Shown piece after piece: positions 1 to 64,000 of a DNA stretch of 64,000 nucleotides. Origin of the DNA: Escherichia phage CAU_ECP01; the sequence record PQ572755.1, one strand, 5' to 3'. Within the stretch, counting starts at the first letter, position 1. Every line of letters begins with the position of its first letter. The translations under genes and the position numbers were made by a program. Under the pieces are notes generated by a model. It ran no database searches, had not been told where the DNA came from, and saw only the letters and a program-made list of their open reading frames with translations.

Positions 1-4
1 CAAA

Positions 5-367
5 ATGAAAATTGGAAAAACTTATATCATCAATCCAGAATGTAAAGCTATCTTCGCCAATGAATGCCCACAAAACGCCGATATGCTGGCTTTGATTGAG
101 CTTCATGGTCCTAGTTTTGTTGTAAAAGACATGAACACGGATTATGATGATGATAAATGTGTAACCCGTGTAACTATGCGAGACGGTACTGAATTCGGTT
201 TTGATGGTAAGCCAGGTTCATATTTTGAGCTTTATGATGATGAGTTTAAACACTTCATCGAGGTATCTCCAGAGTCTATTTCTAAACAATCACTCATCTT
301 TGAAGTGACTACGGAAAATGCTCGAGATGTGATTGCAGAAATTAAAGAAATTTTTGGAATAAAATAG
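5..367 (+). CDS. hypothetical protein (frd-upstream small gene); may extend upstream of the window
   Basis: 120-aa ORF starting 4 nt from the window edge; its stop codon is embedded in the downstream early promoter. Confidence 0.45.
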   Translation: MKIGKTYIINPECKAIFANECPQNADMLALIELHGPSFVVKDMNTDYDDDKCVTRVTMRDGTEFGFDGKPGSYFELYDDEFKHFIEVSPESISKQSLIFEVTTENARDVIAEIKEIFGIK

Positions 368-396
368 TATACAACAGGGTAATGGTGTGATACTAT
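367..396 (+). promoter_or_regulatory. T4-type early promoter (variant -35 GTATAC, -10 TACTAT)
   Basis: GTATAC 367-372, 18-bp spacer, TACTAT 391-396; perfect 10-bp inverted repeat ACAGGGTAAT/ATTACCCTGT (373-382/395-404) flanks the -10. Confidence 0.5.
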
Positions 397-432
397 TACC
401 CTGTCAAAACAAATGAAGCAACGGAGAATAAA

Positions 433-681
433 ATGAAATTACAACGCCAAAGCATTAACGACTTTGAAGTTAAAGGCAAATGGTACTTCAACATCCTTGA
501 TAAAGATGCTGAACTCCTTGAACAAGCTGAAACATCTTTACGTGAAATGGGTTGGAATGAAGAATGTGATGGATGTCCACTCTACGAAGATGGTGAAAGC
601 GCAGGATTCTGGATTCACCATTCTGATGTTGAATCGTTTAAAGCCGATTGGAAAGTTGTTAAGAAAAATCTGAGGAAATAA
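433..681 (+). CDS. hypothetical early protein
   Basis: 82-aa ORF downstream of the early promoter with AGGAGA-like SD; an overlapping alternative-frame ORF was discarded. Confidence 0.45.
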   Translation: MKLQRQSINDFEVKGKWYFNILDKDAELLEQAETSLREMGWNEECDGCPLYEDGESAGFWIHHSDVESFKADWKVVKKNLRK

Positions 682-683
682 TT

Positions 684-875
684 ATGATTAACTGTCTATT
701 TTTCCGTTATCTTAGAACTTTCCTTTCAGAAATAGAAAAGAAACAATATCATGAACTTGCGTTTGGGTGTTCAGCTGTACGATTAAATGAATGCCCAAGA
801 AAACAAATTTTTGTTATTGATTCAAGAATGTTTGAATTCCAATACTATATGGTCAAAAAATATCTGAGGAAATAA
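684..875 (+). CDS. hypothetical protein
   Basis: 63-aa ORF tightly packed between neighbours. Confidence 0.35.
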   Translation: MINCLFFRYLRTFLSEIEKKQYHELAFGCSAVRLNECPRKQIFVIDSRMFEFQYYMVKKYLRK

Positions 876-877
876 AA

Positions 878-1123
878 ATGATTATTGTTGTTGAATACTC
901 CAAGGGTGATGACGGATATGAAGTTTATACTTCGGTCAATTTAGACCACCCGGATTTAGCCAAATATATTGCTGATGCATTCGATTTGTCTGACGAATAC
1001 ACCATGCCAGCACGTGTTTGCGTTACAACATTTGACCCTGCCGATGGTTGCCAAATCCAGTGTGATTTAGTTTCATCAAAATCACAAATCCAAAAAGTTA
1101 TTAAAGGGCTTAAAGATGCTTAA
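878..1123 (+). CDS. hypothetical protein
   Basis: 81-aa ORF; overlaps frd start by 8 nt. Confidence 0.45.
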   Translation: MIIVVEYSKGDDGYEVYTSVNLDHPDLAKYIADAFDLSDEYTMPARVCVTTFDPADGCQIQCDLVSSKSQIQKVIKGLKDA

Positions 1124-1703
1124 ATTAGTATTTGCATGTGCCCCGTCTAAAACAGTTGATGATAAACTGGAATATGCTTTTGGATTAGGTGATGGACTTC
1201 CATGGAAGCATATCAAACAAGATATGAGTAACTTTGTTGCTCGCACTAAAAACACTGTAATGATTATGGGTGCTAAGACATTTGCATCATTACCTCGTCT
1301 ACTCCCAGATCGTACTCATGTGGTTGTCACTGATATGTCTAGAAAACTGCCTAGGACTAAAAGCGACGAACTTGCACGGTTCTATATCACCCAAGCAGAA
1401 TTTATTACCCTGGTGACTGGTAGTGAAATTAACTTGTTCGGCCCTTCAACAGACGTACCATTTAAACTTTCTACTGAACATGTTGATGTATCTGTTATCG
1501 GTGGCCCGGCTCTATTAAAACAAGCACTGCCTTATGCTGATGAAATTGTGATGACTAAAATCATTAAGAAATGTCGTGTTAATTCAGACGTTCAACTTGA
1601 TAAAGATTTCATCCAAGATATTATGCTTCAACGTTCTATGGTAGAATCTCATTACTACAGAATCGATGAACTCACCGAAATTACTGAGAGCGTATATAAA
1701 TGA
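1116..1703 (+). CDS. frd: dihydrofolate reductase
   Basis: 195 aa; N-terminal MLKLVFACAPSKTVD...AFGLGDGLPW...IMGAKTF matches T4 Frd from memory. Confidence 0.9.
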   Translation: MLKLVFACAPSKTVDDKLEYAFGLGDGLPWKHIKQDMSNFVARTKNTVMIMGAKTFASLPRLLPDRTHVVVTDMSRKLPRTKSDELARFYITQAEFITLVTGSEINLFGPSTDVPFKLSTEHVDVSVIGGPALLKQALPYADEIVMTKIIKKCRVNSDVQLDKDFIQDIMLQRSMVESHYYRIDELTEITESVYK

Positions 1704-2560
1704 AACAATACCAATACCTGATTAATGATATCCTAGAAAATGGCTACGAAACAGACGACCGTACAGGCACAGGAACAATTGCCCTGTTCGGAACTAAATT
1801 ACGTTGGGACCTGACTAAAGGATTCCCTGCAGTAACAACTAAGAAATTAGCATGGAAAGCTTGTATTGCCGAGTTACTGTGGTTCATGTCTGGTTCTACC
1901 AATGTTAATGATTTACGTATTCGTACTCACGGTAGTCTTATTCAAGGTAAAACTATTTGGGACGACAACTATGAAAATCAGGCAAAAGACCTTGGATATC
2001 ATAGCGGCGAACTTGGTCCTATTTATGGTAAGCAATGGCGTGATTTTGGCGGTGTAGACCAATTGGTCAAAACTATCGACCGCATTAAAGCTCTTCCTAA
2101 TGATCGTCGTCAAATAGTTTCTGCATGGAATCCGGTCGAAATAAATCAAATGGCTCTTCCTCCTTGCCATATGTTCTATCAGTTCAATGTGCGTAATGGT
2201 CATCTTGATTTACAATGGTACCAGAGAAGTGTTGATGTTTTCTTGGGTTTGCCATTCAACATTGCCTCGTACGCTGCCTTGACTCATATTGTAGCTAAGA
2301 TGTGTAATCTTATCCCGGGTGATTTAGTGTTCTCAGGCGGCAACACGCATATCTACAGCAATCATGTAGAACAATGCAAAGAAGTTCTTCGTCGTGAGCC
2401 TAAAGAACTGTGTGAACTTAAAATTGATTGGCCTGAAGGATTCTCTGATTGGAGCACGACATTACAGCTTCATTGGGTAACAGAGCATATGAATCCGAGT
2501 GATTTCATTCTTAAAAATTACGAATCACATCCAGCTATCAAAGCTAAAATGGCGGTATAA
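1700..2560 (+). CDS. td: thymidylate synthase, uninterrupted (no intron)
   Basis: 286 aa, same length as spliced T4 Td; start overlaps frd stop (ATGA); contains catalytic-Cys motif PPCH. Confidence 0.95.
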   Translation: MKQYQYLINDILENGYETDDRTGTGTIALFGTKLRWDLTKGFPAVTTKKLAWKACIAELLWFMSGSTNVNDLRIRTHGSLIQGKTIWDDNYENQAKDLGYHSGELGPIYGKQWRDFGGVDQLVKTIDRIKALPNDRRQIVSAWNPVEINQMALPPCHMFYQFNVRNGHLDLQWYQRSVDVFLGLPFNIASYAALTHIVAKMCNLIPGDLVFSGGNTHIYSNHVEQCKEVLRREPKELCELKIDWPEGFSDWSTTLQLHWVTEHMNPSDFILKNYESHPAIKAKMAV

Positions 2561-2561
2561 A

Positions 2562-2816
2562 ATGATTTTACGTTTTATTAATTCATATGGCACCACAATT
2601 TTTGAAATGAAAAATCCAAGTGAACTGGATATCCCTTCACCGAATAGTGAAATCACAGTTAAAGGTGAACGATTCATTTGCCATTCACATGAACGAATTT
2701 ATGAATATCGTGAATTCTGTGGTGGATTCGGTGTGGAAAAAGAGCCTCTGGTTTATTTCGATATCACGGTCTTGACTCCTAAAGAATATGAAGAAATTAT
2801 TGCTGAGGATAATTAA
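2562..2816 (+). CDS. hypothetical protein (td-nrdA intergenic gene)
   Basis: 84-aa ORF from ATG at 2562 directly after td stop; the track ORF 2499..2816 extends upstream into td. Confidence 0.45.
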   Translation: MILRFINSYGTTIFEMKNPSELDIPSPNSEITVKGERFICHSHERIYEYREFCGGFGVEKEPLVYFDITVLTPKEYEEIIAEDN

Positions 2817-2840
2817 CGCTTCAGTTTAAAAGTGTATAAT
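2817..2840 (+). promoter_or_regulatory. putative middle promoter for nrdA
   Basis: MotA-box-like CGCTTCA 2817-2823 then TATAAT 2835-2840. Confidence 0.35.
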
Positions 2841-2845
2841 AAATT

Positions 2846-2868
2846 AACGGGATAAATACTATCCCGTT
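2846..2868 (+). other. stem-loop in nrdA leader
   Basis: AACGGGATA / TATCCCGTT 9-bp stem with 5-nt loop. Confidence 0.5.
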
Positions 2869-2903
2869 TGGAGTAATGTCTATCAACCTATACTGAGGAA
2901 TAT

Positions 2904-5159
2904 ATGCAAGTAACTAAGAGCAGTGGGGTATCCCAAAATTTTGATGCACAGAAAATTATTCAAGTATTAACTTGGCAATGTGAAGGAACACAAATTGACC
3001 CATATGAATTGTACGAAGAAATTAAGACCCATCTTGTCGACGGGATGAGCACCAAAGATATCCAGAAGATTTGTATTAAAGTTGCAGCTAACTCGATTTC
3101 TGTCGAAGAACCTGATTATCAGTATGTCGCCGCCAAAGGGCTAATGTTTGCACTTCGTAAAGATGTATATGGGCAGTTTGAACCGCCTGCTTTTATCGAC
3201 CATATTTCTTATTGTGTTAATGAAGGCAAATACGACCCTGAGCTGTTGTCTCAATATTCAGCAGAAGAAATCATTTATCTCGATTCACAGATTAAACATG
3301 AACGAGACTTTGACCTGACTTATGCTGGTGCTATGCAGCTTAAAGAAAAATATCTAGTTAAAGATAAAACAACTGGGAAGATTTATGAAACTCCACAGTT
3401 TGCTATCATGGCTATTGGCATGGCCTTACATCAAGACGAAACTCATGACCGTTTGAAACATATTATTCGTTTTTATGATGCCGTTTCTACTCATCAAGTT
3501 TCATTGCCAACCCCAATTATGGCAGGTGCTCGTACTCCAACTCGCCAGTTCTCTAGTTGTGTAGTTATTGAAGCCGGTGATTCGTTAAAATCTATTAACA
3601 AAACTTCAGCATCAATTATTGAATATATTTCTAAACGAGCTGGTATCGGTATCAACGTTGGTATGCTTCGTGCAGAAGGTTCTAAGATCGGTATGGGTGA
3701 AGTTCGACATACAGGTGTTATTCCATTCTGGAAACATTTCCAAACTGCAGTAAAATCTTGTTCTCAAGGTGGTATTCGTGGTGGTGCTGCTACAGCGTAT
3801 TATCCGATGTGGCACTTAGAAGTAGAGAACCTATTAGTTCTGAAAAATAACAAAGGCGTGGATGAAAACCGTATTAGACATATGGACTACGGAATTCAGA
3901 TTAATGACCTTATGATGGAACGCCTTGGTAAAAATGATTATATTACTTTATTTAGCCCTCACGAAATGTCAGGCGAACTATACTACTCGTTCTTTGAAGA
4001 TCAAGATAAATTCCGTGAGCTTTATGAGAAAGCTGAAAAAGACCCAACAATCAGAAAGAAAAGAATCAAAGCACTAGAACTCTTTGAATTGTTCATGACT
4101 GAACGCTCTGGTACTGCTCGAATTTATCCACAATTCGTTGATAACACGAACAACTACACTCCATTTATTCGTGAAAAAGCTCCAATTCGACAGAGTAACT
4201 TATGTTGTGAAATCGCTATTCCAACTAATGATGTGAATGGTCCTGATGCTGAAATTGGTTTATGTACGTTATCTGCTTTTGTATTAGATAAATTTGATTG
4301 GCAAGACCAAGATAAAATTAATGAACTGGCCGAAGTACAAGTACGTGCACTTGATAACTTGTTAGACTATCAAGATTATCCGGTTCCAGAAGCTTTAAAA
4401 GCTAAAAAGCGTCGAAATCTCGGTGTTGGTGTGACGAACTATGCCGCATGGTTAGCTTCTAACTTTGCTTCATATGAAGACGCTAACGATTTGACTCATG
4501 AATTGTTTGAGAGATTGCAATATGGCCTTATCAAAGCTTCAATCAAACTCGCCAAAGAAAAAGGACCTTGTGAGTATTATTCAGACACTAAATGGTCTAG
4601 AGGCGAATTACCTATCGACTGGTACAATAAAAAGATTGACCAAATCACAGCCCCGAACTACGTCTGTGACTGGGAAGAACTTCGAGCTGAACTCAAAGAA
4701 CATGGAATTCGTAACAGCACACTTAGTGCTCTCATGCCATGCGAATCAAGCAGTCAAGTCTCAAATAGCACAAACGGTATAGAGCCACCTCGTGGACCTG
4801 TAAGTATTAAAGAATCTAAAGAAGGCAACTTCCGACAGGTTGTTCCTAATATTGAACACAACATGGGTCTTTATGACTATGCGTGGAAACTCGCTAAGAA
4901 AGGTAATAAGCCTTATCTGACACAAGTTGTTATCATGTTAAAATGGGTGTGCCAATCTGCTTCTGCTAATACATACTACGACCCTTCAGTCTTTGAGAAA
5001 GGCAAAGTGCCAATGTCTGTAATGCTTGATGACTTGCTTTACTTCTGGTACTTTGGTGGTAAGAACCTTTACTATCATAACACTCGAGATGGTTCTGGTA
5101 CAGATGACTATGAGTTAGAAACGCCTAAAGCTGAAGATTGCTCCGCTTGTAAGCTTTAA
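2904..5159 (+). CDS. nrdA: aerobic ribonucleotide reductase large subunit
   Basis: 751 aa; class Ia RNR alpha with ATP-cone N-terminus and C-terminal CxxC tail (CSACKL); T4 NrdA-like. Confidence 0.95.
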   Translation: MQVTKSSGVSQNFDAQKIIQVLTWQCEGTQIDPYELYEEIKTHLVDGMSTKDIQKICIKVAANSISVEEPDYQYVAAKGLMFALRKDVYGQFEPPAFIDHISYCVNEGKYDPELLSQYSAEEIIYLDSQIKHERDFDLTYAGAMQLKEKYLVKDKTTGKIYETPQFAIMAIGMALHQDETHDRLKHIIRFYDAVSTHQVSLPTPIMAGARTPTRQFSSCVVIEAGDSLKSINKTSASIIEYISKRAGIGINVGMLRAEGSKIGMGEVRHTGVIPFWKHFQTAVKSCSQGGIRGGAATAYYPMWHLEVENLLVLKNNKGVDENRIRHMDYGIQINDLMMERLGKNDYITLFSPHEMSGELYYSFFEDQDKFRELYEKAEKDPTIRKKRIKALELFELFMTERSGTARIYPQFVDNTNNYTPFIREKAPIRQSNLCCEIAIPTNDVNGPDAEIGLCTLSAFVLDKFDWQDQDKINELAEVQVRALDNLLDYQDYPVPEALKAKKRRNLGVGVTNYAAWLASNFASYEDANDLTHELFERLQYGLIKASIKLAKEKGPCEYYSDTKWSRGELPIDWYNKKIDQITAPNYVCDWEELRAELKEHGIRNSTLSALMPCESSSQVSNSTNGIEPPRGPVSIKESKEGNFRQVVPNIEHNMGLYDYAWKLAKKGNKPYLTQVVIMLKWVCQSASANTYYDPSVFEKGKVPMSVMLDDLLYFWYFGGKNLYYHNTRDGSGTDDYELETPKAEDCSACKL

Positions 5160-5175
5160 GAATTTTGTTTATAAT
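5152..5175 (+). promoter_or_regulatory. putative middle promoter for nrdB
   Basis: AGCTTTA (MotA-box-like) 5152-5158 overlapping nrdA stop; TATAAT 5170-5175. Confidence 0.4.
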
Positions 5176-5193
5176 TGACTCATGGATGAGTCA
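5176..5193 (+). promoter_or_regulatory. perfect palindrome TGACTCAT-GG-ATGAGTCA in nrdB leader (candidate operator)
   Basis: 8-bp arms with 2-bp spacer, immediately 3-prime of the -10 and 17 nt before the nrdB ATG. Confidence 0.4.
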
Positions 5194-5209
5194 CTATTGA
5201 GAGAATATA

Positions 5210-6388
5210 ATGAGTACAGTTTTTAATACCCAAAAAGTTGATGTTTTGAATGAACCAATGTTCTTTGGTTCCGGTCTTGGCCTTGCGCGTTACGATATTC
5301 AACGCCATAAAGTTTTTGAAGAGCTTATTGAAAAGCAATTGTCGTTTTTTTGGCGCCCTGAAGAGGTAAACTTGATGTTGGACTCTGCGCAGTTCAATAA
5401 GCTTCCACAGTTCCAACAGAACATCTTTACGAACAACCTTAAGTATCAATCATTATTGGATTCTATCCAAGGCAGGGCACCATCTGCGGTACTTATGGCA
5501 TTGCTTTCCGACCCTTCATTAGATACATGGGTTGCTACATGGACATTCAGTGAAACCATTCACTCTCGTTCATATACTCATATCATGCGAAATCTTTATA
5601 CTGATCCATCGAAGGTATTTGATGAGATTGTATTAGATGAAGCAATTATGAAACGTGCGGAATCAATCGGCAAATATTATGATGATGTTCTAGTTAAAAC
5701 ACGTGAATGGGAAAATGCTAAAGAAATTTTTAAATGTTTTTCCGAAAATGAATATGATTTGGATGCATATTCAAATAGTCTTATGCATGTGGAAGAATGT
5801 AAACGTGCATTAATGAAATCTCTTTATCTCTGTTTACATGTTATCAACGCCTTAGAAGCTATTCGTTTTTACGTATCATTTGCATGTACTTTCAACTTCC
5901 ATAAGAACATGGAAATCATGGAAGGTAATGCAAAGATTATGAAGTTTATCGCTCGTGACGAACAACTCCACCTTAAAGGCACTCAGTACATTATTCGACA
6001 GCTCCAACTTGGTGTTGATGGGGATGAATGGGTTCAAATTGCTAAAGAGTGTGAGCAAGAAGCAGTAGATATCTTTATGGAAGTAAATAGTCAAGAGAAG
6101 GAATGGGCTGCACACCTCTTTAAAGATGGTACATGTCCAGGTATCAATACGCAGAGTATGTGTGCTTTTGTTGATTACTTGACTGTGTCTCGTATGAAAC
6201 AGTGCGGTTTGCCATGCCCAATCACTGATGCTCCGACCAAGCATCCGTATCCTTGGATTCGTGAATATCTGAACTCAGATTTAGTTCAAGCAGCTCCTCA
6301 GGAAGTTGAAATCAGTTCTTATCTTGTCGCACAAATTGATAATGATGTAGACCAAAATGTAATCAATTCATACAAAAAATATTTCTAA
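5210..6388 (+). CDS. nrdB: ribonucleotide reductase small subunit, uninterrupted (no intron)
   Basis: 392 aa; diiron/tyrosyl-radical R2 family; continuous ORF at T4-like length. Confidence 0.95.
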   Translation: MSTVFNTQKVDVLNEPMFFGSGLGLARYDIQRHKVFEELIEKQLSFFWRPEEVNLMLDSAQFNKLPQFQQNIFTNNLKYQSLLDSIQGRAPSAVLMALLSDPSLDTWVATWTFSETIHSRSYTHIMRNLYTDPSKVFDEIVLDEAIMKRAESIGKYYDDVLVKTREWENAKEIFKCFSENEYDLDAYSNSLMHVEECKRALMKSLYLCLHVINALEAIRFYVSFACTFNFHKNMEIMEGNAKIMKFIARDEQLHLKGTQYIIRQLQLGVDGDEWVQIAKECEQEAVDIFMEVNSQEKEWAAHLFKDGTCPGINTQSMCAFVDYLTVSRMKQCGLPCPITDAPTKHPYPWIREYLNSDLVQAAPQEVEISSYLVAQIDNDVDQNVINSYKKYF

Positions 6389-6392
6389 GGAC

Positions 6393-6406
6393 GGGACTTC
6401 GGTCCC
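6393..6406 (+). other. UUCG-tetraloop stem-loop (GGGAC-UUCG-GUCCC) after nrdB, no U-tract
   Basis: Perfect 5-bp GC stem with UUCG loop 5 nt after nrdB stop. Confidence 0.5.
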
Positions 6407-6414
6407 ACTTTATT

Positions 6415-6825
6415 ATGAAAGATATTGCCGCCGAATATTCCTTTATTAAATATACAGAATTGGAGCTATTAGAAGATGCAACAATTAAAACAGTTGATGT
6501 CCCTAATAAGAAAAATGTCATATACGCTATTGCTATAGATGACGAACTTGTGTATATTGGTAAAACCAAGAATTTAAAGAAACGCATTAACTATTATCGA
6601 ACAGCCATAAATCGAAAAGACCAGACTTCAGATTCAAGAAAATCACTTATGATTTTGGATGCCTTAATGCAAGGCAAAAAGGTTGAATTCTGGGCCCGCC
6701 AATGTTTTGACCTTTCAGTCACCAACGAACTTGGTTCAATGACCATCGCAACAATGGACCTTGAAGAACCGCTTTTTATCAAAAAGTTCAACCCGCCTTG
6801 GAATATCCAACATAAGAAAAAGTAG
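6415..6825 (+). CDS. denA: endonuclease II (GIY-YIG nuclease)
   Basis: 136 aa as in T4 DenA; GIY-YIG-like motif VIYAIAIDDELVYIGKTKNLKKRINYY; position after nrdB as in T4. Confidence 0.8.
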   Translation: MKDIAAEYSFIKYTELELLEDATIKTVDVPNKKNVIYAIAIDDELVYIGKTKNLKKRINYYRTAINRKDQTSDSRKSLMILDALMQGKKVEFWARQCFDLSVTNELGSMTIATMDLEEPLFIKKFNPPWNIQHKKK

Positions 6826-6854
6826 TTTACATACCACAAGGATTGTGGTACAAT
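6825..6854 (+). promoter_or_regulatory. T4-type early promoter
   Basis: GTTTAC 6825-6830 overlapping denA stop TAG; 18-bp spacer; TACAAT 6849-6854; spacer inverted repeat ACCACA/TGTGGT. Confidence 0.6.
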
Positions 6855-6871
6855 TTAAAAAAACTAACTGA

Positions 6872-8005
<1,134 letters not shown>

Positions 8006-8007
8006 TG

Positions 8008-8037
8008 GTTTACAAACACCAAGGAAGGTGTTACTAT
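8008..8037 (+). promoter_or_regulatory. T4-type early promoter
   Basis: GTTTAC 8008-8013, 18-bp spacer, TACTAT 8032-8037; spacer inverted repeat ACACC/GGTGT. Confidence 0.6.
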
Positions 8038-8067
8038 GGCTTTTATCAATAACACGAGGAGAAAATT

Positions 8068-8568
8068 ATGAATATGCAATTGATTACTAACGATATGGTC
8101 GTAACCGCTTTTGGAGACACAACTGACGGAATCCGGGTCTTTAAGAAAGGACGTCCAGTTGGTTATCTTACTGACCTACGTGTTACACTGGCCAAAAATC
8201 TTAAAAAGAAAGTAAAACAAAAAGAGTATTCCACCCGATACGTTGAAGAGAAACGTGAAGCGATGCCGGAAGCAGTTAATGCTATGGTAGAATTTCTTCA
8301 AAACAATTTGACTAAATACGACGCTAACGTGTTCATTAATATTAGTCAACCAAACGTACATATCGCAGGTATAAAATTCTACATTATTTGCGACCCTCTT
8401 ACAGACAAATTCAACCGCCTCGGAATTTCAAGTCCATATCATACAGCAGAAGAGTTGTGTGTATTGTTTGAATCGTACAAAATCCAGTGTGATGGTTTGA
8501 AAACCGTTCTTATCAATGGATTATCCCGAGATGAAATCATTGAGATTATTAAAACATGCTTAAAGTAA
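8068..8568 (+). CDS. alc: Alc-like protein (host transcription shut-off)
   Basis: 166 aa (T4 Alc 167 aa), position between rnlA and pseT as in T4; sequence recalled as Alc-like. Confidence 0.6.
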   Translation: MNMQLITNDMVVTAFGDTTDGIRVFKKGRPVGYLTDLRVTLAKNLKKKVKQKEYSTRYVEEKREAMPEAVNAMVEFLQNNLTKYDANVFINISQPNVHIAGIKFYIICDPLTDKFNRLGISSPYHTAEELCVLFESYKIQCDGLKTVLINGLSRDEIIEIIKTCLK

Positions 8569-8912
8569 ATCCAATTTATGCTATAGTAGCAGCTTTTGCT
8601 CTAGTTTCTACGGTAACAATAGTTGTCTTAAACAACAAAGTTGATTCGTTGAATACTGAATTAGCTTCTGTTAAAAAGACCGCTAAAAACAATGCTAAAG
8701 TATTAGACGACTTCAAAGCTCAATATCGGTCAATCGAAGAAATGACTTACAAGAATCGTGTTTTAGTTGACCAACTTAAGGCCGAAAATGAAAAGCTCCG
8801 TAAGGATTCGAAGAAGAAGAACGTGGTGGCAAGTAAACCAGGATTGGTCGAAAAACAAATCAACAAGTCCTTCGATTCCTTTGCAGAAGACCTCAGGAAG
8901 CTCTCAGAATGA
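8556..8912 (+). CDS. pseT.3: i-spanin (Rz equivalent)
   Basis: 118 aa; N-terminal TM helix then coiled-coil-rich domain; overlaps the lipoprotein gene. Confidence 0.6.
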   Translation: MLKVNPIYAIVAAFALVSTVTIVVLNNKVDSLNTELASVKKTAKNNAKVLDDFKAQYRSIEEMTYKNRVLVDQLKAENEKLRKDSKKKNVVASKPGLVEKQINKSFDSFAEDLRKLSE

Positions 8913-9199
8913 TTAAATTAACCGCAGTTGTATTATCTATTGGTATTTTGGCTGGATGTGCCCAGGATGTGCCCTTAAGCCCTAAAGAAACTTTACATCC
9001 GCCATGGCCTGAATCTATTGTTGAATATAACCAGAAATGGCAAGTAAAGGTTATTGATGGTAATCCATGGGTTGGAATGCCATTTGAAGACTCTCAAGAA
9101 TTTCGTATCTGGTTAAACGACGTAAAAAGATATGTACATGACCAGAAGACTATGATATGTTATTATCGTAGTGGTTTAAAAGAGGAAAAATGCCAATGA
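8909..9199 (+). CDS. pseT.2: o-spanin, outer-membrane lipoprotein (Rz1 equivalent)
   Basis: 96 aa; signal peptide with lipobox LAGC; start overlaps i-spanin stop. Confidence 0.65.
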   Translation: MIKLTAVVLSIGILAGCAQDVPLSPKETLHPPWPESIVEYNQKWQVKVIDGNPWVGMPFEDSQEFRIWLNDVKRYVHDQKTMICYYRSGLKEEKCQ

Positions 9200-9414
9200 C
9201 TAAAGAACAGCATGAATACATTAAAGGGCTTATCTATGAATCTGAAATGGCGGCTATGATTTATGGGCGCCAGATTCAACGATTAGAATCTTTGCCTCCG
9301 ACTAATGACCGCTTGTTAGTTCAGTCTCGTGCTAATCTGAAAAATGAATATCAGAATAAGTGGGCAGTAGCGACTAAAGCTCTTCACGAGTATATTGAAT
9401 CTTTAGTAAAATAG
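9190..9414 (+). CDS. hypothetical protein
   Basis: 74-aa ORF overlapping o-spanin end by 10 nt. Confidence 0.4.
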   Translation: MPMTKEQHEYIKGLIYESEMAAMIYGRQIQRLESLPPTNDRLLVQSRANLKNEYQNKWAVATKALHEYIESLVK

Positions 9415-9443
9415 TTTACAAACTCTCAGGAGCAGAGTATAAT
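9414..9443 (+). promoter_or_regulatory. T4-type early promoter
   Basis: GTTTAC 9414-9419 overlapping upstream stop TAG; TATAAT 9438-9443; GGAGC/GCTCC inverted repeat flanks the -10. Confidence 0.6.
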
Positions 9444-9471
9444 GCTCCTATGGATAATTGAGGAAATCTAA

Positions 9472-9687
9472 ATGAAAACATTACTAGAGAATTACATCAA
9501 ACGGTCTGATGAGTATATTGATATCTGCCGTGGAATGTCACTTGGCAATTATGACAAAGATGCAGCAAAGGCACTAGATGAAGCAGGTAAAGCTCTTCGT
9601 AAAGCTGCTAAAGAAAAAGGGTTGGATTTGCAACAACTCAAAAGTCATATGATTAAATTTATTTCTTCAAACGTTAGAAGTACGTAA
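9472..9687 (+). CDS. hypothetical protein
   Basis: 71-aa ORF with GAGGAAA SD. Confidence 0.4.
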   Translation: MKTLLENYIKRSDEYIDICRGMSLGNYDKDAAKALDEAGKALRKAAKEKGLDLQQLKSHMIKFISSNVRST

Positions 9688-9770
9688 ATTAATAAAAACG
9701 TTGCTGAAATTAATAAAGACCGGCGCGAGCATAACATTCGTATTCTTGAAATTTTCTTAGGAATAAAATA

Positions 9771-10857
<1,087 letters not shown>

Positions 10858-10858
<1 letters not shown>

Positions 10859-11049
10859 TGAAACGATTATATGAAGTGATTGAGGACATCGAACAGTATA
10901 AAGAATATTTGTTTGTAGCCTGGCCTTTAGTAAATGGACAGTTCGGTATTGATGTGCTGGACTATGAGCATGAAGAACGTTTGGACGGTGGTATATTTGA
11001 TAACGTCGACCAGGCAATTGAATGGTTAAATGAAAACTATGTACGATAA
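10858..11049 (+). CDS. hypothetical acidic protein
   Basis: 63-aa ORF overlapping pseT stop. Confidence 0.4.
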
Positions 11050-11254
11050 ACATCATGAAATCGAAGATGAAGCATACAAAATGCTTCGTAAACTAGTGGG
11101 ACTTAATATGAGTCCTACATTAATCAACAAACTCGCAGGAATTCGTAATGATCTGAATACTCGTTACAAAGGCGAATATCATGTAGAGTTTGTTCCTGTA
11201 GGTGAACCGACCGAGCGATTTGTTGTTCGAGTTAAAGTAAATACTGTACACTGA
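11030..11254 (+). CDS. hypothetical protein
   Basis: 74-aa ORF; start uncertain (11030 or 11039). Confidence 0.4.
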   Translation: MKTMYDKHHEIEDEAYKMLRKLVGLNMSPTLINKLAGIRNDLNTRYKGEYHVEFVPVGEPTERFVVRVKVNTVH

Positions 11255-11261
11255 GGTAATT

Positions 11262-11537
11262 ATGTTCCCAACTTATTCTGAAATTGTAAAGGTAGTCTTC
11301 AGTCAGATTATTGCTAATAATATGTTTGAAGTGCTTGATAATGCAGCCGAACTCAGAGTTCATGCTCAACTAACTCATGTACTCAATGCTTTACTCCCAG
11401 ACCAAGTAGATTCTATTGCTATTACTCTTCTCCCTGGGTCTGCACACGTCATAGTGGTATTTGATCTTGACGGCGATTTAGTTATCCAATGTGATATCAA
11501 TTTCGGTACACAAAAAATTGAATGCAAAGCAATTTAA
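11262..11537 (+). CDS. hypothetical protein
   Basis: 91-aa ORF. Confidence 0.4.
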   Translation: MFPTYSEIVKVVFSQIIANNMFEVLDNAAELRVHAQLTHVLNALLPDQVDSIAITLLPGSAHVIVVFDLDGDLVIQCDINFGTQKIECKAI

Positions 11538-11539
11538 CG

Positions 11540-11569
11540 GTTTACAACATGGTGGAGTTGTGATACTAT
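11540..11569 (+). promoter_or_regulatory. T4-type early promoter
   Basis: GTTTAC 11540-11545, 18-bp spacer, TACTAT 11564-11569; near-perfect inverted repeat GGTGGAGTT/AACTCTACC. Confidence 0.6.
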
Positions 11570-11598
11570 AACTCTACCAACACAATGAGGAAATCGAA

Positions 11599-11835
11599 AT
11601 GCTAAGTGAAACCCCAATTACAGTACACGAATTTCAGATTAAAGTAAAAGAATTTGCTCAAGCACTCATCAATAAAGTGTCTGAACGTTTCCAGGATGCA
11701 ACATTACGAGTTATTCAAGAATCTCCACGTTCTTTTCTCATAATCGTTAATCCTAAAGATGGTGACCAGATTACTAGCCTTAAATTAGGCAGTGATGGTC
11801 TTGTTGAAGCAACTCGAGTATATGGAACACTATAA
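11599..11835 (+). CDS. hypothetical protein
   Basis: 78-aa ORF with GAGGAAA SD. Confidence 0.45.
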   Translation: MLSETPITVHEFQIKVKEFAQALINKVSERFQDATLRVIQESPRSFLIIVNPKDGDQITSLKLGSDGLVEATRVYGTL

Positions 11836-11955
11836 TGAGAGCTATCTCATTACTATCGAGAATGGTCATAAATCTGAGCACTACCAACTTAGCCTGTCTA
11901 ATCCGGTTAAAGGTATTGTTGAATCAGAATCTGTTTATATCTCCTAAGGATTGTT

Positions 11956-12948
11956 ATGTTACCTGTCGTCGGAAAACTTATTTCTCCAAAAGAACTGGCT
12001 GAGATTATTCCTTTGTCGGAAGCTTACGCATCACAAGTGGCTTCTCATCGCGAACAAGTTAATTCGATTATGAACGGTGAAGACCCACGCAAACTTATTG
12101 TTGTAGGTCCTTGTTCAATTCATGACCCTATTGCTGCTGTTGAATACGGCAAACGTCTGGCTGAACTTCAAACTCGTCTTCCTAATGTTCTGTTAGTGAT
12201 GCGCGTTTATTTTGAAAAGCCTCGAACTACCGTAGGTTGGAAAGGTCTTGTAAATGATCCATATCTTGACGGAAGTTTTGATATGAACCACGGTCTTATA
12301 GTTGCACGAACATTGTGTCGTAAACTTCTACGTATGGGACTTCCATTAGCAACTGAAGTATTAGACCCATTCACGATTAAGTATCTTTCTGGTATTTTCT
12401 CATGGGTTGCTATTGGCGCCCGTACGACTGAAAGTCAGACACATCGTGAAATTGCTTCAGGTCTACCGATGTGCGTAGGCTTCAAGAACGCAACCAATGG
12501 TTCTATTAAAGTAGCTACAGACGCGATGTATAGTGCCGCCTGGCCTCATCGGTATATGGGTATGGACGTCGATGGTACTGTAGGCATTGTTGAAGCTGAA
12601 GGTAATCAGAATACGCATATCGTATTGCGTGGCGGGACCAACGGCCCGAACTATCATTCTTCTGATATTCAAGAAGCTTCTAACAAAGCAAGGGCAGTAG
12701 GTCTGAATCATTATGTAATGGTTGACTGTAGCCATGCAAACGCTGATGGGCATTATAGCAATCAAATTGGTATTGGTAAAAATTTAGCAGCTAATGATTT
12801 GGTCAAAGGAATTATGATAGAATCGTTCCTACATGAAGGAAATCAAAAAATTTCTGATAATATGTCCTATGGCGTTTCCGTTACCGATGCGTGCATCAGT
12901 TGGGAACAAACTAAAGAGCTGTTAACTTATATTAATAAGGTTCAATAA
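11956..12948 (+). CDS. 3-deoxy-D-arabino-heptulosonate 7-phosphate (DAHP) synthase homolog, class I alpha (AroG/AroF/AroH type)
   Basis: 330 aa; GPCSIHD, RVYFEKPRTTVGWKGLVNDP, GARTTESQTHRE, DCSHAN, ESFLHEGNQ, TDACISWE align with E. coli AroG; AAGGA SD; stop overlaps cd start (TAATG). Confidence 0.85.
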   Translation: MLPVVGKLISPKELAEIIPLSEAYASQVASHREQVNSIMNGEDPRKLIVVGPCSIHDPIAAVEYGKRLAELQTRLPNVLLVMRVYFEKPRTTVGWKGLVNDPYLDGSFDMNHGLIVARTLCRKLLRMGLPLATEVLDPFTIKYLSGIFSWVAIGARTTESQTHREIASGLPMCVGFKNATNGSIKVATDAMYSAAWPHRYMGMDVDGTVGIVEAEGNQNTHIVLRGGTNGPNYHSSDIQEASNKARAVGLNHYVMVDCSHANADGHYSNQIGIGKNLAANDLVKGIMIESFLHEGNQKISDNMSYGVSVTDACISWEQTKELLTYINKVQ

Positions 12949-13529
12949 TGAAAGCTAGCACATACCTTCAGATTGCATATCTGATTTCTCAAGAATCAAA
13001 ATGTTGTTCATGGAAAGTTGGTGCCGTCATTGAAAAAGATGGACGCATTATCTCTACTGGATATAACGGTTCACCTGCAGGTGGCGTTAACTGTTGCGAA
13101 CATGCATCTGAAAATGGTTGGTTGAAGAATAAACCAATCCCAGTCATCGTTGCTGGACATAAAGAAGGCACTACAGCATTTGGACGGGTAGATAATTTTG
13201 TTTTAGCCAAAGAACATCGAGCTGCTCATAGTGCATGGTCTGCTAATAATGAAATCCATGCAGAATTGAATGCAATTTTGTTTGCCGCTCGTAAAGGTAA
13301 TTCTATTGAAGGTGCTACGTTATATACTACGCTTTCTCCGTGTCCTGATTGCACTAAAGCTATTACGCAGTCAGGTATTAAAAAGGTTGTATACGCAGAA
13401 TTATACGACCGATCTCCTGAAAATTGGGCAGATATTCTAAAACAAGCTGGTATTGAAGTAATTCAGTACTCTCGTAATAATCTTCGTTCTCTGAATTGGG
13501 AACAAATCCGAAACTTTTGTGGTGAATAA
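12948..13529 (+). CDS. cd: dCMP deaminase
   Basis: 193 aa as in T4 Cd; zinc motifs CCEH...HAELNA and PCPDC. Confidence 0.95.
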   Translation: MKASTYLQIAYLISQESKCCSWKVGAVIEKDGRIISTGYNGSPAGGVNCCEHASENGWLKNKPIPVIVAGHKEGTTAFGRVDNFVLAKEHRAAHSAWSANNEIHAELNAILFAARKGNSIEGATLYTTLSPCPDCTKAITQSGIKKVVYAELYDRSPENWADILKQAGIEVIQYSRNNLRSLNWEQIRNFCGE

Positions 13530-13530
13530 T

Positions 13531-13827
13531 ATGATTTTAACTGAACAAGAAACTATGGTTCTTCGTGAACGTATTAAAACTATTCTGTCTGTAGGCGTTC
13601 ATTGTGTTGTATTTGAAAAGGCTAACGGTGATGTACGCACTATGTTTGCTTCGCGCGATGAACTTGAAGTCAAATATGTCAATAACAATCCAGCAACAGA
13701 AGTTCGTTATGAACCTCGTGAATCAGTTCGAGCATTCGATACCAAGTTAGGTCAGTGGCGTTCTTTCCGCCTTGATAAAGTAATTTCGGTTGATGGTACT
13801 CCGGTCGAACGTTTGCTTCTTATGTAA
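13531..13827 (+). CDS. hypothetical protein
   Basis: 98-aa ORF from ATG 13531; the track ORF starts at an upstream GTG inside cd. Confidence 0.5.
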   Translation: MILTEQETMVLRERIKTILSVGVHCVVFEKANGDVRTMFASRDELEVKYVNNNPATEVRYEPRESVRAFDTKLGQWRSFRLDKVISVDGTPVERLLLM

Positions 13828-13829
13828 TA

Positions 13830-13856
13830 TGCTTTACGAATAGTATGGTATTATTA
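13830..13856 (+). promoter_or_regulatory. MotA-dependent middle promoter for gene 31
   Basis: MotA box TGCTTTA 13830-13836; -10 TATTAT about 13 bp downstream. Confidence 0.55.
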
Positions 13857-13884
13857 ATCTATCGTCAAACAACAAGGAAATAAG

Positions 13885-14217
13885 ATGTCTGAAGTACAAC
13901 TCCCAATTCGTGCTGTTGGTGAATATGTCATTCTGGTTTCTGAACCCGCTCAAGCAGGTGATGAAGAAGTTACCGAATCAGGACTTGTGATTGGTAAACG
14001 TGTTCAAGGTGAAGTTCCTGAACTATGTGTAGTTCATTCTGTAGGTCCTGATGTTCCTGAAGGTTTTGTTGAAGTTGGTGATTTGACTCCACTACCAGTT
14101 GGACAAATTCGAAATGTTCCACATCCATTTGTGGCTTTGGGACTTAAACAACCTAAAGAAATTAAACAGAAATTCGTAACATGCCACTATAAAGCTATTC
14201 CGTGTCTTTATAAGTGA
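13885..14217 (+). CDS. 31: head-assembly co-chaperonin (GroES analogue) gp31
   Basis: 110 aa, nearly identical to T4 gp31 ([34 protein letters not shown]...). Confidence 0.95.
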
Positions 14218-14225
14218 TATAAATA
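14218..14225 (+). promoter_or_regulatory. late-promoter-like TATAAATA box
   Basis: Exact TATAAATA just after gene 31 stop; followed by hairpin GAAGAG-aaca-CTCTTC (14233-14248). Confidence 0.3.
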
Positions 14226-14341
14226 ACTATATGAAGAGAACACTCTTCTAAGCGGTAGCCTACAACTGAGAGACTTGTCGAAAGAAGGTGAAATTCAGAC
14301 GAACGTGGCTACTAAATATTATCTCGAATTGAGAATTTAAA

Positions 14342-14590
14342 ATGATTAAACAATTACAACACGCTCTTGAACTGCAACGCAACGCATGGAATAACGGTCA
14401 CGAAAACTACGGCGCTTCAATTGATGTTGAAGCCGAAGCACTGGAAATCCTGCGATATTTCAAACATCTGAATCCTGCTCAGGCTACTCTGGCTGCTGAA
14501 CTGGAAGCAAAAGATGAACTGAAATATGCTAAGCCTCTGGCTTCTGCAGCTCGTAAAGCAGTTCGTCATTTTGTTATTACTTTGAAATAA
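14342..14590 (+). CDS. rIII: lysis-inhibition accessory protein rIII
   Basis: 82 aa as in T4 rIII; position after gene 31. Confidence 0.8.
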   Translation: MIKQLQHALELQRNAWNNGHENYGASIDVEAEALEILRYFKHLNPAQATLAAELEAKDELKYAKPLASAARKAVRHFVITLK

Positions 14591-14753
14591 TTGCTATCAT
14601 GCGTCAGCAAAAGGTTAGCTGTGTAAGTCATGGTAGGTATGATGACGGGTTTATGGTTATCCTGTCGTTAAATATCCAAAACCTATGTTCCCCTTGAGGG
14701 CTTGCGCAGGCAATGTCAATAAGTCCTGCATTTTCATTTAAAGAGAATTTATA

Positions 14754-14933
14754 ATGGCAAAACAAGCTAAAGCAAAGAAAGCAGTTGAAAAGAAAGTTGA
14801 TGGTACCTCTAAACGCGCTGGATACAAGCGTGGGTCGAACTCTCGTATTAATCAAACAGTTGAGAAGATCATGCGCAGAGCACGTGCAGTTCTTCGAGAT
14901 GATGCTTCTCGTTTTGGAAAGGTTGTTGCATAA
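14754..14933 (+). CDS. small basic protein (59 aa), below the ORF-track threshold
   Basis: ATG 14754 to TAA 14933 (MAKQAKAKKAVEKK...), lysine/arginine rich, followed directly by a strong terminator; the overlapping 61-aa track ORF at 14785 is in another frame. Confidence 0.4.
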   Translation: MAKQAKAKKAVEKKVDGTSKRAGYKRGSNSRINQTVEKIMRRARAVLRDDASRFGKVVA

Positions 14934-14938
14934 TTTTA

Positions 14939-14960
14939 GGGAGACTTCGGTCTCCCTTTT
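14939..14960 (+). terminator. intrinsic terminator, GGGAGAC-UUCG-GUCUCCC plus U-tract
   Basis: 7-bp GC stem, UUCG tetraloop, TTTT at 14957-14960. Confidence 0.8.
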
Positions 14961-14992
14961 GTGCGTTTAGGGCAGAAAAAGTTTAAAAAAGT

Positions 14993-15021
14993 GTTTACTC
15001 TCCTGTAGGATGTGTTACTAT
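14993..15021 (+). promoter_or_regulatory. T4-type early promoter
   Basis: GTTTAC 14993-14998, 17-bp spacer, TACTAT 15016-15021. Confidence 0.6.
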
Positions 15022-15063
15022 AGACTTGTACCACCTAATCAATAAAACAAACCGGAGAACAAA

Positions 15064-15432
15064 ATGAAAATCAATCTGAACTCATACATCAAATGTAAAG
15101 ACCACGACGGTTATAAAGCTATCGAAATTAAAGAATTCCAGTGGATGTTATACAAAGAGCAATTTGAGTTCGTAGGTTGTATGACCCCTGAAGGTCCTTC
15201 TGATGATTTCTCTTGGAAAATTGTGTTAGCAAACTTTTTCACAGGTGACACATACGAATTAAAAACTATTATTACAGGTAAAATTCGTTCAGAAACATAT
15301 GTTGACGAAGAAACTGGTTACTCTGAAGATGTTACATGGTATCAAAATGGACGCATTACAGCAGATAACCTGATCGAAAAAATGAAAGCCAAAGGTGTTT
15401 TAAATTTAGACAATTGGATTAAAGTTGCATAA
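15064..15432 (+). CDS. hypothetical early protein
   Basis: 122-aa ORF with GGAG SD. Confidence 0.5.
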   Translation: MKINLNSYIKCKDHDGYKAIEIKEFQWMLYKEQFEFVGCMTPEGPSDDFSWKIVLANFFTGDTYELKTIITGKIRSETYVDEETGYSEDVTWYQNGRITADNLIEKMKAKGVLNLDNWIKVA

Positions 15433-15436
15433 AACA

Positions 15437-15465
15437 GTTTACTTTGGTACAGGTTATGTTATTAT
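15437..15465 (+). promoter_or_regulatory. T4-type early promoter
   Basis: GTTTAC 15437-15442; -10 TATTAT 15460-15465; perfect 9-bp inverted repeat GGTACAGGT/ACCTGTACC (15446-15454/15468-15476). Confidence 0.55.
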
Positions 15466-15506
15466 ATACCTGTACCAACAAACAACTTAAACATCTGGAG
15501 AATAAA

Positions 15507-15872
15507 ATGAACTACATCAACTTCGAACGTAAATATGTTTCTAACGGTATCGCTGGTTCTTCTGAAGTTATTTGCTTATGGAAACATAAAAATGGTTCAG
15601 TATGTGAAATCGAACAGTGCATGACTCCTAATTACGTTTATATGCGATTTGAAAATGGCATCACGGTTTCAATCACGATGGAAGGTTCCAACTTCAAAAT
15701 TGCATTAGATGACGATTTCCGTCAGCGTGATTTAGGTACTCATCCTTGCTGGAACGGTGTTAATCGTAAGCTTCTGGTTAAAACTTGGATTCGTCACATC
15801 CTGAGCAACCGAGCTAAACCTGAACACCTGGAAGCAATCTTTGATGTAGTTCTTAATGAATTCGATATCTAA
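15507..15872 (+). CDS. hypothetical early protein
   Basis: 121-aa ORF from ATG 15507 with GGAGAAT SD; the track ORF starts upstream inside the promoter. Confidence 0.5.
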   Translation: MNYINFERKYVSNGIAGSSEVICLWKHKNGSVCEIEQCMTPNYVYMRFENGITVSITMEGSNFKIALDDDFRQRDLGTHPCWNGVNRKLLVKTWIRHILSNRAKPEHLEAIFDVVLNEFDI

Positions 15873-15879
15873 TTTAACT

Positions 15880-15895
15880 GGGAGCTTCGGCTCCC
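15880..15895 (+). other. UUCG-tetraloop stem-loop (GGGAGC-UUCG-GCUCCC), no U-tract
   Basis: 6-bp stem with UUCG loop just upstream of the SD of the next gene. Confidence 0.45.
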
Positions 15896-15907
15896 ACTGA
15901 GGAAATT

Positions 15908-16522
15908 ATGTTTAAAGTTAATACTTTTTATAAAATGAATTTTAAAAATGGGGATATTACTCCACGCCTTAAAAACATGTTCTCATATGACCTTATCGAG
16001 CCTTTTGAAGTTTTAGAAGTTACTGATGCCGGCTCAGTTTGTGAAATTAGAACTTCTGAAGGTAAAATTTATCAGGCAGGTGTCGGTAAATTCAGTAATT
16101 GTTTTACTTTAATATTCTCGACTGATTTAGATGAGCATTTTATTGAATGCCCTAACCCTAAGGTCTACGAAGTTCCACATCAAGAAATTAAGAAAAATGG
16201 CCCGCACGAATATACGAAGGTTGAAACTCCTCACGGCGTGATGTGGCGTCATAACTCTCCTTTTGGAAGTAAAGGAACATTTGCTCAACCGTCTAAACCT
16301 TATGACGATGAAAAATACATCGTCGTCTTTTTATCTGAACAGGGTACTCAAGACCGTGGATGCCAACGAAGTGGTTTACTAAGTGAACTTGAAGCTCATA
16401 ACCAAGCACGTGAATTCGTTGAGAAAAATCCTGGTTCTGAAGCTCTAGTCATGAAAGCAATTACTCAATATATCACTGCTCAACCTGTTGTTCATCCGGT
16501 AGAAATTAATTTCGTTAAGTAG
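15908..16522 (+). CDS. hypothetical protein
   Basis: 204-aa ORF. Confidence 0.5.
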   Translation: MFKVNTFYKMNFKNGDITPRLKNMFSYDLIEPFEVLEVTDAGSVCEIRTSEGKIYQAGVGKFSNCFTLIFSTDLDEHFIECPNPKVYEVPHQEIKKNGPHEYTKVETPHGVMWRHNSPFGSKGTFAQPSKPYDDEKYIVVFLSEQGTQDRGCQRSGLLSELEAHNQAREFVEKNPGSEALVMKAITQYITAQPVVHPVEINFVK

Positions 16523-16552
16523 TTTACATCCAAGGACGGATTAGAGTATAAT
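16522..16552 (+). promoter_or_regulatory. T4-type early promoter
   Basis: GTTTAC 16522-16527 directly after upstream stop TAG; TATAAT 16547-16552. Confidence 0.55.
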
Positions 16553-16576
16553 GATTTCTTTAGTAAGTGGAAAAAT

Positions 16577-16774
16577 ATGAAATTTTTAATAGCACAAACA
16601 GTCCAATTAAAAGGTGTTGGAATTCCTGGGGTGATTTTTAAAGTTCTCCCTGAATTTAAAACCGCCGCTGGAATTATCAATGAAGCGTATGCTGTTCAAT
16701 GGGTTGATTGGACTTCTGACATACGTATGGGTAAAGAGTTATCTCCTATTAAAGGGTTGAAACATGTTGAATAA
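16577..16774 (+). CDS. hypothetical protein
   Basis: 65-aa ORF. Confidence 0.35.
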   Translation: MKFLIAQTVQLKGVGIPGVIFKVLPEFKTAAGIINEAYAVQWVDWTSDIRMGKELSPIKGLKHVE

Positions 16775-16976
16775 ATTAATCCAGAAATTGTTTGGTATGG
16801 AAATGATTGAAGTTACGTATCGTGTGACTGATGTAAGCCCATGGGCCCGAAAAGTTGAACCATATACTAAAACAATTAAAATGCTGAAATATGACGGTGG
16901 ATTATCTATCAAAGACCGTCTACCGGCTTATGGTCATTGGGCTGATGTTGAAATTATAAGTGTTAAAGATGCCTGA
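16764..16976 (+). CDS. hypothetical protein
   Basis: 70-aa ORF overlapping both neighbours. Confidence 0.35.
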   Translation: MLNKLIQKLFGMEMIEVTYRVTDVSPWARKVEPYTKTIKMLKYDGGLSIKDRLPAYGHWADVEIISVKDA

Positions 16977-17427
16977 GTTAGAGATTAGAAGTAATTTCAA
17001 GTGGCCATCATGCGCATTAAGTAATTTCGCCCAATGGCCTTTCGTCATGGATGGTATTCAATTCGGAGGTCTTGAAGGATTTCTCCAAGGATGTAAGGTG
17101 AAAAATGTTGAACAACAAAGACGTATATTTGGGCTGTCAGGACTGGCTGCACAGCAAGCTGGAAGGTCTTATGCAAGAGCTCAGGACCGTGGGACTCTCT
17201 TCTGGTTAGGAATTCCATTTTCAAGATACTCCGAAGCATGGAAAGAATTATACACAAATGCATATTTTGAAGCAGCGATCCAAAACAAGGGGTTTCGTGA
17301 CGCCTTACAAGCCTCTAAAGGAAAAATTTTGAAGCACAGCATGGCCAGCCACCTAACAAAAGATGATACAATATTAACCGAAGCCGAATTTATTGATGTG
17401 TTAAACCTATTAAGAGACTCTTTATGA
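16969..17427 (+). CDS. NADAR-domain (YbiA-like, DUF1768) protein, putative
   Basis: 152 aa from ATG 16969; motif LSNFAQWPFVMDGIQF...F.Q..K resembles E. coli YbiA DFSNFAAWPIKVDG...F.Q..K; alignment by eye only. Confidence 0.5.
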   Translation: MPELEIRSNFKWPSCALSNFAQWPFVMDGIQFGGLEGFLQGCKVKNVEQQRRIFGLSGLAAQQAGRSYARAQDRGTLFWLGIPFSRYSEAWKELYTNAYFEAAIQNKGFRDALQASKGKILKHSMASHLTKDDTILTEAEFIDVLNLLRDSL

Positions 17428-18248
17428 AGCCTACTATTTTGACTGATATCGATGGTGTATGTTTAAGCTGGCAATCTGGACTTCCTTATTTTGCCCAAAA
17501 ATATAATCTTCCATTAGAACATATTTTAAAAATGATTCAGGACGAAAAATTTATTTCTCCTGGTAAACTATTCAATACCGACGATAACCTCGGTAAACAA
17601 TTAATAGAAAAATATAATCGCTCTGATTTTATTCGTTACTTAGCGCCTTATTCGGATGCTCTTCGAGTTATCAATAAGCTAAAAGAAGACTATAATTTTG
17701 TAGCCGTGACGGCGCTAGGTGATTCAATTGATGCTCGATTGAATAGACAATTTAATTTGAATGCTTTGTTCCCAGGCGCTTTCTCTGAAGTAATGATGTG
17801 TGGTCATGATTCTTCAAAAGAACAATTATTCGAACTAGCCAAAACAAAATATAACGTGATTTGTTATGTTGACGATTTAGCTCATCACTGCAACCATGCG
17901 GCAGAAATTCTTAATGTACCAATTTATTGGTTGGCCCGTGGTGAACGTGATGATATTCCTCGCACTGCACAACGTGTACACACGTGGGATGATATTGAAT
18001 CTCGATTGGTTCCGCCAGAGCATAATTCAGATTCAGATCGTGAAGACCTTTTAAAACGATTGGCGGATTTGCTTAAAGAATCTGGTGCAACAAGTCCAGG
18101 TGCATGGCCTAATCAAATTGGCGGCCCCTCGACAACACGTACTCCATATACCTGGCGAACCCCAGGACCAACCGATATGCGGCCATGGTGGACGATTCAA
18201 AACTTTCCTTTAGATTCGTCTAAATGGACTTGGTCTATAAATTGTTAA
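17424..18248 (+). CDS. HAD-superfamily phosphatase-like protein with C-terminal Pro/Thr/Trp-rich extension
   Basis: 274 aa; motif I ILTDIDGV, downstream DD motif (CYVDDLAHH); start overlaps NADAR stop (ATGA). Confidence 0.45.
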   Translation: MKPTILTDIDGVCLSWQSGLPYFAQKYNLPLEHILKMIQDEKFISPGKLFNTDDNLGKQLIEKYNRSDFIRYLAPYSDALRVINKLKEDYNFVAVTALGDSIDARLNRQFNLNALFPGAFSEVMMCGHDSSKEQLFELAKTKYNVICYVDDLAHHCNHAAEILNVPIYWLARGERDDIPRTAQRVHTWDDIESRLVPPEHNSDSDREDLLKRLADLLKESGATSPGAWPNQIGGPSTTRTPYTWRTPGPTDMRPWWTIQNFPLDSSKWTWSINC

Positions 18249-18257
18249 GGGATACTT

Positions 18258-18527
18258 ATGTTTGTAGTTCATGATATTACAGATGGCAAAAACACCACAC
18301 GTGACTACGGTCACGTTAACATGTTCTTTCGAGACTGGCCATTGTTTCGTTCAGTAAAAGACGCAGAAATATTTAAAGAGTGTGTTGAACAAGGGTTCAT
18401 CTACATTTCAGAATATTACGTTGAAGGACTCGGTAAATGGATTACCACTTATCAGAAAACGCTGAAATCGCTTCTAGATGAAGTGGCTTATAATAGAACC
18501 GTAACCAAAATCGAGGACATCAAATGA
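18258..18527 (+). CDS. hypothetical protein
   Basis: 89-aa ORF; stop overlaps ligase start. Confidence 0.4.
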   Translation: MFVVHDITDGKNTTRDYGHVNMFFRDWPLFRSVKDAEIFKECVEQGFIYISEYYVEGLGKWITTYQKTLKSLLDEVAYNRTVTKIEDIK

Positions 18528-20017
18528 TTTTAGATATTTTAAACCAAATAGCTGCGATCGGTTCTACTAAAACAAAACAAGAAATCCTTAAGAAAAATAA
18601 GGACAACAAATTACTTGAACGTGTGTATCGTTTAACATATGCACGTGGTATCCAGTATTATATTAAGAAATGGCCAGGACCAGGTGAAAGGTCTCAAGCG
18701 TATGGTCTTCTTGAATTAGATGACATGTTGGATTTTATTGAGTTCACATTAGCCACTCGTAAACTCACTGGTAATGCTGCAATTAAAGAGCTCATGGGTT
18801 ATATCGCTGACGGTAAACCTGATGATGTAGAAGTCCTTCGTCGTGTAATGATGCGAGACCTTGAAGTAGGTGCTTCAGTGTCTATCGCGAATAAGGTGTG
18901 GCCTGGACTTATTCAATTGCAGCCACAGATGTTAGCATCTGCATATGATGAGAAATTGATTACTAAAAATATTAAATGGCCTGCATTTGCTCAATTAAAG
19001 GCAGATGGTGCTCGTTGTTTCGCTGAAGTTCGCGATGATGGCGTTCAATTCTTTTCTCGTGCTGGTAACGAATACCATGGTCTTACCCTATTAGCAGATG
19101 AACTAATGGAAATGACTAAAGAAGCCCGTGAAAGACACCCTAATGGGGTTTTAATCGACGGTGAATTGGTTTATCATTCATTTGATATTAAAAAGGCTGT
19201 GAGCTCAGGAAATGACCTGTCGTTCTTATTTGGCGATAATGAAGAATCCGAAGAAGTACAAGTTGCAGACCGTAGCACTTCAAATGGTTTAGCAAATAAA
19301 TCTCTTCAAGGGACTATTTCTCCTAAAGAAGCGGAAGGTATGGTTCTTCAAGCCTGGGACTATGTTCCTTTAGATGAAGTCTATTCTGACGGCAAAATTA
19401 AAGGTCAGAAATACGATGTTCGTTTTGCTGCTCTTGAAAATATGGCTGAAGGCTTTAAACGAATTGAACCTATCGAAAACCAGATAGTTCGTAATCTTGA
19501 CGAAGCTAAAGTGGTTTATAAAAAATATGTTGACCAAGGTCTTGAAGGTATTATCCTTAAAAACCGTGATTCATATTGGGAAAACAAACGCTCTAAGAAC
19601 CTAATTAAATTTAAAGAAGTTATTGATATCGCTTTAGAAGTTGTAGGATACTACGAACACTCTAAAGACCCTAACAAATTAGGTGGTGTCGAACTCGTAT
19701 CACGTTGTCGTCGTATTACAACCGATTGTGGTTCAGGGTTTAAAGATACAACTCATAAAACAGTTGACGGTGTAAAGGTTCTTATTCCTTTAGATGAGCG
19801 TCATGATTTAGACCGTGAACGATTAATGGCTGAAGCTCGTGAAGGTAAATTGATTGGACGTATTGCTGATTGCGAATGTAATGGTTGGGTTCATTCTAAA
19901 GGCCGTGAAGGTACTGTAGGTATTTTCCTTCCAATTATTAAAGGGTTCCGTTTTGATAAAACAGAAGCGGATTCATTTGAAGACGTATTTGGACCGTGGT
20001 CCCAGACAGGTTTATAA
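18524..20017 (+). CDS. 30: ATP-dependent DNA ligase
   Basis: 497 aa; N-terminus MILDILNQIAAIGSTKTKQEILKKNKDNKLLERVYRLTY matches T4 gp30; adenylation motif KADGAR. Confidence 0.95.
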   Translation: MILDILNQIAAIGSTKTKQEILKKNKDNKLLERVYRLTYARGIQYYIKKWPGPGERSQAYGLLELDDMLDFIEFTLATRKLTGNAAIKELMGYIADGKPDDVEVLRRVMMRDLEVGASVSIANKVWPGLIQLQPQMLASAYDEKLITKNIKWPAFAQLKADGARCFAEVRDDGVQFFSRAGNEYHGLTLLADELMEMTKEARERHPNGVLIDGELVYHSFDIKKAVSSGNDLSFLFGDNEESEEVQVADRSTSNGLANKSLQGTISPKEAEGMVLQAWDYVPLDEVYSDGKIKGQKYDVRFAALENMAEGFKRIEPIENQIVRNLDEAKVVYKKYVDQGLEGIILKNRDSYWENKRSKNLIKFKEVIDIALEVVGYYEHSKDPNKLGGVELVSRCRRITTDCGSGFKDTTHKTVDGVKVLIPLDERHDLDRERLMAEAREGKLIGRIADCECNGWVHSKGREGTVGIFLPIIKGFRFDKTEADSFEDVFGPWSQTGL

Positions 20018-20205
20018 TGAAAGCTTATTTAGAAACAGTTATTGTAGCTAAGAAGGATGGTGGAGATGTTTCCACCTCTTGCTCTCAGATTATATTAGAT
20101 TTTCCTAATAACGATTCCTATCATATTTTTATGGACAATTTTGATAAGTACGAAAAAGGCCCTAATTTTGAAGTTTATCGTACTTTGCTCCCGATTGTGG
20201 ATTAA
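20017..20205 (+). CDS. hypothetical protein
   Basis: 62-aa ORF from ATG overlapping ligase stop (TAATG); terminator follows. Confidence 0.4.
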   Translation: MKAYLETVIVAKKDGGDVSTSCSQIILDFPNNDSYHIFMDNFDKYEKGPNFEVYRTLLPIVD

Positions 20206-20224
20206 GAGCCTTCGGGCTCTTTTT
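20205..20224 (+). terminator. intrinsic terminator, AGAGCC-UUCG-GGCUCU plus U-tract
   Basis: 6-bp stem, UUCG loop, TTTT 20221-20224. Confidence 0.8.
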
Positions 20225-20260
20225 GGCATAAATATAAATTATTACTAAAAGGAAAACACT

Positions 20261-22348
20261 ATGTCTGAACAATTAAATGAAGTGTTTGAATCTGAAGGCA
20301 GTCTTCCTGTCGTCAATTTGAACCCTAAAGCTAAAGTTCCACAAGTCTGGAAAATTGGTGATATCGATACAAACATCGTAGTCCGTTTATTCTCTTACCT
20401 TTCCGAAGGCGATGCTGTAAAACAAGTTAAACTTGGTGACAAATACGCTCATGTCGTTATTATGAGTCTGTCTGAAAAGGGTAATCTCGCTGAATTGAAA
20501 AATGGCCTTGGTCCTGCTCCTATTGATGCAATCAACACCATTTTCAATACAGTGTATGAACAGGTTAAAGCTCTTCGTATGGATGCAGTTCTGTTCCGAT
20601 TCCCTACCAAGAAATTGAAAGGACGTGGACAGCAGCTTCAAACTCTTCTTGCTCGTTTAGTTTCTACTAAAACTGGTGGTCGTTTTAAAGTGTTGTCGGC
20701 AATGTATCAATTCACAGGTAAACACACCTATGTGATGATGGTTCGTAAAAATGCCAACATTGAAGATATTAAAGGCATCCCTAACATTAACACAGAGTTG
20801 TACACGAAAGTAGATTCTGATGTTGGCGAAGTTTATGTGAGTAAAAAGACTGGTGAAAAGGTCACCAAAGAAACGGCTATCGCTGGTTCTATTGCTGCTG
20901 TAGAAGAAAAACGTAAAGATAAGCCTGTTATTGCTCGTACTAAAATTTCTCGTCGTGCTATTGCAGCAAGTCAATCTTTAGAAGCTGACCGACAAGAAGG
21001 TGAGTTATTCCAGAAATACGAAAATTCTGCTAAAGAAGTTAGTGGCCCAGCTACAGCCGAATTACTTCCTGAAGCATATGAAATTGTACTAGCCCAAGCA
21101 TCGTCCACAGCAAAAGGCACTTTAGTTGCTGATATCGAAAATAAGATTTATAATCGTATTGATGAATCCTTTAAATTTGCTGATGAAGTTTCTTATGGTA
21201 GTGTTATTAAGCCGACTTTAGAAAAGTTTGCTAAGAAAATTAAAACTGAAAAAACAACATCTGTTAAAGCATTAGCCGCTTTTGTTGAAGCTGCAAACGA
21301 AATTGCAGACTCTATTAGAGACGAATGGTTTGAAGATTTTAGACGTGATAATTTCCAACTGCCTGACGATGTTTTAGCTGAAGTATCTGAAAGAACTTGG
21401 AAACAACGTAAATCAGCGTTCTTGTCTAATGTGATGTATACTTATGCACGAGAATCGGCTAGAGGCACCTTTAATATAACAATGAATCGGGACCCTAAAC
21501 AATACTCTGTTGCTGAAAAACGAGCTATTCGTGAATATGCCTCTTCTGCGTATACCGATATCAATAATATGTTGTTAGGTCGTTATAAACCAGATTTTTA
21601 CGATGTTGCAGATGAAGATGAAGTTAAACGCGCTATTGATGGTCTTGATTCGGCGTTTTTAAATGGAGACCGTTTACCTGAAGGACTAACGTTATATAGA
21701 GCTCAGTCTATCAGAATGCCTATTTACGAAGCAATGGTTAAAAATAAGGTATTCTACTTCAGAAACTATGTTTCCACTTCACTAGCTCCTATTATTTTCG
21801 GTGGGTTTAAAGAGAACGTTGCCCTTGGACTTGCTCCTGAAGAAGTTCGCAAAGAGCTTAACATTGACAATAATGACGAAGGTGTTACTATTTCTCCTAG
21901 TCAAGTAAGAACAGCTATGCATGCACCAGAACAAATCCGTGTTAACGTTGGATGGGCTATTGATGGCGCCCATAAAGTTAACGTGATTTATCCAGGACAG
22001 TTGAGTAATCACCCTAATGAGCAAGAAATTATTTTGCCTAGAGGCATTCTCTTGCAGATAAATAAAATTACAGATGCGTCATCTGACACTGGTGCAGGTT
22101 TAGAATCCAACCTTAAATTTATTCAAGCTGAAGTCATGTCCTCAGACCAGTTGGATGAAGCTGTCATTTACGATGGTGATGTTCTCATGGAAACAGGCGA
22201 GGTGGTTGCTATGACGGGTGAAATCGAATCAGATGAGCCGGTATCGTTCTCCTCATTTGTAGAAAAAACTAGTGCTCCTAAAGGATTGAAACTGTTAGCA
22301 TCTTTAATGGATTTGGAATCGGTTCCGTTTAAATTTGTTCAAGGATAG
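20261..22348 (+). CDS. alt: ADP-ribosyltransferase Alt (head-packaged)
   Basis: 695 aa; position between gene 30 and gene 54 as in T4; ART-like R / S-T-S / E motifs (LYRAQS, YVSTSL, QEIILPRG). Confidence 0.75.
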   Translation: MSEQLNEVFESEGSLPVVNLNPKAKVPQVWKIGDIDTNIVVRLFSYLSEGDAVKQVKLGDKYAHVVIMSLSEKGNLAELKNGLGPAPIDAINTIFNTVYEQVKALRMDAVLFRFPTKKLKGRGQQLQTLLARLVSTKTGGRFKVLSAMYQFTGKHTYVMMVRKNANIEDIKGIPNINTELYTKVDSDVGEVYVSKKTGEKVTKETAIAGSIAAVEEKRKDKPVIARTKISRRAIAASQSLEADRQEGELFQKYENSAKEVSGPATAELLPEAYEIVLAQASSTAKGTLVADIENKIYNRIDESFKFADEVSYGSVIKPTLEKFAKKIKTEKTTSVKALAAFVEAANEIADSIRDEWFEDFRRDNFQLPDDVLAEVSERTWKQRKSAFLSNVMYTYARESARGTFNITMNRDPKQYSVAEKRAIREYASSAYTDINNMLLGRYKPDFYDVADEDEVKRAIDGLDSAFLNGDRLPEGLTLYRAQSIRMPIYEAMVKNKVFYFRNYVSTSLAPIIFGGFKENVALGLAPEEVRKELNIDNNDEGVTISPSQVRTAMHAPEQIRVNVGWAIDGAHKVNVIYPGQLSNHPNEQEIILPRGILLQINKITDASSDTGAGLESNLKFIQAEVMSSDQLDEAVIYDGDVLMETGEVVAMTGEIESDEPVSFSSFVEKTSAPKGLKLLASLMDLESVPFKFVQG

Positions 22349-22377
22349 TTTACAAGCACATGGATGTGTGATACTAT
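22348..22377 (+). promoter_or_regulatory. T4-type early promoter
   Basis: GTTTAC 22348-22353 overlapping alt stop TAG; TACTAT 22372-22377; GGATG/CATCC inverted repeat flanks the -10. Confidence 0.6.
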
Positions 22378-22406
22378 CATCCTATCAACAACATGAGGAA
22401 AACGTT

Positions 22407-22700
22407 ATGAAATCTATGCTTCGCTTTAATGGTCAAGAACTAGTAGTTGAAGATGCTATCCCAGCGGATGATGTTTTTAACGAAGCTGTGATTGACGAAT
22501 TGAATCGAGTATTCCCAGGTGCATTCCATATTGCTATGGAACCTCTTAAAAACTTTCGTGACCCTGAACACACTGATCAAATTTTTATAGGTGTACTGAC
22601 AGGTCATTTAGAAACAGAGGTACCAATGGTCGTATTAGTTAAATACTCTAAAGATGATACTCCATTCCGAGCACCAGCATTCCTTTCATTCCGTAAATAA
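22407..22700 (+). CDS. hypothetical protein
   Basis: 97-aa ORF from ATG 22407 with GAGGAAA SD; the track ORF starts upstream within alt and the promoter. Confidence 0.45.
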   Translation: MKSMLRFNGQELVVEDAIPADDVFNEAVIDELNRVFPGAFHIAMEPLKNFRDPEHTDQIFIGVLTGHLETEVPMVVLVKYSKDDTPFRAPAFLSFRK

Positions 22701-22709
22701 ACCCCTAAA

Positions 22710-22733
22710 GGGAGACAACGTCTCCCTTTTTTT
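22710..22733. terminator. terminator between convergent genes (GGGAGA-CAACG-UCUCCC plus T7)
   Basis: Hairpin 22710-22726 followed by TTTTTTT; lies between the plus-strand ORF and gene 54. Confidence 0.7.
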
Positions 22734-22734
22734 C

Positions 22735-23697
22735 TTATAGACCTAAAACTCTTGATGCAGAATTCACCACACCTGTCAATGTGTTTATATTAGACACACC
22801 TCCAGCAGTCCCACCTAATCTAGAAAGTCTTGATACTGCACTTCCTAGACCAGAATCATTCTGATTATTTCCAAACATTCCTGAAACACTACTAATAAGT
22901 CCTGATTCCAGCCATTCTAAAGCAGCCTGTCTATTTACAGCACCTGATTGCATAACGCGATAAGCAAATGTTACATCAAAAACTGTTATCTGATTATCAC
23001 CATCATACGTTAACTCAGGAGAAGAGACACTAACAGGAATACATCCAGTGAACATGACGGCGGTATGTGGTAAACCATTTCGTGCATGTAAATTAACCTG
23101 AATATCTGCTTCGACGTCTTGTGGTAAAGCGCGAAGACCTGTTACAGGGTCTTGGACCGAGTTTACCCAGTCTTGCATTGCTCTAAAGTTAGATGCTTCG
23201 GAATCCATTCTAAAGCTTATTACTAACGGGTCCATTTCACGGCCGGTAATTCTGATGTTCGGGGAGTTATAGTTGAAATCTGTTTCATACGATAATCGAT
23301 TCTCAGGCATTTTTACAGAATAAATCATTAAACCTGTATTATTATATGCCATATTGAAGAAGTCTATCAGATAAGATCCTACCGTGAACTCACCTAACAA
23401 GCTTTGTACCGTACGTTGGCTCATTGCTCCAATCAGATATTTACTTATACCTGATTTTCGAATTAATTTCTGTGTTCCTGCTGTAATCAGGGTTGTTACG
23501 CCCTGATTGATATCACCTTGAGACAATCCTAACCAATCAGAATCCAACCCTAAGTTATTATAAGCAAAACTACCAATTGACGAAATTAGTGAAGATGATT
23601 TGGTCGATGGCGTAGTAGCAAATACACAACTAAACATATTGTTTCGTTGGAAATCTGCATTTATAGCTTGGTTATTAAATTCTTCTAAAGAGTACAT
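22735..23697 (-). CDS. 54: baseplate tail-tube initiator gp54
   Basis: 320 aa (T4 gp54 320 aa); position and order as in T4. Confidence 0.75.
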   Translation of the reverse strand: MYSLEEFNNQAINADFQRNNMFSCVFATTPSTKSSSLISSIGSFAYNNLGLDSDWLGLSQGDINQGVTTLITAGTQKLIRKSGISKYLIGAMSQRTVQSLLGEFTVGSYLIDFFNMAYNNTGLMIYSVKMPENRLSYETDFNYNSPNIRITGREMDPLVISFRMDSEASNFRAMQDWVNSVQDPVTGLRALPQDVEADIQVNLHARNGLPHTAVMFTGCIPVSVSSPELTYDGDNQITVFDVTFAYRVMQSGAVNRQAALEWLESGLISSVSGMFGNNQNDSGLGSAVSRLSRLGGTAGGVSNINTLTGVVNSASRVLGL

Positions 23698-24806
23698 TAG
23701 AAAGTCCCCGCATAAAGTGAAGAACGGTTTAATGTAATAATTTCTCGCATTGTTATCTCTAACGTAAATGTTGACGGTAAGTTAGGAGCAACAGCGAGAC
23801 CATTAAATTGTCCATTTGGAGTTTTATCAAAACGTACACTTTGAATTTGACATGGGCCAAATACATCAGTTAACCCGTCAAATTTAGATGTATAACCAAA
23901 GTTTTTAACCATCCAAATTGTAGGGTTGCTTACAACTAATACATTTGTTAATGACGCAGTAATCTTTTCAAACAATGTCTTATTTTTTACTGCATCATCC
24001 GGTGTCATAGGCTCAATAAACGTTGAACGGTACCATTCGTCTAAATAACTTTTAATCTCTTGGGCGTACTGTGATTTACCGGTCTCACCATATGAGAAAT
24101 AGTTAAAATACTGGTAAATGTTTATAATAGCCATAAGGTCTTCAGTTGAACGTGGAGTTAAATCCCATGTAAAGACTTTAGTACGGTTCTCGGCACCGCC
24201 ATACATACTACGAGAAGTCGTATAAATCTGCTCGTTATTATCAGCCATAAGCCCTTGAGTAATAGAATCTAATGCACCAAAAACTGCAGTAGAAGCAATG
24301 TTACTTAAAACACCTGTAGCAGTACCTCCACCTTTAGTAATAAGGCTATCACCGATATCATTAAAACGATGTGAAGTTGTATCAACGTCAGATTTGGAAC
24401 GTGGCAAAAGTATATTAGCAACAGGAGTTTTATTTATAGTAGACTTATTAGCTCCGGCAGGAAGCAATCCATTTGAGAATTTAGTCACCGCATCTTTCAC
24501 ATTATCAGTTAAATCTGATATGATACCATTAGATGAAGTCCCGGCATACGCCGGACGTAAATTCCTGAGGGATCCTGAATCGCGTGCAGACATATTGTAC
24601 GCGGTAAATAATAATCCATTCTTATAAAGGTCTGTTACCTGGAAGTCTCCTGTGGAGTCATTTCCGGCTGCTCTTCCTGTAGGAAATTGAGCAACATAAG
24701 TTTTAGTAGTTGTTTCGGTTTTAGTGCTTTGCCCAGCACTTTCTGAGACTGGGATTGCTTTATTTAAATCCTTTGCATCTACTACTATTTCTTTTACACT
24801 AATCAT
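23697..24806 (-). CDS. 48: baseplate tail-tube cap gp48
   Basis: 369 aa (T4 gp48 364 aa); synteny. Confidence 0.75.
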   Translation of the reverse strand: MISVKEIVVDAKDLNKAIPVSESAGQSTKTETTTKTYVAQFPTGRAAGNDSTGDFQVTDLYKNGLLFTAYNMSARDSGSLRNLRPAYAGTSSNGIISDLTDNVKDAVTKFSNGLLPAGANKSTINKTPVANILLPRSKSDVDTTSHRFNDIGDSLITKGGGTATGVLSNIASTAVFGALDSITQGLMADNNEQIYTTSRSMYGGAENRTKVFTWDLTPRSTEDLMAIINIYQYFNYFSYGETGKSQYAQEIKSYLDEWYRSTFIEPMTPDDAVKNKTLFEKITASLTNVLVVSNPTIWMVKNFGYTSKFDGLTDVFGPCQIQSVRFDKTPNGQFNGLAVAPNLPSTFTLEITMREIITLNRSSLYAGTF

Positions 24807-24814
24807 AATAATCC

Positions 24815-26587
24815 TTAATTAACACCGGTGGCATGGAAAATTCCAGGAGCCGTTGTACTTGTTACAGGGGTCATATTCTGGACTACGGTATTCTTTTTGA
24901 CGACATTATTTGTGTTACTAATCGCCGCTACCGGTTGCTGTTGTTTAGATTCAGAAGCACGTCCTTTCTCTATTGACTGAACTTGTTTTGCTTCTGGAGA
25001 TTTAGTCGAAGATTCAGGCTTAACTGTTGTCTGAGCCTTTTTGGCTTCAGCCATTTTATTATTTAGCTTTTCAAATCTAGCATCTATTTCCTTTTTAACA
25101 ACAGGAGTTTTATTAAGTTCAGGGTCTTTAATAAGTTTACTTAAATCAGCATAAGACTTCTCGACGTTTTTAGCATTTTCCGGATTAGTCATATCGATTT
25201 TATCGATATAATCCTCAAATCTAACCAGTGCAGCACGAGTTTCATTCGCTTTTATATACGCCTCTTTACGTTCCTCTTCAGGTAACTCTTTTAATTTTGC
25301 TGATTCCGCAGCGCGCTCATCACTTGTACTAAACTCTTCTTTATTGTCGTTACCACGAACCCAGTTAGTAACGAATGTTTTGCCGCGTTGTAACATATCA
25401 AGACCTTTAGAAACGGTTCCTAATTCCCCGTCGTCACGCTTCATTTGATATTTAGCGACTTTCTCTTGGTCTTCTTTCTTTAATTTGTTCCCAGTAGTTT
25501 CTTGGAATCCTTCTAAAGCACGTCCTTCTATTTCGTCTGCGGTATCACCAAAACCTATAGCACGCAATATAGACGCGGAGAGTTTAGCCATTCCTAATTG
25601 AATTAGTTCACCTAAGTTCATTAATGCTGTTCCTACACCTTTGACAATAGCAACGGTTAAACCACCCCAGTCTCCGGCTTCCCACAATTGTTTTATCGAG
25701 TCAATAGAAGTGAATATATCGCTTAAGAATTTACCCCACTCTTTAGCTTCATCGGAGAATTTAGTAAAGTTTTCATCAAATAAATCCCAGGCAGAAGTGA
25801 ACTTGTCAGTCCAATATTTGAAATGGACTATCAATAAATCAATACCGATAACAATACCAAGAATAAGTGCGGCCATTTTTGCTGCTTCAATAGCAGCCGT
25901 TATAGTGTATTTGAAAAGCATTCCAGCAATTCTGTCTGAAATTGATATTGATTTATTAAACCCGGTTTGAACTGTTTTGGTGAGCATTGCAATTTTATCG
26001 CTCAATTTAAAGCTAATTCCGCCTTTAGAATCGGAAGTAGAATTAGCACTTTCTTGAACCGGGGCTGGGAAGAAATCTTCGTCTGGCTTATTATCAATCT
26101 TTTCAGGTGTAGGTAATGCTTTAAACAACTCATCAGAAGTTTCGTTCTCAACCACTTTAACAGGTATTGCGTTCTCAATTACTTCAAGAGAGGTGCCTCC
26201 TGTATTTTGAATAGCGGTAGATGTTTGTAATTTTTGCTCTAATAATGTAGCTAATCGGTCTAACTTAGAGTTTATTGCATTAGAAACTTCGTTTATACTT
26301 TTAGTGACTTCAGTTTGTTTTTCAATAACTTCTGCGATAAGCTCTGTGCCTTCAGCAGTATTATCTGTCGAATTCTTTAAGTCTCCAATTGATTCAATAA
26401 TTCCATTGCCTTTATCTTCTACACTTTGCGATGTGAGTTCAGACGCGGCTTGGACATCGTCTAGTTTTGATGAAATATCATTCAATGCTTCTAATGAATC
26501 GGTAGCTGCTGTTGCAGCTACTTTTTGTGGTTTATTATCGGCAATGACCTTATTTCTACGCATGGATTTCATTTCTTCAGGTTTCAT
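24815..26587 (-). CDS. 29: tail-length tape-measure / baseplate hub protein gp29
   Basis: 590 aa (T4 gp29 590 aa); synteny. Confidence 0.8.
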   Translation of the reverse strand: MKPEEMKSMRRNKVIADNKPQKVAATAATDSLEALNDISSKLDDVQAASELTSQSVEDKGNGIIESIGDLKNSTDNTAEGTELIAEVIEKQTEVTKSINEVSNAINSKLDRLATLLEQKLQTSTAIQNTGGTSLEVIENAIPVKVVENETSDELFKALPTPEKIDNKPDEDFFPAPVQESANSTSDSKGGISFKLSDKIAMLTKTVQTGFNKSISISDRIAGMLFKYTITAAIEAAKMAALILGIVIGIDLLIVHFKYWTDKFTSAWDLFDENFTKFSDEAKEWGKFLSDIFTSIDSIKQLWEAGDWGGLTVAIVKGVGTALMNLGELIQLGMAKLSASILRAIGFGDTADEIEGRALEGFQETTGNKLKKEDQEKVAKYQMKRDDGELGTVSKGLDMLQRGKTFVTNWVRGNDNKEEFSTSDERAAESAKLKELPEEERKEAYIKANETRAALVRFEDYIDKIDMTNPENAKNVEKSYADLSKLIKDPELNKTPVVKKEIDARFEKLNNKMAEAKKAQTTVKPESSTKSPEAKQVQSIEKGRASESKQQQPVAAISNTNNVVKKNTVVQNMTPVTSTTAPGIFHATGVN

Positions 26588-27117
26588 TCAAGCAATCCAA
26601 TAATTTCTGCTATACCCTTAATAGGACCATTAGGGCCTGGAATAGCAATAGTTGTCGAAAGGTCTTCTGCCCATTTGATTACAAAAGCAGGCATCTCAAG
26701 GAAAGAAATTTCTTTCTCTTCGTCATTAACTTTTATTAAGCAATTTGATAACATTTCACTGATTGTAGCGAATTGTTCAAATTTGCCTGGAGGTCTAAAA
26801 TAAAAAGTATTGCCTTGGAATTGGAATTCTGTTCGTTGGCATACATAGACGTCATCTAGCTTATATGTGAATCCGTCTTTTTCAACTTCAGACTTAAGTT
26901 TGTTATTAAATTCCAATATATGTAGACATGCAAAATCAAAATCAGCAGGACTCATATTTTTACAAATAGAATCAGCTAAGATTTTCATGTTTTCATCAGG
27001 GCCTTTAACGTCCTTTAAAAGATTATAATGTTTGAGCCCTAATTTGGGAATCATTACCTTTTTATTAGACTGTGGTAGAATTATTTTCTTTAGAGGTAGA
27101 ATCAGATTTAAGTTCAT
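26584..27117 (-). CDS. 28: baseplate hub distal subunit gp28
   Basis: 177 aa as in T4 gp28; alternative start at 27054 (156 aa) has a better SD and avoids the 53-nt overlap with gene 27. Confidence 0.65.
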
Positions 27118-28237
27118 TTTTAACCTTAACTGGGTTAACAGGTTCTAACACCATTGAGTTGGTAAACATGTACAGATGAGTTTGTGAGTTGTTATTTGAT
27201 AACTCATGAATAACTTCATCCACGTAAAATTCGGATTTGAATTGGTTCTTTTGGTCAACAAATATAATTTTAGTAGCAGGCGTTATGTTAAAATTACCTG
27301 TAGTAGTGCATTTAGCATAACCGTCGTATTGAGCCATTGTCTGAAGACGACTTGCTTCTTCAAATCCGTTACGATAGGTCATTTCGGAATATCCGCCGGA
27401 TCTTGACACAAGAATAGCATTATCACCGTCGCCAGTAACAATAACTGGAATAGATGTATCTAAAAATGAATGGGCGAATATTGTGGCGTTTTTAATAGGG
27501 TCTCTTGTAAATTGGTTGGCTTTAGTCATCCAGGTAAAATCCCATACTAATGGATACTCAAGCTCTTGAATATACTGACCTACAGTATTTGGCTCACCTA
27601 CAATCATCTTAATGCCTTCTTGACCAATAAGAGTATCGTAGTCAATCATGTTTACGCCTAAAATATCTTGCCATACGAATACGAACTTATCACTCGCTGT
27701 AGCAAGTCCTAATTCTCTGACATATGCCAAATAATCATCAAATGTGCTTGTCCAAGGAATATCAGGAACATAAGCATTAATAGTGTTTATTGGCGGAGTA
27801 ATTAACGTACGGTCTTTATATATGACACCTAACATTTCACGTATAGATTCGCCTGCGTCCGGGAAGAACGGACGCCCAAATTTAAGGTTCTCTATAGAAT
27901 GTATTGTTCCAAGCTCAATTGCAATAATATTGTCACCTTTTGAGTCCACAGACACAGAATAATGTCTACATCCGTAAATTCGAGTTCTAACTTGGAGAGG
28001 TGTGTTTGAATTTGAAACAGAGATTTGGACTATCTGCCTACCATCCATTTTAGTGTGGATGTTTTTAGTGTCATAAAATTGAAGAATCCCTTCATTTCTT
28101 CCATATAGCGAATCTCGCATGGTTAAAGTTGTTATTGTTGCAGCGAGTTCAACGTATCTATTTTCTTGCCAAGCCGAATAATCTTGATATAATTTAACGC
28201 TTAAGTTAGGATATCCTGGACGTTGGAATACTGTCAT
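27065..28237 (-). CDS. 27: baseplate hub subunit gp27
   Basis: 390 aa (T4 gp27 391 aa); synteny. Confidence 0.8.
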
Positions 28238-28986
28238 TTTTTATGGTCCTTTTCTACTAATGTTAAAGCAATACCACGTTCAACAGGAATCATTTGCATA
28301 ATAGAATCCAATGTGTATTGACTCTTTACTAGTGAATGGTTTATCTGATAGAATGTAAAAATCTCATCAGGGTTAACTAACAATTTAAAAACCTCTAAGA
28401 TATCAGTATATGTTTTAACATGGCGTTCACAACAACCTAATCTAAGGGTCAAATTAATAGGGTTCATAGAAGCAATAACCTTCTCGAGAGAGTCAATGTC
28501 TATTGCTTCTATTACTTGGATTTGGTTCTCTTCAGTCAAATCATTCCATGGGTACCATTCATCATTATAATATATTTCTTTTATGTTTTCACTTATCATT
28601 AATGCTTTATTGTCATAAAACTTTTCAGGGAAAGAAAAACGTATTTTTATACCAGCAACATCAAGTTCAGGTTCGACTAGTTCTTTTTGATATATCTCAA
28701 ATGGTGCAGTTTTTTCTTTAGAGCATTTAGGGCAAGTGAAAATAACGGGAACTTTTGTTTTGCCTATAGAGCCTGCAAAAACTTGCAGGAATATAAATGG
28801 TTGCCATGTTTTAGGGTACTCGCCAAAATAATCATCAATCAGATCGGCAATTATTTCTTTTTGTTCTTGTGGCGAACGATGTTCGATATCATTTCTAACT
28901 AGTAAAAAGTCTCTATAATCCGCCACGGTGAACGGCTTGAAACGATGAACACCATCCGGTAATTTACAACGAATTATATTAGCCAT
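28234..28986 (-). CDS. 51: baseplate hub assembly protein gp51
   Basis: 250 aa (T4 gp51 249 aa); paralogous to the adjacent gp26 over its C-terminal ~150 aa. Confidence 0.7.
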
Positions 28987-29003
28987 AATTACTCCTTTTC
29001 TAT

Positions 29004-29011
29004 TATTTATA
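29004..29011 (-). promoter_or_regulatory. late promoter (TATAAATA) for gene 51
   Basis: TATTTATA on the plus strand, 18 nt upstream of the gene 51 start codon. Confidence 0.6.
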
Positions 29012-29015
29012 AATA
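29008..29015 (+). promoter_or_regulatory. late promoter (TATAAATA) for gene 26
   Basis: TATAAATA overlapping the minus-strand late box by 4 bp; 19 nt upstream of gene 26 ATG. Confidence 0.6.
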
Positions 29016-29033
29016 CACAATAAAGGAGTTAAC

Positions 29034-29660
29034 ATGTACAAATATACGTTTACCGTACGTTTAGGCGATAAAGAAGTGAATTGTAGAGCCTTTACTTTAA
29101 AAGAATATTTAGGACTCATAGGTGCGCGGGCTACCGGTACTATTGAATCAGCAGTGAACAATATTATCACTAATTGCTCTAATGCTAAAAACTTGACTAA
29201 ACAAGAAGCCGAGCTATTGTTGGTAAATCTGTGGGCACATTCATTAGGTGAAGTGAATCAAGAACACACCTGGAATTGTTCCTGTGGGCATTCATTTCAA
29301 GTCTATATGAATTTATTGCACACTCAATTAGATGAACAGGCGGATCCCTGGTATTCGTTCAGTGGTATTAAAATTAAGTTCCGTCAACCTAAATTATTTG
29401 ATGATAAAAATATCGCATTAATGATTGCTTCATGTATTGAGGCTGTTTTTGTCAATGGAGAGTCCATCCCTGTTGAAGATTTAACTGAAGCAGAAATAAA
29501 CGACCTTTACGGCCTTATAACAGAAGATGACATGATTAATATTAAAAATCTTTTGGTATCACCGTCAATTTATCTGGCAACCCCTATTAAATGTCCCAAA
29601 TGTGGGGCGTCACACGTTCACACAATACGAGGCCTCAAAGAATTCTTTGAGTTACTATAA
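29034..29660 (+). CDS. 26: baseplate hub protein gp26
   Basis: 208 aa as in T4 gp26; Cys motifs (CSC, CPKC). Confidence 0.7.
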   Translation: MYKYTFTVRLGDKEVNCRAFTLKEYLGLIGARATGTIESAVNNIITNCSNAKNLTKQEAELLLVNLWAHSLGEVNQEHTWNCSCGHSFQVYMNLLHTQLDEQADPWYSFSGIKIKFRQPKLFDDKNIALMIASCIEAVFVNGESIPVEDLTEAEINDLYGLITEDDMINIKNLLVSPSIYLATPIKCPKCGASHVHTIRGLKEFFELL

Positions 29661-30058
29661 TGTCTAATATCAATAAACTTTATTCAGATATCGACCCAGA
29701 AATGCGTATGGATTGGAACAAGGACGTTGCTCGTTCTGTAGGACTTCGTTCTATTAAAAATAGTCTTCTTGGTATAGTGACAACTAGAAAAGGCTCACGC
29801 CCCTTCGACCCTGAATTTGGATGCGATTTGGTTGATGAACTTTTCGAGAACATGACACCACTTACAGCCGATACGATTGAGCGTAATATCCAGGCAGCTG
29901 TTCGTAACTATGAGCCACGCATCGACAAACTTTCTGTAAGTGTAACGCCAGTATATGATGACTATACAGTTATAGTAGAGATTAGATTTTCGGTCGTAGA
30001 CAACCCTGATGATATCGAACAAATCAAACTTCAGTTAGCGTCAAGCAATAGAGTGTAA
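29660..30058 (+). CDS. 25: baseplate wedge protein gp25
   Basis: 132 aa; nearly identical to T4 gp25 (INKLYSDIDPEMRMDWNKDV...DIEQIKLQLASSNRV). Confidence 0.9.
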   Translation: MSNINKLYSDIDPEMRMDWNKDVARSVGLRSIKNSLLGIVTTRKGSRPFDPEFGCDLVDELFENMTPLTADTIERNIQAAVRNYEPRIDKLSVSVTPVYDDYTVIVEIRFSVVDNPDDIEQIKLQLASSNRV

Positions 30059-30138
30059 TGCTTCAAGGCAACCTATGTATAATGGTTTTAGGTCCTTCCG
30101 ATACAGCCGGGAGATTATTAGTTAAAAGAGAGAACATT

Positions 30139-30552
30139 ATGAAGCTGGAAGATTTACAGGAAGAGTTAGACGCAGACTTAGCTATTGATACGACAAAGTT
30201 GCAATATGAGACGGCGAATAATGTTAAGTTATACAGCAAATGGCTACGTAAGCACTCATTTATTCGTAAAGAAATGTTGCGTATAGAGACTCAGAAGAAA
30301 ACTGCTCTAAAAGCAAGATTAGACTACTACTCGGGACGAGGTGATGGTGATGAATTCAGTATGGACCGATATGAGAAATCTGAAATGAAAACTGTCCTGG
30401 CTGCAGATAAAGATGTGCTTAAAATAGAGACTACTTTACAATACTGGGGAATTTTACTTGAGTTCTGTAGTGGTGCACTTGATGCAGTCAAGTCTCGTAG
30501 TTTTGCACTTAAACATATTCAAGATATGCGAGAATTTGAAGCGGGGCAATAA
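30139..30552 (+). CDS. uvsY: recombination mediator UvsY
   Basis: 137 aa from ATG 30139; MKLEDLQEEL...LQYETANNV...YWGILLEFCSGALDAVKSR matches T4 UvsY; the track ORF start at 30058 is an upstream in-frame extension. Confidence 0.9.
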   Translation: MKLEDLQEELDADLAIDTTKLQYETANNVKLYSKWLRKHSFIRKEMLRIETQKKTALKARLDYYSGRGDGDEFSMDRYEKSEMKTVLAADKDVLKIETTLQYWGILLEFCSGALDAVKSRSFALKHIQDMREFEAGQ

Positions 30553-30776
30553 TGCGTTATTCAATTGAAGATGCCTTTAATAATGATGAAGAATTTGAAA
30601 CTGAAATTAAATTCTTAATGGAAAAGTATCGTCTACGACGTCAGGATATTCGTATCCTGGCAGACCATCCTTGTGGCGAAGACGTCCTTTATATTAAAGG
30701 GAAGTTTGCTGGGTATATCGACGAGTATTTTTATACAAAAGATATGGGTATCGATATGTGCATGCGAGTGGTATAA
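30552..30776 (+). CDS. hypothetical protein (uvsY-downstream)
   Basis: 74-aa ORF overlapping uvsY stop. Confidence 0.45.
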   Translation: MRYSIEDAFNNDEEFETEIKFLMEKYRLRRQDIRILADHPCGEDVLYIKGKFAGYIDEYFYTKDMGIDMCMRVV

Positions 30777-30779
30777 ATA
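30772..30779 (+). promoter_or_regulatory. late promoter (TATAAATA)
   Basis: Exact TATAAATA 30 nt upstream of the 55-aa ORF. Confidence 0.45.
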
Positions 30780-30808
30780 GATATGTAATTTCAACTTAGG
30801 AGGCAATC

Positions 30809-30976
30809 ATGTCAGATAAGATTTGTGTTGTCTGTAAAACTCCAATCGATTCTGCATTGGTTGTTGAAACAGACAAAGGTCCAGCACATCCTGGTCCTTG
30901 TTATAATTATGTACAACAATTGCCGGTTTCAGAAAGTTCAGAAGAGCAATTGAACGAAACCCAACTTTTACTATAG
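30809..30976 (+). CDS. small Cys-containing protein (55 aa), below the ORF-track threshold
   Basis: ATG 30809 to TAG 30976 with AGGAGG SD; CxxC...C motif (CVVCKTP...GPC). Confidence 0.4.
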   Translation: MSDKICVVCKTPIDSALVVETDKGPAHPGPCYNYVQQLPVSESSEEQLNETQLLL

Positions 30977-31002
30977 TGTTACCTTTTTTGCCTATGGTTT
31001 TT

Positions 31003-31032
31003 GGCCCTTCCAAAAAGGTCGGGCCTTTTTTT
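31003..31032 (+). terminator. intrinsic terminator (GGCCC...GGGCC plus T7) between convergent genes
   Basis: 5-bp GC stem with 13-nt loop followed by TTTTTTT 31026-31032. Confidence 0.6.
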
Positions 31033-31034
31033 AA

Positions 31035-31268
31035 TTAGAAGTCTTCTTCCACATCCTCATCATCGTCGCCTTCAAGTTCGGCACGCTTACCTGCTAAGGC
31101 ATCCCTGACAGAAATATCATCTGTATCTTTTAATTCCGTTTCTTTTATACGTTTCTTATAATAAGCTTCCAATTCTTCAAGCCCTTCTAGGGTATGACAA
31201 CTAGCAATTTTACCCATGAATTCGTCAATAGATGCTTCGTATAAAAATTGTTTAAATTCAAGTACCAT
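31035..31268 (-). CDS. uvsW.1: UvsW.1-like small acidic protein
   Basis: 77 aa, acidic C-terminus; immediately downstream of uvsW as in T4. Confidence 0.6.
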   Translation of the reverse strand: MVLEFKQFLYEASIDEFMGKIASCHTLEGLEELEAYYKKRIKETELKDTDDISVRDALAGKRAELEGDDDEDVEEDF

Positions 31269-31279
31269 TTTTATCTCCT

Positions 31280-31295
31280 AAGGGCCGAAGCCCTT
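31280..31295 (-). other. UUCG-tetraloop stem-loop (AAGGGC-UUCG-GCCCUU) between uvsW and uvsW.1
   Basis: Overlaps the uvsW stop codon and sits directly 5-prime of the uvsW.1 SD; no U-tract. Confidence 0.45.
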
Positions 31296-32808
31296 ATAAA
31301 TTAATTGTTTTCATTACATAGTTAAATTTCTCATCAGCGTAACGCTGGATACGATCAATACCGTGTTTTAACAAGTAATTAAGATGAGTATACTTCTTTT
31401 TAGTATTTAATGATTTAGGTTTTACACCTGCGTCATCGATGAGATCCCAAACTGTAGCAACAGCTTTAGAACCATGCTTACGAAGCACACGACCTACTGT
31501 TTGAAGTACGATAATTTTTGATTTAACACCATGGGCAAAAATAACATGATGAAGATTCTTGACTGAAATACCGGTAGAGAATACTCCATATGATGCGACA
31601 ATAATAATGCCTTTACCATTTTCTGCCATGACTTTAAGCGCGTTACGTGTTTCAGTATCAACTTCACCTGATACGTAATAAACTTTTTCGTATCCAAGCT
31701 CTTTAATAGCTTCAAATATTTCTTTACCGTGTGTAACATGTTTAAACATTACAAAGGCGTTCTCGTCTTTCTTGGCTAATTTGACTGAAAGTTGAGCAAT
31801 CCACTTTGTACGACGTTTTAGTCCGGTAATAATTTTAACTTCTTCTTGGTATGTTTTACCTTTTAATTTGGTGGCGAATTCGTCTGGATAACGAAGGAAA
31901 ATACTATTAATCTTAAGCTCAGTTACCTGTCCGTCTTCCATTAATTTAGACGTGCTAACAGGACGGAAGATTTCGCCGAACATACCTACGTACTGCATTA
32001 CATTGGCTTTTCCGTCTCTTAATGAGCCAGATAAACCGAATTTAAACATGCAATTATTTAATCCTGAGATGATTGAAGAAATACTTTTGCCTGTTGCTAA
32101 GTGGCATTCATCGTTCATCATCATACCGAACTGAGAGAACCATTCTTTAGGCTGCTTAACTACCGTTTGCCATGTGCCAACAATAATTGGAGCGTCGTTT
32201 TTAGCTCTGTCTGCTTTATCAGCACCACCGCCAATTTTCTTAATCATCGAATGACTAAACAAGCGATAATCAACAAAATCATTAGCCATCTGGGTTGTCA
32301 ATGCTGTTGTAGGGACGATAATGAGAATTTTACCTTCATAGTTCTCTAGATAATACCGAGATAAAAGTGCTTGGATTAGTGATTTACCTGCTGATGTCGG
32401 AAGGTTTAAAATTCGACGACGATTAACTAGTCCTTCATATACTGCATCTTTTTGATACCAATGTGGTTCGATTTTGGCGTTGCCCGAATAAATTTCTTGT
32501 TTAGAAAGCCACGCGTCAAAATCTTCCCTGGTAAGGTCTTCAGTCTCAAAGATTTTAGGGTCAATCCATATAGAATAACTCATATTGTTACAGAACTTTT
32601 TTATTTGTCCTACAAGACCATATGGTAACAAACGATTGTAATCTAAAAGTCGAATTCTACCATCCCATTGCCCATAGCGATATTTTGGGTTAAATTTATA
32701 CCCGTCGGCTTCAAAGCTAAAAAAGTCACGAAGTTCGTAAAACGTACTTTCGTCGCATTCAATGCGAACGTGACTAAAATCATAAAAATGTACTTTAATG
32801 TCAGTCAT
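31294..32808 (-). CDS. uvsW: DNA/RNA helicase UvsW (SF2)
   Basis: 504 aa; Walker A GKS, DExH-like MMMNDECH; T4 UvsW-like. Confidence 0.9.
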   Translation of the reverse strand: MTDIKVHFYDFSHVRIECDESTFYELRDFFSFEADGYKFNPKYRYGQWDGRIRLLDYNRLLPYGLVGQIKKFCNNMSYSIWIDPKIFETEDLTREDFDAWLSKQEIYSGNAKIEPHWYQKDAVYEGLVNRRRILNLPTSAGKSLIQALLSRYYLENYEGKILIIVPTTALTTQMANDFVDYRLFSHSMIKKIGGGADKADRAKNDAPIIVGTWQTVVKQPKEWFSQFGMMMNDECHLATGKSISSIISGLNNCMFKFGLSGSLRDGKANVMQYVGMFGEIFRPVSTSKLMEDGQVTELKINSIFLRYPDEFATKLKGKTYQEEVKIITGLKRRTKWIAQLSVKLAKKDENAFVMFKHVTHGKEIFEAIKELGYEKVYYVSGEVDTETRNALKVMAENGKGIIIVASYGVFSTGISVKNLHHVIFAHGVKSKIIVLQTVGRVLRKHGSKAVATVWDLIDDAGVKPKSLNTKKKYTHLNYLLKHGIDRIQRYADEKFNYVMKTINL

Positions 32809-32837
32809 GTCAAATTACCATGTAATAAATATAGTTA

Positions 32838-32845
32838 TATTTATA
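32838..32845 (-). promoter_or_regulatory. late promoter (TATAAATA) for uvsW
   Basis: TATTTATA on the plus strand about 30 nt upstream of the uvsW start. Confidence 0.5.
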
Positions 32846-32858
32846 ATGAGGAAATACT

Positions 32859-33527
32859 ATGATCGATAAAGACTATATTGAAGAGTTACGTGCTCTTTCC
32901 GATAAAAAGGAAGCCAAAGCTAAACTGTTCGAATATGCGAAACAATTTGGCATTAGTGTTAAGAAAACAAAATCATTCGATAATATTGTTATTGATATCG
33001 AAGAAGCTCTTAACGCACTGGCTGATGAACCGTTACCTGAAACTGATGGATTATCTATCACCGATTTAATTACTGCCGCGGATGATGTGGACGGTGTTAA
33101 TTTCACCAACGAAGAAGTTAAAGAAGAAGCTATTCTGTTGTTTGATTCTCCAACAGAACACGTTGAAGTATTAGAAGTTGTCGAACAAGAAAAAGAATTC
33201 GACCATGATAAATTTGAAGAAGCAATTACTAAGGTTGTTGAATCTGAAAAAGAGCCTGAGACAGAGGTAAATAAAGAAGTAAAATTTGTTCTGCCTGAAA
33301 ATTTTAGTCCTACACTCATTAAATTAGGCAAAGGTCCAGGATATGTTACTGTTCCTTGGTGGATTTATCAATGGATAGCCGAAACACCTGATTGGAAATC
33401 TCACCCAACGAGTTTTGTGCATGCTTCTGCTCACCAAACATTATTTAGCTTAATTTATTATATTAATCGCGATGGATCAGTTCTAATTCGTGAAACTCGT
33501 AATTCTTCTTTCGTAACATTAAAATAA
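32859..33527 (+). CDS. inh: acidic protein, possibly Inh (prohead protease inhibitor)
   Basis: 222 aa, very acidic; position between uvsW and hoc as recalled for T4 inh; identity not verified. Confidence 0.45.
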   Translation: MIDKDYIEELRALSDKKEAKAKLFEYAKQFGISVKKTKSFDNIVIDIEEALNALADEPLPETDGLSITDLITAADDVDGVNFTNEEVKEEAILLFDSPTEHVEVLEVVEQEKEFDHDKFEEAITKVVESEKEPETEVNKEVKFVLPENFSPTLIKLGKGPGYVTVPWWIYQWIAETPDWKSHPTSFVHASAHQTLFSLIYYINRDGSVLIRETRNSSFVTLK

Positions 33528-33536
33528 GGATAACTT

Positions 33537-34952
33537 ATGGCATTCACTGTCACGTTATCTCCTTTAACTCCTACAGGGGTTATTGGAGGTTCACAAACAT
33601 TCACTGCTACACCTGCAGGTGAAAGTCCAGATGGTACTATTACATACGTCTGGACTGTAGATGATATAGCACAGGAGTCTACGGCTGCTACAATGGATTA
33701 TACTCTTGCTTCTCCAGCAGGAACAAAAAAAATTAAAGTGGTTGCAACTAATACACTTTCCGCAGGAGATCCGGAAATAGCTGAAGCGTCAACAACTATC
33801 ACTGTTAATAAGAAAGAAAATAATTCTACCGTCGCTGTTACTCCGGCTTCTCCGGCTGCAGTAGAAATTGGAACAGCAACAACATTCACTGCTAATGTAA
33901 GTAATCAACCTAGTGGTGCTGCTATTGCTTATACATGGAAAGTTGACGGGGTCGCTGCTGATGGTCAAAAGCAATCAACCTTTGAATATACACCAACATC
34001 TGAAGGAACTAAGTCTATAACTTGCTCCGTCACAGTAACTGCAACTGATTACGTTGATAAAACAGTAGAATCATCAGCGGTTTCTTTGACTGTAAATAAA
34101 AAGGCTAATTCTTCAACACTAAAAATTACGCCTGAGTCTCCGACTACGGTCTTTGGTGTTCCTATTACTTTAACTGCAAATGTCTCTAGTGCACCCTCAG
34201 GTGCTACTACATCATTCCAGTGGTCAATGGATGACAGTAATATTCCGGATGCAACTTCTGCTACATATAAATTCACTCCAACCGAGGTCGGAAGTAAAAC
34301 TCTTAAATGCACTGTATCTGTTTCTGCAACAAATTATGTTACAAAAGAAATTTCAGCAGAAGCAACAGTAGTAACTAATAATGCGACATTTAATAGTGCC
34401 ACCATTTCTTTATCTCCGCCATCAGTTAATACTACTGTTGGTGGAACTGCAACTTTAACAGCATCTGTTACTGGTGCTCCAGGTGATACTAATATTGTGT
34501 ATTCTTGGAAGAAAGACAACGTAGCAGAAAGTAATTCTACCAATACTTACAGTATTGATACCTCCTCAGCTGGTACTCATACAATTAAAGTTGAAGCAGT
34601 ATTAACTAAAGATAATTATACTCCAAAGACAATTAGTTCAACCGCTGAAGTTGTTATTGCTGAACGGACTCCAATTGAACCAGAAGGTGAATTACCTTAT
34701 GTTCATCCTCTTCCACACCGTACTTCAGCTTACATTTGGTGTGGTTGGTGGGTTATGGATGAAATCCAAAAAATGACTGAAGAAGGTAAAGATTGGAAAA
34801 TCGACGATCCGGGTAGTAAGTACTACTTGCATCGTTATACGCTTCAGAAGATGATGAAAGACTATCCAGAAGTTGATGTTCAAGAATCACGTAATGGATA
34901 CATCATTCATAAAACTGCGCTAGAAACTGGTATCATTTATACATATCCATAA
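33537..34952 (+). CDS. hoc: outer capsid decoration protein Hoc with four tandem Ig-like domains
   Basis: 471 aa; four ~90-aa repeats (TFTA...Y.W.VD...TNYV/TDYV) plus conserved capsid-binding C-terminus. Confidence 0.8.
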   Translation: MAFTVTLSPLTPTGVIGGSQTFTATPAGESPDGTITYVWTVDDIAQESTAATMDYTLASPAGTKKIKVVATNTLSAGDPEIAEASTTITVNKKENNSTVAVTPASPAAVEIGTATTFTANVSNQPSGAAIAYTWKVDGVAADGQKQSTFEYTPTSEGTKSITCSVTVTATDYVDKTVESSAVSLTVNKKANSSTLKITPESPTTVFGVPITLTANVSSAPSGATTSFQWSMDDSNIPDATSATYKFTPTEVGSKTLKCTVSVSATNYVTKEISAEATVVTNNATFNSATISLSPPSVNTTVGGTATLTASVTGAPGDTNIVYSWKKDNVAESNSTNTYSIDTSSAGTHTIKVEAVLTKDNYTPKTISSTAEVVIAERTPIEPEGELPYVHPLPHRTSAYIWCGWWVMDEIQKMTEEGKDWKIDDPGSKYYLHRYTLQKMMKDYPEVDVQESRNGYIIHKTALETGIIYTYP

Positions 34953-34957
34953 TCGTA

Positions 34958-34980
34958 AGGGGCTTCGGCCCCTTTCTTCG
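34958..34980 (+). terminator. intrinsic terminator (AAGGGGC-UUCG-GCCCCUU plus U-rich tail)
   Basis: Hairpin 34958-34975 followed by TCTTCGTTTT. Confidence 0.7.
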
Positions 34981-35046
34981 TTTTAAAGCATATAAACCAC
35001 AACTTGAGATTGATGTATATAATGGCACAAACCAAATAATACTGGA

Positions 35047-35247
35047 TTGATTATGAGAGCTGAAGTTGAAGTTTATACATTACATGAGGCGGGATTTTCA
35101 TTCGTAGAAATTGCTCAAAAAATCGGTTTACAACCTAAAGAAGTTGGATTACTATGGACTAAAGCCGAGACAGCTCGGTCAAAGTTTAAAGCAAAAGAAA
35201 AAGTTGTATACCGTAAACGTCTGATTAATAAAAAGGTGAAGAAATGA
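35047..35247 (+). CDS. small helix-turn-helix-like protein
   Basis: 66 aa; HTH-like segment GFSFVEIAQKIGLQPKEVG; basic C-terminus. Confidence 0.4.
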   Translation: MIMRAEVEVYTLHEAGFSFVEIAQKIGLQPKEVGLLWTKAETARSKFKAKEKVVYRKRLINKKVKK

Positions 35248-35495
35248 GTTTTGCACAGGAATTAAGAGAAAGGGCTCTGGCCATTAAAGCCAATTTGTTG
35301 AGTGATTTTATTACTAACTTCTCTGTGATGGCAGAGAAAGCCGCTGACAAAGGCCAGACACAATTCACGTACTATCCATCAAAGAATGATTTAACTATCA
35401 CCGAGCAAGTCGGGCAGTGGTTACGTGATAATGGCTTTCAGTACAAAATTAATCACGACCAACGTGATGGTCATTGGATAGAAATCAAGTTCTAA
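35244..35495 (+). CDS. hypothetical protein
   Basis: 83-aa ORF overlapping the previous stop. Confidence 0.4.
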   Translation: MSFAQELRERALAIKANLLSDFITNFSVMAEKAADKGQTQFTYYPSKNDLTITEQVGQWLRDNGFQYKINHDQRDGHWIEIKF

Positions 35496-35497
35496 TA

Positions 35498-35523
35498 TGC
35501 TTTACATTTTTTGATGGTATAAT
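35498..35523 (+). promoter_or_regulatory. MotA-dependent middle promoter
   Basis: MotA box TGCTTTA 35498-35504; extended -10 TGGTATAAT 35515-35523; shares TAATATGCTTTAC with the gene 31 middle promoter. Confidence 0.55.
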
Positions 35524-35614
35524 GAATCTAGGTTCTATCCATTCAAATTAAACATCGGGTCGGAGATAGAGTCTCTGCTAATTATTTTGATATTATTATT
35601 TATAATGGTGATTT

Positions 35615-36622
35615 ATGTTTAAGAAATACAGCAGTCTTGAAAACCACTACAACTCTAAGTTTATTGAAAAACTCTACACTAATGGTTTGACTACTGGTGT
35701 TTGGGTAGCACGTGAGAAAATCCATGGGACCAACTTCTCGTTAATAATTGAACGTGACAACGTCACATGCGCCAAGCGCACAGGCCCTATTCTTCCAGCA
35801 GAAGATTTTTATGGTTATGAAATCGTACTCAAGAAGTATGATAAGGCTATTAAAGGTGTTCAAGAAGTCATGGACAGTATTTCAACTTCAGTGCCGGTGA
35901 CATATCAAGTCTTTGGTGAATTCGCTGGTGGTGGAATTCAGAAAGGTGTTGACTACGGTGAAAAAGATTTCTATGTATTCGATATCATCATAAACACGGA
36001 AAGCGGTGATACTTATTACATGAGTGATTACGAAATGCAAGATTTCTGTAATACGTTTGGTTTTAAAATGGCACCAATGCTTGGACGTGGAACATTTGAT
36101 GCTCTTATCACGATTCAAAACGACCTTGATTCCGTCTTAGCCGCTTATAACGCTACGGCATCGGAAGACCTTGTAGAAGCAAATAATTGCGTATTTGATG
36201 CTAATGTTATTGGTGATAATACCGCAGAAGGTTATGTTCTGAAGCCTTGTTTCCCTAAATGGCTGCCAAACGGTACTCGTGTAGCGATTAAGTGCAAGAA
36301 CTCTAAATTCAGTGAAAAGAAAAAGTCTGATAAGCCTATTAAAACTCAGGTTCCATTAACCGAAATTGACAAAAACTTGCTTGATGTTCTAGCTTGTTAT
36401 GTTACATTAAATCGTGTTAACAATGTGATTTCTAAGATTGGGACAGTAACTCCGAAAGATTTTGGCAAAGTGATGGGATTGACTGTTCAAGATATTCTGG
36501 AAGAAACTTCTCGTGAAGGCATTGTATTAACATCATCTGATAATCCGAATCTTGTTAAGAAAGAATTAGTCCGAATGGTGCAAGATGTTCTGCGTCCTGC
36601 ATGGATTGAATTAGTATCATAA
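35615..36622 (+). CDS. rnlB: RNA ligase 2
   Basis: 335 aa; [21 protein letters not shown]...[18 protein letters not shown] matches T4 Rnl2 closely. Confidence 0.9.
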
Positions 36623-36624
36623 CG

Positions 36625-36656
36625 AAAAAAGGGGACCTTTACGGTCCCCTTTTTTT
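36625..36656. terminator. bidirectional intrinsic terminator (A6-GGGGACC-uuuac-GGUCCCC-T7)
   Basis: 7-bp GC stem flanked by A-run and T-run, between convergent rnlB and gene 24. Confidence 0.8.
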
Positions 36657-37939
36657 CATTCATCTATAATAATTTTAGGCAATTTAACACCAAGTAAAAC
36701 AGACAAGTCTGAACGTCCTGCCATTTTATCCATGTCCCCGCCATCAATTATTCTCGCTTCTTTTTCGTCTTTTGCTACTGTGTAAGGATTTGCTGATAAA
36801 GCGTATCTAACCAATAAACCAATAGACGGTTGCAAGCTTTCTGGATCAACTACAACTTTAAATGCACCAACATGTTCAGGGTCATCTAAGTCGAGACCTT
36901 CTGTATACGGGGCATAGAAAATTGATCCAACAATTTCTTTTTCACCGATATTTTCTACTACGCCAACGATCACATAATCTAATGGACTGTTAGTATCGCA
37001 ATAAAGCGGTAAACCATTAGCTAAGAACCCGTAAGCATTTTGTGAAAGATACTTATCATCTTCTGGTTTATGTTTTAACCAACCTGAAGCAGCAAGAATA
37101 GCAGCTGCACGAGCTGAAGCTACACAAAACGTCGCAGTATAAGTTGACTCTTTTTGAATGTGTGATACCATTTCACACACCATTCGATATAACGAACGAC
37201 CTGCTTCTGGAGCGGATGCATAGCTCAAGTCAATAAATCCGGTGTCAGTAATTCCAGTAACTTTATAACGTTTCGATACCGTAATTAAAGACTGAAGAAT
37301 ATCTTTATTAATTTCATCAGCCATTTCAGTAGCAAGCAAATCTTCTAAGAAGTTAGGGGCATCAAATCCATTCGCTTCCAAATCTTGCGCTAATTCAACC
37401 GTGAGGCCGGTTTTAAGTTTACGAGATTTGACTGAAGTTTGCCATTTATTAATTTGGAATCTTGCATCAGAAATTTCGCTACCGGAGCTTTCAAATTTGC
37501 TTGTCACCGCTGCATCTGAAAATAACCGTACCTTTAAATGAACAACTGCAATCTGAAGAGCTAATTCTAGATCACTTTCTTGAATATCTGCAAATGGTGT
37601 ATCTTCTAGCACTTTATAGACGATATTATTATATTTGAAAAAATCGCCTTTATTTAGTGTGACTTTTGATTCTTCTGTGAGCTCGGTAATTTTTTCTCGG
37701 TCTACATATCCAGCTTCACCTGCATAAGTAGCACCAGTTTTAAACGTTAATTCGTTGTCTGGGTTAAGATATTTAATACCATAAAAAGCAGCAACAGGTT
37801 GATTAGTTCTTTGTGTTGCTACAATGTCAGAATATATTAATTTAGTCGTAGCGCGAGTCAAAGCAACGAGATTTGGGCGACCGATTGAGTTGCTAGTAGA
37901 CGTTGTAGATTCACGCAATAATTTTTGGATTTTACTCAT
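36656..37939 (-). CDS. 24: head vertex protein gp24
   Basis: 427 aa; near-identical to T4 gp24 from memory. Confidence 0.9.
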   Translation of the reverse strand: MSKIQKLLRESTTSTSNSIGRPNLVALTRATTKLIYSDIVATQRTNQPVAAFYGIKYLNPDNELTFKTGATYAGEAGYVDREKITELTEESKVTLNKGDFFKYNNIVYKVLEDTPFADIQESDLELALQIAVVHLKVRLFSDAAVTSKFESSGSEISDARFQINKWQTSVKSRKLKTGLTVELAQDLEANGFDAPNFLEDLLATEMADEINKDILQSLITVSKRYKVTGITDTGFIDLSYASAPEAGRSLYRMVCEMVSHIQKESTYTATFCVASARAAAILAASGWLKHKPEDDKYLSQNAYGFLANGLPLYCDTNSPLDYVIVGVVENIGEKEIVGSIFYAPYTEGLDLDDPEHVGAFKVVVDPESLQPSIGLLVRYALSANPYTVAKDEKEARIIDGGDMDKMAGRSDLSVLLGVKLPKIIIDE

Positions 37940-37958
37940 TGCATTTTTTCCTTATGTG

Positions 37959-37966
37959 ATATAGAT
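37959..37966 (-). promoter_or_regulatory. late promoter (TATAAATA) for gene 24
   Basis: TATTTATA on the plus strand 20 nt upstream of the gene 24 start. Confidence 0.6.
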
Positions 37967-37980
37967 TATTTATAAAGATT

Positions 37981-38010
37981 GTTTACAACGTATTTGGTAT
38001 GTGATACTAT
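37981..38010 (+). promoter_or_regulatory. T4-type early promoter
   Basis: GTTTAC 37981-37986, 18-bp spacer, TACTAT 38005-38010. Confidence 0.6.
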
Positions 38011-38040
38011 AGACTTATCAACTACAGAGGAGTAAACAAA

Positions 38041-38310
38041 ATGACTAAAGCACGTTTCTTACGAGATACTTTAAAAGTTCTGGAAGCTGAAGCAGTTAAG
38101 TTAGTAGAAAAATATGGTGCAAAAGTTAATGGTAATGCCTTCAACAAAGTATGGATGAAAGTTGATTCTGAAGCTCGAGCTAAAGGTTATTGGGCCACTG
38201 ATAAACTTGCATCATTCAAAAACAAAAACGGTTCTCCGGCATATGTCCAAGAAGGTATGCCTAATTGGCAAAATATTTTGAAAACTTACATCGAAATTGC
38301 ACAGAAATAA
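38041..38310 (+). CDS. hypothetical protein, opposite-strand gene between 24 and 23
   Basis: 89-aa ORF with GAGGAG SD, own early promoter and a shared terminator. Confidence 0.45.
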   Translation: MTKARFLRDTLKVLEAEAVKLVEKYGAKVNGNAFNKVWMKVDSEARAKGYWATDKLASFKNKNGSPAYVQEGMPNWQNILKTYIEIAQK

Positions 38311-38320
38311 AACCAAAAAT

Positions 38321-38338
38321 GGGAGACCGAAGTCTCCC
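38321..38338. terminator. terminator hairpin (GGGAGAC-UUCG-GUCUCCC on the minus strand), main terminator of gene 23
   Basis: Identical 18-nt hairpin to 14939-14956 and 57668-57685; U-rich tract follows on the minus strand. Confidence 0.7.
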
Positions 38339-38362
38339 AAAATAAGATTTAATCAATTAAGA

Positions 38363-39931
38363 TTAGATGCCTTTTACATATACACGGCGGAAGTAAGCGT
38401 TCTTACCAAGGCTGTTCAGGATAGACGGCATACCGGACTGGATGCGAGCACCTGGAGCCTGCAGGGAACTTTCAGCAAATGGGTTAACACCGATACCGTA
38501 ACGAGTTTTAAAGCCCATTACCGGCTGGAAGTTCTTAGGATCGGAACCACGCAGTGGGGTAAGTGCAACGTAAGGAGCATAGTAAATACCTGCATCCATT
38601 TCGTTAGCGCCTTTGTAACCAACGGTGAAGTAATCCTGTTTAGCATACTGGTCGATGTATACGCGGTATTTACCACCAAGTACACCGGCAAATACAGACT
38701 TAGTAGTGTCAGTATTAAAACCAGAAGCCAGACCCTGTGCAGCGTAAGAAATACCAGTATCAACTGAAGCCAGTACGTTAACTACGTTACGGGAAGCGAT
38801 AATGAAGTTACCTTCACCACGACCGGTTTGACGAGCAATTTCAACTGCTTCTTTATCAATCTGGAACAACAGAGATTTAAAGCTTTCACCGGCCCAACGA
38901 GCACCACGGATGTCAATCGGGTCCTGGAAGTCAAATACACCAGCTTTAGAACCAGGAGTCAGGGTCATACCAGATTTACCGACCTGTGCCGAGTAGTTAA
39001 TCCAATCAACAACTTCACGGTTGATTTCTAGCATAATTTCTGTAGCCAGAATACCGCTCAGTTCAGCATCAGCATCCATACCGTGTACTGCACGGAGGTC
39101 TTGTGCTAATTCGATAGAGTAAGCAGCTTTCAGCTGGCGAGATTTAGCTTCGATAACTTGTTTATCGATACGGAAGCCCATTTCATTCCATGGGTTATCG
39201 GTAGAACCGTTGAAACCTTCCTGGAGTTCAGCGATAGAAGTAGCCATACCTTCAGCGATTTCTACCAGTGCACCAGCTTCCATTTGTTTCTTAACTTCTG
39301 CATCTAATTTAGCTGCATCAGTTGCACCAGAATCAAGTGTTACGACAGCAGAAGCTTGCAGATATACAGTACCAGTTTCTTGGAAGAAGTGAGTATAGAT
39401 ATCACCTACAACAGTAGTAGTGTCAGCAGCCAGAGCTGGGAATTTCTTAGCAGCACCCTGACCAGAGAACATCGCGTCTGGGGCATACATCGGATGGAAA
39501 GCTTCTTTAGCGCCAGCAGCGATAGGGTCTTTACCATATACTGCACGGAGAGCAAATACCTGACCGGTCGGGCTGTTCATAGGCTGAACACCACAAATAT
39601 CAAAAGCGATCAGATTAGGAATAGCACGACGAACCATACCCATAACTGCCGGCCCAATCTGGGTTACTGCACCAGAGGTTTGACCTGCTGCGATGTTCTG
39701 AGCATTATAACCGTGGTCACCACCAATTTCAGCTTCGGTCAAGAAAGAACCAAATGCCTGAGCGATTTTCTCGTCTTTATATTCAGGGGATACTTCGAAA
39801 TCTTTTTCCTGGTTTTCGAAGATTTTAGCGATAATAGCCTGCTTGCTATTAGCGATTTCCGGCAGGCCTTCACCTTCCAGCAGTTCTTTCCATTTGTCTA
39901 CGAGCTGAGCTTTAGTTTTGATAATAGTCAT
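38363..39931 (-). CDS. 23: major capsid protein gp23
   Basis: 522 aa; near-identical to T4 gp23 across the whole length from memory. Confidence 0.95.
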   Translation of the reverse strand: MTIIKTKAQLVDKWKELLEGEGLPEIANSKQAIIAKIFENQEKDFEVSPEYKDEKIAQAFGSFLTEAEIGGDHGYNAQNIAAGQTSGAVTQIGPAVMGMVRRAIPNLIAFDICGVQPMNSPTGQVFALRAVYGKDPIAAGAKEAFHPMYAPDAMFSGQGAAKKFPALAADTTTVVGDIYTHFFQETGTVYLQASAVVTLDSGATDAAKLDAEVKKQMEAGALVEIAEGMATSIAELQEGFNGSTDNPWNEMGFRIDKQVIEAKSRQLKAAYSIELAQDLRAVHGMDADAELSGILATEIMLEINREVVDWINYSAQVGKSGMTLTPGSKAGVFDFQDPIDIRGARWAGESFKSLLFQIDKEAVEIARQTGRGEGNFIIASRNVVNVLASVDTGISYAAQGLASGFNTDTTKSVFAGVLGGKYRVYIDQYAKQDYFTVGYKGANEMDAGIYYAPYVALTPLRGSDPKNFQPVMGFKTRYGIGVNPFAESSLQAPGARIQSGMPSILNSLGKNAYFRRVYVKGI

Positions 39932-39948
39932 TTGTGTTAACCTTTAAA

Positions 39949-40761
39949 TTAGAAACGAGATGCGACTTTCGCATATAAACTTACATTAGAATTCTGTTCT
40001 ACCTGAGTTGTGGTAGTGTCAACTGCTTCGGCAACAAAATTAAGACCGGCAGCGTCATTGTCAACTGTATTTATACTTTCGGTAATAGCGGCTTCTTCTT
40101 TAGTAGAACCTTTAACCATTTCTACAATAGCAGTTAACTTAGTACCAAATGCGTCAGAATAATCCATACCTTCAACCAGGCCAATAACTTTTTCTTTCTG
40201 AGATTCAGTAAGGTCTTTTACGCTTTCATTAATAGCGGTTTCACGCTGAACGTAATTGATATATGCATCACGTTTGGTAACTTCTTCGAACAAACGAGCG
40301 GTTTCTTCTTTATGTTCGGCCAGCTCTTCTTCCATTTCTGCTACAACATCTACAGATTCTTCTGGAACAACAACGTTATGTTCAACAAACAGTTCTTTCA
40401 GACCACCAAGCATGGATTCGAACAAATCAGCTTTAATGCCTTTATCAACTGCGATTTGGTTTTCTGTGAGCCATTCTTTTGCAAGATGGTCCAGGAATTT
40501 AGAAGCTTGTTCAGCCAATTTTTTATCAGCTTTCTCTTCAGCATCTTCTTTAGCCTTTTCAACTTCTTCTTCGGCTTTTTCGGCGATAGCTTTGATATGA
40601 GATTCAGCCAGTTTGACTGCTTCCTGCTTAACGGTGGCTTCGAATACAGTGCTGAAATTAGCTTTAACGTCCGGAGACAGTTCTACTGATTCGAAAACAC
40701 TATTAAGAGCAACTGAAGTCTCGATATTCTGAGCTTCTTTCAAAAGTTGTTCTTTGATCAT
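39949..40761 (-). CDS. 22: prohead core scaffold protein gp22
   Basis: 270 aa, Glu/Lys-rich coiled-coil; T4 gp22 269 aa. Confidence 0.85.
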   Translation of the reverse strand: MIKEQLLKEAQNIETSVALNSVFESVELSPDVKANFSTVFEATVKQEAVKLAESHIKAIAEKAEEEVEKAKEDAEEKADKKLAEQASKFLDHLAKEWLTENQIAVDKGIKADLFESMLGGLKELFVEHNVVVPEESVDVVAEMEEELAEHKEETARLFEEVTKRDAYINYVQRETAINESVKDLTESQKEKVIGLVEGMDYSDAFGTKLTAIVEMVKGSTKEEAAITESINTVDNDAAGLNFVAEAVDTTTTQVEQNSNVSLYAKVASRF

Positions 40762-40791
40762 TTTAGTGTCCTGTGGTTTAGATTACATTAT

Positions 40792-40799
40792 TATTTATA
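40792..40799 (-). promoter_or_regulatory. late promoter (TATAAATA) for gene 22
   Basis: TATTTATA on the plus strand about 30 nt upstream of gene 22 start. Confidence 0.55.
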
Positions 40800-41436
40800 A
40801 TGCTTTTAAACTCTCTGCGAGAGCTTTAAATGCTTCATCAGCACTGTTTTTGGTGATTTCCACCGAATTTTCTGATTCTGATATTTGTTTAGGAGTAACC
40901 CAAGCATCTGGAGCAGAAGGTCCCCATACGGCATCTACGCCGACGGTTAATTTAAATCCTTCGTTCACGATACGGTACCCTTTATTGGTGTCGGTTAAAG
41001 AACCAAGACCACGAGAGGAAACACCTGGAATCCAACCAGCTCGTATATTAGCAGCTAATTTATCGCCGGGACCATGGTCGCCTTCAATAATTCTAGCGCG
41101 TCCATATACATCGTTTCCTTTCCACCACATATCTTCAATAATGATAGCGGCTTGCATAGGGTCAACATTTGCACGAGGTGGATGATTTAATTCTCCAAGG
41201 GCTTGTTTGGTTGCGACTTGTTCTTTAATATAGTCGCTTACGGCTTTTTCCAAAACACGTTTAGGATATAAACGTTTATTTCGGTTAACAACCTCTGCCT
41301 GAAGAAAAATACCTTCTATATAAAGCCCTGGTTTTAAGCCAGAATCTTTTCCATCATGAGATTCCAACATTGGAACGCCATCAATAATCTCACCGGGTTG
41401 ACCCCAAGTTTCAATAAGTAACTCGGGTTTATTCAT
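40795..41436 (-). CDS. 21: prohead protease gp21
   Basis: 213 aa (T4 gp21 212 aa); synteny. Confidence 0.85.
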   Translation of the reverse strand: MNKPELLIETWGQPGEIIDGVPMLESHDGKDSGLKPGLYIEGIFLQAEVVNRNKRLYPKRVLEKAVSDYIKEQVATKQALGELNHPPRANVDPMQAAIIIEDMWWKGNDVYGRARIIEGDHGPGDKLAANIRAGWIPGVSSRGLGSLTDTNKGYRIVNEGFKLTVGVDAVWGPSAPDAWVTPKQISESENSVEITKNSADEAFKALAESLKAL

Positions 41437-41861
41437 TAGCTTAATCCTAATGCTTTACGACGTTTAAGAGCTTTTTTACGCTTACGCATGCCTTTAACTT
41501 GGCCTGAAGGGTTAGCTTTTTTAGCTTTAACGACCTTACGAGCGATTTGTCTACGTTTTGCTTTAGAAAGACCGGTTGTTTGGAACGCGTTACGTTCACG
41601 AGTTTTACGGTCTTTAGTGCGGGTGACTTCACCACGAGAAGAAACATGTTTAACGATAAACTCATTTAACTGCTCTTCATTAATAATGGAAGCCATTGCA
41701 ACAGCTAAATCCGTTTCAGTTTCAAGCATGTTCTCGATAATAGTATTTATATCGTCAATATCGAGAGCAGAAGACAATGCATCGATTCGGCCCTGTGCTT
41801 CAGGAATAAGTGCTTCGACATTTTCGAGTACCAATTCATAAGATTCAGGGATAAGATACAT
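41436..41861 (-). CDS. 68: prohead core protein gp68
   Basis: 141 aa as in T4; basic C-terminus. Confidence 0.6.
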
Positions 41862-42097
41862 TATTCATCGTCCTCATCATCTTCGTCTTCGTCGTCATCG
41901 CCTTCATCAGCGTCGTCTTCCGAAGCTTTAGCTTTCTTTTCTTCTTCAGGTTCTTCGCCTTCAATCAAAAATTGAGAAGCGATTTCTGCTTTGCGTGCTT
42001 CAATCAAACGAACCGTTTTTTCTGCCATTGCACTTTCAAAAAACTTTCGAGTAGCAACGAGGTCGTTTGATTTAATAGCTTGAATTAAATCGTCCAT
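41861..42097 (-). CDS. 67: prohead core protein gp67
   Basis: 78 aa with poly-acidic C-terminus ([18 protein letters not shown]). Confidence 0.6.
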
Positions 42098-43668
42098 TAA
42101 AAATCCTCTTGTTCTTGGTCGGGGTCTTGGAAACGAGCCTCTTTCGACTCTTCTTCAATTTGCTTAGCCTCTTGTTCAATTTCCTCGTCAGACATCTGAA
42201 GAATATCTTTCATAGCTGTTCTGTGAGAAATATATTTACCAATAAATGGTTCGGCCATCTGAAGCATATTAATGCGACGCTCCAGAATCTCAGCATCCTT
42301 TAATTCCGAGAAATAACTATCCCGATGAAATTTTATCTTAATATTATTTATTTCATCATTCCACTCATCTTCTGTAATAATTCCTTTAAGAATTAAATTA
42401 GTTTTAAGCGGGTCTAGGAATATCTCTTCAAATTTATGTTGCAGCTCACGAATAAATTTACCAAATGTCAATTCATCTCGTGTAATAGAAGTACCAGCAT
42501 CAAACTGTATACCACCTTGGTCGCTTGGAATACGGGTAATAGGAATACGTAAAGCCATATAAAGCGCATTACGGAACCAACGTACATCTTCCATATTTCC
42601 GGTATTATCTGCACCCGGTAATGTATCAACTTCTGTTACTGCTTTACCATCACGTCGTTGTAACCAATAATCTTCGGTCATCGACATAATATGCTGCTGG
42701 TTTTTAATCTTGCCTGTAGTAGCATCATATGCAATACGGTTTTTCATCGTATTCATAACATGTTGCATATGTTCTGCTGCTTTTCTTGAAGGCATATTAC
42801 CTGTATCAACGTACCATACACGACGATCGGGAGCACGAGTAATACGATAAATTACAACAGCATCTTCAAGAAGTTTTAATTGGTTCGCCGGCTTAATAGC
42901 CCGATGCAAATAACCAATGATATTTTTACCACAGCAATCAACTAAACCAGAATGGGCATAAACAATCGCGGCTTTAGGGATTTTTATTTTTGTGCCAGCT
43001 TCATATATGCGACCATCACAAGCATAAGATTCGTGTGATGTGTCATAAATGAAATATTCTTTATAACCCTTGACTATTTTAACACCGGCTTCAGTGGTTG
43101 TAATAACTTCACGGACATATTGAACTTGACGTGGGTCTAAACGACGAAGCTCTTTAATACCTTCTTTAGGGCGTTTAGGGTCAATAATTTTATGGAAGAA
43201 AATTCGAGAATCCACATACCAACGTCTAAAATGATCTGAACCTTTACGTTGGAAAGATAAATGATTTAACACTTCGTTAAATTCATCCAACATCATTGAT
43301 TTGATATTTGGACTAAATTTTGTGTTGTCTAAATTTATAGAAACGACTTCTGTATCATCTTCATATACGATAGCATCGGAAACTATTTCGGAGACTGCAT
43401 TATCCACTTCATAGTTCGTCATCAAATTTCGATACGTATCGATTAATTCACGGGTTGATTTGAGCCCTGGTTCTTGACTACCGAACATTCTCTGAAACAT
43501 AGCATTATATGTTTGCTGTGCTTCATTTTCAGATACTTCGTATTCTTTCGCACCGTCGTCCAATTTTGGTGTGGTGATCGATTCTAAATTTTCTTTTTCT
43601 TGGTCTTTGTAATCACGTTCGTCCATTTTTGCCCATGGAGCAAACAAACTTAAGATATTAAATTTCAT
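42097..43668 (-). CDS. 20: portal vertex protein gp20
   Basis: 523 aa (T4 gp20 524 aa); synteny. Confidence 0.9.
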
Positions 43669-43696
43669 TGTATTCTCCGAATGGGAATTATAGTTA

Positions 43697-43704
43697 TATT
43701 TATA
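43697..43704 (-). promoter_or_regulatory. late promoter (TATAAATA) for gene 20
   Basis: TATTTATA on the plus strand about 29 nt upstream of gene 20 start. Confidence 0.6.
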
Positions 43705-43731
43705 TGGACTTCTCCGTCATCACGGGAAGCT

Positions 43732-43745
43732 GGGGATTTCTCCCC
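43732..43745 (-). other. stem-loop (GGGGA-GAAA-UCCCC) after gene 19
   Basis: 5-bp G/C stem with GAAA loop between gene 19 stop and the gene 20 late promoter. Confidence 0.4.
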
Positions 43746-43752
43746 AACCAGA

Positions 43753-44244
43753 TTATTCCCACCAATCAAGAGCAAGAGTTACTTCGAACGTTTCAATCTC
43801 GTTATTCGAATCCCAGTCAAGAGATACTTCACCAACGTTAGTAGGCCACAAGCCAACAATTTCAACTTCTTTAGTGACCGTTTTAGCATCACGAGCAAAT
43901 TGACGAACGATAGCAGTCTTTTTATATTCAGCAGGTTTACCACCGGTAATTTCATTACCTTGGCCTGCTGCAATACCTTGCCAATCAACAAATTTCTGAC
44001 GAATACTATGAGCATCGTCGTTCATTACTGTAATAGTCCAATCATCGAATGTACGATCACCGGCCACGTTAATTTTACGGTTCATATAAGAAACAGGAAC
44101 CTTTTCAACAATTGCAGCAGGAAGAGCCGTAGCACGACACTGGAAGCTAAAGTTTTGCCCAAGATAAGAGATTTCTACTTCGAACAGGTTAGGGCGAGCG
44201 AAATCACCAGATTCGAAGGCGCGAGTTACATCATCTACAAACAT
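43753..44244 (-). CDS. 19: tail tube protein gp19
   Basis: 163 aa as in T4 gp19. Confidence 0.9.
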   Translation of the reverse strand: MFVDDVTRAFESGDFARPNLFEVEISYLGQNFSFQCRATALPAAIVEKVPVSYMNRKINVAGDRTFDDWTITVMNDDAHSIRQKFVDWQGIAAGQGNEITGGKPAEYKKTAIVRQFARDAKTVTKEVEIVGLWPTNVGEVSLDWDSNNEIETFEVTLALDWWE

Positions 44245-44316
44245 ATTAGCCTCTGTAGTAATATGGGCTTAGGATTAACCAGATGCCCATAGAATTAATT
44301 TTTAAACGATATAGTA

Positions 44317-44324
44317 TATTTATA
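44317..44324 (-). promoter_or_regulatory. late promoter (TATAAATA) for gene 19
   Basis: TATTTATA on the plus strand directly 3-prime of the post-gene-18 hairpin. Confidence 0.5.
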
Positions 44325-44344
44325 TGGGCTACCGAAATAGCCCA
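44324..44344 (-). terminator. stem-loop / partial terminator after gene 18 (AUGGGCUA-UUUCGG-UAGCCCAU)
   Basis: 8-bp perfect stem between gene 18 stop and the gene 19 late promoter. Confidence 0.5.
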
Positions 44345-44356
44345 TCAGGCGTCTTA

Positions 44357-46339
44357 TTAACCACCTACAGCACCAATCAGTTCGTCGAAATCGGCACCAG
44401 TTGCTGTTGCTACAAAGTTCAACGTAATATAATTTATCGAGCGGGCAGGTTGTAAGTAGAAAGTAGCTACAAATTCATTACGGTCGATAACTGCTGGGGT
44501 GTTATTGGTAGTATCACAAACAACTTTAAAGTTATATACACCACCGAGAGCTTTAATACCCTGTAGATATTGAGAAGTCTCCGTACGGAAAGAAGAACGG
44601 GTAAATGCGTTGTTCAATTCAAACAGGCGATATTTAGATGCTGAACCAATGTTCGTTTTAACCATATTGAACAAACGACGAACGTTAATACGGTCAAATG
44701 GTGAAGGAACGGAAGTGGCAGTTTTATCGCCGTACAGAACATATCCGTCACCACCGGTACCAGTAACAGGGTTAATAGCTTCCTGATACAAACGATCACG
44801 TTGTGGTTGACGAGTTTCAATTGCAAGCTTAATAACGTTAAGAATTTGTCCACGGTTATAACCGGCCGGAGACATCCAAGGCTGAGAAATATTGTCTGTG
44901 CGAGCACAAAGACCGGCAATATCAGCAGCTAACGGAACCCAACGATTCACATCGTTATATTTGTCGTATTGATATTTATAGTTACCGTCAATAGCAGCAT
45001 AAGTAGAACTTACATTAAAGTTATTATCAGTGTAAGATCCTGATGCAGTACGCCAATCAACCAGATTATCAACTGCACGATTAACAGGAATACCGACTAT
45101 AGTTGCACGTGGTGGTGAGCAAAGAACCAAGCAATCTTGACGAGAATCACCAATTGCTACAACATGTTTCTGAACTGTAGAAGCAACTTCTAAAGATTCA
45201 CCTGCACAAGAACCGGCAATAAACAACTGCGCATTAACAGATTCGCGGTCCGCAAACAAATCCCAAGCTTCCATTAAATCACCAGCGTCAACCGTTTCAT
45301 TAGATGATAAGCCACCACTCAGTTTGATTACACCAGAGAAACCTTTTGGCCAACCTTGTGCAGTAGCGAAAATATAATTGCTTGCGCCTTTAGCAAAGAA
45401 ATCATCAATAAAGATATTACTACCATAAATATCGCGTTCACCGCGTTTAGTAGAAAGAACTACACTCTGGACTACAGCATCGTTACGACGAACGATAATC
45501 GCATATTGGTCATCAGTTTGTGGGCCATACCCAAAGATTGCTTTAGCAGTAGATGCGCGAGTACCACCATCAGGATAAATTTTTAACTGGGCTGAAGCAC
45601 CTTTGTCATAGTCTGCTTTAGATACGATTTCAATTTCGAGCCGGTCGCCAAGTTCACCAGGATAAAGAGCAACTACGCCTGGGACACCATATTTTTTAAT
45701 AGATTCTTGGAAAGTTAGAGAAGTAATAGCTTCTTCTGAAGTTTCAACTTCAGTCAACAGAATACCTGAATCGGTTACGATAGAACCAATTGTAATAACG
45801 CCAGAGAGTCCAGAAGAAGAACCGGCAACTTCGGCGGTCCAGTTAGAACCTAATGCCGGATATTCATTAATTTCTTTTGCACGAGCAATAATTTTACCGG
45901 TTGGGATATAAATGTTAAGGATTTTACCATCGACATCAACTGAAGTGACATAACCATCTGCTTCAACAGTTTCGGACAAATACTTAACGATAATTTTATC
46001 ACCAACCGCATAGTTACTACCTGCAGCTGAGATTGTGAATTCGATATTGCCTGCTACAGGAGATGAGTTCTTAGCAGTATCACGATCAACTGCGCGTACA
46101 ACACGAAGGTCATTACCGTATTGAAGGAAGTTCATAGCAGACATGAAATAATCTGCTGTATCCGTATTAGGAGTACCAAACATATCAACCAATGCAACTT
46201 CATCGGTGATTTGTTTAATCTGGAATGCAGGGCCCCATTGGAATTTTCCAGCCAGAGCAGCAGTACCAGTGGAGTTATTAACTACAGTACTCTGTACGGT
46301 AGTTTCTTTGAGCTCAACGCCCGGAGAGAGAAGTGACAT
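44357..46339 (-). CDS. 18: tail sheath protein gp18
   Basis: 660 aa (T4 gp18 659 aa). Confidence 0.9.
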   Translation of the reverse strand: MSLLSPGVELKETTVQSTVVNNSTGTAALAGKFQWGPAFQIKQITDEVALVDMFGTPNTDTADYFMSAMNFLQYGNDLRVVRAVDRDTAKNSSPVAGNIEFTISAAGSNYAVGDKIIVKYLSETVEADGYVTSVDVDGKILNIYIPTGKIIARAKEINEYPALGSNWTAEVAGSSSGLSGVITIGSIVTDSGILLTEVETSEEAITSLTFQESIKKYGVPGVVALYPGELGDRLEIEIVSKADYDKGASAQLKIYPDGGTRASTAKAIFGYGPQTDDQYAIIVRRNDAVVQSVVLSTKRGERDIYGSNIFIDDFFAKGASNYIFATAQGWPKGFSGVIKLSGGLSSNETVDAGDLMEAWDLFADRESVNAQLFIAGSCAGESLEVASTVQKHVVAIGDSRQDCLVLCSPPRATIVGIPVNRAVDNLVDWRTASGSYTDNNFNVSSTYAAIDGNYKYQYDKYNDVNRWVPLAADIAGLCARTDNISQPWMSPAGYNRGQILNVIKLAIETRQPQRDRLYQEAINPVTGTGGDGYVLYGDKTATSVPSPFDRINVRRLFNMVKTNIGSASKYRLFELNNAFTRSSFRTETSQYLQGIKALGGVYNFKVVCDTTNNTPAVIDRNEFVATFYLQPARSINYITLNFVATATGADFDELIGAVGG

Positions 46340-46366
46340 TTTAATTCCTCTTAATTTGCTTTATTT

Positions 46367-48683
<2,317 letters not shown>

Positions 48684-48692
48684 ATTTACCTC

Positions 48693-49517
48693 TTATTGTT
48701 TTCTAGGACCAGGAGGGGTTGGTGGAGTCGGGATTGGAATATCATGAGTATAAGTTTGTTCAACTTCACCATTCCAATCTTGTGCTTCAACGTCTCTCGG
48801 TTTAATTTCTGTATCAACTGATTCAAAAACGCTGGCGGCTGTTTGAAGGTCTCGTTCATTAGCATGAAAATCAAGATAAGTCGTTTTAATAAGGCCTTCA
48901 GCTGCGCCTACCGGAGGATACATCCATCCATTTACTTCAAATGTTAATGACCACTCTAAACGTCGACGGGATAAATTATCACCGTCTATTTGTTCATCCA
49001 TTGCTGCCGCCATCCATACGACTTTAATATCCCTTTCAAATGGAATATCCTGCCCATATTGCTCAATCATAGTCGTATTAAAATGCGGCTGAAAATATGG
49101 AATAATTTGCTCAACGATTTGGAACATATCATCTTCGTAACGAGTAAAGATGCTCAGTTCAAAAATCATTTTAATTGGTGATGGGTTGTATTGGTCTACA
49201 ATATCCTTAGTCGATTTACTCAAAAGAGAGTTATTCAATATATTCGTTTTAAAAGTCGGGTTATAAACGAAATCTACCATTTGGAGATTTATACGTGGTA
49301 GAATAGTTTCGACTTTAGCCACATCTTCTTGTGAGTTTATAGAGGTCCATTTATTAAGTTTCATCATAAAGTGCTCTTTAGATGCATACGTAATAGGAAC
49401 TCTAATTAATTTATTGCCTGTAGTCAATTGACGGTTAACTTGGATATTTGAAAACAAATCGCCCATCATTGTGATATATCGCCTGAACGACGAGTTGTAA
49501 AAATAACCAAACATCAT
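48693..49517 (-). CDS. 15: tail sheath stabiliser / tail completion protein gp15
   Basis: 274 aa (T4 gp15 272 aa). Confidence 0.8.
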   Translation of the reverse strand: MMFGYFYNSSFRRYITMMGDLFSNIQVNRQLTTGNKLIRVPITYASKEHFMMKLNKWTSINSQEDVAKVETILPRINLQMVDFVYNPTFKTNILNNSLLSKSTKDIVDQYNPSPIKMIFELSIFTRYEDDMFQIVEQIIPYFQPHFNTTMIEQYGQDIPFERDIKVVWMAAAMDEQIDGDNLSRRRLEWSLTFEVNGWMYPPVGAAEGLIKTTYLDFHANERDLQTAASVFESVDTEIKPRDVEAQDWNGEVEQTYTHDIPIPTPPTPPGPRKQ

Positions 49518-49525
49518 TTCTCCTA

Positions 49526-49543
49526 ACCGGCCTTTCGACCGGT
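49526..49543 (-). other. short GC stem-loop upstream of gene 15 SD
   Basis: ACCGG / CCGGT 5-bp stem between gene 14 stop and gene 15 SD. Confidence 0.3.
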
Positions 49544-49566
49544 GTTTGCTTTATCTTATCTATTTA

Positions 49567-50331
49567 TTAATTCATAAACCCATCGTCAAATGGTGAATTT
49601 TGTCTACCACGGTTGTTAACTACTACATATGGTTCAACGTATTCACTTGCCTCTGAATTGATTTGCTCAACTTCAGAATATTCATCGATATTAATGTCAT
49701 GGATACCGTCAAGATTTCTAACAGGGTTAAGTTCCAAGTCACTAAATTCAGGTATATTGATACCTTCATTTTTCTGAAGCACCGGATTGATTTCTTCGCC
49801 AGAGTAAATAAACTTGCCTGCAGTAATTTTACGAATCGCATTTTTACCTACTTGATAGAACGGGTCATATGGTTCAACCCAGTTAATCTCAAACAAACTG
49901 TTGTCCATTGGGAAGTATATTAAATCACCTTCCTTAGGCTCCTGATTGTTGACCTGGTGTTTGAAAAGACCCGGGTTAATAGATAATGTAACTTCATCTT
50001 GAACTTGCATTCCGAAGTTGCTGAAGAACGATTTCGCTCCTTCATAACCTTCAAAAGAGTTCAGATACGCAGCAAATTTCCATGCTTTAGTAAATTTATT
50101 TTTAAGGTCCTCACCAAAGATAAGATCCACAGCAACATATTCACGTGGAACATAAAAACATTCAATACCGCGCATTTGTATGCTTTCTGCCACTAGAACA
50201 TCAGCTAATGTCTGACTATTCTCATAGTTATTAAAATTGACAAATGGATTGAGGATTTCGGTCTCATTTGTCTGAGAATACCCGCCACGATTTTCTAGTT
50301 TGGCGAAAAGATTTTTATCATAAGTCGCCAT
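49567..50331 (-). CDS. 14: neck protein gp14
   Basis: 254 aa (T4 gp14 256 aa). Confidence 0.8.
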
Positions 50332-50332
50332 A

Positions 50333-51259
50333 TTAACCTACCAAAATACCTGCAGGAGGGTCTAGTAAATATAACTCTTCTCGTAAAGCTTCTTTCTCTA
50401 AACGAGCTTCTTCAATTAATCGAACACCATCAACAGTGACACCACCAGGTAACATCATACCTTGATGTTTAGCAAGAATTTGTCCATTAAGCTCTTTAGC
50501 TAATGCAGTCGCATAATCTTTAACCCAGCGGTTGTTATATGCGCCTTGTTTGGTTGCAGGATCTTCACCGACTCGTCGTCCGTCCAAATTATGGTCTGGG
50601 TTGTCATAACGTTCAGAAAGAGACCATGAATCACGAGGACCGACCTGTCCGTACCCTACTGTATTTCCTACCATCTTATGGGTCTCGATATAAGAGCGAA
50701 CATACGATTCAACGATAATGACATCTTTCTGTCTAAAATTACCCATTACTTTTAATTGCTCGTTTGCAGAGTTAAACCAAAAATCCGGAAGAGGAGCAAT
50801 CATATCTTGAAGCATACCCATATAAGATACTAATTGAGAATAATACCCGAGGTCGGCACCAAAAGCGTTCGGACCGTAGAATTTACCACAATTACTACCC
50901 ATACCACCAGAAACACCGGCCATTCCTAAAAGGAAATCAGTGAACCAAGGATAAGTTGCATTACCGTCCATTGAAGTAATAGAGCCAACGTTTGTTCTTA
51001 TAATTCTTGTTACAGCAAATACATTAGAACCACGCATATCAAATACGCCATGACGATATTTTTCTTCGTCGTCAACAAAAAATACGTGGAAACCTTTATT
51101 CAATCCATCAAAATGATATTCGCCATAAAGTTCTAACGCCCGTGAAATACAATCATAAATTTGGTCTGCAGTTAATTCAACATTTACAATAGGAGCGCCT
51201 AAACGACGTAATATTACATCCTTTAATTCTTTAGGGTTTTGTGCATTATAACCTGACAT
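50333..51259 (-). CDS. 13: neck protein gp13
   Basis: 308 aa (T4 gp13 309 aa). Confidence 0.8.
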
Positions 51260-51271
51260 ATAAATCCTTTA

Positions 51272-51287
51272 GGGCCCGAAGGCCCTT
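51272..51287 (-). other. UUCG-tetraloop stem-loop (AGGGCC-UUCG-GGCCCU) after wac
   Basis: Between wac stop and the gene 13 SD; no U-tract. Confidence 0.45.
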
Positions 51288-51291
51288 TTCA

Positions 51292-52734
51292 TTAAGCTGT
51301 AGGAAGTTCAACCCAAGCACCATCTTTACGAACATAGAATTTACCGTCTGAAGGAGCATCTTCGATATATCCAGCCTCTTTAAGGGCTTGAATTTCTGCT
51401 TCTGCTGCAGCAAGGTCTGTTTCTAAAGTGGTAACACGCGTAGTTAAATCCGTAATTGTCGTGTCGTGGTTTTTAACTGTTGGCAATATACCACGTTCTT
51501 CTATGGTTTGACCGTTTGGGTTAGTGCCGCTTATAAGTTTATTTAAACTAGTTACTTGTCCTTTAATACCAGACGAATTAGTTCCCAATTCAGTTTGAAC
51601 GTTTTGAATGTTATTGCCTAGGTCGGTAACACCGGTTTCAAGAATACGAGTCCTATATAAAAGTGAACCAACCGGTTCAGGTTGTCCACCGTTTGAATCA
51701 ACTCCAACCACCTGATTAAGCCATGCTACATTAAAACGTAAACCACTAGAAGAATCAACACCTAAAACTGTGTTAATACCTGAAATGGAATCGGTATTTA
51801 ATTTGATCTTACCCTGAAGAGTAGTTGGTAAATCTGGAGAGCCTATAGTAGTTTCTAACGTTGTCAAACGTGGTTTAATACCACCAGGCGAGTTAATGTC
51901 TGAATTTATTGTTGATATAGAAAGACGATTGGCCTCGACTTGAGTTTTAATAGCGGTTGAATTAGGATATCCAACAAAATCTTTTAATGCCGCAATATCT
52001 CTGGTTTGGATAGAAATGGATGAATCAATACCGGATAAACGAGTGTAAACCGGTACTGTTAACGATGGTCTAGGACCTATTTCTTGACGGAGGTTTTCAA
52101 CTTCGGTTGTCAGAGCCCCAACATCAGAATCGGCAAATTTATTTTCTAACTCGGTTAAACGAACGCCTTGGTCAACCAACACTGAGCTGTTAGTAATAAT
52201 ACGTCGTTTCATCCCGGTGCTTTCATTACCTTCGGTCGGAACACCATTAATATCTTGTCCAGTATATTGCCCTAATTCGGTTTTAATCCAAAGAAGGTCG
52301 TTACGCACCGTACGATACACTGAATCTGTTTCTGGATTAACTACTCCGATATTAGCAATAGTATCATCTAGTTTTTCTTCAGTGTTTAAAATATCAACAC
52401 CGTGTGAATTTACAGTGTGTTTTAATACTTCAATATCATCAGTGTTATGTCCAATTTGTGCTAAAGCATCTACGTCACCAGAAACATCCAAGATACTTTT
52501 AATTGTGACAATATCAGCATTAGCGGTATCTAAAGATTCTGCGATAGTCTTAACGTTATCGTTAATTGTTTCTACATTTCGTTGAACTTCTGTTATTGGA
52601 CGGTTCATTACTCCTTCAGAACCGTATAACGTATCAGCGCCAGTTATTTCTTCTGAATTTTTAATCCAGTTTAAACGTTTTTGACCCTCATCAGGAGGGC
52701 CATCAACGTATGGTAGACTTTTTAATTCGATCAT
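51292..52734 (-). CDS. wac: fibritin (whisker antigen control)
   Basis: 480 aa, extended coiled-coil repeats, C-terminal foldon-like GYIEDAPSDGKFYVRKDGAWVEL. Confidence 0.85.
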   Translation of the reverse strand: MIELKSLPYVDGPPDEGQKRLNWIKNSEEITGADTLYGSEGVMNRPITEVQRNVETINDNVKTIAESLDTANADIVTIKSILDVSGDVDALAQIGHNTDDIEVLKHTVNSHGVDILNTEEKLDDTIANIGVVNPETDSVYRTVRNDLLWIKTELGQYTGQDINGVPTEGNESTGMKRRIITNSSVLVDQGVRLTELENKFADSDVGALTTEVENLRQEIGPRPSLTVPVYTRLSGIDSSISIQTRDIAALKDFVGYPNSTAIKTQVEANRLSISTINSDINSPGGIKPRLTTLETTIGSPDLPTTLQGKIKLNTDSISGINTVLGVDSSSGLRFNVAWLNQVVGVDSNGGQPEPVGSLLYRTRILETGVTDLGNNIQNVQTELGTNSSGIKGQVTSLNKLISGTNPNGQTIEERGILPTVKNHDTTITDLTTRVTTLETDLAAAEAEIQALKEAGYIEDAPSDGKFYVRKDGAWVELPTA

Positions 52735-52743
52735 TTTTTACCC

Positions 52744-54294
52744 TTAGTAATGGACTTTAATAATATAATTTAAAGATATATTCCATGGACGAGTCTCATA
52801 TCCGATAAGTCCTTCACGGTTAAGAGTGCCTGTTGCGTCGCGGTGACCACCTAATTCGAAGCCGTCATTTGTGAAATATGATGCGTTATCCCAATCAGCG
52901 TATTTTCTAGTACCCAAATAACCTTGATATACGGACGCTCCGAATGGTGCCTCATGACGTTGATATTCGCCCCATCCACCAGCGTGTTTATGATATGACA
53001 TTTGCTGTGCTTGGACACCACCAACATGCATACCGTCACATCCTACACCTAATCTATCCTTTCCATAGCCGTCTTGACCGCGATTATTTAAAATATGGCT
53101 GCCTGTACCAGCTCCTCTAACAAAAAGACCGCGCATGTCTGGAATTCCAGGATTATTCCAATCACCGCCAAATCTCGTTCCAACCACATTTCGATAGTCC
53201 GGAAATTGGTTCCCAGAAACGGTCCCGCCATGACATAAAACCCAACCTGGAGGAGCGCTATCACCTGCGAACATTTGAATTGTTCCAACAGGAACACGTT
53301 CAGATGCATATCGCTCTGTTGCAACCGGCTGGTCACCGTTTTTCCACATTCCGCCACGTGACCAAATTCCATTTGCTGTGAGATGGTCTAAATTTAAAGA
53401 ACCATTAATAGTTTGCCCACCGCGTGTATTAATTACATCCGCGTTCCATGCTAATGCTCCAGAGCTATCGCCTTCGGGTGCAACACCGGCCTGCGTCGTT
53501 AATTTTACGACTCCACGCATAGAACCGGTAGCTCCTCTACCATTTAGCGTTTCACCTGTTACAGCAACATCTCCTAAATTACTATTAATTTCCGCTTGTG
53601 TTCCTAGACGTATAACACCTTTATATTCTTGTGTTGCAACAGAATTCATAAAGGTGTATGGGGAAATTGCATATCCTTCGCGAAGAGTTCCTTGACGTGT
53701 TTGAGCCACCGTAGCTAAACGCACAACACCGGTAATAGATTCTGAAGCCGGGTCGTTATTAGGAGCTATTTGAGAAATTAATTTTATTGCTAATTGCTGA
53801 GTTTTAAGCGGTGTCATTGCCGTGGTATCATCAGACCCGGCAAGTGCAGCGGTTTGAGTTGCAATTTTAATAACACCATTAGTTGTTTCGGTGGAATAAC
53901 GAGTAGAGAACGTGTTATCAATAGTTTGGTCTAATTTAAGCGGAGTAATAGAAACAGTGTCTAAAGTGCCGGCAATGGCTTCCTCTTGTGTTGCATATTT
54001 AGTTACACCGTATTGTGTTTCTGACGCGTTCGGATACTGAAGTCTTGCATTTAATGTGGCGGGTGTAACGGCTTTAGTACTATTAAATCCATCAAGAACT
54101 TCTTGTTCTGTCGCTAATTGAATTACACCTTTTTCTGCTTCACTTGCGTCCGGAACACCTTTAACACCATACGCGCTAATTGAGGCTAAGGCTGCCTGGA
54201 CATTGGTTATTGAACTATCAAAATTTGACCCGGTAGGGTCAAATTCAACATATACAGATTCGTTCGAAACGTGTTGATATGTATTGTTACTCAT
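52744..54294 (-). CDS. 12: short tail fibre protein gp12
   Basis: 516 aa (T4 gp12 527 aa); synteny. Confidence 0.8.
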
Positions 54295-54968
54295 GCGGTT
54301 CTCACAAAATAATAAAAGGTTGTAGGTGAAATATGGTTGTCAAGAGTAATGGTTTGCGCACCTAGTAAATTCCAAGTGCCGTACCCGGACTTAGCCTGAG
54401 ACACTATTTCTTGAGAAACCGTGATACCATAAGAGGAATACGTTGGGAGTACGTGTCTTTGGTTATCTAAATATGTTATTTGTAATTTAGTCCCAACAGT
54501 GGGGTCATCTTTATACTCTGCAATAGCCAATTGGTCGGAAATCGCATTCCGGAGAGTAGTACGTAATTGTACAACAAATTCGTCGGCGGTCATACCTACA
54601 GTAGCATTAACAGGAAGTCCATAAACTTTTACAATAACAGGGCTTCCATCGGGCAAACTAGGGTCAGTTACACTTCCACTAAAGGACCAATAATCTACCT
54701 GTGAAGTTCCTTCAGGAGATACACCTGAGGTGTTAATTGTAACTGTTCCTACATCTGCTCTAGCAATATTATGAACATCGTTTATTGCAGATTCTACGTT
54801 ATCATCATAGAATCCTTTTGCCAATTGAGAAATAGTTACAGAACCTACGCCTTGGTTGTTTAAAATATCAATTTGAGTAGGATTTTTTCTAAATCCTAAA
54901 AAATCTGCTTCGCGGGATATTACTCCCGCTTTAGTACTAAGTATGGTCATTATGCAATCCTTACCCAA
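54291..54968 (-). CDS. 11: baseplate wedge / short-fibre attachment protein gp11
   Basis: 225 aa (T4 gp11 219 aa). Confidence 0.8.
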
Positions 54969-56764
54969 CGGTATACGGTAATTGACGGTTGAATATTATT
55001 TACAGCTTGAGGCGGTACGTGTGTACTATTCGTTGTGGCGTGGCCTTCACGGTATTTGGTGTATATAGGACCTTCTGCATCAGGGTCGTATTGACAACCA
55101 CCAATAATAATTGTACCGTTCTCATCGGAAATAAGAACTTTCTCGTCAGTTTGAGTAGGAGGTAAATCAGAATTAGTTAGTGTGTTAGACGTTGTTCCGA
55201 CTGTTCCACCGGCGGTATGTGTAGGATTCCCGCTAGAATCAAGGTCGTTATTATTTAATGCAAAATTAGGATCGCTAATATCGTCGTTCCATCCAACTAA
55301 TACTTTTCCTTGTCCCCATAATTTCCAAGAGCCAAATCCTAAATATGTGGCTGGGTTATTAGGGTTCACCGCATTTTCGTAAATAGTACCGACAGGGTAA
55401 ATAGTGTTAAAAATATTTGCAATAGACGAGAATTCCCTGCTATATGTCGGAACAGGTTCTACATTAGGCCATCCGATATTATTGAAATCGGTCAAAGCCA
55501 CATCGCCTGTCACATTTACGGTTGCACCTTGTGCGACATACCTTTCATCAGTTGTATCTAAAATGTCATCGATACTTAATAAAGTGCCTAAATCGTTATT
55601 AAACCATGTAATATCAATAATGTCTTGGTCTTCAAACTTACGGTCAAAGACTAAAGCACGTGCGATAGTTGCATCGTTATCATCATATTCAATAGAATAA
55701 TCTGTGTTAGATGTAACCCAAGTCCCACCTAAAGCTGAACACTCAGTAGAAGTTTCTGCGTCAGCTCCTTCACATCTGAACATAGGTAAACCAACAGTAC
55801 CAGCTAATTCTTGAAGAATACCGTTAAAACGAACTTCTAAAGAATTGGTATTGACCGGTTCTGAAGGATTAACTCCAAATGCGGAAAAAGGAATAGATTT
55901 CAAAGTTGACAAATCAGCGACATATACACTTCCTTCTAAGGAAGGACGGGTTGTTAATTTTGAATCTAAAATACGTATTTGGCGGCGAGAATAAGAACTG
56001 CGTAATTGTGTAATCCCATCCAAAAAGGTTTCAATTTGTACGGTGTCGCCAATATTACATGGTTGTCTTAAACGGATGTTTTTACCATCTAATGCAACGA
56101 TTTCTCCGGGATTAGCTCCTGGAGAACCAAAGTCGCTATTGTCACTGAACGCATCACCGTAGTATAATTCGTTACCACGATGTTTTACACGGATATTATT
56201 CACATTATAAGAAACAGACCCAAATACATCAAGAAAATCAGTTTGACCTTGAACTTCGACTAAAAATTCTTTACGAGCTACACTACTAATATCAGAACTA
56301 GTAATTTTGTCTATTTGTTTATTTTTAACGTATTCCCAGCGCCCAGGAGAACAGTAAACTAATTCTAAGTCTGAAAACTGCACATTGATTTCTACTGGGC
56401 TGGAAGAACCTTTAATAGTATCACCGCTGGCAGCAATTAATGTTACAGGGTTAATATTCCACGTGGCGAATACATCACGGGCTCTAATTACTTTATTATA
56501 ATCTTCCACTGTTCCTTTAGGTAAATTTATAGAAACACGCCCTGTTGAAGTATCAATTGCGTATGATTTACCCCATTCAGCAGCTAAATTAAGTCCATCT
56601 GAAGAATGGTATGTTTTCCAGGCACCAGCGGAATATGGAACTTCGCCATCGCCTAATTCATAATACAACTCATCAAAGTTTTCATTAATTTTTGCACCAC
56701 CACGACGAAGGTAATCGCCTTGTCCGTCATCAACGACGTTCCCAATTTTAATATTTTGTTTCAT
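54950..56764 (-). CDS. 10: baseplate wedge protein gp10
   Basis: 604 aa (T4 gp10 602 aa). Confidence 0.8.
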
Positions 56765-57627
56765 TATTGAGCGACCCTAATTTTCTGAGTTGAAATAACT
56801 TTAGCTGCCACTCGAAGACCATTTATATGTGAAGAAACTGTCATAGTGGCAAAATTGTTAATTATCGAAAAACTAATATTCGCAATTTCATCTTCTTCGT
56901 TATCATTACCAACGCGCATCACTGCGTATTCGGTTGAAATAACTCTTGAATTAATTGTATCTATTAGAATATTTATTTCGCATGATTTAATTTTTCTGCC
57001 GTTGGCAGATTGGCATGTAACCAAAAGTTTAGCAGCATTATATTCAGTTTTATAAAATAGAGGAATATTGACATAGTCTGAAATAATATTCCATGTCCCG
57101 TCTACAGGAATTTCGGTATGACTAAACATACTTTCTGTAGAATAATCCCATATTGAGCCGCCTGTACCAGAAGAAATACAACGAAGAGTAACTTTAGTAT
57201 AAGGTGTGGTTATAACTAAATTACCTGCAACACCTTTAATAGAATCTAATGCTTGGATACTTAATGGGTTGTTTACCGAAATTGACCCGTTTGAATTTAT
57301 AAATTCCACGGAATCACCGAGTTCACCTCTAGCAACAGTAACAATAACACCACCGGTGGAAGCATCTATATCGTGTCTACTTCCTACTGGAACAGGGGTG
57401 AAATAATCAGTAGGACCTCCTTTTTGGTAGTATCCAGTAGCATGGATTATTTGTCCATTTGGTCCTGTCCCATTAGCAGTTGCCATTTTTCGTTGGTCGC
57501 CAAACGCATTGTAAATAGCATTTATATCATTGTTTATTTTAACACCGCCGTCAAAAAGGATATCGCCTGTAGAAGCGTTACCAATTTCGCCAACGTCAAT
57601 CAATTGTTTTGGAGTTTGAATATACAT
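56764..57627 (-). CDS. 9: baseplate wedge / long-fibre socket protein gp9
   Basis: 287 aa (T4 gp9 288 aa). Confidence 0.8.
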   Translation of the reverse strand: MYIQTPKQLIDVGEIGNASTGDILFDGGVKINNDINAIYNAFGDQRKMATANGTGPNGQIIHATGYYQKGGPTDYFTPVPVGSRHDIDASTGGVIVTVARGELGDSVEFINSNGSISVNNPLSIQALDSIKGVAGNLVITTPYTKVTLRCISSGTGGSIWDYSTESMFSHTEIPVDGTWNIISDYVNIPLFYKTEYNAAKLLVTCQSANGRKIKSCEINILIDTINSRVISTEYAVMRVGNDNEEDEIANISFSIINNFATMTVSSHINGLRVAAKVISTQKIRVAQ

Positions 57628-57652
57628 GTGGCTAATCCTTAATAGTTTATAC

Positions 57653-57660
57653 TATTTATA
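57653..57660 (-). promoter_or_regulatory. late promoter (TATAAATA) for gene 9
   Basis: TATTTATA on the plus strand about 26 nt upstream of gene 9 start. Confidence 0.6.
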
Positions 57661-57667
57661 CACGAAA

Positions 57668-57685
57668 GGGAGACCGAAGTCTCCC
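57668..57685 (-). terminator. UUCG hairpin (GGGAGAC-UUCG-GUCUCCC) after gene 8
   Basis: Third identical copy of the 18-nt hairpin; followed on the minus strand by UUUCG and the gene 9 late promoter. Confidence 0.5.
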
Positions 57686-57689
57686 TAAA

Positions 57690-58694
57690 TTAGAACATAA
57701 ACAAAATATTGATCTCTTCGGTTTGGTCCATTGCCATAATAATAGGTGGACGGTTTTCCATATAAATCATTTCACCCGAATGACGCTGTAAATCTCTGGG
57801 GTCATAATAATCCTTTTCAGCTTTTATATTAGGGTCATTAGGACGGAGTTTAGCTTCTAACGGGTTTGTGATAATAGAAATTTGTCTAAATCCTTTATTA
57901 CCAGGCAGTGCTGCATTAGGGAAATAAACTGAGTCTAAATAGGCTTTAAAACGAATTATGTTTGCTTTAACTCTATACACAAGGCCAAAATCATCTTGTT
58001 GCCAGGTTAGATTGTTTTCATATCCCCACCGAGCAGGGTCTTCTTTAACTTCTTCCGGCCATGGAACGACTATATATTCATTAGTACATCGGTTTATAGA
58101 CACATCGGGTGGAATCTCATAAAGATACTCCCATATATATCCATCACCAACTTCGATAATCCCTTCAGCGTCTCCACGGCCTTCAGGAGGGGTTAAAGAC
58201 CTAACAGATGGAGTCCATTTACCGCCTAATTTAAGACATTCTTCTTTGTTGTCGAGAGACTCAATAGAACACATCCCAACATCAGGAACATCTACGCAAC
58301 GGTATACTAACCATCCAGCTCCGACTTCAGTGGCATTATATGGGGCTGTATTACATACGACTATATCATTTATTTTGAATGTATAAGGGTCCGGATAACG
58401 AATATCTCCCCAGTCACGTCTAGGAATAACCGAGTCTAACATAGATGGGATAACTTTAACTAAACCCATCATGTTAGTCCACATATCTGTTACACCTAAA
58501 ACCGAGTCTGTTGGATACGGTGGGGCGAAGCCCACCTCATTTTCATTAGCAGCCCATGGTTCAGACCGACCAAACGTTATAAAGATGGTGTTTTTATTAT
58601 CGCCATCACCTATTGAATTGTAAAAATTCAACATTTTTTCAGTTCTAAATTTTGAAGTAACTATCGCACGATAGACAACACTTGAATCATTCAT
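57690..58694 (-). CDS. 8: baseplate wedge protein gp8
   Basis: 334 aa as in T4 gp8. Confidence 0.8.
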   Translation of the reverse strand: MNDSSVVYRAIVTSKFRTEKMLNFYNSIGDGDNKNTIFITFGRSEPWAANENEVGFAPPYPTDSVLGVTDMWTNMMGLVKVIPSMLDSVIPRRDWGDIRYPDPYTFKINDIVVCNTAPYNATEVGAGWLVYRCVDVPDVGMCSIESLDNKEECLKLGGKWTPSVRSLTPPEGRGDAEGIIEVGDGYIWEYLYEIPPDVSINRCTNEYIVVPWPEEVKEDPARWGYENNLTWQQDDFGLVYRVKANIIRFKAYLDSVYFPNAALPGNKGFRQISIITNPLEAKLRPNDPNIKAEKDYYDPRDLQRHSGEMIYMENRPPIIMAMDQTEEINILFMF

Positions 58695-61600
58695 CTAATT
58701 TAACCTGTGGTGGATTAATCGGGTCTCTAGGATTTCCCACGTTATCTAACAATCTTTCATTAACAAGCTCTCTAAATCTAGAGAACGTTGTACCTGATGC
58801 ATCAAATAATGGGCTCATTGGCTTGCGTCGTTCGGACGGTAATTGTCCTTGGAAAATAGAGTTATCATTTTCTTCATTATAATTTGCAGGTAAAGGGTAT
58901 TCGATACCGGCATAAGGACCAGCATCATAAATTACTTCACCTGTAACAGGATTGAATTCTACATTACCTTGAGGGTCTAAACGAGCGACGCGGTCTGCAT
59001 ATTCCGTAGGCAGTCCGGAATCCCACTTATAATTTTTATATTTATTAATAATAGTTTCAACATGTTTAAGCGTTAATCCTGTATTAATAAACATTGTTAA
59101 TAAGGTTATTGCAATAAATCCAAATCCTACCGGATGTACAAAACGTAGTACGTCAGATTTCCAACGAGAGGATGGAAGATTTGACTTTATTTTCATGACG
59201 TAATAAGCTCTACCACGATTAAAATAATCGATAGTGTTTTGGGCAAGTTCTTTACCTTTAATACCGCGAACTATTTCACCTTCAAAATCTGCTAGTCTTT
59301 CGGCTTTTACTTCTTGACCGACTAAAAGCCTACCTAAAAGGTTATGAATAGTCACAGTCCATTGTAATTTACCTTTAGAATAGCTTCTTTCTAAATATGT
59401 AACATTACATCTACCTGTAGCGGTGTATATAGTTTGTCCAACCAAATCTTCACTTATAGAATCAGATTGAATTATGATATCGTACTCTGTTCCAGCAGAT
59501 GACTCAATTTCCACTTCAACGTCTTCGTTATAAAGAACTTTAAACAAAAACTTATACGACGCTTCAGTTCCTTTAGTAGAATAAAAATCATAACTTCTGG
59601 ACTCAAAGAACCTAGAAACTAAATCACGTTTCTCAGCATTCAAATAAATGTTCCGTTTATAAATTTCAGACCAAAGATATTCCCATGCGTGTTCTTCTCG
59701 TGGGTATTTATTTTTAATCAAATTCAATAAGTTATTATAATGAGTCCCGTATCCATCAGAAAGATATTGAATATACGCTTCACAAAATGCTTCAAAGTTT
59801 GTATTATCCAACAGATAAGACTCTGGCATCATTGTAGTGAGTAATGGGCGTAAATCCGGGTCAGCTAGACCTGTCTCTTCAACAGGAACCCAAGAAGTTT
59901 CTTTTTCTTGGTTTTGTAATGAGGCGGTCAAAAATACGTTAGTGGGCTTCCAAATTATAGAAACGTTATCTCTAACACGATAACTAAAATCATAATATGA
60001 AATTATTTCACCTGATGATTTATAAAACAACATACCAGATGCGTATTTTTTAAATCCAGTGAATTCTATATTCGGCATAACAATCTTACAATCGCCATCA
60101 TTCCAGTATTCGTGAACTTTACGATCAGGTGAAGTGCTAGGGTAGCTTTCCACTACCTTTGTGTAAAGCAAATCAGAATAAATCACTACCGCTCTATCAG
60201 AGTTATTAATCCAAGAACGTGTGCCTGATTTTCTAGAATAACTAAAGAAAGGTTCTGCATAATACTGCATAGGAGTTGGTGAAAAAGTTTCCCAATTACT
60301 TTCTTCGTTTGATGCGAAAATCATCATATGGTAATGTTTATCTGCGAGCCATTCTCTAGGATATTCATACTTAACTGCTCCAAAAAGTCCGTACTTAGAT
60401 TGCGTTTCTGGGTCGTCAACAATATCAGATTCTAAAAATTTAAAATTACTAGAAGAGATATAAAGCTCAACACCATCAGTAGACATATTGGTGAAAGCCG
60501 GTTCTATACGACGGCGTTCTTCTTCGGTATTACCAAATATCCTTTTAAATGTTCCAGCGTCATGGTCTAAAACGTATACACCTTTATCAACGGAATCCAA
60601 AATAGGCTTTGTTCTTGGGTCGTCATTAACGTTTTCAACTTCACCAATAATAAGAGCGAATATTCTTCCACCAACAGAATCCATTTTATAACAAACTGCT
60701 TTAGGGTTGCCTGTTATTGTAAACGTCTCAGGTTCAAACAACCGTTCGGAATAGGTCGGAGATAATGGATCTGAATCAATAGGAGCGTTACTGGTTTTAA
60801 CGAAGCGAACTTTATCTCTGGCCGCAATATAAACATAGTCATCATTACAAGTAATAGCTTCTGCAATACGTGATACGTTTCCTGGTAATGACGCGTATGT
60901 ACCGAAAATCTCTACATCAAAACCTAAATTTAATTGGTCCCCGATTTTAGCAAATGTTACGTCTTGTGAACTGAAACGAACATCATCAGCAGACCAACGA
61001 ATATCTGATGATTTACGCCCGTAAAAAATCTTATCATAGCCGAGCAAATACGTCGTATATTCTGATTGGTAATATACGGTTCGTGAAAGTGGATATCCTA
61101 CACGGTCATTAAGCAATTTAACCGCTTTCCATGTTTGGCCTTTATCATTAGATACTTTTACAATAGGTTGGAATCTTTCAAAAAGGTAAAGAATTCCTTC
61201 AGATTCCATTAGATATACTCGATTTATATCTTTACATACATCCTGGATATGCCCCTGGATTTCATGATACTGATTTTCACCAATTATAAAATTTCTAATC
61301 GACGACACATCGGTGTATGCAGGACTAAATTGGAACGACTCGCTCATCAGTGCTGCCATGATCGTGTCATTATTAAAATCAACGTAGTTTGTATTATTTT
61401 TTGTAAATTTTTCAGAAATAAACTCGTTAGCTAATTGCATTTCAATCATATGTTGGAATGTGTAAGCGTTTATTTCAAATGTTTCAAACTCTTCAGTGTA
61501 TCTCCAATCAGACTGCTCAAATCCCTCCGCTGCTGTAGCCACACGCATCATATATGTTGTTAATGAATTTAAACCAGACTCAAAGAAATTGTTATCAGCG

Positions 61601-61785
61601 GTATATCCTAAATTAGTCCATCTATAGCTATTACGGGGAATTTCTTCCCCGTTAGCTGTTTTGGTCTCAGCTATTTCCACAAAATAGTAGAAATTAGCGC
61701 CAACCTCATCCCAGCGAATTTGAACTTGGTTTGCGGACAATTTAGATAATCTGAGACTCGTGACTGCTGGCGCTTTTACTGTCAT
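58687..61785 (-). CDS. 7: baseplate wedge protein gp7
   Basis: 1032 aa as in T4 gp7. Confidence 0.85.
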   Translation of the reverse strand: MTVKAPAVTSLRLSKLSANQVQIRWDEVGANFYYFVEIAETKTANGEEIPRNSYRWTNLGYTADNNFFESGLNSLTTYMMRVATAAEGFEQSDWRYTEEFETFEINAYTFQHMIEMQLANEFISEKFTKNNTNYVDFNNDTIMAALMSESFQFSPAYTDVSSIRNFIIGENQYHEIQGHIQDVCKDINRVYLMESEGILYLFERFQPIVKVSNDKGQTWKAVKLLNDRVGYPLSRTVYYQSEYTTYLLGYDKIFYGRKSSDIRWSADDVRFSSQDVTFAKIGDQLNLGFDVEIFGTYASLPGNVSRIAEAITCNDDYVYIAARDKVRFVKTSNAPIDSDPLSPTYSERLFEPETFTITGNPKAVCYKMDSVGGRIFALIIGEVENVNDDPRTKPILDSVDKGVYVLDHDAGTFKRIFGNTEEERRRIEPAFTNMSTDGVELYISSSNFKFLESDIVDDPETQSKYGLFGAVKYEYPREWLADKHYHMMIFASNEESNWETFSPTPMQYYAEPFFSYSRKSGTRSWINNSDRAVVIYSDLLYTKVVESYPSTSPDRKVHEYWNDGDCKIVMPNIEFTGFKKYASGMLFYKSSGEIISYYDFSYRVRDNVSIIWKPTNVFLTASLQNQEKETSWVPVEETGLADPDLRPLLTTMMPESYLLDNTNFEAFCEAYIQYLSDGYGTHYNNLLNLIKNKYPREEHAWEYLWSEIYKRNIYLNAEKRDLVSRFFESRSYDFYSTKGTEASYKFLFKVLYNEDVEVEIESSAGTEYDIIIQSDSISEDLVGQTIYTATGRCNVTYLERSYSKGKLQWTVTIHNLLGRLLVGQEVKAERLADFEGEIVRGIKGKELAQNTIDYFNRGRAYYVMKIKSNLPSSRWKSDVLRFVHPVGFGFIAITLLTMFINTGLTLKHVETIINKYKNYKWDSGLPTEYADRVARLDPQGNVEFNPVTGEVIYDAGPYAGIEYPLPANYNEENDNSIFQGQLPSERRKPMSPLFDASGTTFSRFRELVNERLLDNVGNPRDPINPPQVKLDE

Positions 61786-63752
61786 TGTGAAATAGGCTCC
61801 AAATCTATGGTTAAATATTGTGGACGTAAGTCATTTTCAAATACAATTAATGACCCGTCTTTAGTAAAGATAACATCATCAGCTGGGTCTGAATAGAGTT
61901 CAATAGTTTGAACTTCAAATCTATCGGAAGTTAAATCAATTTTAGCTATATTCCAATAAATTGAATCAGCCGGATAATTTACTTCACCTATAGAGTAATA
62001 TTTGTTTCTTCCGTCCGTAACATGAAGTTTATTAAAATCGTCACCAGTATATGGTTGAATATAAGCATTTTCTATAACGTCACCATCTGCAAACGGGCCA
62101 ATAATAACTTGTCCAATGCCACGGTCATTTCTATCTGAACCTACAATGCGAACGTCATATTTAATAGTATCTTCCGTTTCAGGGTCAACGCGTAAACTAT
62201 CAAATGAAAACACGTTAGATTCTAATGTTCTATCTTTAATCTGGTTATTGTATTTAATACCTGTTTCAGGTGTTTTGTAGAAGTTCTGTACCTCGCGAAC
62301 CATTTGAATAGTCGCAGACGAACCAATGATAGAAATATCTGCGTCATCGACATACGTTAGCATTTTAGATTTTGCGAATGACGAGTTAAAAATTTCCACG
62401 TCTTCAATATAATACCGGTCGATTTTATTAATAATTTGGCCTTCTAACCATTGTTCAGATTCCTGTAATTTGTTCAATGCATACGTAACGCGAATATTCA
62501 TTTTAATAAACAAATAATCAGGAGAAATAACAACAGGAGTTATCGTCCCTAAGTTATACTCATTAAGATAATTTTTAATATCGTCTCGTTGGACGGAAGT
62601 CAAATATAACCCAGACTTAGGTTTAGCAGCAATAAATGCGTACCCAGGCTTAGATGAATCCGTAAATGTCTGAACTGCTTGAATAATAGAACCAAATCGT
62701 TCAGAGACGAATGTGTCGTAATCGGTCGCAGTCACACATCGTTGTTGAGTTTCGCGTTTAATTGTACCTAATTCACGGATACGTTCAATATCTTCAGGGT
62801 CGCCACCGCCATCCGCACCAACGAAGTCAGGGTTATTACTTGGGTTTTCATTAATTCCAATAACTGTGATATTAGCTAATGTATCAGCATAAGAGAATCC
62901 TACTGCACCATTTGCTTCAGCACCATTAGTAGAAATATATTCAATTACGATTTTAGAACCCTGGACAGGTTTAAGGCCGCCAATGTAGTTAGATGTTAAA
63001 GCACCTTCTGACGTGTTAATAGAGATTTCACCTTCACCAAAATAAAATTCAGTGTTCCCGTCAACAGTTTCTCGCATATAATAAATGGTTGAAGTAGAAC
63101 CAGCATGAACCATCGATTTGCGAGTCCAGTTAATCCATTCTGCTCCGTCAACATACAATTTAACCAAATTACGGTCAATGTTCTTATCACGAATAATGAT
63201 AGGTTTTAATTTATCAAATGTTAATTCAGTACGAACAATACGTCCCTGAGCTAACCTAAGACGTGGGAAATATTGATTATTTTTGTCTTTAACTACAATG
63301 ACGTCTTCTGTGGAAACAAAGTTATATGGATTTACAGAAGTACCTTTAGCATACGCCAGGAAACGAGTACCACGTGGAATAGTGATATAGTTTCTATTTA
63401 ATGCATCCGTACATGTGAGCATAATTTCTGTTTGTGCTGCCGATTTGGATGCAGGCAGATATCCATTATCTTGAGCCGCTTGTACAACGGAACTGCGCAA
63501 GTTAGCAGTACGCATAAAGCTTTCATACACTGCACTATTACTGAACTGTTGGATATAAAGAGTATTATATGCTAAAAGGTCACACAATACGTTTAAACGC
63601 GAACCTTCAAAATCATAATCAAGAAATTCGTTCTGTCCATTGAGCCATTCGATTATATTTGTTTTAATTTCGGCAAATGTGCCCCCGATAAAAATTTCGG
63701 GAATAGCATTCGCCGTTCTGACTAACTGATAATTTACAGGAGTGTTTGCCAT
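61782..63752 (-). CDS. 6: baseplate wedge protein gp6
   Basis: 656 aa from MANTPVNYQLVRTANAIPEIF (T4 gp6 N-terminus); the track ORF adds 19 codons that overlap the end of gene 5. Confidence 0.85.
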   Translation of the reverse strand: MANTPVNYQLVRTANAIPEIFIGGTFAEIKTNIIEWLNGQNEFLDYDFEGSRLNVLCDLLAYNTLYIQQFSNSAVYESFMRTANLRSSVVQAAQDNGYLPASKSAAQTEIMLTCTDALNRNYITIPRGTRFLAYAKGTSVNPYNFVSTEDVIVVKDKNNQYFPRLRLAQGRIVRTELTFDKLKPIIIRDKNIDRNLVKLYVDGAEWINWTRKSMVHAGSTSTIYYMRETVDGNTEFYFGEGEISINTSEGALTSNYIGGLKPVQGSKIVIEYISTNGAEANGAVGFSYADTLANITVIGINENPSNNPDFVGADGGGDPEDIERIRELGTIKRETQQRCVTATDYDTFVSERFGSIIQAVQTFTDSSKPGYAFIAAKPKSGLYLTSVQRDDIKNYLNEYNLGTITPVVISPDYLFIKMNIRVTYALNKLQESEQWLEGQIINKIDRYYIEDVEIFNSSFAKSKMLTYVDDADISIIGSSATIQMVREVQNFYKTPETGIKYNNQIKDRTLESNVFSFDSLRVDPETEDTIKYDVRIVGSDRNDRGIGQVIIGPFADGDVIENAYIQPYTGDDFNKLHVTDGRNKYYSIGEVNYPADSIYWNIAKIDLTSDRFEVQTIELYSDPADDVIFTKDGSLIVFENDLRPQYLTIDLEPISQ

Positions 63753-63760
63753 TTTAATTC

Positions 63761-64000
63761 CTATTTTATAAAGACTTTTGACGAGGCCTGAGAAACAGTG
63801 TCCCCGCATGAAATTGGGTCAGCCATTTGAACGGCCTTTTTACCGGTGACATATACTTTAGATGTACGAGGTTCAGTAACACCACCATGAGTCTCGTACG
63901 GTTTTTTAATTTCTGTATGAGGTGTTATTTGGTCTCCTGCTACAAGAACAGGAATACCGCCTGTGAATACTTTAGATTGAGAAGCATTAATTACTGTAGG
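63761..64000 (-). CDS. 5: baseplate hub / tail lysozyme-needle protein gp5, C-terminal fragment (runs off the window)
   Basis: Open frame to the window edge ending ...[23 protein letters not shown], gp5-like C-terminus. Confidence 0.7.

Follow-up and report, generated by a model that had tools for sequence, protein, structure and literature searches.

Stem-loops associated with early promoters have been described before in T4-like phages. In RB49 and phi1, Arbiol et al. (2010) described some 50 ‘promoter-early stem-loops’ (PeSLs) in each genome, in which the stem-loop most often lies between the −35 and −10 elements or overlaps the −10; a terminator or attenuator function is proposed there, recombination between PeSLs is shown, and one RB49 stem-loop lowers expression of a downstream lacZ gene as a strong terminator would (PMC2839356). 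Comeau et al. (2014) added PeSLs from PST/T4 (TTTACW-N17-TAYWAT) and from nt-1/KVP40 (PMC4122927). Both articles refer to Repoila et al. (1994) for promoter/stem-loop elements that flank the internal-protein (IP) genes of T-even phages; as cited there, these elements share T4-type early promoters and AT-rich stem-loops of variable size with the sites studied here, but are described only for IP loci and discussed as recombination sites. A separate set of T4 hairpins with an internal promoter controls the translation of genes e, soc, 49 and I-TevI (PMC3014915). Dyad symmetry is mentioned neither in the main review of T4 transcription (PMC2988021) nor in the paper on the RB69 genome.

Here we show that several early promoters of a T4-like phage carry inverted repeats that bracket the −10 element, and that these are the Mosigvirus instance of the known PeSL motif. 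These sites share with PeSLs a sigma-70-type early promoter that is strong and has an AT-rich region upstream, together with a stem-loop, all within a short intergenic stretch just before the SD and ATG, and they recur many times in a genome; PeSLs also lie at junctions of variable genes. The RB49 elements differ in having G-tract/C-tract stems and a TTGACA-type promoter, whereas those described here have a GTTTAC-type promoter and AT-richer stems that are different at each site. In PST/T4, according to the published legend, the stem-loops lie ‘just upstream’ of the promoter (PMC4122927), which corresponds to the separate terminators found here in longer gaps. The hairpins of e, soc, 49 and I-TevI are similar in that the promoter lies between or within the arms, and in that long upstream transcripts fold while promoter-initiated ones lack the 5′ arm; however, they involve a late (or middle) promoter and a 3′ arm that sequesters the SD or AUG. 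The sites studied here have an early promoter, and their 3′ arm usually stops 10–20 nt short of the SD, with a median end near +5; there are a few exceptions, such as the T4 promoter at 130310. The intrinsic terminators and UUCG intercistronic hairpins of T4-type early regions occupy the same operon position, after a stop codon and ahead of the promoter or SD that follows it, but are compact, GC-rich and closed by a tetraloop, usually with a U-tract, whereas the embedded hairpins have a 9–10-nt loop formed by the extended −10 and no U-tract.

Early promoters of the window and their hairpins

The window, a 64-kb stretch of Escherichia phage CAU_ECP01, is 99% identical to Escherichia phage LH01 (megablast) and 97.6% identical to ATK47, which is classed as a Mosigvirus (RB69 group), and is only about 70–80% identical to T4. 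On these identities it derives from a T4-like phage of the genus Mosigvirus, an RB69-like relative of T4. It starts in the frd/td/nrdA region, and its plus strand, to which all features below belong, is the T4 early-transcription strand. A scan for GTTTAC-N17–19-TAnnnT returned 11 sites on the plus strand of the window and 0 on the minus strand, and 41 sites on the early strand of T4 compared with 2 on the opposite strand; because the motif is strand-specific in both, we regard the sites as genuine T4-type early promoters. Sigma-70-type early promoters (GTTTAC/TTTACA-N17-TGnTAnnnT), as in PeSLs, are present at 367 (degenerate), 6825, 8008, 9414, 11540, 15437 and 22348. They are intergenic and lie ahead of the SD and start codon belonging to an early gene. 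Typically, the upstream gene ends in a stop codon that overlaps or adjoins the −35 (TAGTTTAC), the commonest stop-to-−35 distances being −1 and +2, and a TAG stop overlapping (T)AGTTTAC recurs at 6825, 9414, 16522 and 22348.

An earlier note on this DNA had listed inverted repeats at these promoters, and all of them are present in the sequence. The longest predicted stem is upstream of the frd.1 homologue (site 1), where the TAG stop (365–367) of an open reading frame at 5–367 overlaps a degenerate −35, GTATAC/TATACA (367–373), that the scan detects only when one mismatch is allowed. The 5′ arm spans 374–387; its perfect 10-nt core, ACAGGGTAAT, is at 374–383, one base away from the 373–382 originally given, and in RNA G·U pairs lengthen it to 387. 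The 3′ arm spans 391–404, with its core, ATTACCCTGT, at 395–404 as originally given, and covers the discriminator and the start expected near 403 from sigma-70 geometry (+1 about 7 nt past the −10). The extended −10, TGaTACTAT (388–396; TG 388–389, hexamer TACTAT 391–396), occupies the hairpin's loop or apical part and, as gTGaTACTAT, also occurs in T4 early promoters. With G·U pairs included, the RNA stem has 14 pairs (374–387 with 391–404) and a predicted energy of −19.1 kcal/mol (z = −5.1, dinucleotide shuffles). The SD (GGAG, 423–426) and ATG (433–435) of the frd.1 homologue (433–681) follow. Site 1 falls exactly at a homology breakpoint relative to other Mosigviruses, in which the upstream gene is unrelated and the stem is different yet still paired, consistent with the occurrence of PeSLs at variable-gene junctions. 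The other hairpin sites flank conserved genes.

Four further promoters have repeats around the −10, three of them with longer pairing than was first recorded. The promoter upstream of the 30.7 homologue (site 2, 15437–15478; −10 TATTAT, 15460–15465) carries 11 perfect base pairs instead of 9, formed by TTGGTACAGGT (15444–15454) and ACCTGTACCAA (15468–15478), and folds at −18.2 kcal/mol (z = −4.8, dinucleotide shuffles); a repeat finder independently recovers this site and site 1. Upstream of the cd.2 homologue (site 3, 11540–11579; −10 TACTAT, 11564–11569), a repeat noted as 8 of 9 at 11551–11578 comprises 10 pairs, one of them G·U, between TGGTGGAGTT (11550–11559) and AACTCTACCA (11570–11579); the sense strand folds at −16.9 kcal/mol (z = −4.6), the antisense strand at only −8.1 kcal/mol (z = −0.8). 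At the promoter GTTTAC-N18-TATAAT (site 4, 9414–9449), the GGAGC/GCTCC repeat listed at 9429–9448 is the inner part of 7-bp arms, AGGAGCA (9428–9434) and TGCTCCT (9443–9449), that bracket the −10 and fold at a moderate −12.2 kcal/mol (z = −3.2). The fifth promoter, upstream of the alt.-3 homologue (site 5, 22348–22382), does contain GGATG (22362–22366) and CATCC (22378–22382), as listed, but its fold (−5.1 kcal/mol, z = 0.0, dinucleotide shuffles) is on its own indistinguishable from chance, and a spacer hairpin, GCACA-tgga-TGTGT, is an alternative. Thus a stable stem-loop in or overlapping the promoter, as in PeSLs, is found at four sites (z = −3.2 to −5.1) and is not evident individually at 22348.

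Two promoters contain a hairpin within the spacer, each slightly longer than first described (6833–6849 and 8016–8031). In GTTTAC-N18-TACAAT at 6825–6854, UACCACAA-GGA-UUGUGGUA pairs 6832–6839 with 6843–6850 (extent 6832–6850; −8.3 kcal/mol, z = −2.5, entered at 6826 in the fold analysis). This hairpin is of a recurrent type, CCAC-AAGGA-N-GTGG, the stems of which covary in T4 and other loci. In the promoter at 8008–8037, AACACC-aaggaa-GGTGTT pairs 8015–8020 with 8027–8032 (extent 8015–8032) and is individually weak (−7.3 kcal/mol, z = −1.2, entered at 8009).

Pairing across promoters and orthologues

Perfect spaced inverted repeats with arms of at least 9 and loops of 3–20 number 6 in the window compared with a shuffle expectation of 5.9 ± 1.5. 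There is no overall enrichment, and only the location of the repeats is informative. Two of these 6 lie within early promoters, which together take up roughly 540 bp (0.8% of the window) and in which about 0.05 are expected; the remaining ones are mostly terminators. For the class as a whole we used a cross-pairing control, in which each spacer is compared with its own post-−10 segment and then with those of other promoters, thereby preserving position-specific composition. The 11 GTTTAC promoters of the window gave p ~0.08, too few promoters for the test, and we therefore added T4 and 52 diverse T4-like loci. These loci cover ±10 kb around the dCMP deaminase gene (Cd identity 55–99%, plus one weak partial match of 33%); alignment of Cd with 10-kb flanks replaced an IMG/VR search with the 30.7 protein, which had yielded only 14 near-identical loci.

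In T4 (41 promoters), the mean longest Watson–Crick run between the spacer and the post-−10 segment is 5.24, compared with 3.93 when cross-paired (0 of 20,000 permutations), and complementary runs of at least 6 bp occur in 39% of promoters compared with 6.6% of cross pairs. Window, T4 and the 52 loci together provide 188 unique promoter cores, 40% of which have a stem score of at least 6 compared with 7% of cross pairs, although the promoters are related as paralogues and orthologues and the counts are thus not fully independent. In the set filtered to less than 80% identity, a minimum free energy (MFE) of −10 kcal/mol or lower is reached by 35% of promoters and 4.5% of chimeras. Overall, about 35–40% of GTTTAC-N17–19-TAnnnT promoters carry a stem between the spacer and the post-−10 segment, against 4–7% of controls. 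A gapless alignment of 93 promoters shows that the pairing register has its centre at bases 1 and 2 of the −10 hexamer: 47.8% of cells are paired in this register, compared with 41.9 ± 1.2 for shuffled partners (0 of 500) and 35–40% when the register is slid by 1–3 columns. Across promoters the stems are 5–14 bp and the loops 5–23 nt, and a convincing hairpin is found in only about a third to half of promoters. The strongest examples in the scan include the T4 promoters of ipI, ipII and ipIII, with stems of 9–14 bp.

Arm sequences vary between promoters and between orthologues, and complementarity alone is kept. At the positional orthologues of site 3 in 14 phages, the stems differ (GGTGGAGTT/AACTCTACC, GGTAGAGTT/AGCTCTACC, (T/C)GGTAGGACT/AGTCCTACC(A/G), GATAGGAC/GTCCTATC, CCGGAAGT/ACTTCCGG and CTGGAAG/CTTCCAG), with 85.7% of cells paired and two-sided changes in 9 of 10 pairs; covariation is 0.638, compared with 0.309 for shuffled partners (0 of 500) and at most 0.18 when slid. 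The position upstream of frd.1 has four unrelated stems in different phages, all of them paired: alongside ACAGGGTAAT/ATTACCCTGT in the window, the stems are AGGGTAGT/ATTACCCT in T4, (AA)GGCTAT/ATAGCC(TT) in L074–L084 together with ATAGGGTT/AGCCCTAT in APCEc01 and SSE1, and ATGGGGC/GTCCCAT in L077 and L081. Because these stems are unrelated and their registers differ, RNAalifold returned a meaningless consensus for the site 1 orthologues (−0.56 kcal/mol). Paralogues of site 4 covary (GGGACCA/TGGTCCC at the T4 motB promoter and TGGGAGCA/TGCTCCCA in L031), and the stem sequence of site 2 is conserved across genera, including in T4. The earlier note had stated beforehand that its proposal would fall if the arms were neither conserved nor covarying in relatives; they are conserved or covary. 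The compensatory changes in orthologous stems indicate purifying selection on pairing.

The stems also differ from chance in the mismatches that they tolerate. Scoring that was blind to mismatch type gave 11 G·T, 0 A·C and 1 other internal mismatch (about 10 independent events), compared with 21:12:62 in chance stems, and the pairs that flank perfect stems are enriched for G·T (34:23:51 compared with 292:393:1169). We used these counts in place of the contrast between sense and antisense MFE in the ‘strong’ subset, which is biased by selection; for all promoters this contrast is borderline (−8.98 compared with −8.18, p = 0.056). As the mismatches are G·T and never A·C, and as the two strands of site 3 differ in fold, the constraint acts on the sense strand, a pattern at odds with a protein site in duplex DNA and with a symmetric cruciform. 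The molecule that folds would be RNA or, less likely, the non-template DNA strand. G·T pairs are tolerated in single-stranded DNA too.

Upstream genes and separate terminators

The presence of an embedded hairpin depends on the upstream gene. Strong embedded hairpins occur in 49% of promoters for which the upstream stop is within 12 nt of the −35 and in 20% of those with a longer distance, and promoters without an upstream open reading frame have none (0 of 8, a class of only 8; p = 1.7 × 10−4 for the dependence). When the gap is at least 25 nt, a separate hairpin is present in 28 of 32 cases and an embedded hairpin in only 6 of 32. The usual form of the separate hairpin, GGGACTCC-TTCG-GGAGTCCC followed by Ts, is that of a textbook terminator. 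In the window, nearly all early intergenic gaps of at least 25 nt fold into at least one stem-loop, those that lack a promoter contain compact UUCG-tetraloop hairpins, and UUCG or terminator hairpins are found at 6393–6406, 14938–14960 and 15880–15895. The second of these, GGGAGAC-TTCG-GTCTCCC followed by TTTT, is a separate intrinsic terminator upstream of a hairpin-less early promoter at 14993, and the pair shows the same terminator-plus-promoter arrangement in ‘unpacked’ form. Given that hairpins are embedded where the upstream stop abuts the promoter and that separate terminators occupy the longer gaps, the embedded hairpin looks like a space-saving version of the usual layout of hairpin then promoter.

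The embedded hairpins do not match canonical intrinsic (Rho-independent) terminators, in which a U-tract directly follows a GC-rich hairpin, and we rejected this reading on tail composition. None of 41 strong embedded hairpins has at least 5 Ts in the next 9 nt, and a terminator scan called no embedded hairpin terminator-like. A makes up 50% and T 21% of the tails, which often lead directly into the SD. As there is no U-tract, efficient canonical termination by these hairpins is unlikely. Another candidate role, in which the 5′ arm would free the downstream SD from the pyrimidine-rich 3′ arm, was dropped because shuffling the 5′ arm left the predicted accessibility of the SD-to-AUG region unchanged (0.466 compared with 0.461, p = 0.42). 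Rfam covariance models gave no match at the gathering threshold in positions 1–24000 of the window, and a search of the available literature found no transcript 3′-end, TSS-map or structure-probing data for T4-like phages.

Proposed role and alternative explanations

Taken together, we think that these sites are probably composite elements, each an early promoter combined with a sense-strand hairpin that forms only on read-through and serves as intercistronic punctuation, in the manner of the PeSL motif; both the folded RNA and the role of the hairpin are parts that we infer. A sigma-70 early promoter (GTTTAC, about 18 nt, TGnTAnnnT) would thus have a hairpin written into its sense strand, with the arms placed in the sole variable parts of the promoter, namely the spacer, at about −25 to −17, and a segment that begins just past the −10 and reaches about +5, and the extended −10 becoming the hairpin loop. 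The median 5′ arm indeed covers about −25 to −17 and the median 3′ arm about −4 to +5, with the start placed from sigma-70 spacing. As the start lies inside the 3′ arm, a transcript from the promoter itself would lack the 5′ arm and could not form the hairpin, and only read-through RNA from the upstream gene, the stop of which adjoins or overlaps the −35, could fold. The embedded hairpin would then replace the UUCG/U-tract terminator of longer gaps; most likely it would attenuate or pause read-through transcription, give the upstream message a protective 3′ barrier (against exonuclease or RNase E), or both. Intercistronic punctuation appears the most likely role when the hairpins are likened to the separate terminators and to the single RB49 stem-loop studied in a lacZ reporter, and it is by analogy that an attenuator role can be suggested. 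As a side effect, the hairpins may provide short shared homologies at the junctions of gene modules. One of the earlier suggestions, hairpins in read-through transcripts, therefore holds up well, with pairing on the sense strand, a 3′ arm over the expected start and dependence on an upstream gene at the −35.

Several other explanations are worth weighing. Chance complementarity in AT-rich promoters would account for the z of 0.0 at site 5, for the window-only permutation result and for a total of perfect spaced repeats in 64 kb that equals the shuffle expectation; every class-level test stands against it, as does the fact that 0.8% of the window contains two of the six long repeats, and we give it almost no credence. 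Chance is refuted for the class and is viable only for the 5-bp site at 22362–22382. It is somewhat less implausible, though still unlikely, that the repeats have no function in RNA and are instead a by-product or substrate of recombination (PeSL-mediated module shuffling) or the outcome of quasi-palindrome templated correction in T4-type replication. The position of site 1 at the breakpoint, at which the upstream gene is unrelated and the stem different in other Mosigviruses, would fit this, as would the PeSL mini-circles and junctions reported in PMC2839356 and PMC4122927, and the record for T4 notes that the 14-nt loop of the site 3 orthologue was once reported inverted. Yet homology-driven exchange requires shared sequence rather than intramolecular complementarity, a mutational mechanism fails to predict mismatches limited to G·T, a fixed register or the trade-off with separate terminators, and the compensatory changes in orthologous stems point to purifying selection on pairing itself.

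The earlier note had also suggested operators, that is, that a dimeric phage or host repressor binds the repeat and shuts off early promoters. Dyad symmetry that overlaps the core promoter is reminiscent of classical operators, and the shut-off of T4 early promoters is incompletely explained (PMC2988021), but the arms share no sequence and no recurring half-site (GGTACAGGT, ACAGGGTAAT, GGTGGAGTT, GGAGC, GGTAGGACT, CCGGAAGT and others), arm length and loop size vary (stems of 5–14 bp, loops of 5–23 nt), and most early promoters are without a repeat. Arms that differ by promoter and orthologue, with only their complementarity kept, and mismatches that are strand-specific (G·T) lead us to abandon this idea as very improbable. 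A further reading places the structure in DNA: a cruciform or a hairpin in the non-template strand would show the extended −10 to sigma-70 in single-stranded form, or make the promoter sensitive to supercoiling, and the repeat would tune promoter strength. Cruciform extrusion is poor for loops of 8–14 nt and AT-rich stems of 5–11 bp, and a cruciform needs both strands and so would give no preference for G·T over A·C. In favour of this reading, the centre of the hairpin falls on the first bases of the −10, the point at which melting nucleates; the G·T bias is compatible with a hairpin in the non-template strand, which is the sense strand; and T4 early promoters are unusually strong and have extra consensus positions that are unexplained (PMC2988021). 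However, many equally consensus promoters are without any repeat, and the hairpins need an abutting upstream gene (0 of 8 without one) and yield to separate terminators when there is space, to which a device for promoter strength should be indifferent. We consider a DNA-level role improbable. A little more doubtful is the proposal that the embedded hairpin acts on the promoter itself and is not passive RNA punctuation, either as a read-through-coupled ‘relay’ promoter or as a U-tract-independent attenuator specific to phage-modified polymerase. In the relay version, passage of the upstream polymerase or negative supercoiling would allow the non-template strand to fold, with the extended −10 held pre-melted in a single-stranded loop; if true, this would help to explain the exceptional strength of T4-type early promoters.

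The composite promoter and read-through hairpin does not reveal a new kind of system, as the motif is already known and named PeSL. The text of the two PeSL papers (PMC2839356 and PMC4122927) contains no statistical test of the −10-bracketing form, of a fixed register, of G·U polarity or of a trade-off with terminators; relative to these texts, our analysis adds the fixed register, the compensatory change, the G·U polarity and the trade-off between embedded hairpins and separate terminators according to intergenic space. It narrows the mechanism to a structure of the sense strand that would form only on read-through, and removes the operator idea. Two codes, promoter and hairpin, are thus written on the same 45 bp, with the arms confined to positions that the polymerase does not read. 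For the annotation and engineering of T4-like phages, this means that mutations in the spacer or discriminator may unknowingly destroy an RNA element, and that hairpin-promoter sites mark likely junctions between gene modules.

Promoter overlap with stop codons and hairpin types at early promoters

In the window, the −35 element of early promoters is overlapped by the TAG stop codon of the upstream gene, as TAGTTTAC, at positions 365–372, 6823–6830, 9412–9419, 16520–16527 and 22346–22353. Across 108 non-redundant promoters, the most frequent distances from stop codon to −35 element were −1 (25 cases) and +2 (22 cases).

A third class of hairpin, with its 5′ arm adjoining the −10 element, its 3′ arm directly before the Shine–Dalgarno sequence (SD) and a loop of about 19–21 nt, occurs about 4.1–5.8 kb upstream of cd (dCMP deaminase) in the T4-like comparison loci L023, L026, L027, L030, L038, L044, L046, L050, L054, L056 and L059. 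A single position in this class has three covarying states (TTGGTT/AACCAA, TTTGTT/AACAAA and TTCGTT/AACGAA). We also observed a recurring motif in promoter spacers, (C)CAC-AAGGA-N-GTG(G), at window positions 6831–6848, 8014–8031 and 16528–16546 and in the T4 promoters at 2458, 50973 and 167086. Its short stem covaries (CCACAA/TTGTGG, ACACC/GGTGT, GCAC/GTGC and ATCC/GGAT) and the AAGGA loop is kept; this could be an independent sequence motif.

Inverted repeats and hairpins elsewhere in the window

Compact, GC-rich hairpins with a UUCG tetraloop are present in early intergenic gaps that have no promoter: GGGAC-TTCG-GTCCC (6393–6406), GGGAGAC-TTCG-GTCTCCC (14938–14960), GGGAGC-TTCG-GCTCCC (15880–15895) and GAGCC-TTCG-GGCTC (about 20200). 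Some are followed by a T-tract, which is missing in others.

The window also contains three perfect inverted repeats of 10–13 bp. Two of these, AAAGGGAGAC/GTCTCCCTTT (22707–22729) and AAAAAAGGGGACC/GGTCCCCTTTTTT (36625–36655), resemble bidirectional terminators separating convergent genes; the third, AATTTGACCC/GGGTCAAATT (54222–54245), is located in the late-gene region. A TTGACT-type promoter-like site, GTTGAC-N17-TACCAT, lies at 37143–37190 in the rnlB/gene 24 region, and the arms TGTGTGA/TCACACA flank its −10 element on either side; this site was left out of the promoter statistics.

The cd region and the T4 counterpart of site 3

In the T4 orthologue of site 3 (the early promoter and hairpin upstream of the cd.2 homologue), the inter-arm loop corresponds exactly to a 14-nt stretch (133300–133313; 33300–33313 in locus L004) that the RefSeq record describes as ‘inverted complement of previously reported sequence; corrects the early promoter Pe133295’. 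The correction points either to a sequencing artefact in the earlier data, arising at the hairpin, or to a genuine repeat-mediated inversion. Between the cd.2-type genes and cd, the window has a 330-aa ORF (11956–12948), annotated in ATK47 as a phospho-2-dehydro-3-deoxyheptonate aldolase (AroG-like DAHP synthase), and T4 has none at the corresponding position.

Site 1 and its flanking genes

At the T4 orthologue of site 1 (the early promoter with a hairpin bracketing its −10 element, upstream of frd.1), an unannotated short ORF, ATGTTCGCACCTTATATTATGGCAGCAGTTATGTTGGTCTGTTTATATCTTTTGATTAAAGCTTGCTAA, encoding a hydrophobic product of about 22 aa, lies between the promoter and frd.1 (about 146020–146095, − strand; L004); the window lacks this ORF. 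Homology of the window to many other Mosigviruses begins at position 399 or 423, and an unrelated ORF takes the place of ORF 5–367 upstream of the promoter in those phages (junction at about 367–399, compared with APCEc01 (L086) and SSE1 (L087)). The site-1 promoter and hairpin therefore mark a module junction.

Follow-up and report, generated by a model that had tools for sequence, protein, structure and literature searches.

Ribonucleotide reductase supplies the dNTPs for phage DNA synthesis, and the balance of its NrdA and NrdB subunits, together with the parts played in it by polycistronic and separate transcripts, has among T-even phages been studied in T4 only, to our knowledge. In Escherichia phage CAU_ECP01 (PQ572755.1) an inverted repeat sits between the -10 hexamer of the nrdB promoter and the nrdB start codon, which raises the question of whether it acts as a DNA operator or as an RNA structure, and on which transcripts. 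We analysed this repeat within a stretch of 64,000 nucleotides of the phage genome (the window). A 1-kb query around the repeat matches roughly 650 Tevenvirinae genomes in GenBank; identity is 100% with Enterobacteria phages ATK47 and ATK48 and with Escherichia phage LH01 and 90.6% with RB69, and the 98%-identical relative SA79RD is classed as a Mosigvirus (Straboviridae, Tevenvirinae); judged by these matches, the window phage is a Mosigvirus, an RB69-like T-even phage. The locus is laid out as follows:

2904-5159, plus strand: nrdA, large subunit of the aerobic ribonucleotide reductase (open reading frame and annotation of identical or near-identical phages)
5151-5158, plus strand: MotA-box-like element AAGCTTTA, overlapping the nrdA stop codon (sequence; SA79RD annotation; Wilson & Edgell 2009)
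5170-5175, plus strand: -10 hexamer TATAAT (sequence; TA(T/G/C)AAT lies 5' of the hairpin in 21/21 variants)
5176-5181, plus strand: hairpin 5' arm TGACTC, the putative promoter discriminator, positions -6 to -1 (sequence, covariation, folding)
5182-5187, plus strand: loop AUGGAU, an ANGGAN hexaloop (A, G, G and A invariant in 14/14 distinct aligned sequences)
5188-5193, plus strand: hairpin 3' arm GAGTCA, positions +7 to +12 of the predicted promoter-initiated RNA (sequence, covariation)
5199-5203, plus strand: nrdB Shine-Dalgarno (SD) sequence GAGAG, 6 nt 5' of the ATG, outside the hairpin and containing no GGA (sequence; folding; variant table)
5210-6388, plus strand: nrdB (open reading frame and annotation of related phages)

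The MotA-box-like element is encoded in the final nrdA codons, and its GCTT core (5153-5156) is followed after N13 by TATAAT, the arrangement of a MotA-dependent middle promoter (GCTT 13-15 nt before TAnnnT). The SA79RD record annotates the same site as a T4-type middle promoter, GCTT(N13-15)TATAAT, and an nrdB middle promoter has been placed here in phages that lack mobE (Wilson & Edgell 2009). Lineages with TGATATAAT have GCTT at a spacing of 11 nt, together with an extended-type -10. The repeat itself, TGACTCATGGATGAGTCA at 5176-5193, consists of two perfect 8-bp arms around GG, TGACTCAT-GG-ATGAGTCA. A sequence-only reading of the window had correctly placed it directly 3' of the TATAAT box with its MotA-box-like element and shortly upstream of the nrdB ATG; the separation is 16 nt, not 17, and the "perfect 18-bp palindrome" it described is not a true palindrome, since the central GG is not self-complementary. 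Its statement that no other intergenic region holds a comparable repeat does not survive a count: counting arms of 8 bp or more and loops of up to 8 nt, the window contains 21 perfect inverted repeats (mean of 10.7 in 15 dinucleotide shuffles), three others of them intergenic and nearby, and comparable repeats lie at 2846-2868 (9-bp arms, after the TATAAT of the nrdA promoter), 6832-6850 (before rnlA) and 36625-36655 (13-bp arms). From the shuffle rate, about 0.008 such repeats are expected by chance in a 50-nt spacer taken alone. The earlier observation is thus real but over-described, and although perfect repeats with 8-bp arms are not rare in the window, a chance palindrome is ruled out by the covariation reported below.

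To ask whether the repeat is conserved in related phages, the check that the sequence-only reading had proposed, we took regions around nrdB and the nrdA 3' end from IMG/VR, metagenomes and GenBank phages and inspected the sequence 3' of every nrdA stop codon without preselection; part of the variant set was gathered by a GGA-requiring search, and it is the unbiased listings after nrdA that show just one lineage departing from the motif. The answer is strongly positive at the level of structure. The 21 sequence variants compared come from Mosigvirus, Tequatrovirus, Dhakavirus, Karamvirus and uncultured relatives; their stems differ in sequence yet remain paired, the carriers including RB69 and ATK47 (Mosigvirus), RB14 (Tequatrovirus), dhaeg (Dhakavirus), PS49 (Karamvirus) and many uncultured phages, with stems as different as TGACTCA, GGACCA, GGACA, GGCTCA, GCTCA and AGGGATA. 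Fourteen distinct 22-nt sequences align gap-free, and over the 7 pairs of the stem 85.7% of the cells are paired, versus 65.5% in shuffles (0/500 shuffles reach the observed value); the covariation tool carries a caveat for related sequences, yet when the partner columns are slid by 1-3 positions, a control that retains the relatedness, paired cells collapse to 24-42%. Both sides have changed in 6 of the 7 pairs. At the four pair positions 5-18 to 8-15 pairing holds in 14/14 distinct sequences, and three of these positions occur with three different pair types; a C-G pair closes the loop in 13/14. Perfect 8-bp arms belong to one allele only, which the window phage shares with Dhakavirus, and the RB69-type allele, TTACTCAT-GG-ATGAGTTA, found in RB69, L040 and all six further Mosigvirus records, has a U.U at the second pair; the conserved core therefore consists of 4-6 pairs plus the loop. 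The loop reads A-Y-GGA-(U/C/A), with the A, G, G and A columns invariant, U or C before GGA, and U, C or A but never G after it in 21/21 variants; covariation between the two loop N positions was looked for in the alignment and none was seen.

The window RNA folds with a UGGA loop on a 7-bp stem or with the AUGGAU hexaloop on a stem of 6 bp (pairing of A5182 with U5187 is possible and leaves the UGGA tetraloop), with an MFE of -8.0 kcal/mol. A hairpin with GGA in its loop is predicted for all 14 distinct sequences, and predicted stabilities across the variants range from -3.3 to -9.4 kcal/mol. For most variants sense and antisense folding energies are similar, whereas in L013, L015 and L033 the sense strand gains 1.1-1.4 kcal/mol of stability over the antisense strand through G.U pairs; the assignment to the sense strand rests on these few G.U pairs, because folding energies are otherwise alike on both strands. 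We conclude with considerable confidence that the element is a selected hairpin and hold it likely that it acts as sense RNA, and the structural conservation supports the second reading offered for the repeat, an RNA structure in the nrdB leader. It belongs to no known RNA family: the single match in an Rfam search, csRNA, was at chance level (E = 1.7; 21 bits, the gathering score being 57; opposite strand). Nor is it a repeated genomic motif, as a covariance model built from the 14 variants finds this site alone at E < 1 in the 64-kb window; a look-alike on the minus strand (27002-27021) lies inside an open reading frame.

The hairpin is held in register with the promoter and not with the start codon. 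Counted from the end of the -10 hexamer, the invariant loop A comes at the 7th base in 16 of the 21 variants and at the 8th in the other 5, whereas the distance from stem to start codon varies from 10 to 26 nt; indels are thus tolerated 3' of the hairpin but not in the stretch that separates loop and -10. The element accordingly goes with the start site. A canonical sigma-70 start lies seven bases after the -10, and for this reason the invariant C-A probably represents -1/+1, with A5182 as the predicted transcription start of the window promoter.

Three arrangements after nrdA occur among T4-like phages. Nearly all T-even-type phages outside the mobE-bearing and the more distant groups have TA(T/G)AAT after nrdA and then a GGA-loop hairpin within 0-3 nt. 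Where an extra open reading frame separates nrdA from nrdB (L012, L013, L016, L018, L021, L026 and L066), the promoter-hairpin unit stays beside nrdA, 5' of the inserted frame, and nrdB is closely coupled to the insert. The element is therefore not specific to nrdB, contrary to the sequence-only reading. The inserts are unrelated small open reading frames placed 3' of the promoter-hairpin unit (L012/L034, 1094-1200; L013, L016, L018, L021, L026, L066), and by these arrangements the spacer downstream of the unit is a gene-insertion hotspot. In mobE-bearing phages (T4, LF82-1 and others) mobE begins at the nrdA stop (TAATG) and contains the nrdB promoter, which lacks an inverted repeat; in T4 this promoter is followed by AAATGTAAATTTAAGGATT. 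T4 lacks the hairpin because mobE occupies the site. The case of LF82-1 (L124, 560-1201) shows this in a Mosigvirus-like background: the phage is 93.9% identical to the window over the matching parts of the nrdA-nrdB query and has a homing endonuclease gene of the mobE type placed precisely at the nrdA stop, as does T4 (L125, T4T, 807-1505), the promoter-hairpin unit being deleted and the replacement nrdB promoter, GCTTTAAGATGGCATTATGAT inside the endonuclease gene, having no hairpin.

Two lineages depart from the common layout. In L032/L073 a terminator and an early-type promoter take its place. In the L029/L062/L129 lineage the hairpin after nrdA keeps the register but has a UUCG loop, and a GGA hairpin lies further on, directly before nrdB, giving two promoter-hairpin-SD units (L029, 728-1200; also L062 and L129): the first consists of T(G/A)TAAT and TGGGGAC-TTCG-GTCCCCA, 5' of an inserted open reading frame, and the second of TGCTATAAT ... 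TACAAT and GGCTC-ATGGAA-GAGCC, 5' of nrdB. If TGCTATAAT is the active promoter, the L029 transcript contains the whole GGA hairpin, which would favour a role of the loop that is independent of register. L129 was the one informative addition from a metagenome scan that returned mostly marine T4-like phages without the element. In more distant T4-like phages (NrdA C-terminus less than ~70% identical) nrdA is followed by a GC-rich hairpin with a UUCG or GNRA loop and a U-run.

What could read such a loop? In high-affinity targets of RsmE/CsrA a hairpin displays an ANGGAN hexaloop, the protein contacting its A and GGA while the N positions vary, and the CsrB repeats read CAGGA(U/A/C)G (PMC7652899). 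The window loop fits the CsrA consensus (A/U)CANGGANG(U/A), as do the invariant A and GGA across variants; UCAUGGAUGA of the window matches the RsmE-bound hcnA motif UCACGGAUGA (PMC5668361) at 9/10 positions, its counterpart in L013 is ACACGGAUGU, and the CsrB repeats, compared by eye, have the form stem-CAGGAUG-stem. The phage element thus resembles established CsrA/RsmE sites (glgC, the hcnA stem-loop PDB 2JPP, the CsrB/RsmZ repeats) as a short ANGGAN hairpin with U, A or C after GGA, and it resembles glgC also in lying shortly upstream of an SD sequence. It differs from them in its location in a lytic phage mRNA and in a stem longer than that of most CsrA ligands, and CsrA binding to it is putative. 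The glgC leader combines a high-affinity hairpin-loop site just 5' of the SD with a weaker site on the SD, and a second CsrA site usually overlaps the SD at a distance of 10-63 nt, while single-site targets exist as well (PMC7652899). Unlike glgC, the window lacks a second GGA at the SD, and so do 9 of the 21 variants; the window leader has none there or in the first 60 nt of nrdB, and a further GGA 3' of the hairpin occurs in 12/21 variants. Bridging of two sites as in glgC cannot be general, because only these 12 have a second GGA. In every sequence and structural property of CsrA sites testable here the phage loop agrees with them, and we regard it as a candidate site.

A model that joins this likeness to the promoter register runs as follows. 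The inverted repeat would encode a sense RNA stem-loop with a stem of 4-6 bp closed by C-G and the loop A-Y-G-G-A-N, kept in those T-even phages whose nrdA and nrdB are not separated by mobE. Its 5' arm would double as the discriminator of a sigma-70-type promoter (MotA-dependent or extended -10) after nrdA, so that RNA initiated there would start with AYGGA inside the loop and lack the 5' arm; since the invariant loop A is the expected +1, such RNA could not fold the hairpin. Read-through RNA from the nrdA promoter and from promoters further upstream would fold it. Read-through is to be expected because there is no terminator between the two genes: a terminator scan of the nrdA-nrdB spacer called none, and none is present in the spacer of phages without mobE (Wilson & Edgell). 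Host CsrA, or another reader of GGA loops, would then bind the read-through transcripts at the hairpin and alter translation or stability of the downstream cistron differently from that of promoter-initiated transcripts. With the promoter after nrdA built into a CsrA-type hairpin, only the polycistronic early RNA would display the high-affinity site. CsrB is reported to remain present and to be unusually stable during T4 infection, which argues that the Csr system persists in infected cells, the direction of any CsrA effect not being indicated thereby. Of the parts of this model, the hairpin with its covariation, the invariant loop, the fixed -10 register and the unmasked SD are observed, whereas we infer the start site, action as RNA rather than DNA, which molecule reads the loop and in which direction expression would change. 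The model as a whole, in which a CsrA-type site is displayed by read-through RNA specifically and modulates the cistron downstream, we put forward tentatively, at somewhat short of an even chance; that T-even phages use CsrA or another GGA-loop reader to tell read-through from promoter-initiated mRNA is possible, and we consider it rather doubtful.

Several observations temper this model. The invariant C-A could be a mere -1/+1 pyrimidine-purine, leaving GGA alone to explain; the UUCG loop of the L029/L062/L129 lineage means that a promoter-straddling hairpin is possible without GGA; and stems of 5-7 bp exceed those of most CsrA SELEX ligands (PMC7652899). A covariance model of the phage hairpins gave no matches to the CsrB hairpins, an unfair test in that the model demands a 7-bp stem and a 4-nt loop. 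A general AYGGA start-site motif was looked for at the other candidate MotA-type promoters of the window and not seen. Sequestering of the leader or SD, as had been suggested, is not supported: in 17 relatives SD accessibility was not consistently lower in the read-through than in the promoter-initiated context, which also disposes of masking through the extended helix of the window MFE fold, and the variation of the hairpin-to-AUG distance from 10 to 26 nt speaks against it too. A mini-ORF or leaderless AUG in the 3' arm (AUG AGU CAC UAU UGA in the window) is not conserved, the ACGGAC variants having no AUG.

The closest precedent for the promoter geometry is found in T4 itself. For genes e, soc, 49 and I-TevI the promoter lies in the DNA of the 5' arm, so that only transcripts from upstream promoters form the hairpin (PMC3014915). 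In likeness to these, the phage -10 directly adjoins the 5' arm and the loop A lies 7-8 nt after the -10 in all variants, the start being predicted. Those hairpins have late promoters (TATAAATA) and mask the SD or AUG, whereas the nrdB hairpin has a TATAAT-type promoter for prereplicative expression, a conserved loop sequence and a free SD, outside the stem and not in a helix. We know of no described CsrA site that is, like the phage element, locked to a promoter start site. The nrdB middle promoter described for T4 and for mobE-less phages has the same position (nrdA 3' end or nrdA-nrdB spacer) and gives nrdB its own transcript; in T4 it was reportedly mapped by Tseng et al. in 1990. The published descriptions of this promoter mention no hairpin, and a search of the literature found no description of an nrdA-nrdB promoter hairpin.

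The main rival to the CsrA-type model is a protein-independent structural hairpin in the intercistronic RNA whose conserved loop merely reflects a start-site constraint of the overlapping promoter. It could protect the nrdA message against 3' exonucleases, protect the nrdB message against 5'-end-dependent RNase E after cleavage in the AU-rich promoter, or insulate the nrdB ribosome-binding site from upstream pairing. A hairpin after nrdA seems to be a general feature, because the distant phages, with their GC-rich UUCG/GNRA hairpins and U-runs, and the mobE-bearing phages, with a terminator just inside mobE, have one too, likewise ~10-50 nt after the nrdA stop; the GGA hairpin stays with the nrdA 3' end when another open reading frame is inserted, one lineage has a UUCG loop in the same -10 register, and the nrdA promoter also has a hairpin (2846-2868) beginning at about +1. 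The hairpins of distant and mobE-bearing phages differ, though, in being GC-rich, with UUCG or GNRA-type loops and a U-run, and in not being fused to a -10 hexamer. Stabilities of -3.3 to -9.4 kcal/mol are weak for an exonuclease barrier, neither a barrier nor an insulator needs a fixed -10 register, and the invariant G-G-A at +3 to +5 in 21 variants is left unexplained while the stem turns over, the more so as the T4 nrdB promoter and the other candidate middle promoters of the window have no AYGGA at the start. On balance we think this reading unlikely, if deserving of serious weight.

A weak intrinsic terminator or attenuator that trims nrdA-to-nrdB read-through and so balances the subunits is improbable. 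The idea draws on the 3-4 U residues that follow some variants (L013, L018, L026) and on T4, where the mobE hairpin and its short U-tract end ~30% of transcripts and a coordination of NrdA and NrdB has been proposed; however, CUAUUGAG follows the window stem, whose tail CTATTGAG does not give the combination of GC-rich stem and U-run of an intrinsic terminator, the scan and the statement of Wilson & Edgell on mobE-less phages agree in this, and it is the loop that is conserved and not the U-tract. We give still less credence to a cleavage site for the phage endoribonuclease RegB that would cut early read-through RNA between nrdA and nrdB. GGA is the only absolutely conserved RegB determinant, GGAU is cleavable, and a site present only in read-through, early RNA would fit the action of RegB against early mRNAs; yet the RegB/S1 target is an 11-nt single-stranded GGAGRAYARAA with never a C at position 9, structured GGAG is resistant and GGAA poorly cut, whereas the window GGAUGAGUCAC has C at position 9 and is paired from position 4 or 5 on, and GGAG occurs in 0/21 variants, so that the hairpin does not present a RegB/S1 site.

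The sequence-only reading had also proposed a DNA-binding regulator, NrdR for example, or RegA. RegA targets are AU-rich and unstructured, and nothing at the hairpin points to RegA. The NrdR box is said to have been given by Rodionov and Gelfand in 2005 as a 16-bp consensus, acaCwAtATaTwGtgt, normally paired in a promoter. A double-stranded operator at the transcription start for a dimeric repressor, whether NrdR or a phage protein, would suit the overlap with +1 and the perfect 8-bp arms of the window phage, but is rejected as the least credible reading on the alignment evidence: the arms are replaced wholesale between lineages (TGACTCA, GGACCA, GGACA, GGCTCA, AGGGATA) with only their complementarity and the asymmetric centre CAYGGAWG conserved, RB69-type relatives break the dyad, and the window holds 0 matches to the NrdR box with up to 3 mismatches.

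Other hairpins of the window touch on these questions. At the nrdA promoter (2819-2868) CGCTT, N13 and TATAAT (2835-2840) are followed by the hairpin AACGGGATA-AATAC-TATCCCGTT with 9-bp arms, which begins 5 nt after the -10, at about the expected +1, and its first bases, AACGGGA, are similar to AYGGA at the nrdB site; a stem-loop may thus stand at the 5' end of nrdA transcripts. T4-type early promoters (GTTTAC ... TAnnAT; 6825-6854, 8008-8037, 9414-9443, 11540-11569, 14993-15021, 16522-16552 and 22348-22377) have GG(A) at a nearly fixed spacer position, ~10-11 nt after GTTTAC, and several have complementary arms overlapping the extended -10 that yield GGA-loop hairpins in read-through RNA (for example CCACA-AGGAT-TGTGG, ATCC-AAGGAC-GGAT and CACA-TGGA-TGTG). 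This GG(A) could be a DNA-level promoter consensus or represent further CsrA-like loops. The rnlA promoter of Tequatrovirus relatives has the same stem (CCACA-YGGAG-TGTGG), and an attempt at covariation for this hairpin found that relatives keep an identical stem or lack the promoter. Four hairpins share a near-identical stem, GGGAGAC ... GTCTCCC (14938-14957, 22707-22729, 38320-38339 and 57667-57686; loops TTCG, AAC, CGAA and CGAA), and look like members of a terminator or stabiliser family that the genome uses repeatedly. Directly after the nrdB stop, between nrdB and denA, 6393-6406 reads GGGAC-TTCG-GTCCC followed by ACTTTATTAT, a terminator-like C(UUCG)G hairpin.

What the element means for these phages depends on which reading holds. 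If it is a structural barrier only, it counts as one more ordinary hairpin between cistrons, and what the analysis then chiefly achieves is to remove the idea of a DNA operator or NrdR. The T4 spacer has been overwritten by a homing endonuclease gene, and the element was probably missed because mobE replaced it there; as a conserved, covarying cis-element at the nrdB promoter, it offers an easily mutated handle on subunit balance in RB69, T2 and their relatives. Two uses of RNA structure are known from the translation starts of T4, the masking of a ribosome-binding site and the bringing of a distant SD sequence near the start codon. If CsrA reads the loop, a protein-binding loop would be the third, and a major post-transcriptional regulator of the host would be linked to the lytic phage programme. 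Should this be true, the small subunit of ribonucleotide reductase, or any gene inserted at the site, would come under Csr control, the first such case in a virulent phage, and the logic of the T4 gene e hairpin would here work with the help of a protein.

Follow-up and report, generated by a model that had tools for sequence, protein, structure and literature searches.

The gene at positions 11956 to 12948 (plus strand) of Escherichia phage CAU_ECP01 encodes a type I-alpha DAHP synthase, the entry enzyme of the shikimate pathway; it is of AroF ancestry, with an intact catalytic site and a remodelled inhibitor pocket. The window analysed, the 64,000-nucleotide stretch of sequence record PQ572755.1, is from a Mosigvirus, a T4-like coliphage. 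The changes found suggest that the enzyme is probably deregulated, or regulated differently. The gene is not new: it is a known, annotated auxiliary metabolic gene, to which the present work adds the placement of the phage clade and the selection acting on it, seven pocket positions and a cassette with a 13-nt repeat.

Identity and active site of the phage enzyme

The 330-residue protein, starting from an ATG codon, matched the PF00793 (DAHP_synth_1) profile with an E value of 5e-75 (252 bits against a cut-off of 25.5) and also exceeded the cut-offs of TIGR00034, the NCBIfam aroFGH equivalog (428 bits against 173), and of NF009395 (455 bits against 343). Scores with the AroG-specific and AroH-specific models (363 and 386 bits) fell under the respective cut-offs of 568 and 463. 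The best relative of solved structure was E. coli AroF (6agm, E 5e-105). The AF2 model of the protein (pLDDT 92.5) showed a TIM-barrel fold with the N-terminal helices present but the first 8-9 residues lacking, and superposed on solved I-alpha DAHP synthases from N. meningitidis and E. coli with a TM-score of 0.95 and an rmsd of 1.6-1.9. The model included the beta6a/beta6b hairpin (strands E198-203 and E209-214), which forms part of the inhibitor site. By sequence and by fold, the product is thus a type I-alpha DAHP synthase of the aroF/G/H family (EC 2.5.1.54), and the initial annotation was correct in describing it as full-length.

The motifs GPCSIHD, KPRTT, DCSHAN, ESFLHEGNQ and TDACISWE were all found in the translation. 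Alignment with E. coli AroG, AroF and AroH identified the metal ligands as C53, H260, E289 and D311 (C61, H268, E302 and D326 in AroG) and the PEP ligands as R83, K88, A155, R156, K177 and R225; as previously claimed, the catalytic residues matching those of AroG are all present, with none substituted. The erythrose-4-phosphate (E4P) motif, K88-P-R-T-T92, is intact and sets the protein apart from KDO8P synthase. Among 12 aligned sequences of the phage clade, all four metal ligands and all six PEP ligands are kept, as is the KPRTT motif bar one position that differs in a single sequence. The four metal ligands are invariant in a total of 122 sequences. The active site of the phage enzyme is therefore intact, and the protein would be expected to convert PEP and E4P into DAHP.

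Neither family, sequence nor structure hits included a KDO8P synthase of the KdsA type; all profile, sequence and structure matches were to DAHP synthases, which rules out assignment to the KDO8P synthases or to another aldolase subfamily. DAHP and KDO8P synthases are homologous, and Mosigvirus DNA carries arabinosyl-hydroxymethylcytosine. One could thus conceive of an enzyme whose substrate has changed and which makes another, KDO8P-like 3-deoxy-ulosonate, tied for example to the sugar modification of the phage DNA. This appears exceedingly improbable, as KPRTT and all E4P and PEP contacts are of the DAHP synthase type, the best structural matches are all DAHP synthases, and the gene is missing from RB69, reportedly the phage in which the arabinosyl-hydroxymethylcytosine modification was described.

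Ancestry, selection and spread among phages

The phage DAHP synthases were monophyletic in 25 of 25 neighbor-joining bootstraps, and their sister group was the enterobacterial clade that contains E. coli AroF, not AroG or AroH. Several GenBank records label the phage homologs AroF, the Tyr-sensitive isozyme. Homologs were found in 212 phage records, mostly annotated as DAHP synthase; these records and the existence of the PHROG 5045 family bear out the earlier surmise that similar ORFs were already annotated in relatives. A candidate set of independent captures, the aroF hits of "Acinetobacter phage MD-2021a", was rejected, the contigs carrying clpA, cobS and fadH and representing bacterial DNA labelled as phage. 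Published mentions of phage DAHP synthases of the PHROG 5045 type go no further than predicting an auxiliary metabolic gene (PMC11845039, PMC8022965); the full-text search returned annotation-level mentions and no functional work, enzymological or genetic, on any phage DAHP synthase.

The dN/dS ratio between genera was 0.17-0.23, and the gene differed from its SA79RD copy by 5 synonymous and 0 non-synonymous substitutions. The phage DAHP synthases are thus under purifying selection. These data bear on the idea that the gene is a functionless passenger, decaying after horizontal transfer. It is true that the gene is dispensable and is missing from T4 and from 11 Mosigvirus records. However, the frame is intact in 212 records, dN/dS is about 0.2, the catalytic residues are invariant over at least five genera and the syntenic position is conserved. 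The passenger reading is already contradicted by this conservation and its probability is negligible.

Remodelling of the inhibitor pocket

The phage protein has 52 residues ahead of its catalytic Cys, where AroG has 60 and AroF 61. The N-terminus is thus 8-9 residues shorter; the shortening relative to AroG noted initially is real, although it had been put at 7-8. The feature extends to the whole phage clade, with 48-52 residues ahead of the Cys in 24 of 24 proteins compared to 58-95 in 98 cellular homologs. To identify residues separating the two groups, we searched for positions at least 90% fixed in both the 24 phage-clade and the 98 cellular sequences and occupied by different residues. 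Only seven were found, corresponding to AroG 150, 151, 155, 156, 180, 209 and 223, and all seven lie inside or adjoin the pocket for the aromatic amino acid inhibitor. Five of them figure among 14 residues that published work assigns to the inhibitor site or to feedback resistance (hypergeometric p = 1.3e-6). The phage protein has I141, K142, G146, I147, P171, Y200 and A214 at the seven positions (pattern I-K-G-I-P-Y-A). Where AroG has P150, Q151 and S180, the sampled members of the phage clade have Ile, Lys and Pro, with one exception each at 150 and 151. Relative to the Tyr pocket of AroF, P151, Q152, D156 and S181 have become I141, K142, G146 and P171, each shared by no fewer than 23 of the 24 proteins of the phage clade, and residues 2-10 are gone.

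In the bacterial enzymes, Q151/Q152 and S180/S181 touch the main chain of the inhibitor, a salt bridge made by D155 stabilises the site, and the AroG variants P150L and S180F are feedback resistant (PMC9529685). Since three of the clade-separating sites (AroG 150, 151 and 180) are known feedback-resistance positions and the N-terminus is short, the phage enzyme is probably deregulated or differently regulated. The suggestion that it may be deregulated, made initially from the N-terminus, is strengthened by the presence of Ile, Lys and Pro at these positions across the clade, and insensitivity to feedback would be the predicted outcome of the remodelling. The changes also bear on the simplest alternative, that of an ordinary Tyr-sensitive AroF copy which, its regulation unchanged, adds to or replaces DAHP synthase capacity when host expression stops. 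Such a copy would agree with the ancestry of the protein (E. coli AroF is its closest characterised relative, at 51% identity, and the sister clade is AroF), with the AroF-type Gly at AroG position 211 (G202), with the retention of D137 and P138 and with the site-forming beta-hairpin of the AF2 model. We nevertheless hold it to be distinctly unlikely: both residues contacting the inhibitor backbone (AroF Q152 and S181), AroG P150 and the salt-bridge residue D155 are replaced, the N-terminal segment is lost, the changes are clade-wide, and substitutions at these AroG positions lead to feedback resistance (PMC9529685).

Three findings count against a simple loss of feedback control. D146 and P148 (AroF numbering) are kept in the phage enzyme; single substitutions such as S180P and F209Y are also seen in cellular lineages (22 and 19, respectively, of 150 representatives); and the seven new pocket residues are near-invariant across about 45% sequence divergence. 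Had the site only lost its function, its residues should have drifted, so that the new ones may instead bind a different effector or act at the subunit interface. The rebuilt pocket could, for instance, sense a metabolite tied to the nucleotide or folate metabolism of the phage, in which case the enzyme would be re-regulated rather than deregulated. Consistent with this, the residues hardly vary from Mosigvirus to Bragavirus though overall identity drops to 55-58%, and their combination occurs in 0 of 150 diverse cellular representatives, drawn from a 50%-identity library that returned no separate phage representative and was used only for pocket diversity. Yet the sequence suggests no ligand, packing of the subunit interface or a locked active conformation would explain the conservation equally well, and a site that has lost its N-terminal lid is likely to be more open and weaker. 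On balance, sensing of a different ligand seems unlikely, and loss of feedback control is the reading retained below.

Cassette structure and dispensability

Within Mosigvirus, the gene is carried on a 1.1-kb cassette flanked by a 13-nt imperfect direct repeat. Both copies are on the plus strand and were delimited by junction alignment and blastn against RB69. The left copy, ATAATGAGAGCTA (11832..11844), mirrors the junction between the cd.2 stop and the cd start; after it come the first ~20 nt of cd in degenerate form. The right copy, ATAATGAAAGCTA (12945..12957), coincides with the junction between the DAHP synthase stop and the cd start. A 50-aa ORF (11795..11947, plus strand), entered as a hypothetical CDS in the annotation of phage Mizar, is the 3' remnant of a second, foreign-type cd.2 that came in with the cassette: it matches the C-terminal portion of DUF7320 (profile positions 43-76, E 1.3e-6) and shows 50-55% identity with the C-terminal region of the Kanagawavirus and Marfavirus Cd.2 proteins, with no match to the Cd.2 of the window itself.

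The cassette is exactly missing in RB69, where, as in 9 further records, the cd.2/cd junction is uninterrupted. The exact absence from RB69 and a few relatives shows that the gene is dispensable. The initial description of the gene as inserted holds at the genus level, relative to RB69. The same position is, however, filled in at least four other genera, and the gene is best described as an old module circulating among T4-like phages. In T4 itself, cd.1 lies directly upstream of cd, in agreement with the proposal that the slot is used there by small cd.x ORFs.

Neighbouring genes and expression signals

The cassette is preceded by a cd.2 homolog of the RB69/T4 type (11599..11835, plus strand), encoding a 78-aa DUF7320 protein (PF24005, E 7e-36) that is 99% identical to Cd.2 of RB69 and 64% identical to that of T4. 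Upstream of cd.2, at 11541..11569 on the plus strand, lies an early promoter-like site of the T4 type (GTTTACA...TGATACTAT) that matches 9 of 12 positions and has the TG extension. Promoter and terminator scans gave counts no higher than chance across the region (for promoter-like matches, 7 against 9.2 expected from shuffled sequence). Of these matches we retained only the one whose counterpart in SA79RD carries an annotation as a T4 early-promoter match; T4 itself has the early promoter Pe133295 between cd.3 and cd.2. The consensus scan found no terminator-like site on the plus strand between the 11541 promoter and cd. This promoter is thus the likely start of an early transcript covering cd.2, the DAHP synthase gene and cd, and early expression of the enzyme would follow, as judged from these consensus matches. 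A Shine-Dalgarno-like TAAGGA, read from the sequence (11945..11950, plus strand), lies 5 nt ahead of the DAHP synthase ATG; a ribosome-binding site is annotated at the matching place in phage Mizar.

The immediate downstream neighbour is cd (12948..13529, plus strand), encoding the 193-aa dCMP deaminase (PF00383, E 1.6e-26) and annotated as such in relatives. The TAA stop codon of the DAHP synthase gene (12946-12948) has one base in common with the cd ATG, an arrangement (TAATG) initially taken as translational coupling. Overlaps are the rule in this genome (our tally from the SA79RD annotation gave 17 overlapping gene pairs in 27 kb), and in other genera either 2 nt or one or two ORFs lie between the DAHP synthase gene and cd. 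The overlap was therefore rejected as a functional link with cd, and adjacency to this gene is only loosely conserved. Assignment to the same early block as frd (1116-1703), td (1700-2560), nrdA (2904-5159) and nrdB (5210-6388) also had to be abandoned: these genes share the plus strand with the DAHP synthase gene but form separate transcription units, 5.6-10.8 kb upstream.

The abundance of nucleotide-metabolism genes in the region (cd, frd, td, nrdAB) could, along with pathway logic, be taken to mean that the benefit lies in a drain of substrates, an irreversible E4P and PEP sink that pulls transketolase toward pentose phosphates for nucleotides or that lowers PEP. A feedback-free enzyme is what a sink needs. 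Still, T4-like early regions mix unrelated functions, and the link to cd is loose in other genera; we regard the sink as very unlikely.

Possible role during infection

We postulate that the gene goes back to a bacterial gene of the AroF type, acquired in a single event by an ancestor of the T4-like phages of enterobacteria, and that the feedback site was then rebuilt in the phage lineage through deletion of the N-terminal residues that close the pocket and replacement of those gripping the inhibitor backbone. The resulting type I-alpha enzyme would be catalytically competent, yielding DAHP and Pi from PEP and E4P, and would most likely escape inhibition by Tyr, Phe and Trp. Probably made early, together with cd, from the T4-type promoter, it would keep carbon flowing into the host shikimate pathway whatever the host pools of aromatic amino acids, and would sustain this inflow after host gene expression is shut off. 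The gene would thus act as a non-essential auxiliary metabolic gene. Taken as a whole, this explanation strikes us as reasonably probable.

Any benefit to the phage is a matter of conjecture, and the chorismate-derived product concerned may be aromatic amino acids, pABA/folate or quinones. The role in pABA and folate supply proposed initially draws on pathway logic and is weaker than stated, RB69 and about five other Mosigvirus phages managing without the gene. Another scheme, rather unlikely in our estimate, would have the Tyr pocket repurposed, so as to lock the enzyme in the active state or sense a phage-relevant metabolite, the value of the gene lying in rerouting host central carbon (as an E4P/PEP sink or as chorismate for folate) and not in aromatic amino acid supply.

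The finding of a phage DAHP synthase changes no general concept: as an auxiliary metabolic gene it is known and ordinary, and its regulatory twist is of modest interest. The gene nonetheless occurs in common coliphages, many of which are candidates for phage therapy. If the loss of feedback control is real, lytic enterobacterial phages would be deliberately releasing the control at the entry to the shikimate pathway, and their enzyme would offer metabolic engineering a natural, stable, feedback-resistant DAHP synthase. Mosigvirus relatives with and without the cassette lend themselves to a straightforward fitness or metabolomic comparison, the flanking DNA being ~97% identical, for example, between this phage and the cassette-minus RB69, moha or JK42.

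Comparison with known systems

The phage protein is 51% identical to Tyr-sensitive E. coli AroF (PDB 6AGM) over 329 aligned residues. The two enzymes have in common the fold, the metal ligands, the PEP and E4P residues and the Gly at the specificity position (AroG 211). They differ in length (330 against 356 residues), the phage enzyme lacking AroF residues 2-10 and having two short internal deletions, of 5 and 3 residues, and a one-residue insertion, and in the Ile, Lys, Gly and Pro that stand for AroF P151, Q152, D156 and S181. Among phage proteins, it is a member of PHROG 5045, whose profile it matches end to end with 606 bits, and several sequenced phages encode the very same protein (100% identity). 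This family is found in Mosigvirus, Kanagawavirus, Marfavirus, Winklervirus, Bragavirus and other phages, in which the gene occupies the same position, between pseT and cd.

A role of the N-terminal domain in feedback control of AroG and AroF was reportedly described by Zhang et al. 2014 and Jossek et al. 2001, and the phage enzyme shares a shortened N-terminus with N-terminally engineered AroG and AroF. Laboratory feedback-resistant forms of AroG include P150L, S180F, Q151 variants and D146N; the phage enzyme, too, is altered at 150, 151 and 180. However, where the engineered enzymes carry single laboratory mutations, the phage enzyme displays a natural, fixed set of seven changes, from which its feedback-resistant phenotype is predicted.

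Identity of the phage synthase and integrity of its active site

Inspection of the sequence confirmed the frame and the neighbour that the initial annotation had assigned to this 330-residue ORF. The gene (11956-12948, + strand) begins with the ATG at 11956, comprises 330 codons and terminates with TAA at 12946-12948; a TAAGGA sequence on the same strand ends 5 nt ahead of the ATG. The final A of the stop codon doubles as the initial base of the start codon (ATG) of cd, the dCMP deaminase gene (12948-13529, +; PF00383, E 1.6e-26). Assignment of the protein to the class I-alpha DAHP synthases was upheld by the match to Pfam DAHP_synth_1 (E 5e-75) and by scores of 428 bits with the NCBIfam aroFGH equivalog model (cut-off 173) and 455 bits with the subfamily model NF009395 (cut-off 343). 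The protein fell under the cut-off of both the AroG-specific and the AroH-specific NCBIfam models. Among solved structures, the best sequence match is E. coli AroF (6agm, E 5e-105), and an AlphaFold2 model computed from a 40-sequence alignment (pLDDT 92.5, pTM 0.92) could be superposed on solved type I-alpha enzymes with a TM of 0.95 and an rmsd of 1.6-1.9 Å. The best homologs were DAHP synthases and not KDO8P synthases, the outcome that the initial annotation had warned of; nothing in the family, sequence or structure matches indicated the latter activity.

The alignment comprised the window protein, 11 phage homologs and the aroG, aroF and aroH products of E. coli MG1655. The metal ligands of AroG (C61, H268, E302 and D326) correspond to C53, H260, E289 and D311 of the window protein, which also has the full set of PEP ligands (AroG R92, K97, A164, R165, K186 and R234) and the KPRTT motif. 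Thus, the catalytic residues had been correctly identified at the outset. Ligands and motif are retained in all 12 phage sequences, one of which differs at the position after KPRTT (V93); in a larger alignment the four metal ligands are invariant in 122 of 122 sequences. Overall identity of the window protein is 51% to AroF, 47% to AroG and 43% to AroH. Judging from its family and its intact active site, the phage synthase would be catalytically active, and use of an altered substrate by a protein with these features seems very unlikely.

Remodelling of the inhibitor pocket

The shortened N-terminus noticed in the initial annotation was borne out by the alignment. The catalytic Cys is preceded by 48-52 residues in 24/24 phage-clade proteins, versus 58-95 in 98 cellular homologs. 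The residues absent from the phage proteins correspond to AroF 2-10 and AroG 2-9, and include D6 and D7 of AroG and N8 of AroF. Contributed by the neighbouring subunit, these N-terminal residues help close the inhibitor site, where aromatic amino acids exert feedback. Changes made in this part of the protein are said to have yielded feedback-resistant enzymes (Jossek et al. 2001; Zhang et al. 2014).

Positions were scored as clade-specific when at least 90% fixed in both the phage and the cellular groups, with different residues. Only seven were found in the whole protein. Written as cellular residue, AroG position and phage-clade residue, with the window residue in brackets, they are P150I (I141), Q151K (K142), D155G (G146), L156I (I147), S180P (P171), F209Y (Y200) and T223A (A214). 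The AroG variants P150L and S180F are feedback-resistant, as are F209A, F209S and V221A; Phe inhibition involves Q151, a D155 salt bridge stabilises the site, and in the 1KFL and 6AGM structures the main chain of the inhibitor is contacted by Q151/Q152 and S180/S181 (PMC9529685). A set of 14 inhibitor-site or feedback-resistance positions drawn from the same publication includes five of the seven clade-specific ones (hypergeometric p = 1.3e-6), and the other two adjoin positions of the set. In a diverse set of 150 family representatives clustered at 50% identity, the canonical P-Q-D-L-S-F-T pattern is the commonest (49 exact matches) and the phage pattern is found in none; single changes do occur, such as S180P in 22/150. 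With all seven positions at or beside the pocket and the core preserved, what sets the phage clade apart is a remodelled inhibitor pocket in an otherwise conserved catalytic enzyme.

These changes would be explained most simply by a loss of feedback by Tyr, Phe and Trp. The missing N-terminal residues and the altered pocket positions strengthen the possibility, raised in the initial annotation, that the enzyme is deregulated, and make it a probable one; that account was thus largely right on both identity and likely deregulation. In four GenBank records (OL960576, KP869101, KP869104 and MG589383) the product is named "Tyr-sensitive", a term transferred from AroF of E. coli. The residues of the pocket speak against this label, and unchanged regulation by Tyr, in an enzyme whose closest E. 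coli relative is AroF, appears improbable. Since the new pocket residues are themselves almost invariant in the phage clade, the rebuilt site may have another role, as a lock on the active state, in subunit packing or in binding a new effector. This last option, a pocket that senses a different molecule, would accommodate the invariance; we regard it as unlikely.

Distribution, origin and selection

The gene is already known: well over 100 genomes of phages have it annotated. The profile and protein searches envisaged in the initial annotation placed the product above the aroFGH equivalog cut-off and, by tblastn, yielded 212 phage records with a homolog, of which 139 reach at least 95% identity. 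The majority are labelled DAHP synthase, phospho-2-dehydro-3-deoxyheptonate aldolase, aroF or AroG. The synthase region shares 99.8% identity with Escherichia phage phiEC1, and 98-99% with many members of Mosigvirus (Straboviridae, Tevenvirinae). The protein matches PHROG 5045 end to end (606 bits; category "moron, auxiliary metabolic gene and host takeover"). In two genome papers, on Kanagawavirus KLB31 (PMC11845039) and on phiC120 (PMC8022965), the gene figures as a predicted function only; full-text searches, in which subscription journals are largely not covered, found no biochemical or genetic work on a DAHP synthase from any phage. Two aroF matches filed under "Acinetobacter phage MD-2021a" (CAKLQH020000056.1 and CAKLQH020000043.1) were rejected as phage genes, since the contigs, on which aroF adjoins clpA, cobS, fadH and bioH, look like bacterial chromosomal DNA under a phage name.

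The closest database proteins fall into a phage-type group (319-343 aa, 55-98% identical to the window protein) and a cellular group (341-388 aa, none above about 55%). In a neighbour-joining analysis (122 sequences), 25/25 bootstrap replicates placed the 25 phage-type members in one monophyletic group, with a 42-sequence clade containing AroF of E. coli, Klebsiella, Dickeya and Cronobacter as sister. This topology would fit one old capture of an AroF-type gene by a phage lineage. Between genera dN/dS is 0.17-0.23, with dS near saturation, and the window gene differs from that of the annotated relative SA79RD by 5 synonymous and 0 non-synonymous changes; purifying selection acts on the gene.

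A polymorphic cassette at the cd.2/cd junction

RB69, the type Mosigvirus, is without the synthase gene, and its cd.2 abuts cd. By blastn, RB69 matches the window flanks at 97.5% (10800-11850) and 97.2% (12945-14296), its junction being the left and right flanks joined. An imperfect direct repeat of 13 nt, ATAATGA[G/A]AGCTA, flanks the additional 1.1-kb cassette, its copies (ATAATGAGAGCTA at 11832-11844 and ATAATGAAAGCTA at 12945-12957) being offset by 1,113 bp. This repeat is formed by the cd.2-stop/cd-start junction (around 6237-6255 on the RB69 locus, L006), and its left copy is followed by a degenerate version of the initial ~20 nt of cd. Between cd.2 (11599-11835) and the synthase gene, a 50-aa ORF (11795-11947, +) matches the cd.2 family in its C-terminal part only (DUF7320 positions 43-76, E 1.3e-6). 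It is 50-55% identical to Kanagawavirus/Marfavirus cd.2, is not similar to the window's own cd.2, and is a truncated second cd.2 of that allele type, apparently left as a recombination scar. The simplest history would be that a segment comprising the 3′ half of cd.2, the synthase gene and the start of cd recombined from another T4-like phage into an RB69-like junction; RB69-like phages would either never have acquired this segment or have shed it later by way of the short repeat. The junction is uninterrupted in 11 records (RB69 (2), ECO111 5-P, mar005P1 (5), JK42, moha and JK36) and carries the cassette in about 139. The gene is thus common but dispensable, a presence/absence polymorphism in Mosigvirus. 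For a gene that is dispensable and yet under purifying selection, the status of functionless passenger is scarcely credible. RB69 cd (L006 5743-6252) is annotated as 169 aa, versus 193 aa in the window and T4; its start may be mis-called, since the blastn match begins at the window cd start codon (12945 onward).

The window order is frd (1116-1703), td (1700-2560), nrdA (2904-5159), nrdB (5210-6388), denA, rnlA, alc and pseT.x genes, pseT (9959-10858), cd.4, an RB69ORF227-like ORF, cd.3, an early-promoter-like site (11541), cd.2, the synthase unit and cd, followed by 31.1, gene 31 and rIII. T4 shares this order, but there cd is immediately preceded by cd.1 (112 aa), in line with the small cd.x ORFs of the initial annotation, and no synthase is present. 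The pseT-to-cd interval also holds the gene in Marfavirus PWKp18, Winklervirus X20, Bragavirus PM2 and Kanagawavirus Entb_45 and PEi26. A T4 cd.1 homolog separates synthase and cd in Serratia phage X20 (L008 3498-3839; 30% identity, E 2e-10), and two small ORFs do so in PM2; hence the neighbourhood is conserved and abutment to cd is not. Synthase and cd.1 thus coexist in some genera, the Mosigvirus arrangement having lost cd.1. The TAATG overlap, previously read as coupling to cd, carries no specific meaning, since SA79RD has 17 overlapping gene pairs in 27 kb. Nor did the proposed common early block with frd, td and nrdAB survive: several promoters and terminators annotated in SA79RD intervene. 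Downstream of cd, the gp31.1 homolog (13519-13827, +; 102 aa; WYL_2 Sm-like SH3 barrel PF10902, E 2e-8) is named "tail fibers protein" in several relatives, apparently a propagated misannotation. A strong sigma-70-like match with TG (10/12 positions) lies antisense within the synthase gene (12752-12780, −); it is probably due to chance, since promoter-like matches in the region showed no excess over shuffled expectation.

Proposed role and comparison with Aeromonas phage HJ05

In the best-supported model, the synthase would be expressed early in infection, active and probably feedback-insensitive, keeping the host shikimate pathway open at its entry step, to the presumed benefit of the phage. 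A specific link of the gene to cd and folate is unsupported. Folate/pABA is one possible downstream use of the product, not favoured over aromatic amino-acid supply, quinones or a substrate sink; that the enzyme serves as a carbon sink, consuming erythrose-4-phosphate and PEP, we consider quite improbable. The modest interest of the system rests on its naturally rewired feedback site, and natural pairs of phages with and without the cassette allow a clean test.

Aeromonas phage HJ05, a 79-kb lytic phage of unrelated lineage, encodes a DAHP synthase homolog (L010 3899-5062; 38% identity) annotated as hypothetical. Unlike the phage clade, it has a long N-terminus, with 79 residues before the catalytic Cys, and it was acquired separately from the T4-like genes. 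Its inhibitor pocket is likewise non-canonical, including a Pro at AroG 180, a suggestive resemblance that may reflect convergence.

Follow-up and report, generated by a model that had tools for sequence, protein, structure and literature searches.

Three identical copies of an 18-nt inverted repeat lie far apart in the genome of Escherichia phage CAU_ECP01 (sequence record PQ572755.1), and they raise the question of whether their identity reflects copying from one site to another, a site that is recognised by some protein or RNase, or the repeated use of one stem-loop design at the ends of genes. The stretch of DNA analysed, called the window below, is 64,000 nt long, and the 18-mer, GGGAGACTTCGGTCTCCC, reads as the RNA hairpin GGGAGAC-UUCG-GUCUCCC.

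A 4-kb piece round the region of the first copy matched 781 phage records, headed by Escherichia phages LF82-4 (98.5% identity) and phiEC1 and by Mosigvirus vB_EcoM_SA79RD (96.8%), and judged by its sequence the window is that of an RB69-like T4-type phage. Its gene order runs from an early part (frd/td/nrdAB, cd, 31, rIII, 30.x ORFs, ligase and alt) to a late part with genes for baseplate, head, tail and neck. SA79RD, an RB69-like Mosigvirus with annotated genes, promoters and terminators, was used as the reference for mapping sites; it is collinear with the window in reverse orientation, with identities of 97.5% (window positions 2902-32284), 95% (34677-53065) and 79% (53402-64000). Across the whole SA79RD genome UUCG caps 24 stems of 5 bp or more, and the 18-mer itself occurs exactly at four places, which follow genes 23, 30.9, 32 (where the copy is the annotated gene 32 terminator) and 35; the stem is also present once with an AAC loop. 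A similarity search with a 32-nt query (hairpin and flanks) found 4-5 similar places in each RB69-like genome and one imperfect place in T4, and no exact 18-mer from T4 was among its matches.

The whole window was scanned for exact matches to the 18-mer, and three were found (14939-14956 on the plus strand; 38321-38338 and 57668-57685 on the minus strand), as the first-pass annotation had stated, compared to none in 100 dinucleotide shuffles. Each of the three stems gains one further A-U or U-A pair to give 8 bp, which takes the predicted folding energy from -12.0 to -14.1 kcal/mol. The near-copy that had been noted at 22710 is also real, having the same GGGAGAC/GTCTCCC stem with an AAC triloop (22707-22729; -12.4 kcal/mol). 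Its earlier description as a CAACG loop on a 6-bp stem is equivalent to an AAC triloop on a 7-bp stem. The other UUCG hairpins that had been listed all proved to have perfect stems, at 6393, 15879, 20204 and 34957 (plus strand) and at 31279 and 51271 (minus strand), so that C-TTCG-G on perfect stems of 5-8 bp occurs at the three copies and six further sites. The perfect-stem scan for TTCG also gave 18209, where the stem is almost wholly A-T, and 30642, which is inside a coding sequence according to the SA79RD annotation, and both of these are probably due to chance. Altogether TTCG loops on perfect stems of at least 5 bp were found at 11 sites (shuffles: mean 0.64, maximum 3), while none of the other loops among all 256 tetraloops exceeded four sites. 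The element at 36625, grouped with these hairpins by the first-pass annotation, stands as a candidate terminator with a U-tract and not as a UUCG hairpin, its loop being UUUAC. No match to any Rfam 15 covariance model was obtained at the gathering score across the whole window. The features and their contexts are collected in Table 1.

Table 1. UUCG hairpins and associated elements in the window, with the annotation of the corresponding sites in SA79RD (SA79RD positions in the last column).
Feature	Position	Strand	Sequence	Context in the window	Site in SA79RD
Copy 1 hairpin	14938..14960	+	AGGGAGAC-UUCG-GUCUCCCU then UUUGUG	Candidate terminator after 30.9-like small ORF; early region downstream of rIII	Rho-independent terminator by WebGeSTer and TransTermHP (3438-3467)
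T4 early-type promoter-like sequence	14993..15021	+	GTTTAC-N17-TACTAT	37 nt 3' of copy 1	No promoter annotated between terminator 3438-3467 and next CDS (3564)
Copy 2 hairpin	38320..38339	-	UGGGAGAC-UUCG-GUCUCCCA then UUUUUGG	Candidate terminator 24 nt past stop of gene 23 (major capsid protein); faces small convergent ORF	Terminators annotated (26230-26269)
Copy 3 hairpin	57667..57686	-	AGGGAGAC-UUCG-GUCUCCCU then UUCGUG (weak U-tract)	4 nt past stop of gene 8 (baseplate wedge)	Annotated terminator, GGGAGCC-UUCG-GGCUCCC
Late promoter of gene 9	57653..57660	-	TATAAATA	7 nt past copy 3	Same hairpin-then-late-promoter arrangement annotated before gene 9 (6883-6890)
Same-stem copy	22707..22729	both	AAAGGGAGAC-AAC-GUCUCCCUUU; A-run and T-run arms	Candidate bidirectional terminator between convergent alt.-3 (+) and gene 54 (-)	Terminators annotated on both strands (9542-9582)
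UUCG hairpin	6393..6406	+	GGGAC-UUCG-GUCCC	26-nt nrdB-denA spacer; 5 nt past nrdB stop, 8 nt before denA AUG	No rho-independent terminator annotated
UUCG hairpin	15879..15896	+	UGGGAGC-UUCG-GCUCCCA, no U-tract, then cuGAGGaaauuAUG	Between 30.7-like gene and next gene	Terminator annotated (4379-4406)
UUCG hairpin	20204..20221	+	AAGAGCC-UUCG-GGCUCUU then UUUGG	End of small ORF after DNA ligase gene, upstream of alt	No rho-independent terminator annotated
UUCG hairpin	31279..31296	-	UAAGGGC-UUCG-GCCCUUA, no U-tract, then GGAGauaaaaAUG	After uvsW, before uvsW.1	Terminator annotated (990-1015)
UUCG hairpin	34957..34974	+	AAGGGGC-UUCG-GCCCCUU then UCUUCGUUUU	5 nt past hoc stop	
UUCG hairpin	51271..51286	-	AGGGCC-UUCG-GGCCCU, no U-tract, then aAAGGAuuuauAUG	After wac (fibritin), before gene 13	
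Non-UUCG hairpin	36625..36655	both	A6-GGGGACC-(UUUAC/GUAAA)-GGUCCCC-U6	Candidate bidirectional terminator between rnlB (+) and gene 24 (-)	Terminators annotated on both strands (27919-27958)

The nine G-rich UUCG hairpins share their position and their strand. UUCG is on the sense strand at 9/9, and each is 0-24 nt from the stop codon upstream, following genes 30.9, 23, 8, nrdB, 30.7, the small ORF before alt, uvsW, hoc and wac. The terminator position claimed earlier for the hairpins with U-tracts agrees with the annotation of the corresponding sites in SA79RD, where WebGeSTer and/or TransTermHP call rho-independent terminators at seven of the nine UUCG sites (all but 6393 and 20204) and also at 22710 and 36625. 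Several of the annotated SA79RD terminators overlap annotated early promoters. A census that we made of credible terminators at ORF ends in the window found that six of nine carry UUCG (this includes the hairpin at 14938, which a 60-aa ORF cut-off had missed) and that one more has the GGGAGAC stem. This census replaced a promoter and terminator scan of the window which showed no excess of terminators (13 against 11.8 in shuffles) and which draws the U-tract into the stem, and hence misses 14939.

The layout of an intrinsic terminator, a G-C-rich stem with a U-run directly following it, is seen at 14939 (UUUUGUG), 38321 (AUUUUUGG), 20204 (UUUUGG) and 22710; it is weak at 34957, where the U-run is interrupted as it also is at 6393 (ACUUUAUU), and at 57668, which has UUUCGUG only. 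At 15879, 31279 and 51271 there is no U-run and the hairpins lie 2-5 nt upstream of a Shine-Dalgarno sequence and AUG. The first-pass annotation was broadly right on both points, having placed U-tracts at 14939, 20204 and 34957 (the last of them the interrupted run) and having described other hairpins as directly preceding a Shine-Dalgarno sequence. Because copy 3 is poor in U-tract and four UUCG hairpins are without one, termination cannot be the whole story, and the members with weak or no U-tract probably attenuate transcription or only stabilise RNA.

Comparison of orthologous sites indicates what is being kept. At the gene 8 site, the SA79RD stem (GGGAGCC) is one compensatory swap away from the GGGAGAC of the window. 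At the gene 23 site the exact 18-mer is present in five of the listed viral loci whose flanks are just 72-81% identical to those of the window, and it is kept where gp23 is 81-85% identical to that of the window but replaced where gp23 is 94-95% identical; the closest relative by gp23 among the matches listed (95%) has a GGGACC stem, and RB59, a T4-species phage, has GGGAACC-UUCG-GGUUCCC. Two further relatives carry the exact 18-mer in the interval between their wac-like and gene 13 homologues, which in the window is occupied by a different UUCG stem, and one viral locus shares the 30.9 site of copy 1 at 96% identity. On conservation among relatives, a point which the first-pass annotation had raised, the answer is thus a divided one: the 18-mer is retained at some sites and in some lineages and replaced elsewhere, including in the lineages closest by gp23.

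The gene 23 site was followed further using an unbiased set of 75 loci with gp23 homologues, 69 of which were examined. Our own search found a tetraloop terminator after the gp23 homologue at 55 of these 69, and 28 of the 55 have a UUCG loop; GAAA, GCAA and UACG loops were also found. Stems at this position include GGGAGAC, GGGACC, GGGAGCC, GGGAACC, GGAGCC, GGGAC, GGGGAC and longer ones, with a T-run following. A loop-anchored alignment of 23 distinct hairpins (from which five sequences that MAFFT had shifted out of register were excluded) showed double changes at 8/8 base pairs, with 98.4% of cells paired compared to 55-60% when the partner was slid by one column; the figure of 98.4% is inflated, as the aligned sequences were chosen for having a hairpin, and the relevant point is that the stems differ. 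Such differing stems at orthologous sites are the signature of selection on structure: conservation here concerns the type of hairpin and where it is placed, and not its letters.

The 18-mer was then sought in genomes at large. An exact-match scan of IMG/VR gave at least 120 matches, and about 120 loci were compared. These showed at least 103 distinct flank contexts among the matches listed, with a T-run directly after the 18-mer in its UUCG orientation in 80 of the 103 and an A-run before it alone in 7. Of the listed viral loci only eight share homology with the window round the hairpin: the gene 23 site accounts for five of them, the wac/gene 13 interval for two and the 30.9 site for one. 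A second exact scan, of one genome per bacterial or archaeal species (596 Gb, in which about 17 matches would be expected by chance), found at least 124 bacterial contexts from many phyla, 97 of the 124 listed having a T-run after the 18-mer and 2 having an A-run before it alone. These contexts indicate that the 18-mer has been arrived at many times independently as a terminator, and its recurrence in that role across many bacterial phyla means that T4 proteins cannot explain it.

It does not follow that this sequence is favoured everywhere. A viral scan for GGGNNNC-TTCG-GNNNCCC-TTTT, with the middle three stem positions free, recovered many stems, and AGA accounted for only 2 of 74 comparable stems. 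The 18-mer as a generic optimum was ruled out by this count, which shows that it is not a universal favourite. T4-like contigs make up 62 of the roughly 120 listed 18-mer loci compared to 32 of 117 loci of the general stem, and the frequency of the 18-mer in enterobacterial T4-like phages therefore needs a lineage-specific preference, shared ancestry or occasional conversion. Near the unrelated 18-mer loci, 13 other UUCG-stem hairpins were found in about 1 Mb, which is too few for stem frequencies. About 30 of the listed viral loci have the 18-mer directly after a capsid homologue 25-46% identical to that of the window, and we considered whether the 18-mer is specifically tied to gene 23. This was rejected, as a distant gp23 homologue also directly precedes about 20 of the 117 general-stem hairpins, among which the middle triplets vary widely, compared to about 30 of the 120 listed 18-mer loci.

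The three 18-mers are classical T4 C(UUCG)G end-of-gene hairpins, a kind already known. CUUCGG hairpins were described from T4, where they are plentiful between genes (Tuerk et al. 1988, PNAS 85:1364, as summarised in PMC8948821), and those of T4 are on the sense strand only (PMC7165471). The hairpins of the window have the same UUCG loop, C-G closing pair, short G-C-rich stem, intercistronic position, sense-strand orientation and abundance, which bears out the first-pass annotation in its reference to the T4 C(UUCG)G type, whose high stability is here a predicted one. We find no essential difference from the T4 hairpins; the window uses GGGAGAC at several sites, whereas T4 has GGGAACC after gene 23. 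They are also like the intrinsic terminators of E. coli in having, just past stop codons, a G-C-rich stem-loop with a direct U-run and, at 22710 and 36625, bidirectional elements with A-run and T-run arms, but they are unlike them in the weak or absent U-tracts at 57668, 15879, 31279, 51271 and 6393. As stable hairpins at the end of T4-type messages they further resemble the 3' stem-loops that act as exonuclease barriers and the stabilising hairpin of T4 gene 32 mRNA. The latter is an element of the 5' leader (Gorski et al. 1985, as summarised in PMC8948821), whereas the hairpins here are at 3' ends and an effect on half-life is presumed by analogy.

Hairpins with the position, strand bias, enrichment, structural covariation and independent recurrence described above are very probably RNA elements which protect 3' ends and which, depending on whether a U-run comes after them, either terminate or attenuate transcription or serve to separate cistrons; the roles in termination and stabilisation are suggested by what is known of intrinsic terminators and 3' stem-loops. 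The literature searched yielded neither a transcript-end map nor a Term-seq study for any T4-type phage. The transcript would fold into a G-rich stem of 7-8 bp under an extra-stable UUCG tetraloop. With a U-run (14939, 38321, 20204 and 22710, and more weakly 34957 and 57668) this would act as a Rho-independent terminator or attenuator for E. coli RNA polymerase, insulating one transcription unit from the promoter that follows it; copy 1 and the promoter-like sequence downstream of it may form such a terminator-then-promoter intergenic unit. Whether or not termination occurred, a hairpin at the 3' end would block 3'-to-5' exonucleases and so stabilise the upstream message. Those hairpins without a U-run and with a ribosome binding site next to them (15879, 31279, 51271 and 6393) are more likely to be barriers to decay or processing between cistrons, and may also fix the local structure round the next start site.

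That the three copies are identical is best explained by a narrow design of which one common form has been arrived at several times. GGGAGAC-UUCG-GUCUCCC would be one frequent form of this design, in which the stem has three G-C pairs at its foot, on the side of the U-run, a 5' arm rich in purines, and a C-G pair under the UUCG loop. Selection would reach this form repeatedly and independently, and individual sites would drift among neighbouring forms by compensatory swaps.

Copying between sites, which the first-pass annotation had suggested on account of the 18-nt identity, could have taken the form of short-patch gene conversion or recombination between terminators, or of the shuffling of terminator-promoter cassettes like the PeSLs (promoter-early stem-loops) of T4-type phages, which terminate transcription and mediate modular shuffling (PMC2839356, PMC4122927); the repeated stems would then double as short homologies for modular exchange. 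Exact GGGAGAC arms are indeed more numerous than expected, at 4 against 0.17-0.41 in SA79RD and 3 against 0.02-0.21 in the window, the expected values coming from a model with independent positions that was derived from the arms of the family itself and is crude, as it mixes stem lengths, and the several similar places in RB69-like genomes, compared to the single imperfect one in T4, point the same way. Yet at the gene 23 site of T4-like phages of enteric bacteria the 18-mer accounts for roughly one in four distinct sequence contexts, so that several copies per genome would be unremarkable. Copies 1 and 3 both have TAATTT(T)A before the hairpin and TTTyGTG after it, but such likeness nearby consists of a stop codon, an AT-rich spacer, a T-run or a late promoter, all of which are expected from function, and further out than about 12 nt the flanks of non-orthologous copies are no more alike than chance predicts (mostly about 4-6/18 matching at 13-30 nt from the hairpin).

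Crossovers inside stem-loops have been reported for PeSLs, and G-rich stems have been speculated to be recombination targets (PMC2839356); in the window the hairpins after hoc (34957) and wac (51271) lie exactly at steps in identity to SA79RD. These two steps are ordinary boundaries of variable genes, though, and there is no such step at any of the three 18-mer sites (0/3), while 18-20 bp is well under the homology patches of about 50 bp quoted for T4 recombination (PMC2839356). The hairpins as mosaic junctions in general were rejected, with steps only at the hoc and wac sites and none at the three copies. Copying is not needed to account for an 18-mer that also arises in hundreds of genomes unrelated to this one, and we regard copying as unlikely, any short-patch conversion among the copies being occasional.

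The likeness to PeSLs is itself limited. Both are repeated intergenic G-rich stem-loops, and copy 1 is followed by an early-type promoter-like sequence. PeSLs are composite motifs of about 100 bp that are conserved throughout and concentrated in hyperplastic regions beside ORFans (Arbiol et al. 2010, PMC2839356; Comeau et al. 2014, PMC4122927), whereas the identity between copies here extends over 18-20 nt. Copy 1 is in an early region of small ORFs which is collinear with SA79RD, and copies 2 and 3 are in the conserved late structural module after core genes 23 and 8, copy 3 being paired with a late promoter and copy 2 having no promoter nearby. The marking of indels in hyperplastic regions that characterises PeSLs is not seen at the three copies. 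The hairpins of the window fit the descriptions of T4 UUCG hairpins fully and those of PeSLs only loosely. Nor was a mobile short repeat of REP- or MITE-like type found, nothing being conserved beyond the stem-loop across the differing viral flank contexts.

The excess of identical stems in RB69-like genomes could instead come from active homogenisation, with terminators converting one another over short patches, or from selection by a lineage-specific factor that reads GGGAGAC; we think this improbable, and if it were true the hairpins would double as recombination or regulatory landmarks, as has been proposed for PeSL elements.

Very improbable, in our view, is sequence-specific recognition, by which GGGAGAC/GUCUCCC, containing the RegB motif GGAG in its 5' arm, would be a site at which a phage or host protein binds or cuts. 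The first-pass annotation had drawn a recognition element from the 18-nt identity, and exact identity at several sites per genome, retention of the 18-mer after gene 23 despite diverged flanks, and the greater share of T4-like contigs in the 18-mer sample than in the general-stem sample would all suit one. It is opposed by the recurrence of the 18-mer in unrelated flanks, including terminators in bacteria of many phyla that have no T4 proteins, by the swapping of stems at orthologous sites in T4 and in the lineages closest by gp23, and by the lack of any Rfam family match. RegB targets an accessible GGAG, usually in a Shine-Dalgarno sequence, together with a downstream S1-dependent element. 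The GGAG of the 18-mer is paired inside the stem, and T4 itself has intergenic UUCG stem-loops, terminators included, in which a buried GGAG is reported to resist RegB (PMC1702504).

A DNA-level element, a cruciform or single-strand hairpin serving replication, packaging or a nuclease and not acting as RNA, can hardly be right: the repeat is a perfect DNA palindrome save for its loop, and T4-type phages do encode structure-specific nucleases (endonuclease VII is annotated in SA79RD), but UUCG is on the sense strand at every G-rich site, the T-run follows the UUCG orientation in most of the listed viral and bacterial contexts, a cruciform has no reason to favour TTCG over CGAA on the coding strand, and the UUCG stability bonus belongs to RNA.

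Taken as end-of-gene RNA hairpins, these elements have a practical value for annotation, in that they mark transcription-unit boundaries and likely stable 3' ends in RB69-like phages, UUCG-capped hairpins being most of the credible terminators in the window. They also call for caution, as an exact 18-nt repeat at distant sites resembles copying or a recognition site; because one design has been arrived at independently in hundreds of genomes, a short structured repeat should first be compared with its orthologous sites and with unrelated genomes, and only then be credited with a special function. A G-rich UUCG hairpin behind the major capsid gene seems to be a feature of the T4 superfamily as a whole, even where capsid protein identity is as low as 25-45%, and this hairpin is a comparative sign of lasting selection on tight termination or message stabilisation after the most-expressed late gene.

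The window's terminator shared by rnlB and gene 24 is a perfect 13-bp palindrome (A6-GGGGACC / GGTCCCC-T6, with a 5-nt loop) and gives a hairpin followed by a U-run on either strand. The terminator of gene 23, which encodes the major capsid protein, faces a small convergent ORF. In the direction of this ORF the loop reads CGAA and AAAAUAAG comes after the stem, so inefficient termination of the small-ORF transcript is expected, although the annotation of SA79RD, an RB69-like Mosigvirus relative, places terminators on both strands at this site.

Features discussed, with window coordinates and strand
Feature	Position	Strand	Remark
nrdB-denA spacer with GGGAC-UUCG-GUCCC hairpin	6386-6417	+	spacer length 26 nt
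hoc divergence	about 33900-34950		identity to SA79RD falls to 0-60%
Bidirectional terminator, rnlB (+) / gene 24 (-)	36625-36655	both
Small ORF converging on gene 23 terminator	38032-38301	+
wac divergence	about 51290-52750		identity to SA79RD falls to 55-88%

The sole Shine-Dalgarno-like sequence in the nrdB-denA spacer, AAGGA, overlaps the nrdB stop codon and lies 23 nt upstream of the denA AUG with the hairpin between them, and folding of the hairpin would shrink this distance to about 9 nt. Split ribosome-binding sites have been described for T4 genes 38 and 25, which this arrangement resembles.

Identity to SA79RD falls within hoc and wac and is back at 94-98% immediately beyond the UUCG hairpins that end them, and therefore these mosaic junctions coincide with terminators. 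Genes 6-12 (53402-64000) have about 79% identity to SA79RD, compared to 95-97.5% in the remainder of the window, which points to a separate ancestry for this baseplate and short-tail-fibre block.

In SA79RD the gene for the single-stranded DNA-binding protein, gene 32, is followed by an annotated terminator (147417-147434) that is also an exact copy of the 18-mer hairpin GGGAGAC-UUCG-GUCUCCC. This site corresponds to just left of window position 1, and an additional copy probably lies just beyond that edge. Among the matches listed are contigs from Gallionellaceae, Nitrosomonadales and other beta-proteobacterial MAGs (L323, L340, L379, L382, L386 and L397), several of which carry two exact copies within 1-4 kb. 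The hairpin in this group is often lengthened to aaCAG-GGGAGAC-TTCG-GTCTCCC-CTGtttttt, as if the lineage had a repeated form of the same terminator for itself.

Directly 3' of the major capsid gene, GGGxxxC-UUCG-GxxxCCC with a T-run was found in many environmental T4-superfamily contigs among the IMG/VR matches listed (L006-L121 and L137-L240, on the 3' side of gp23 homologues). The stem middle is variable and the capsid proteins have only 25-49% identity to gp23 of the window. The use of a UUCG terminator to close the capsid transcript looks like a habit across the whole T4 superfamily.
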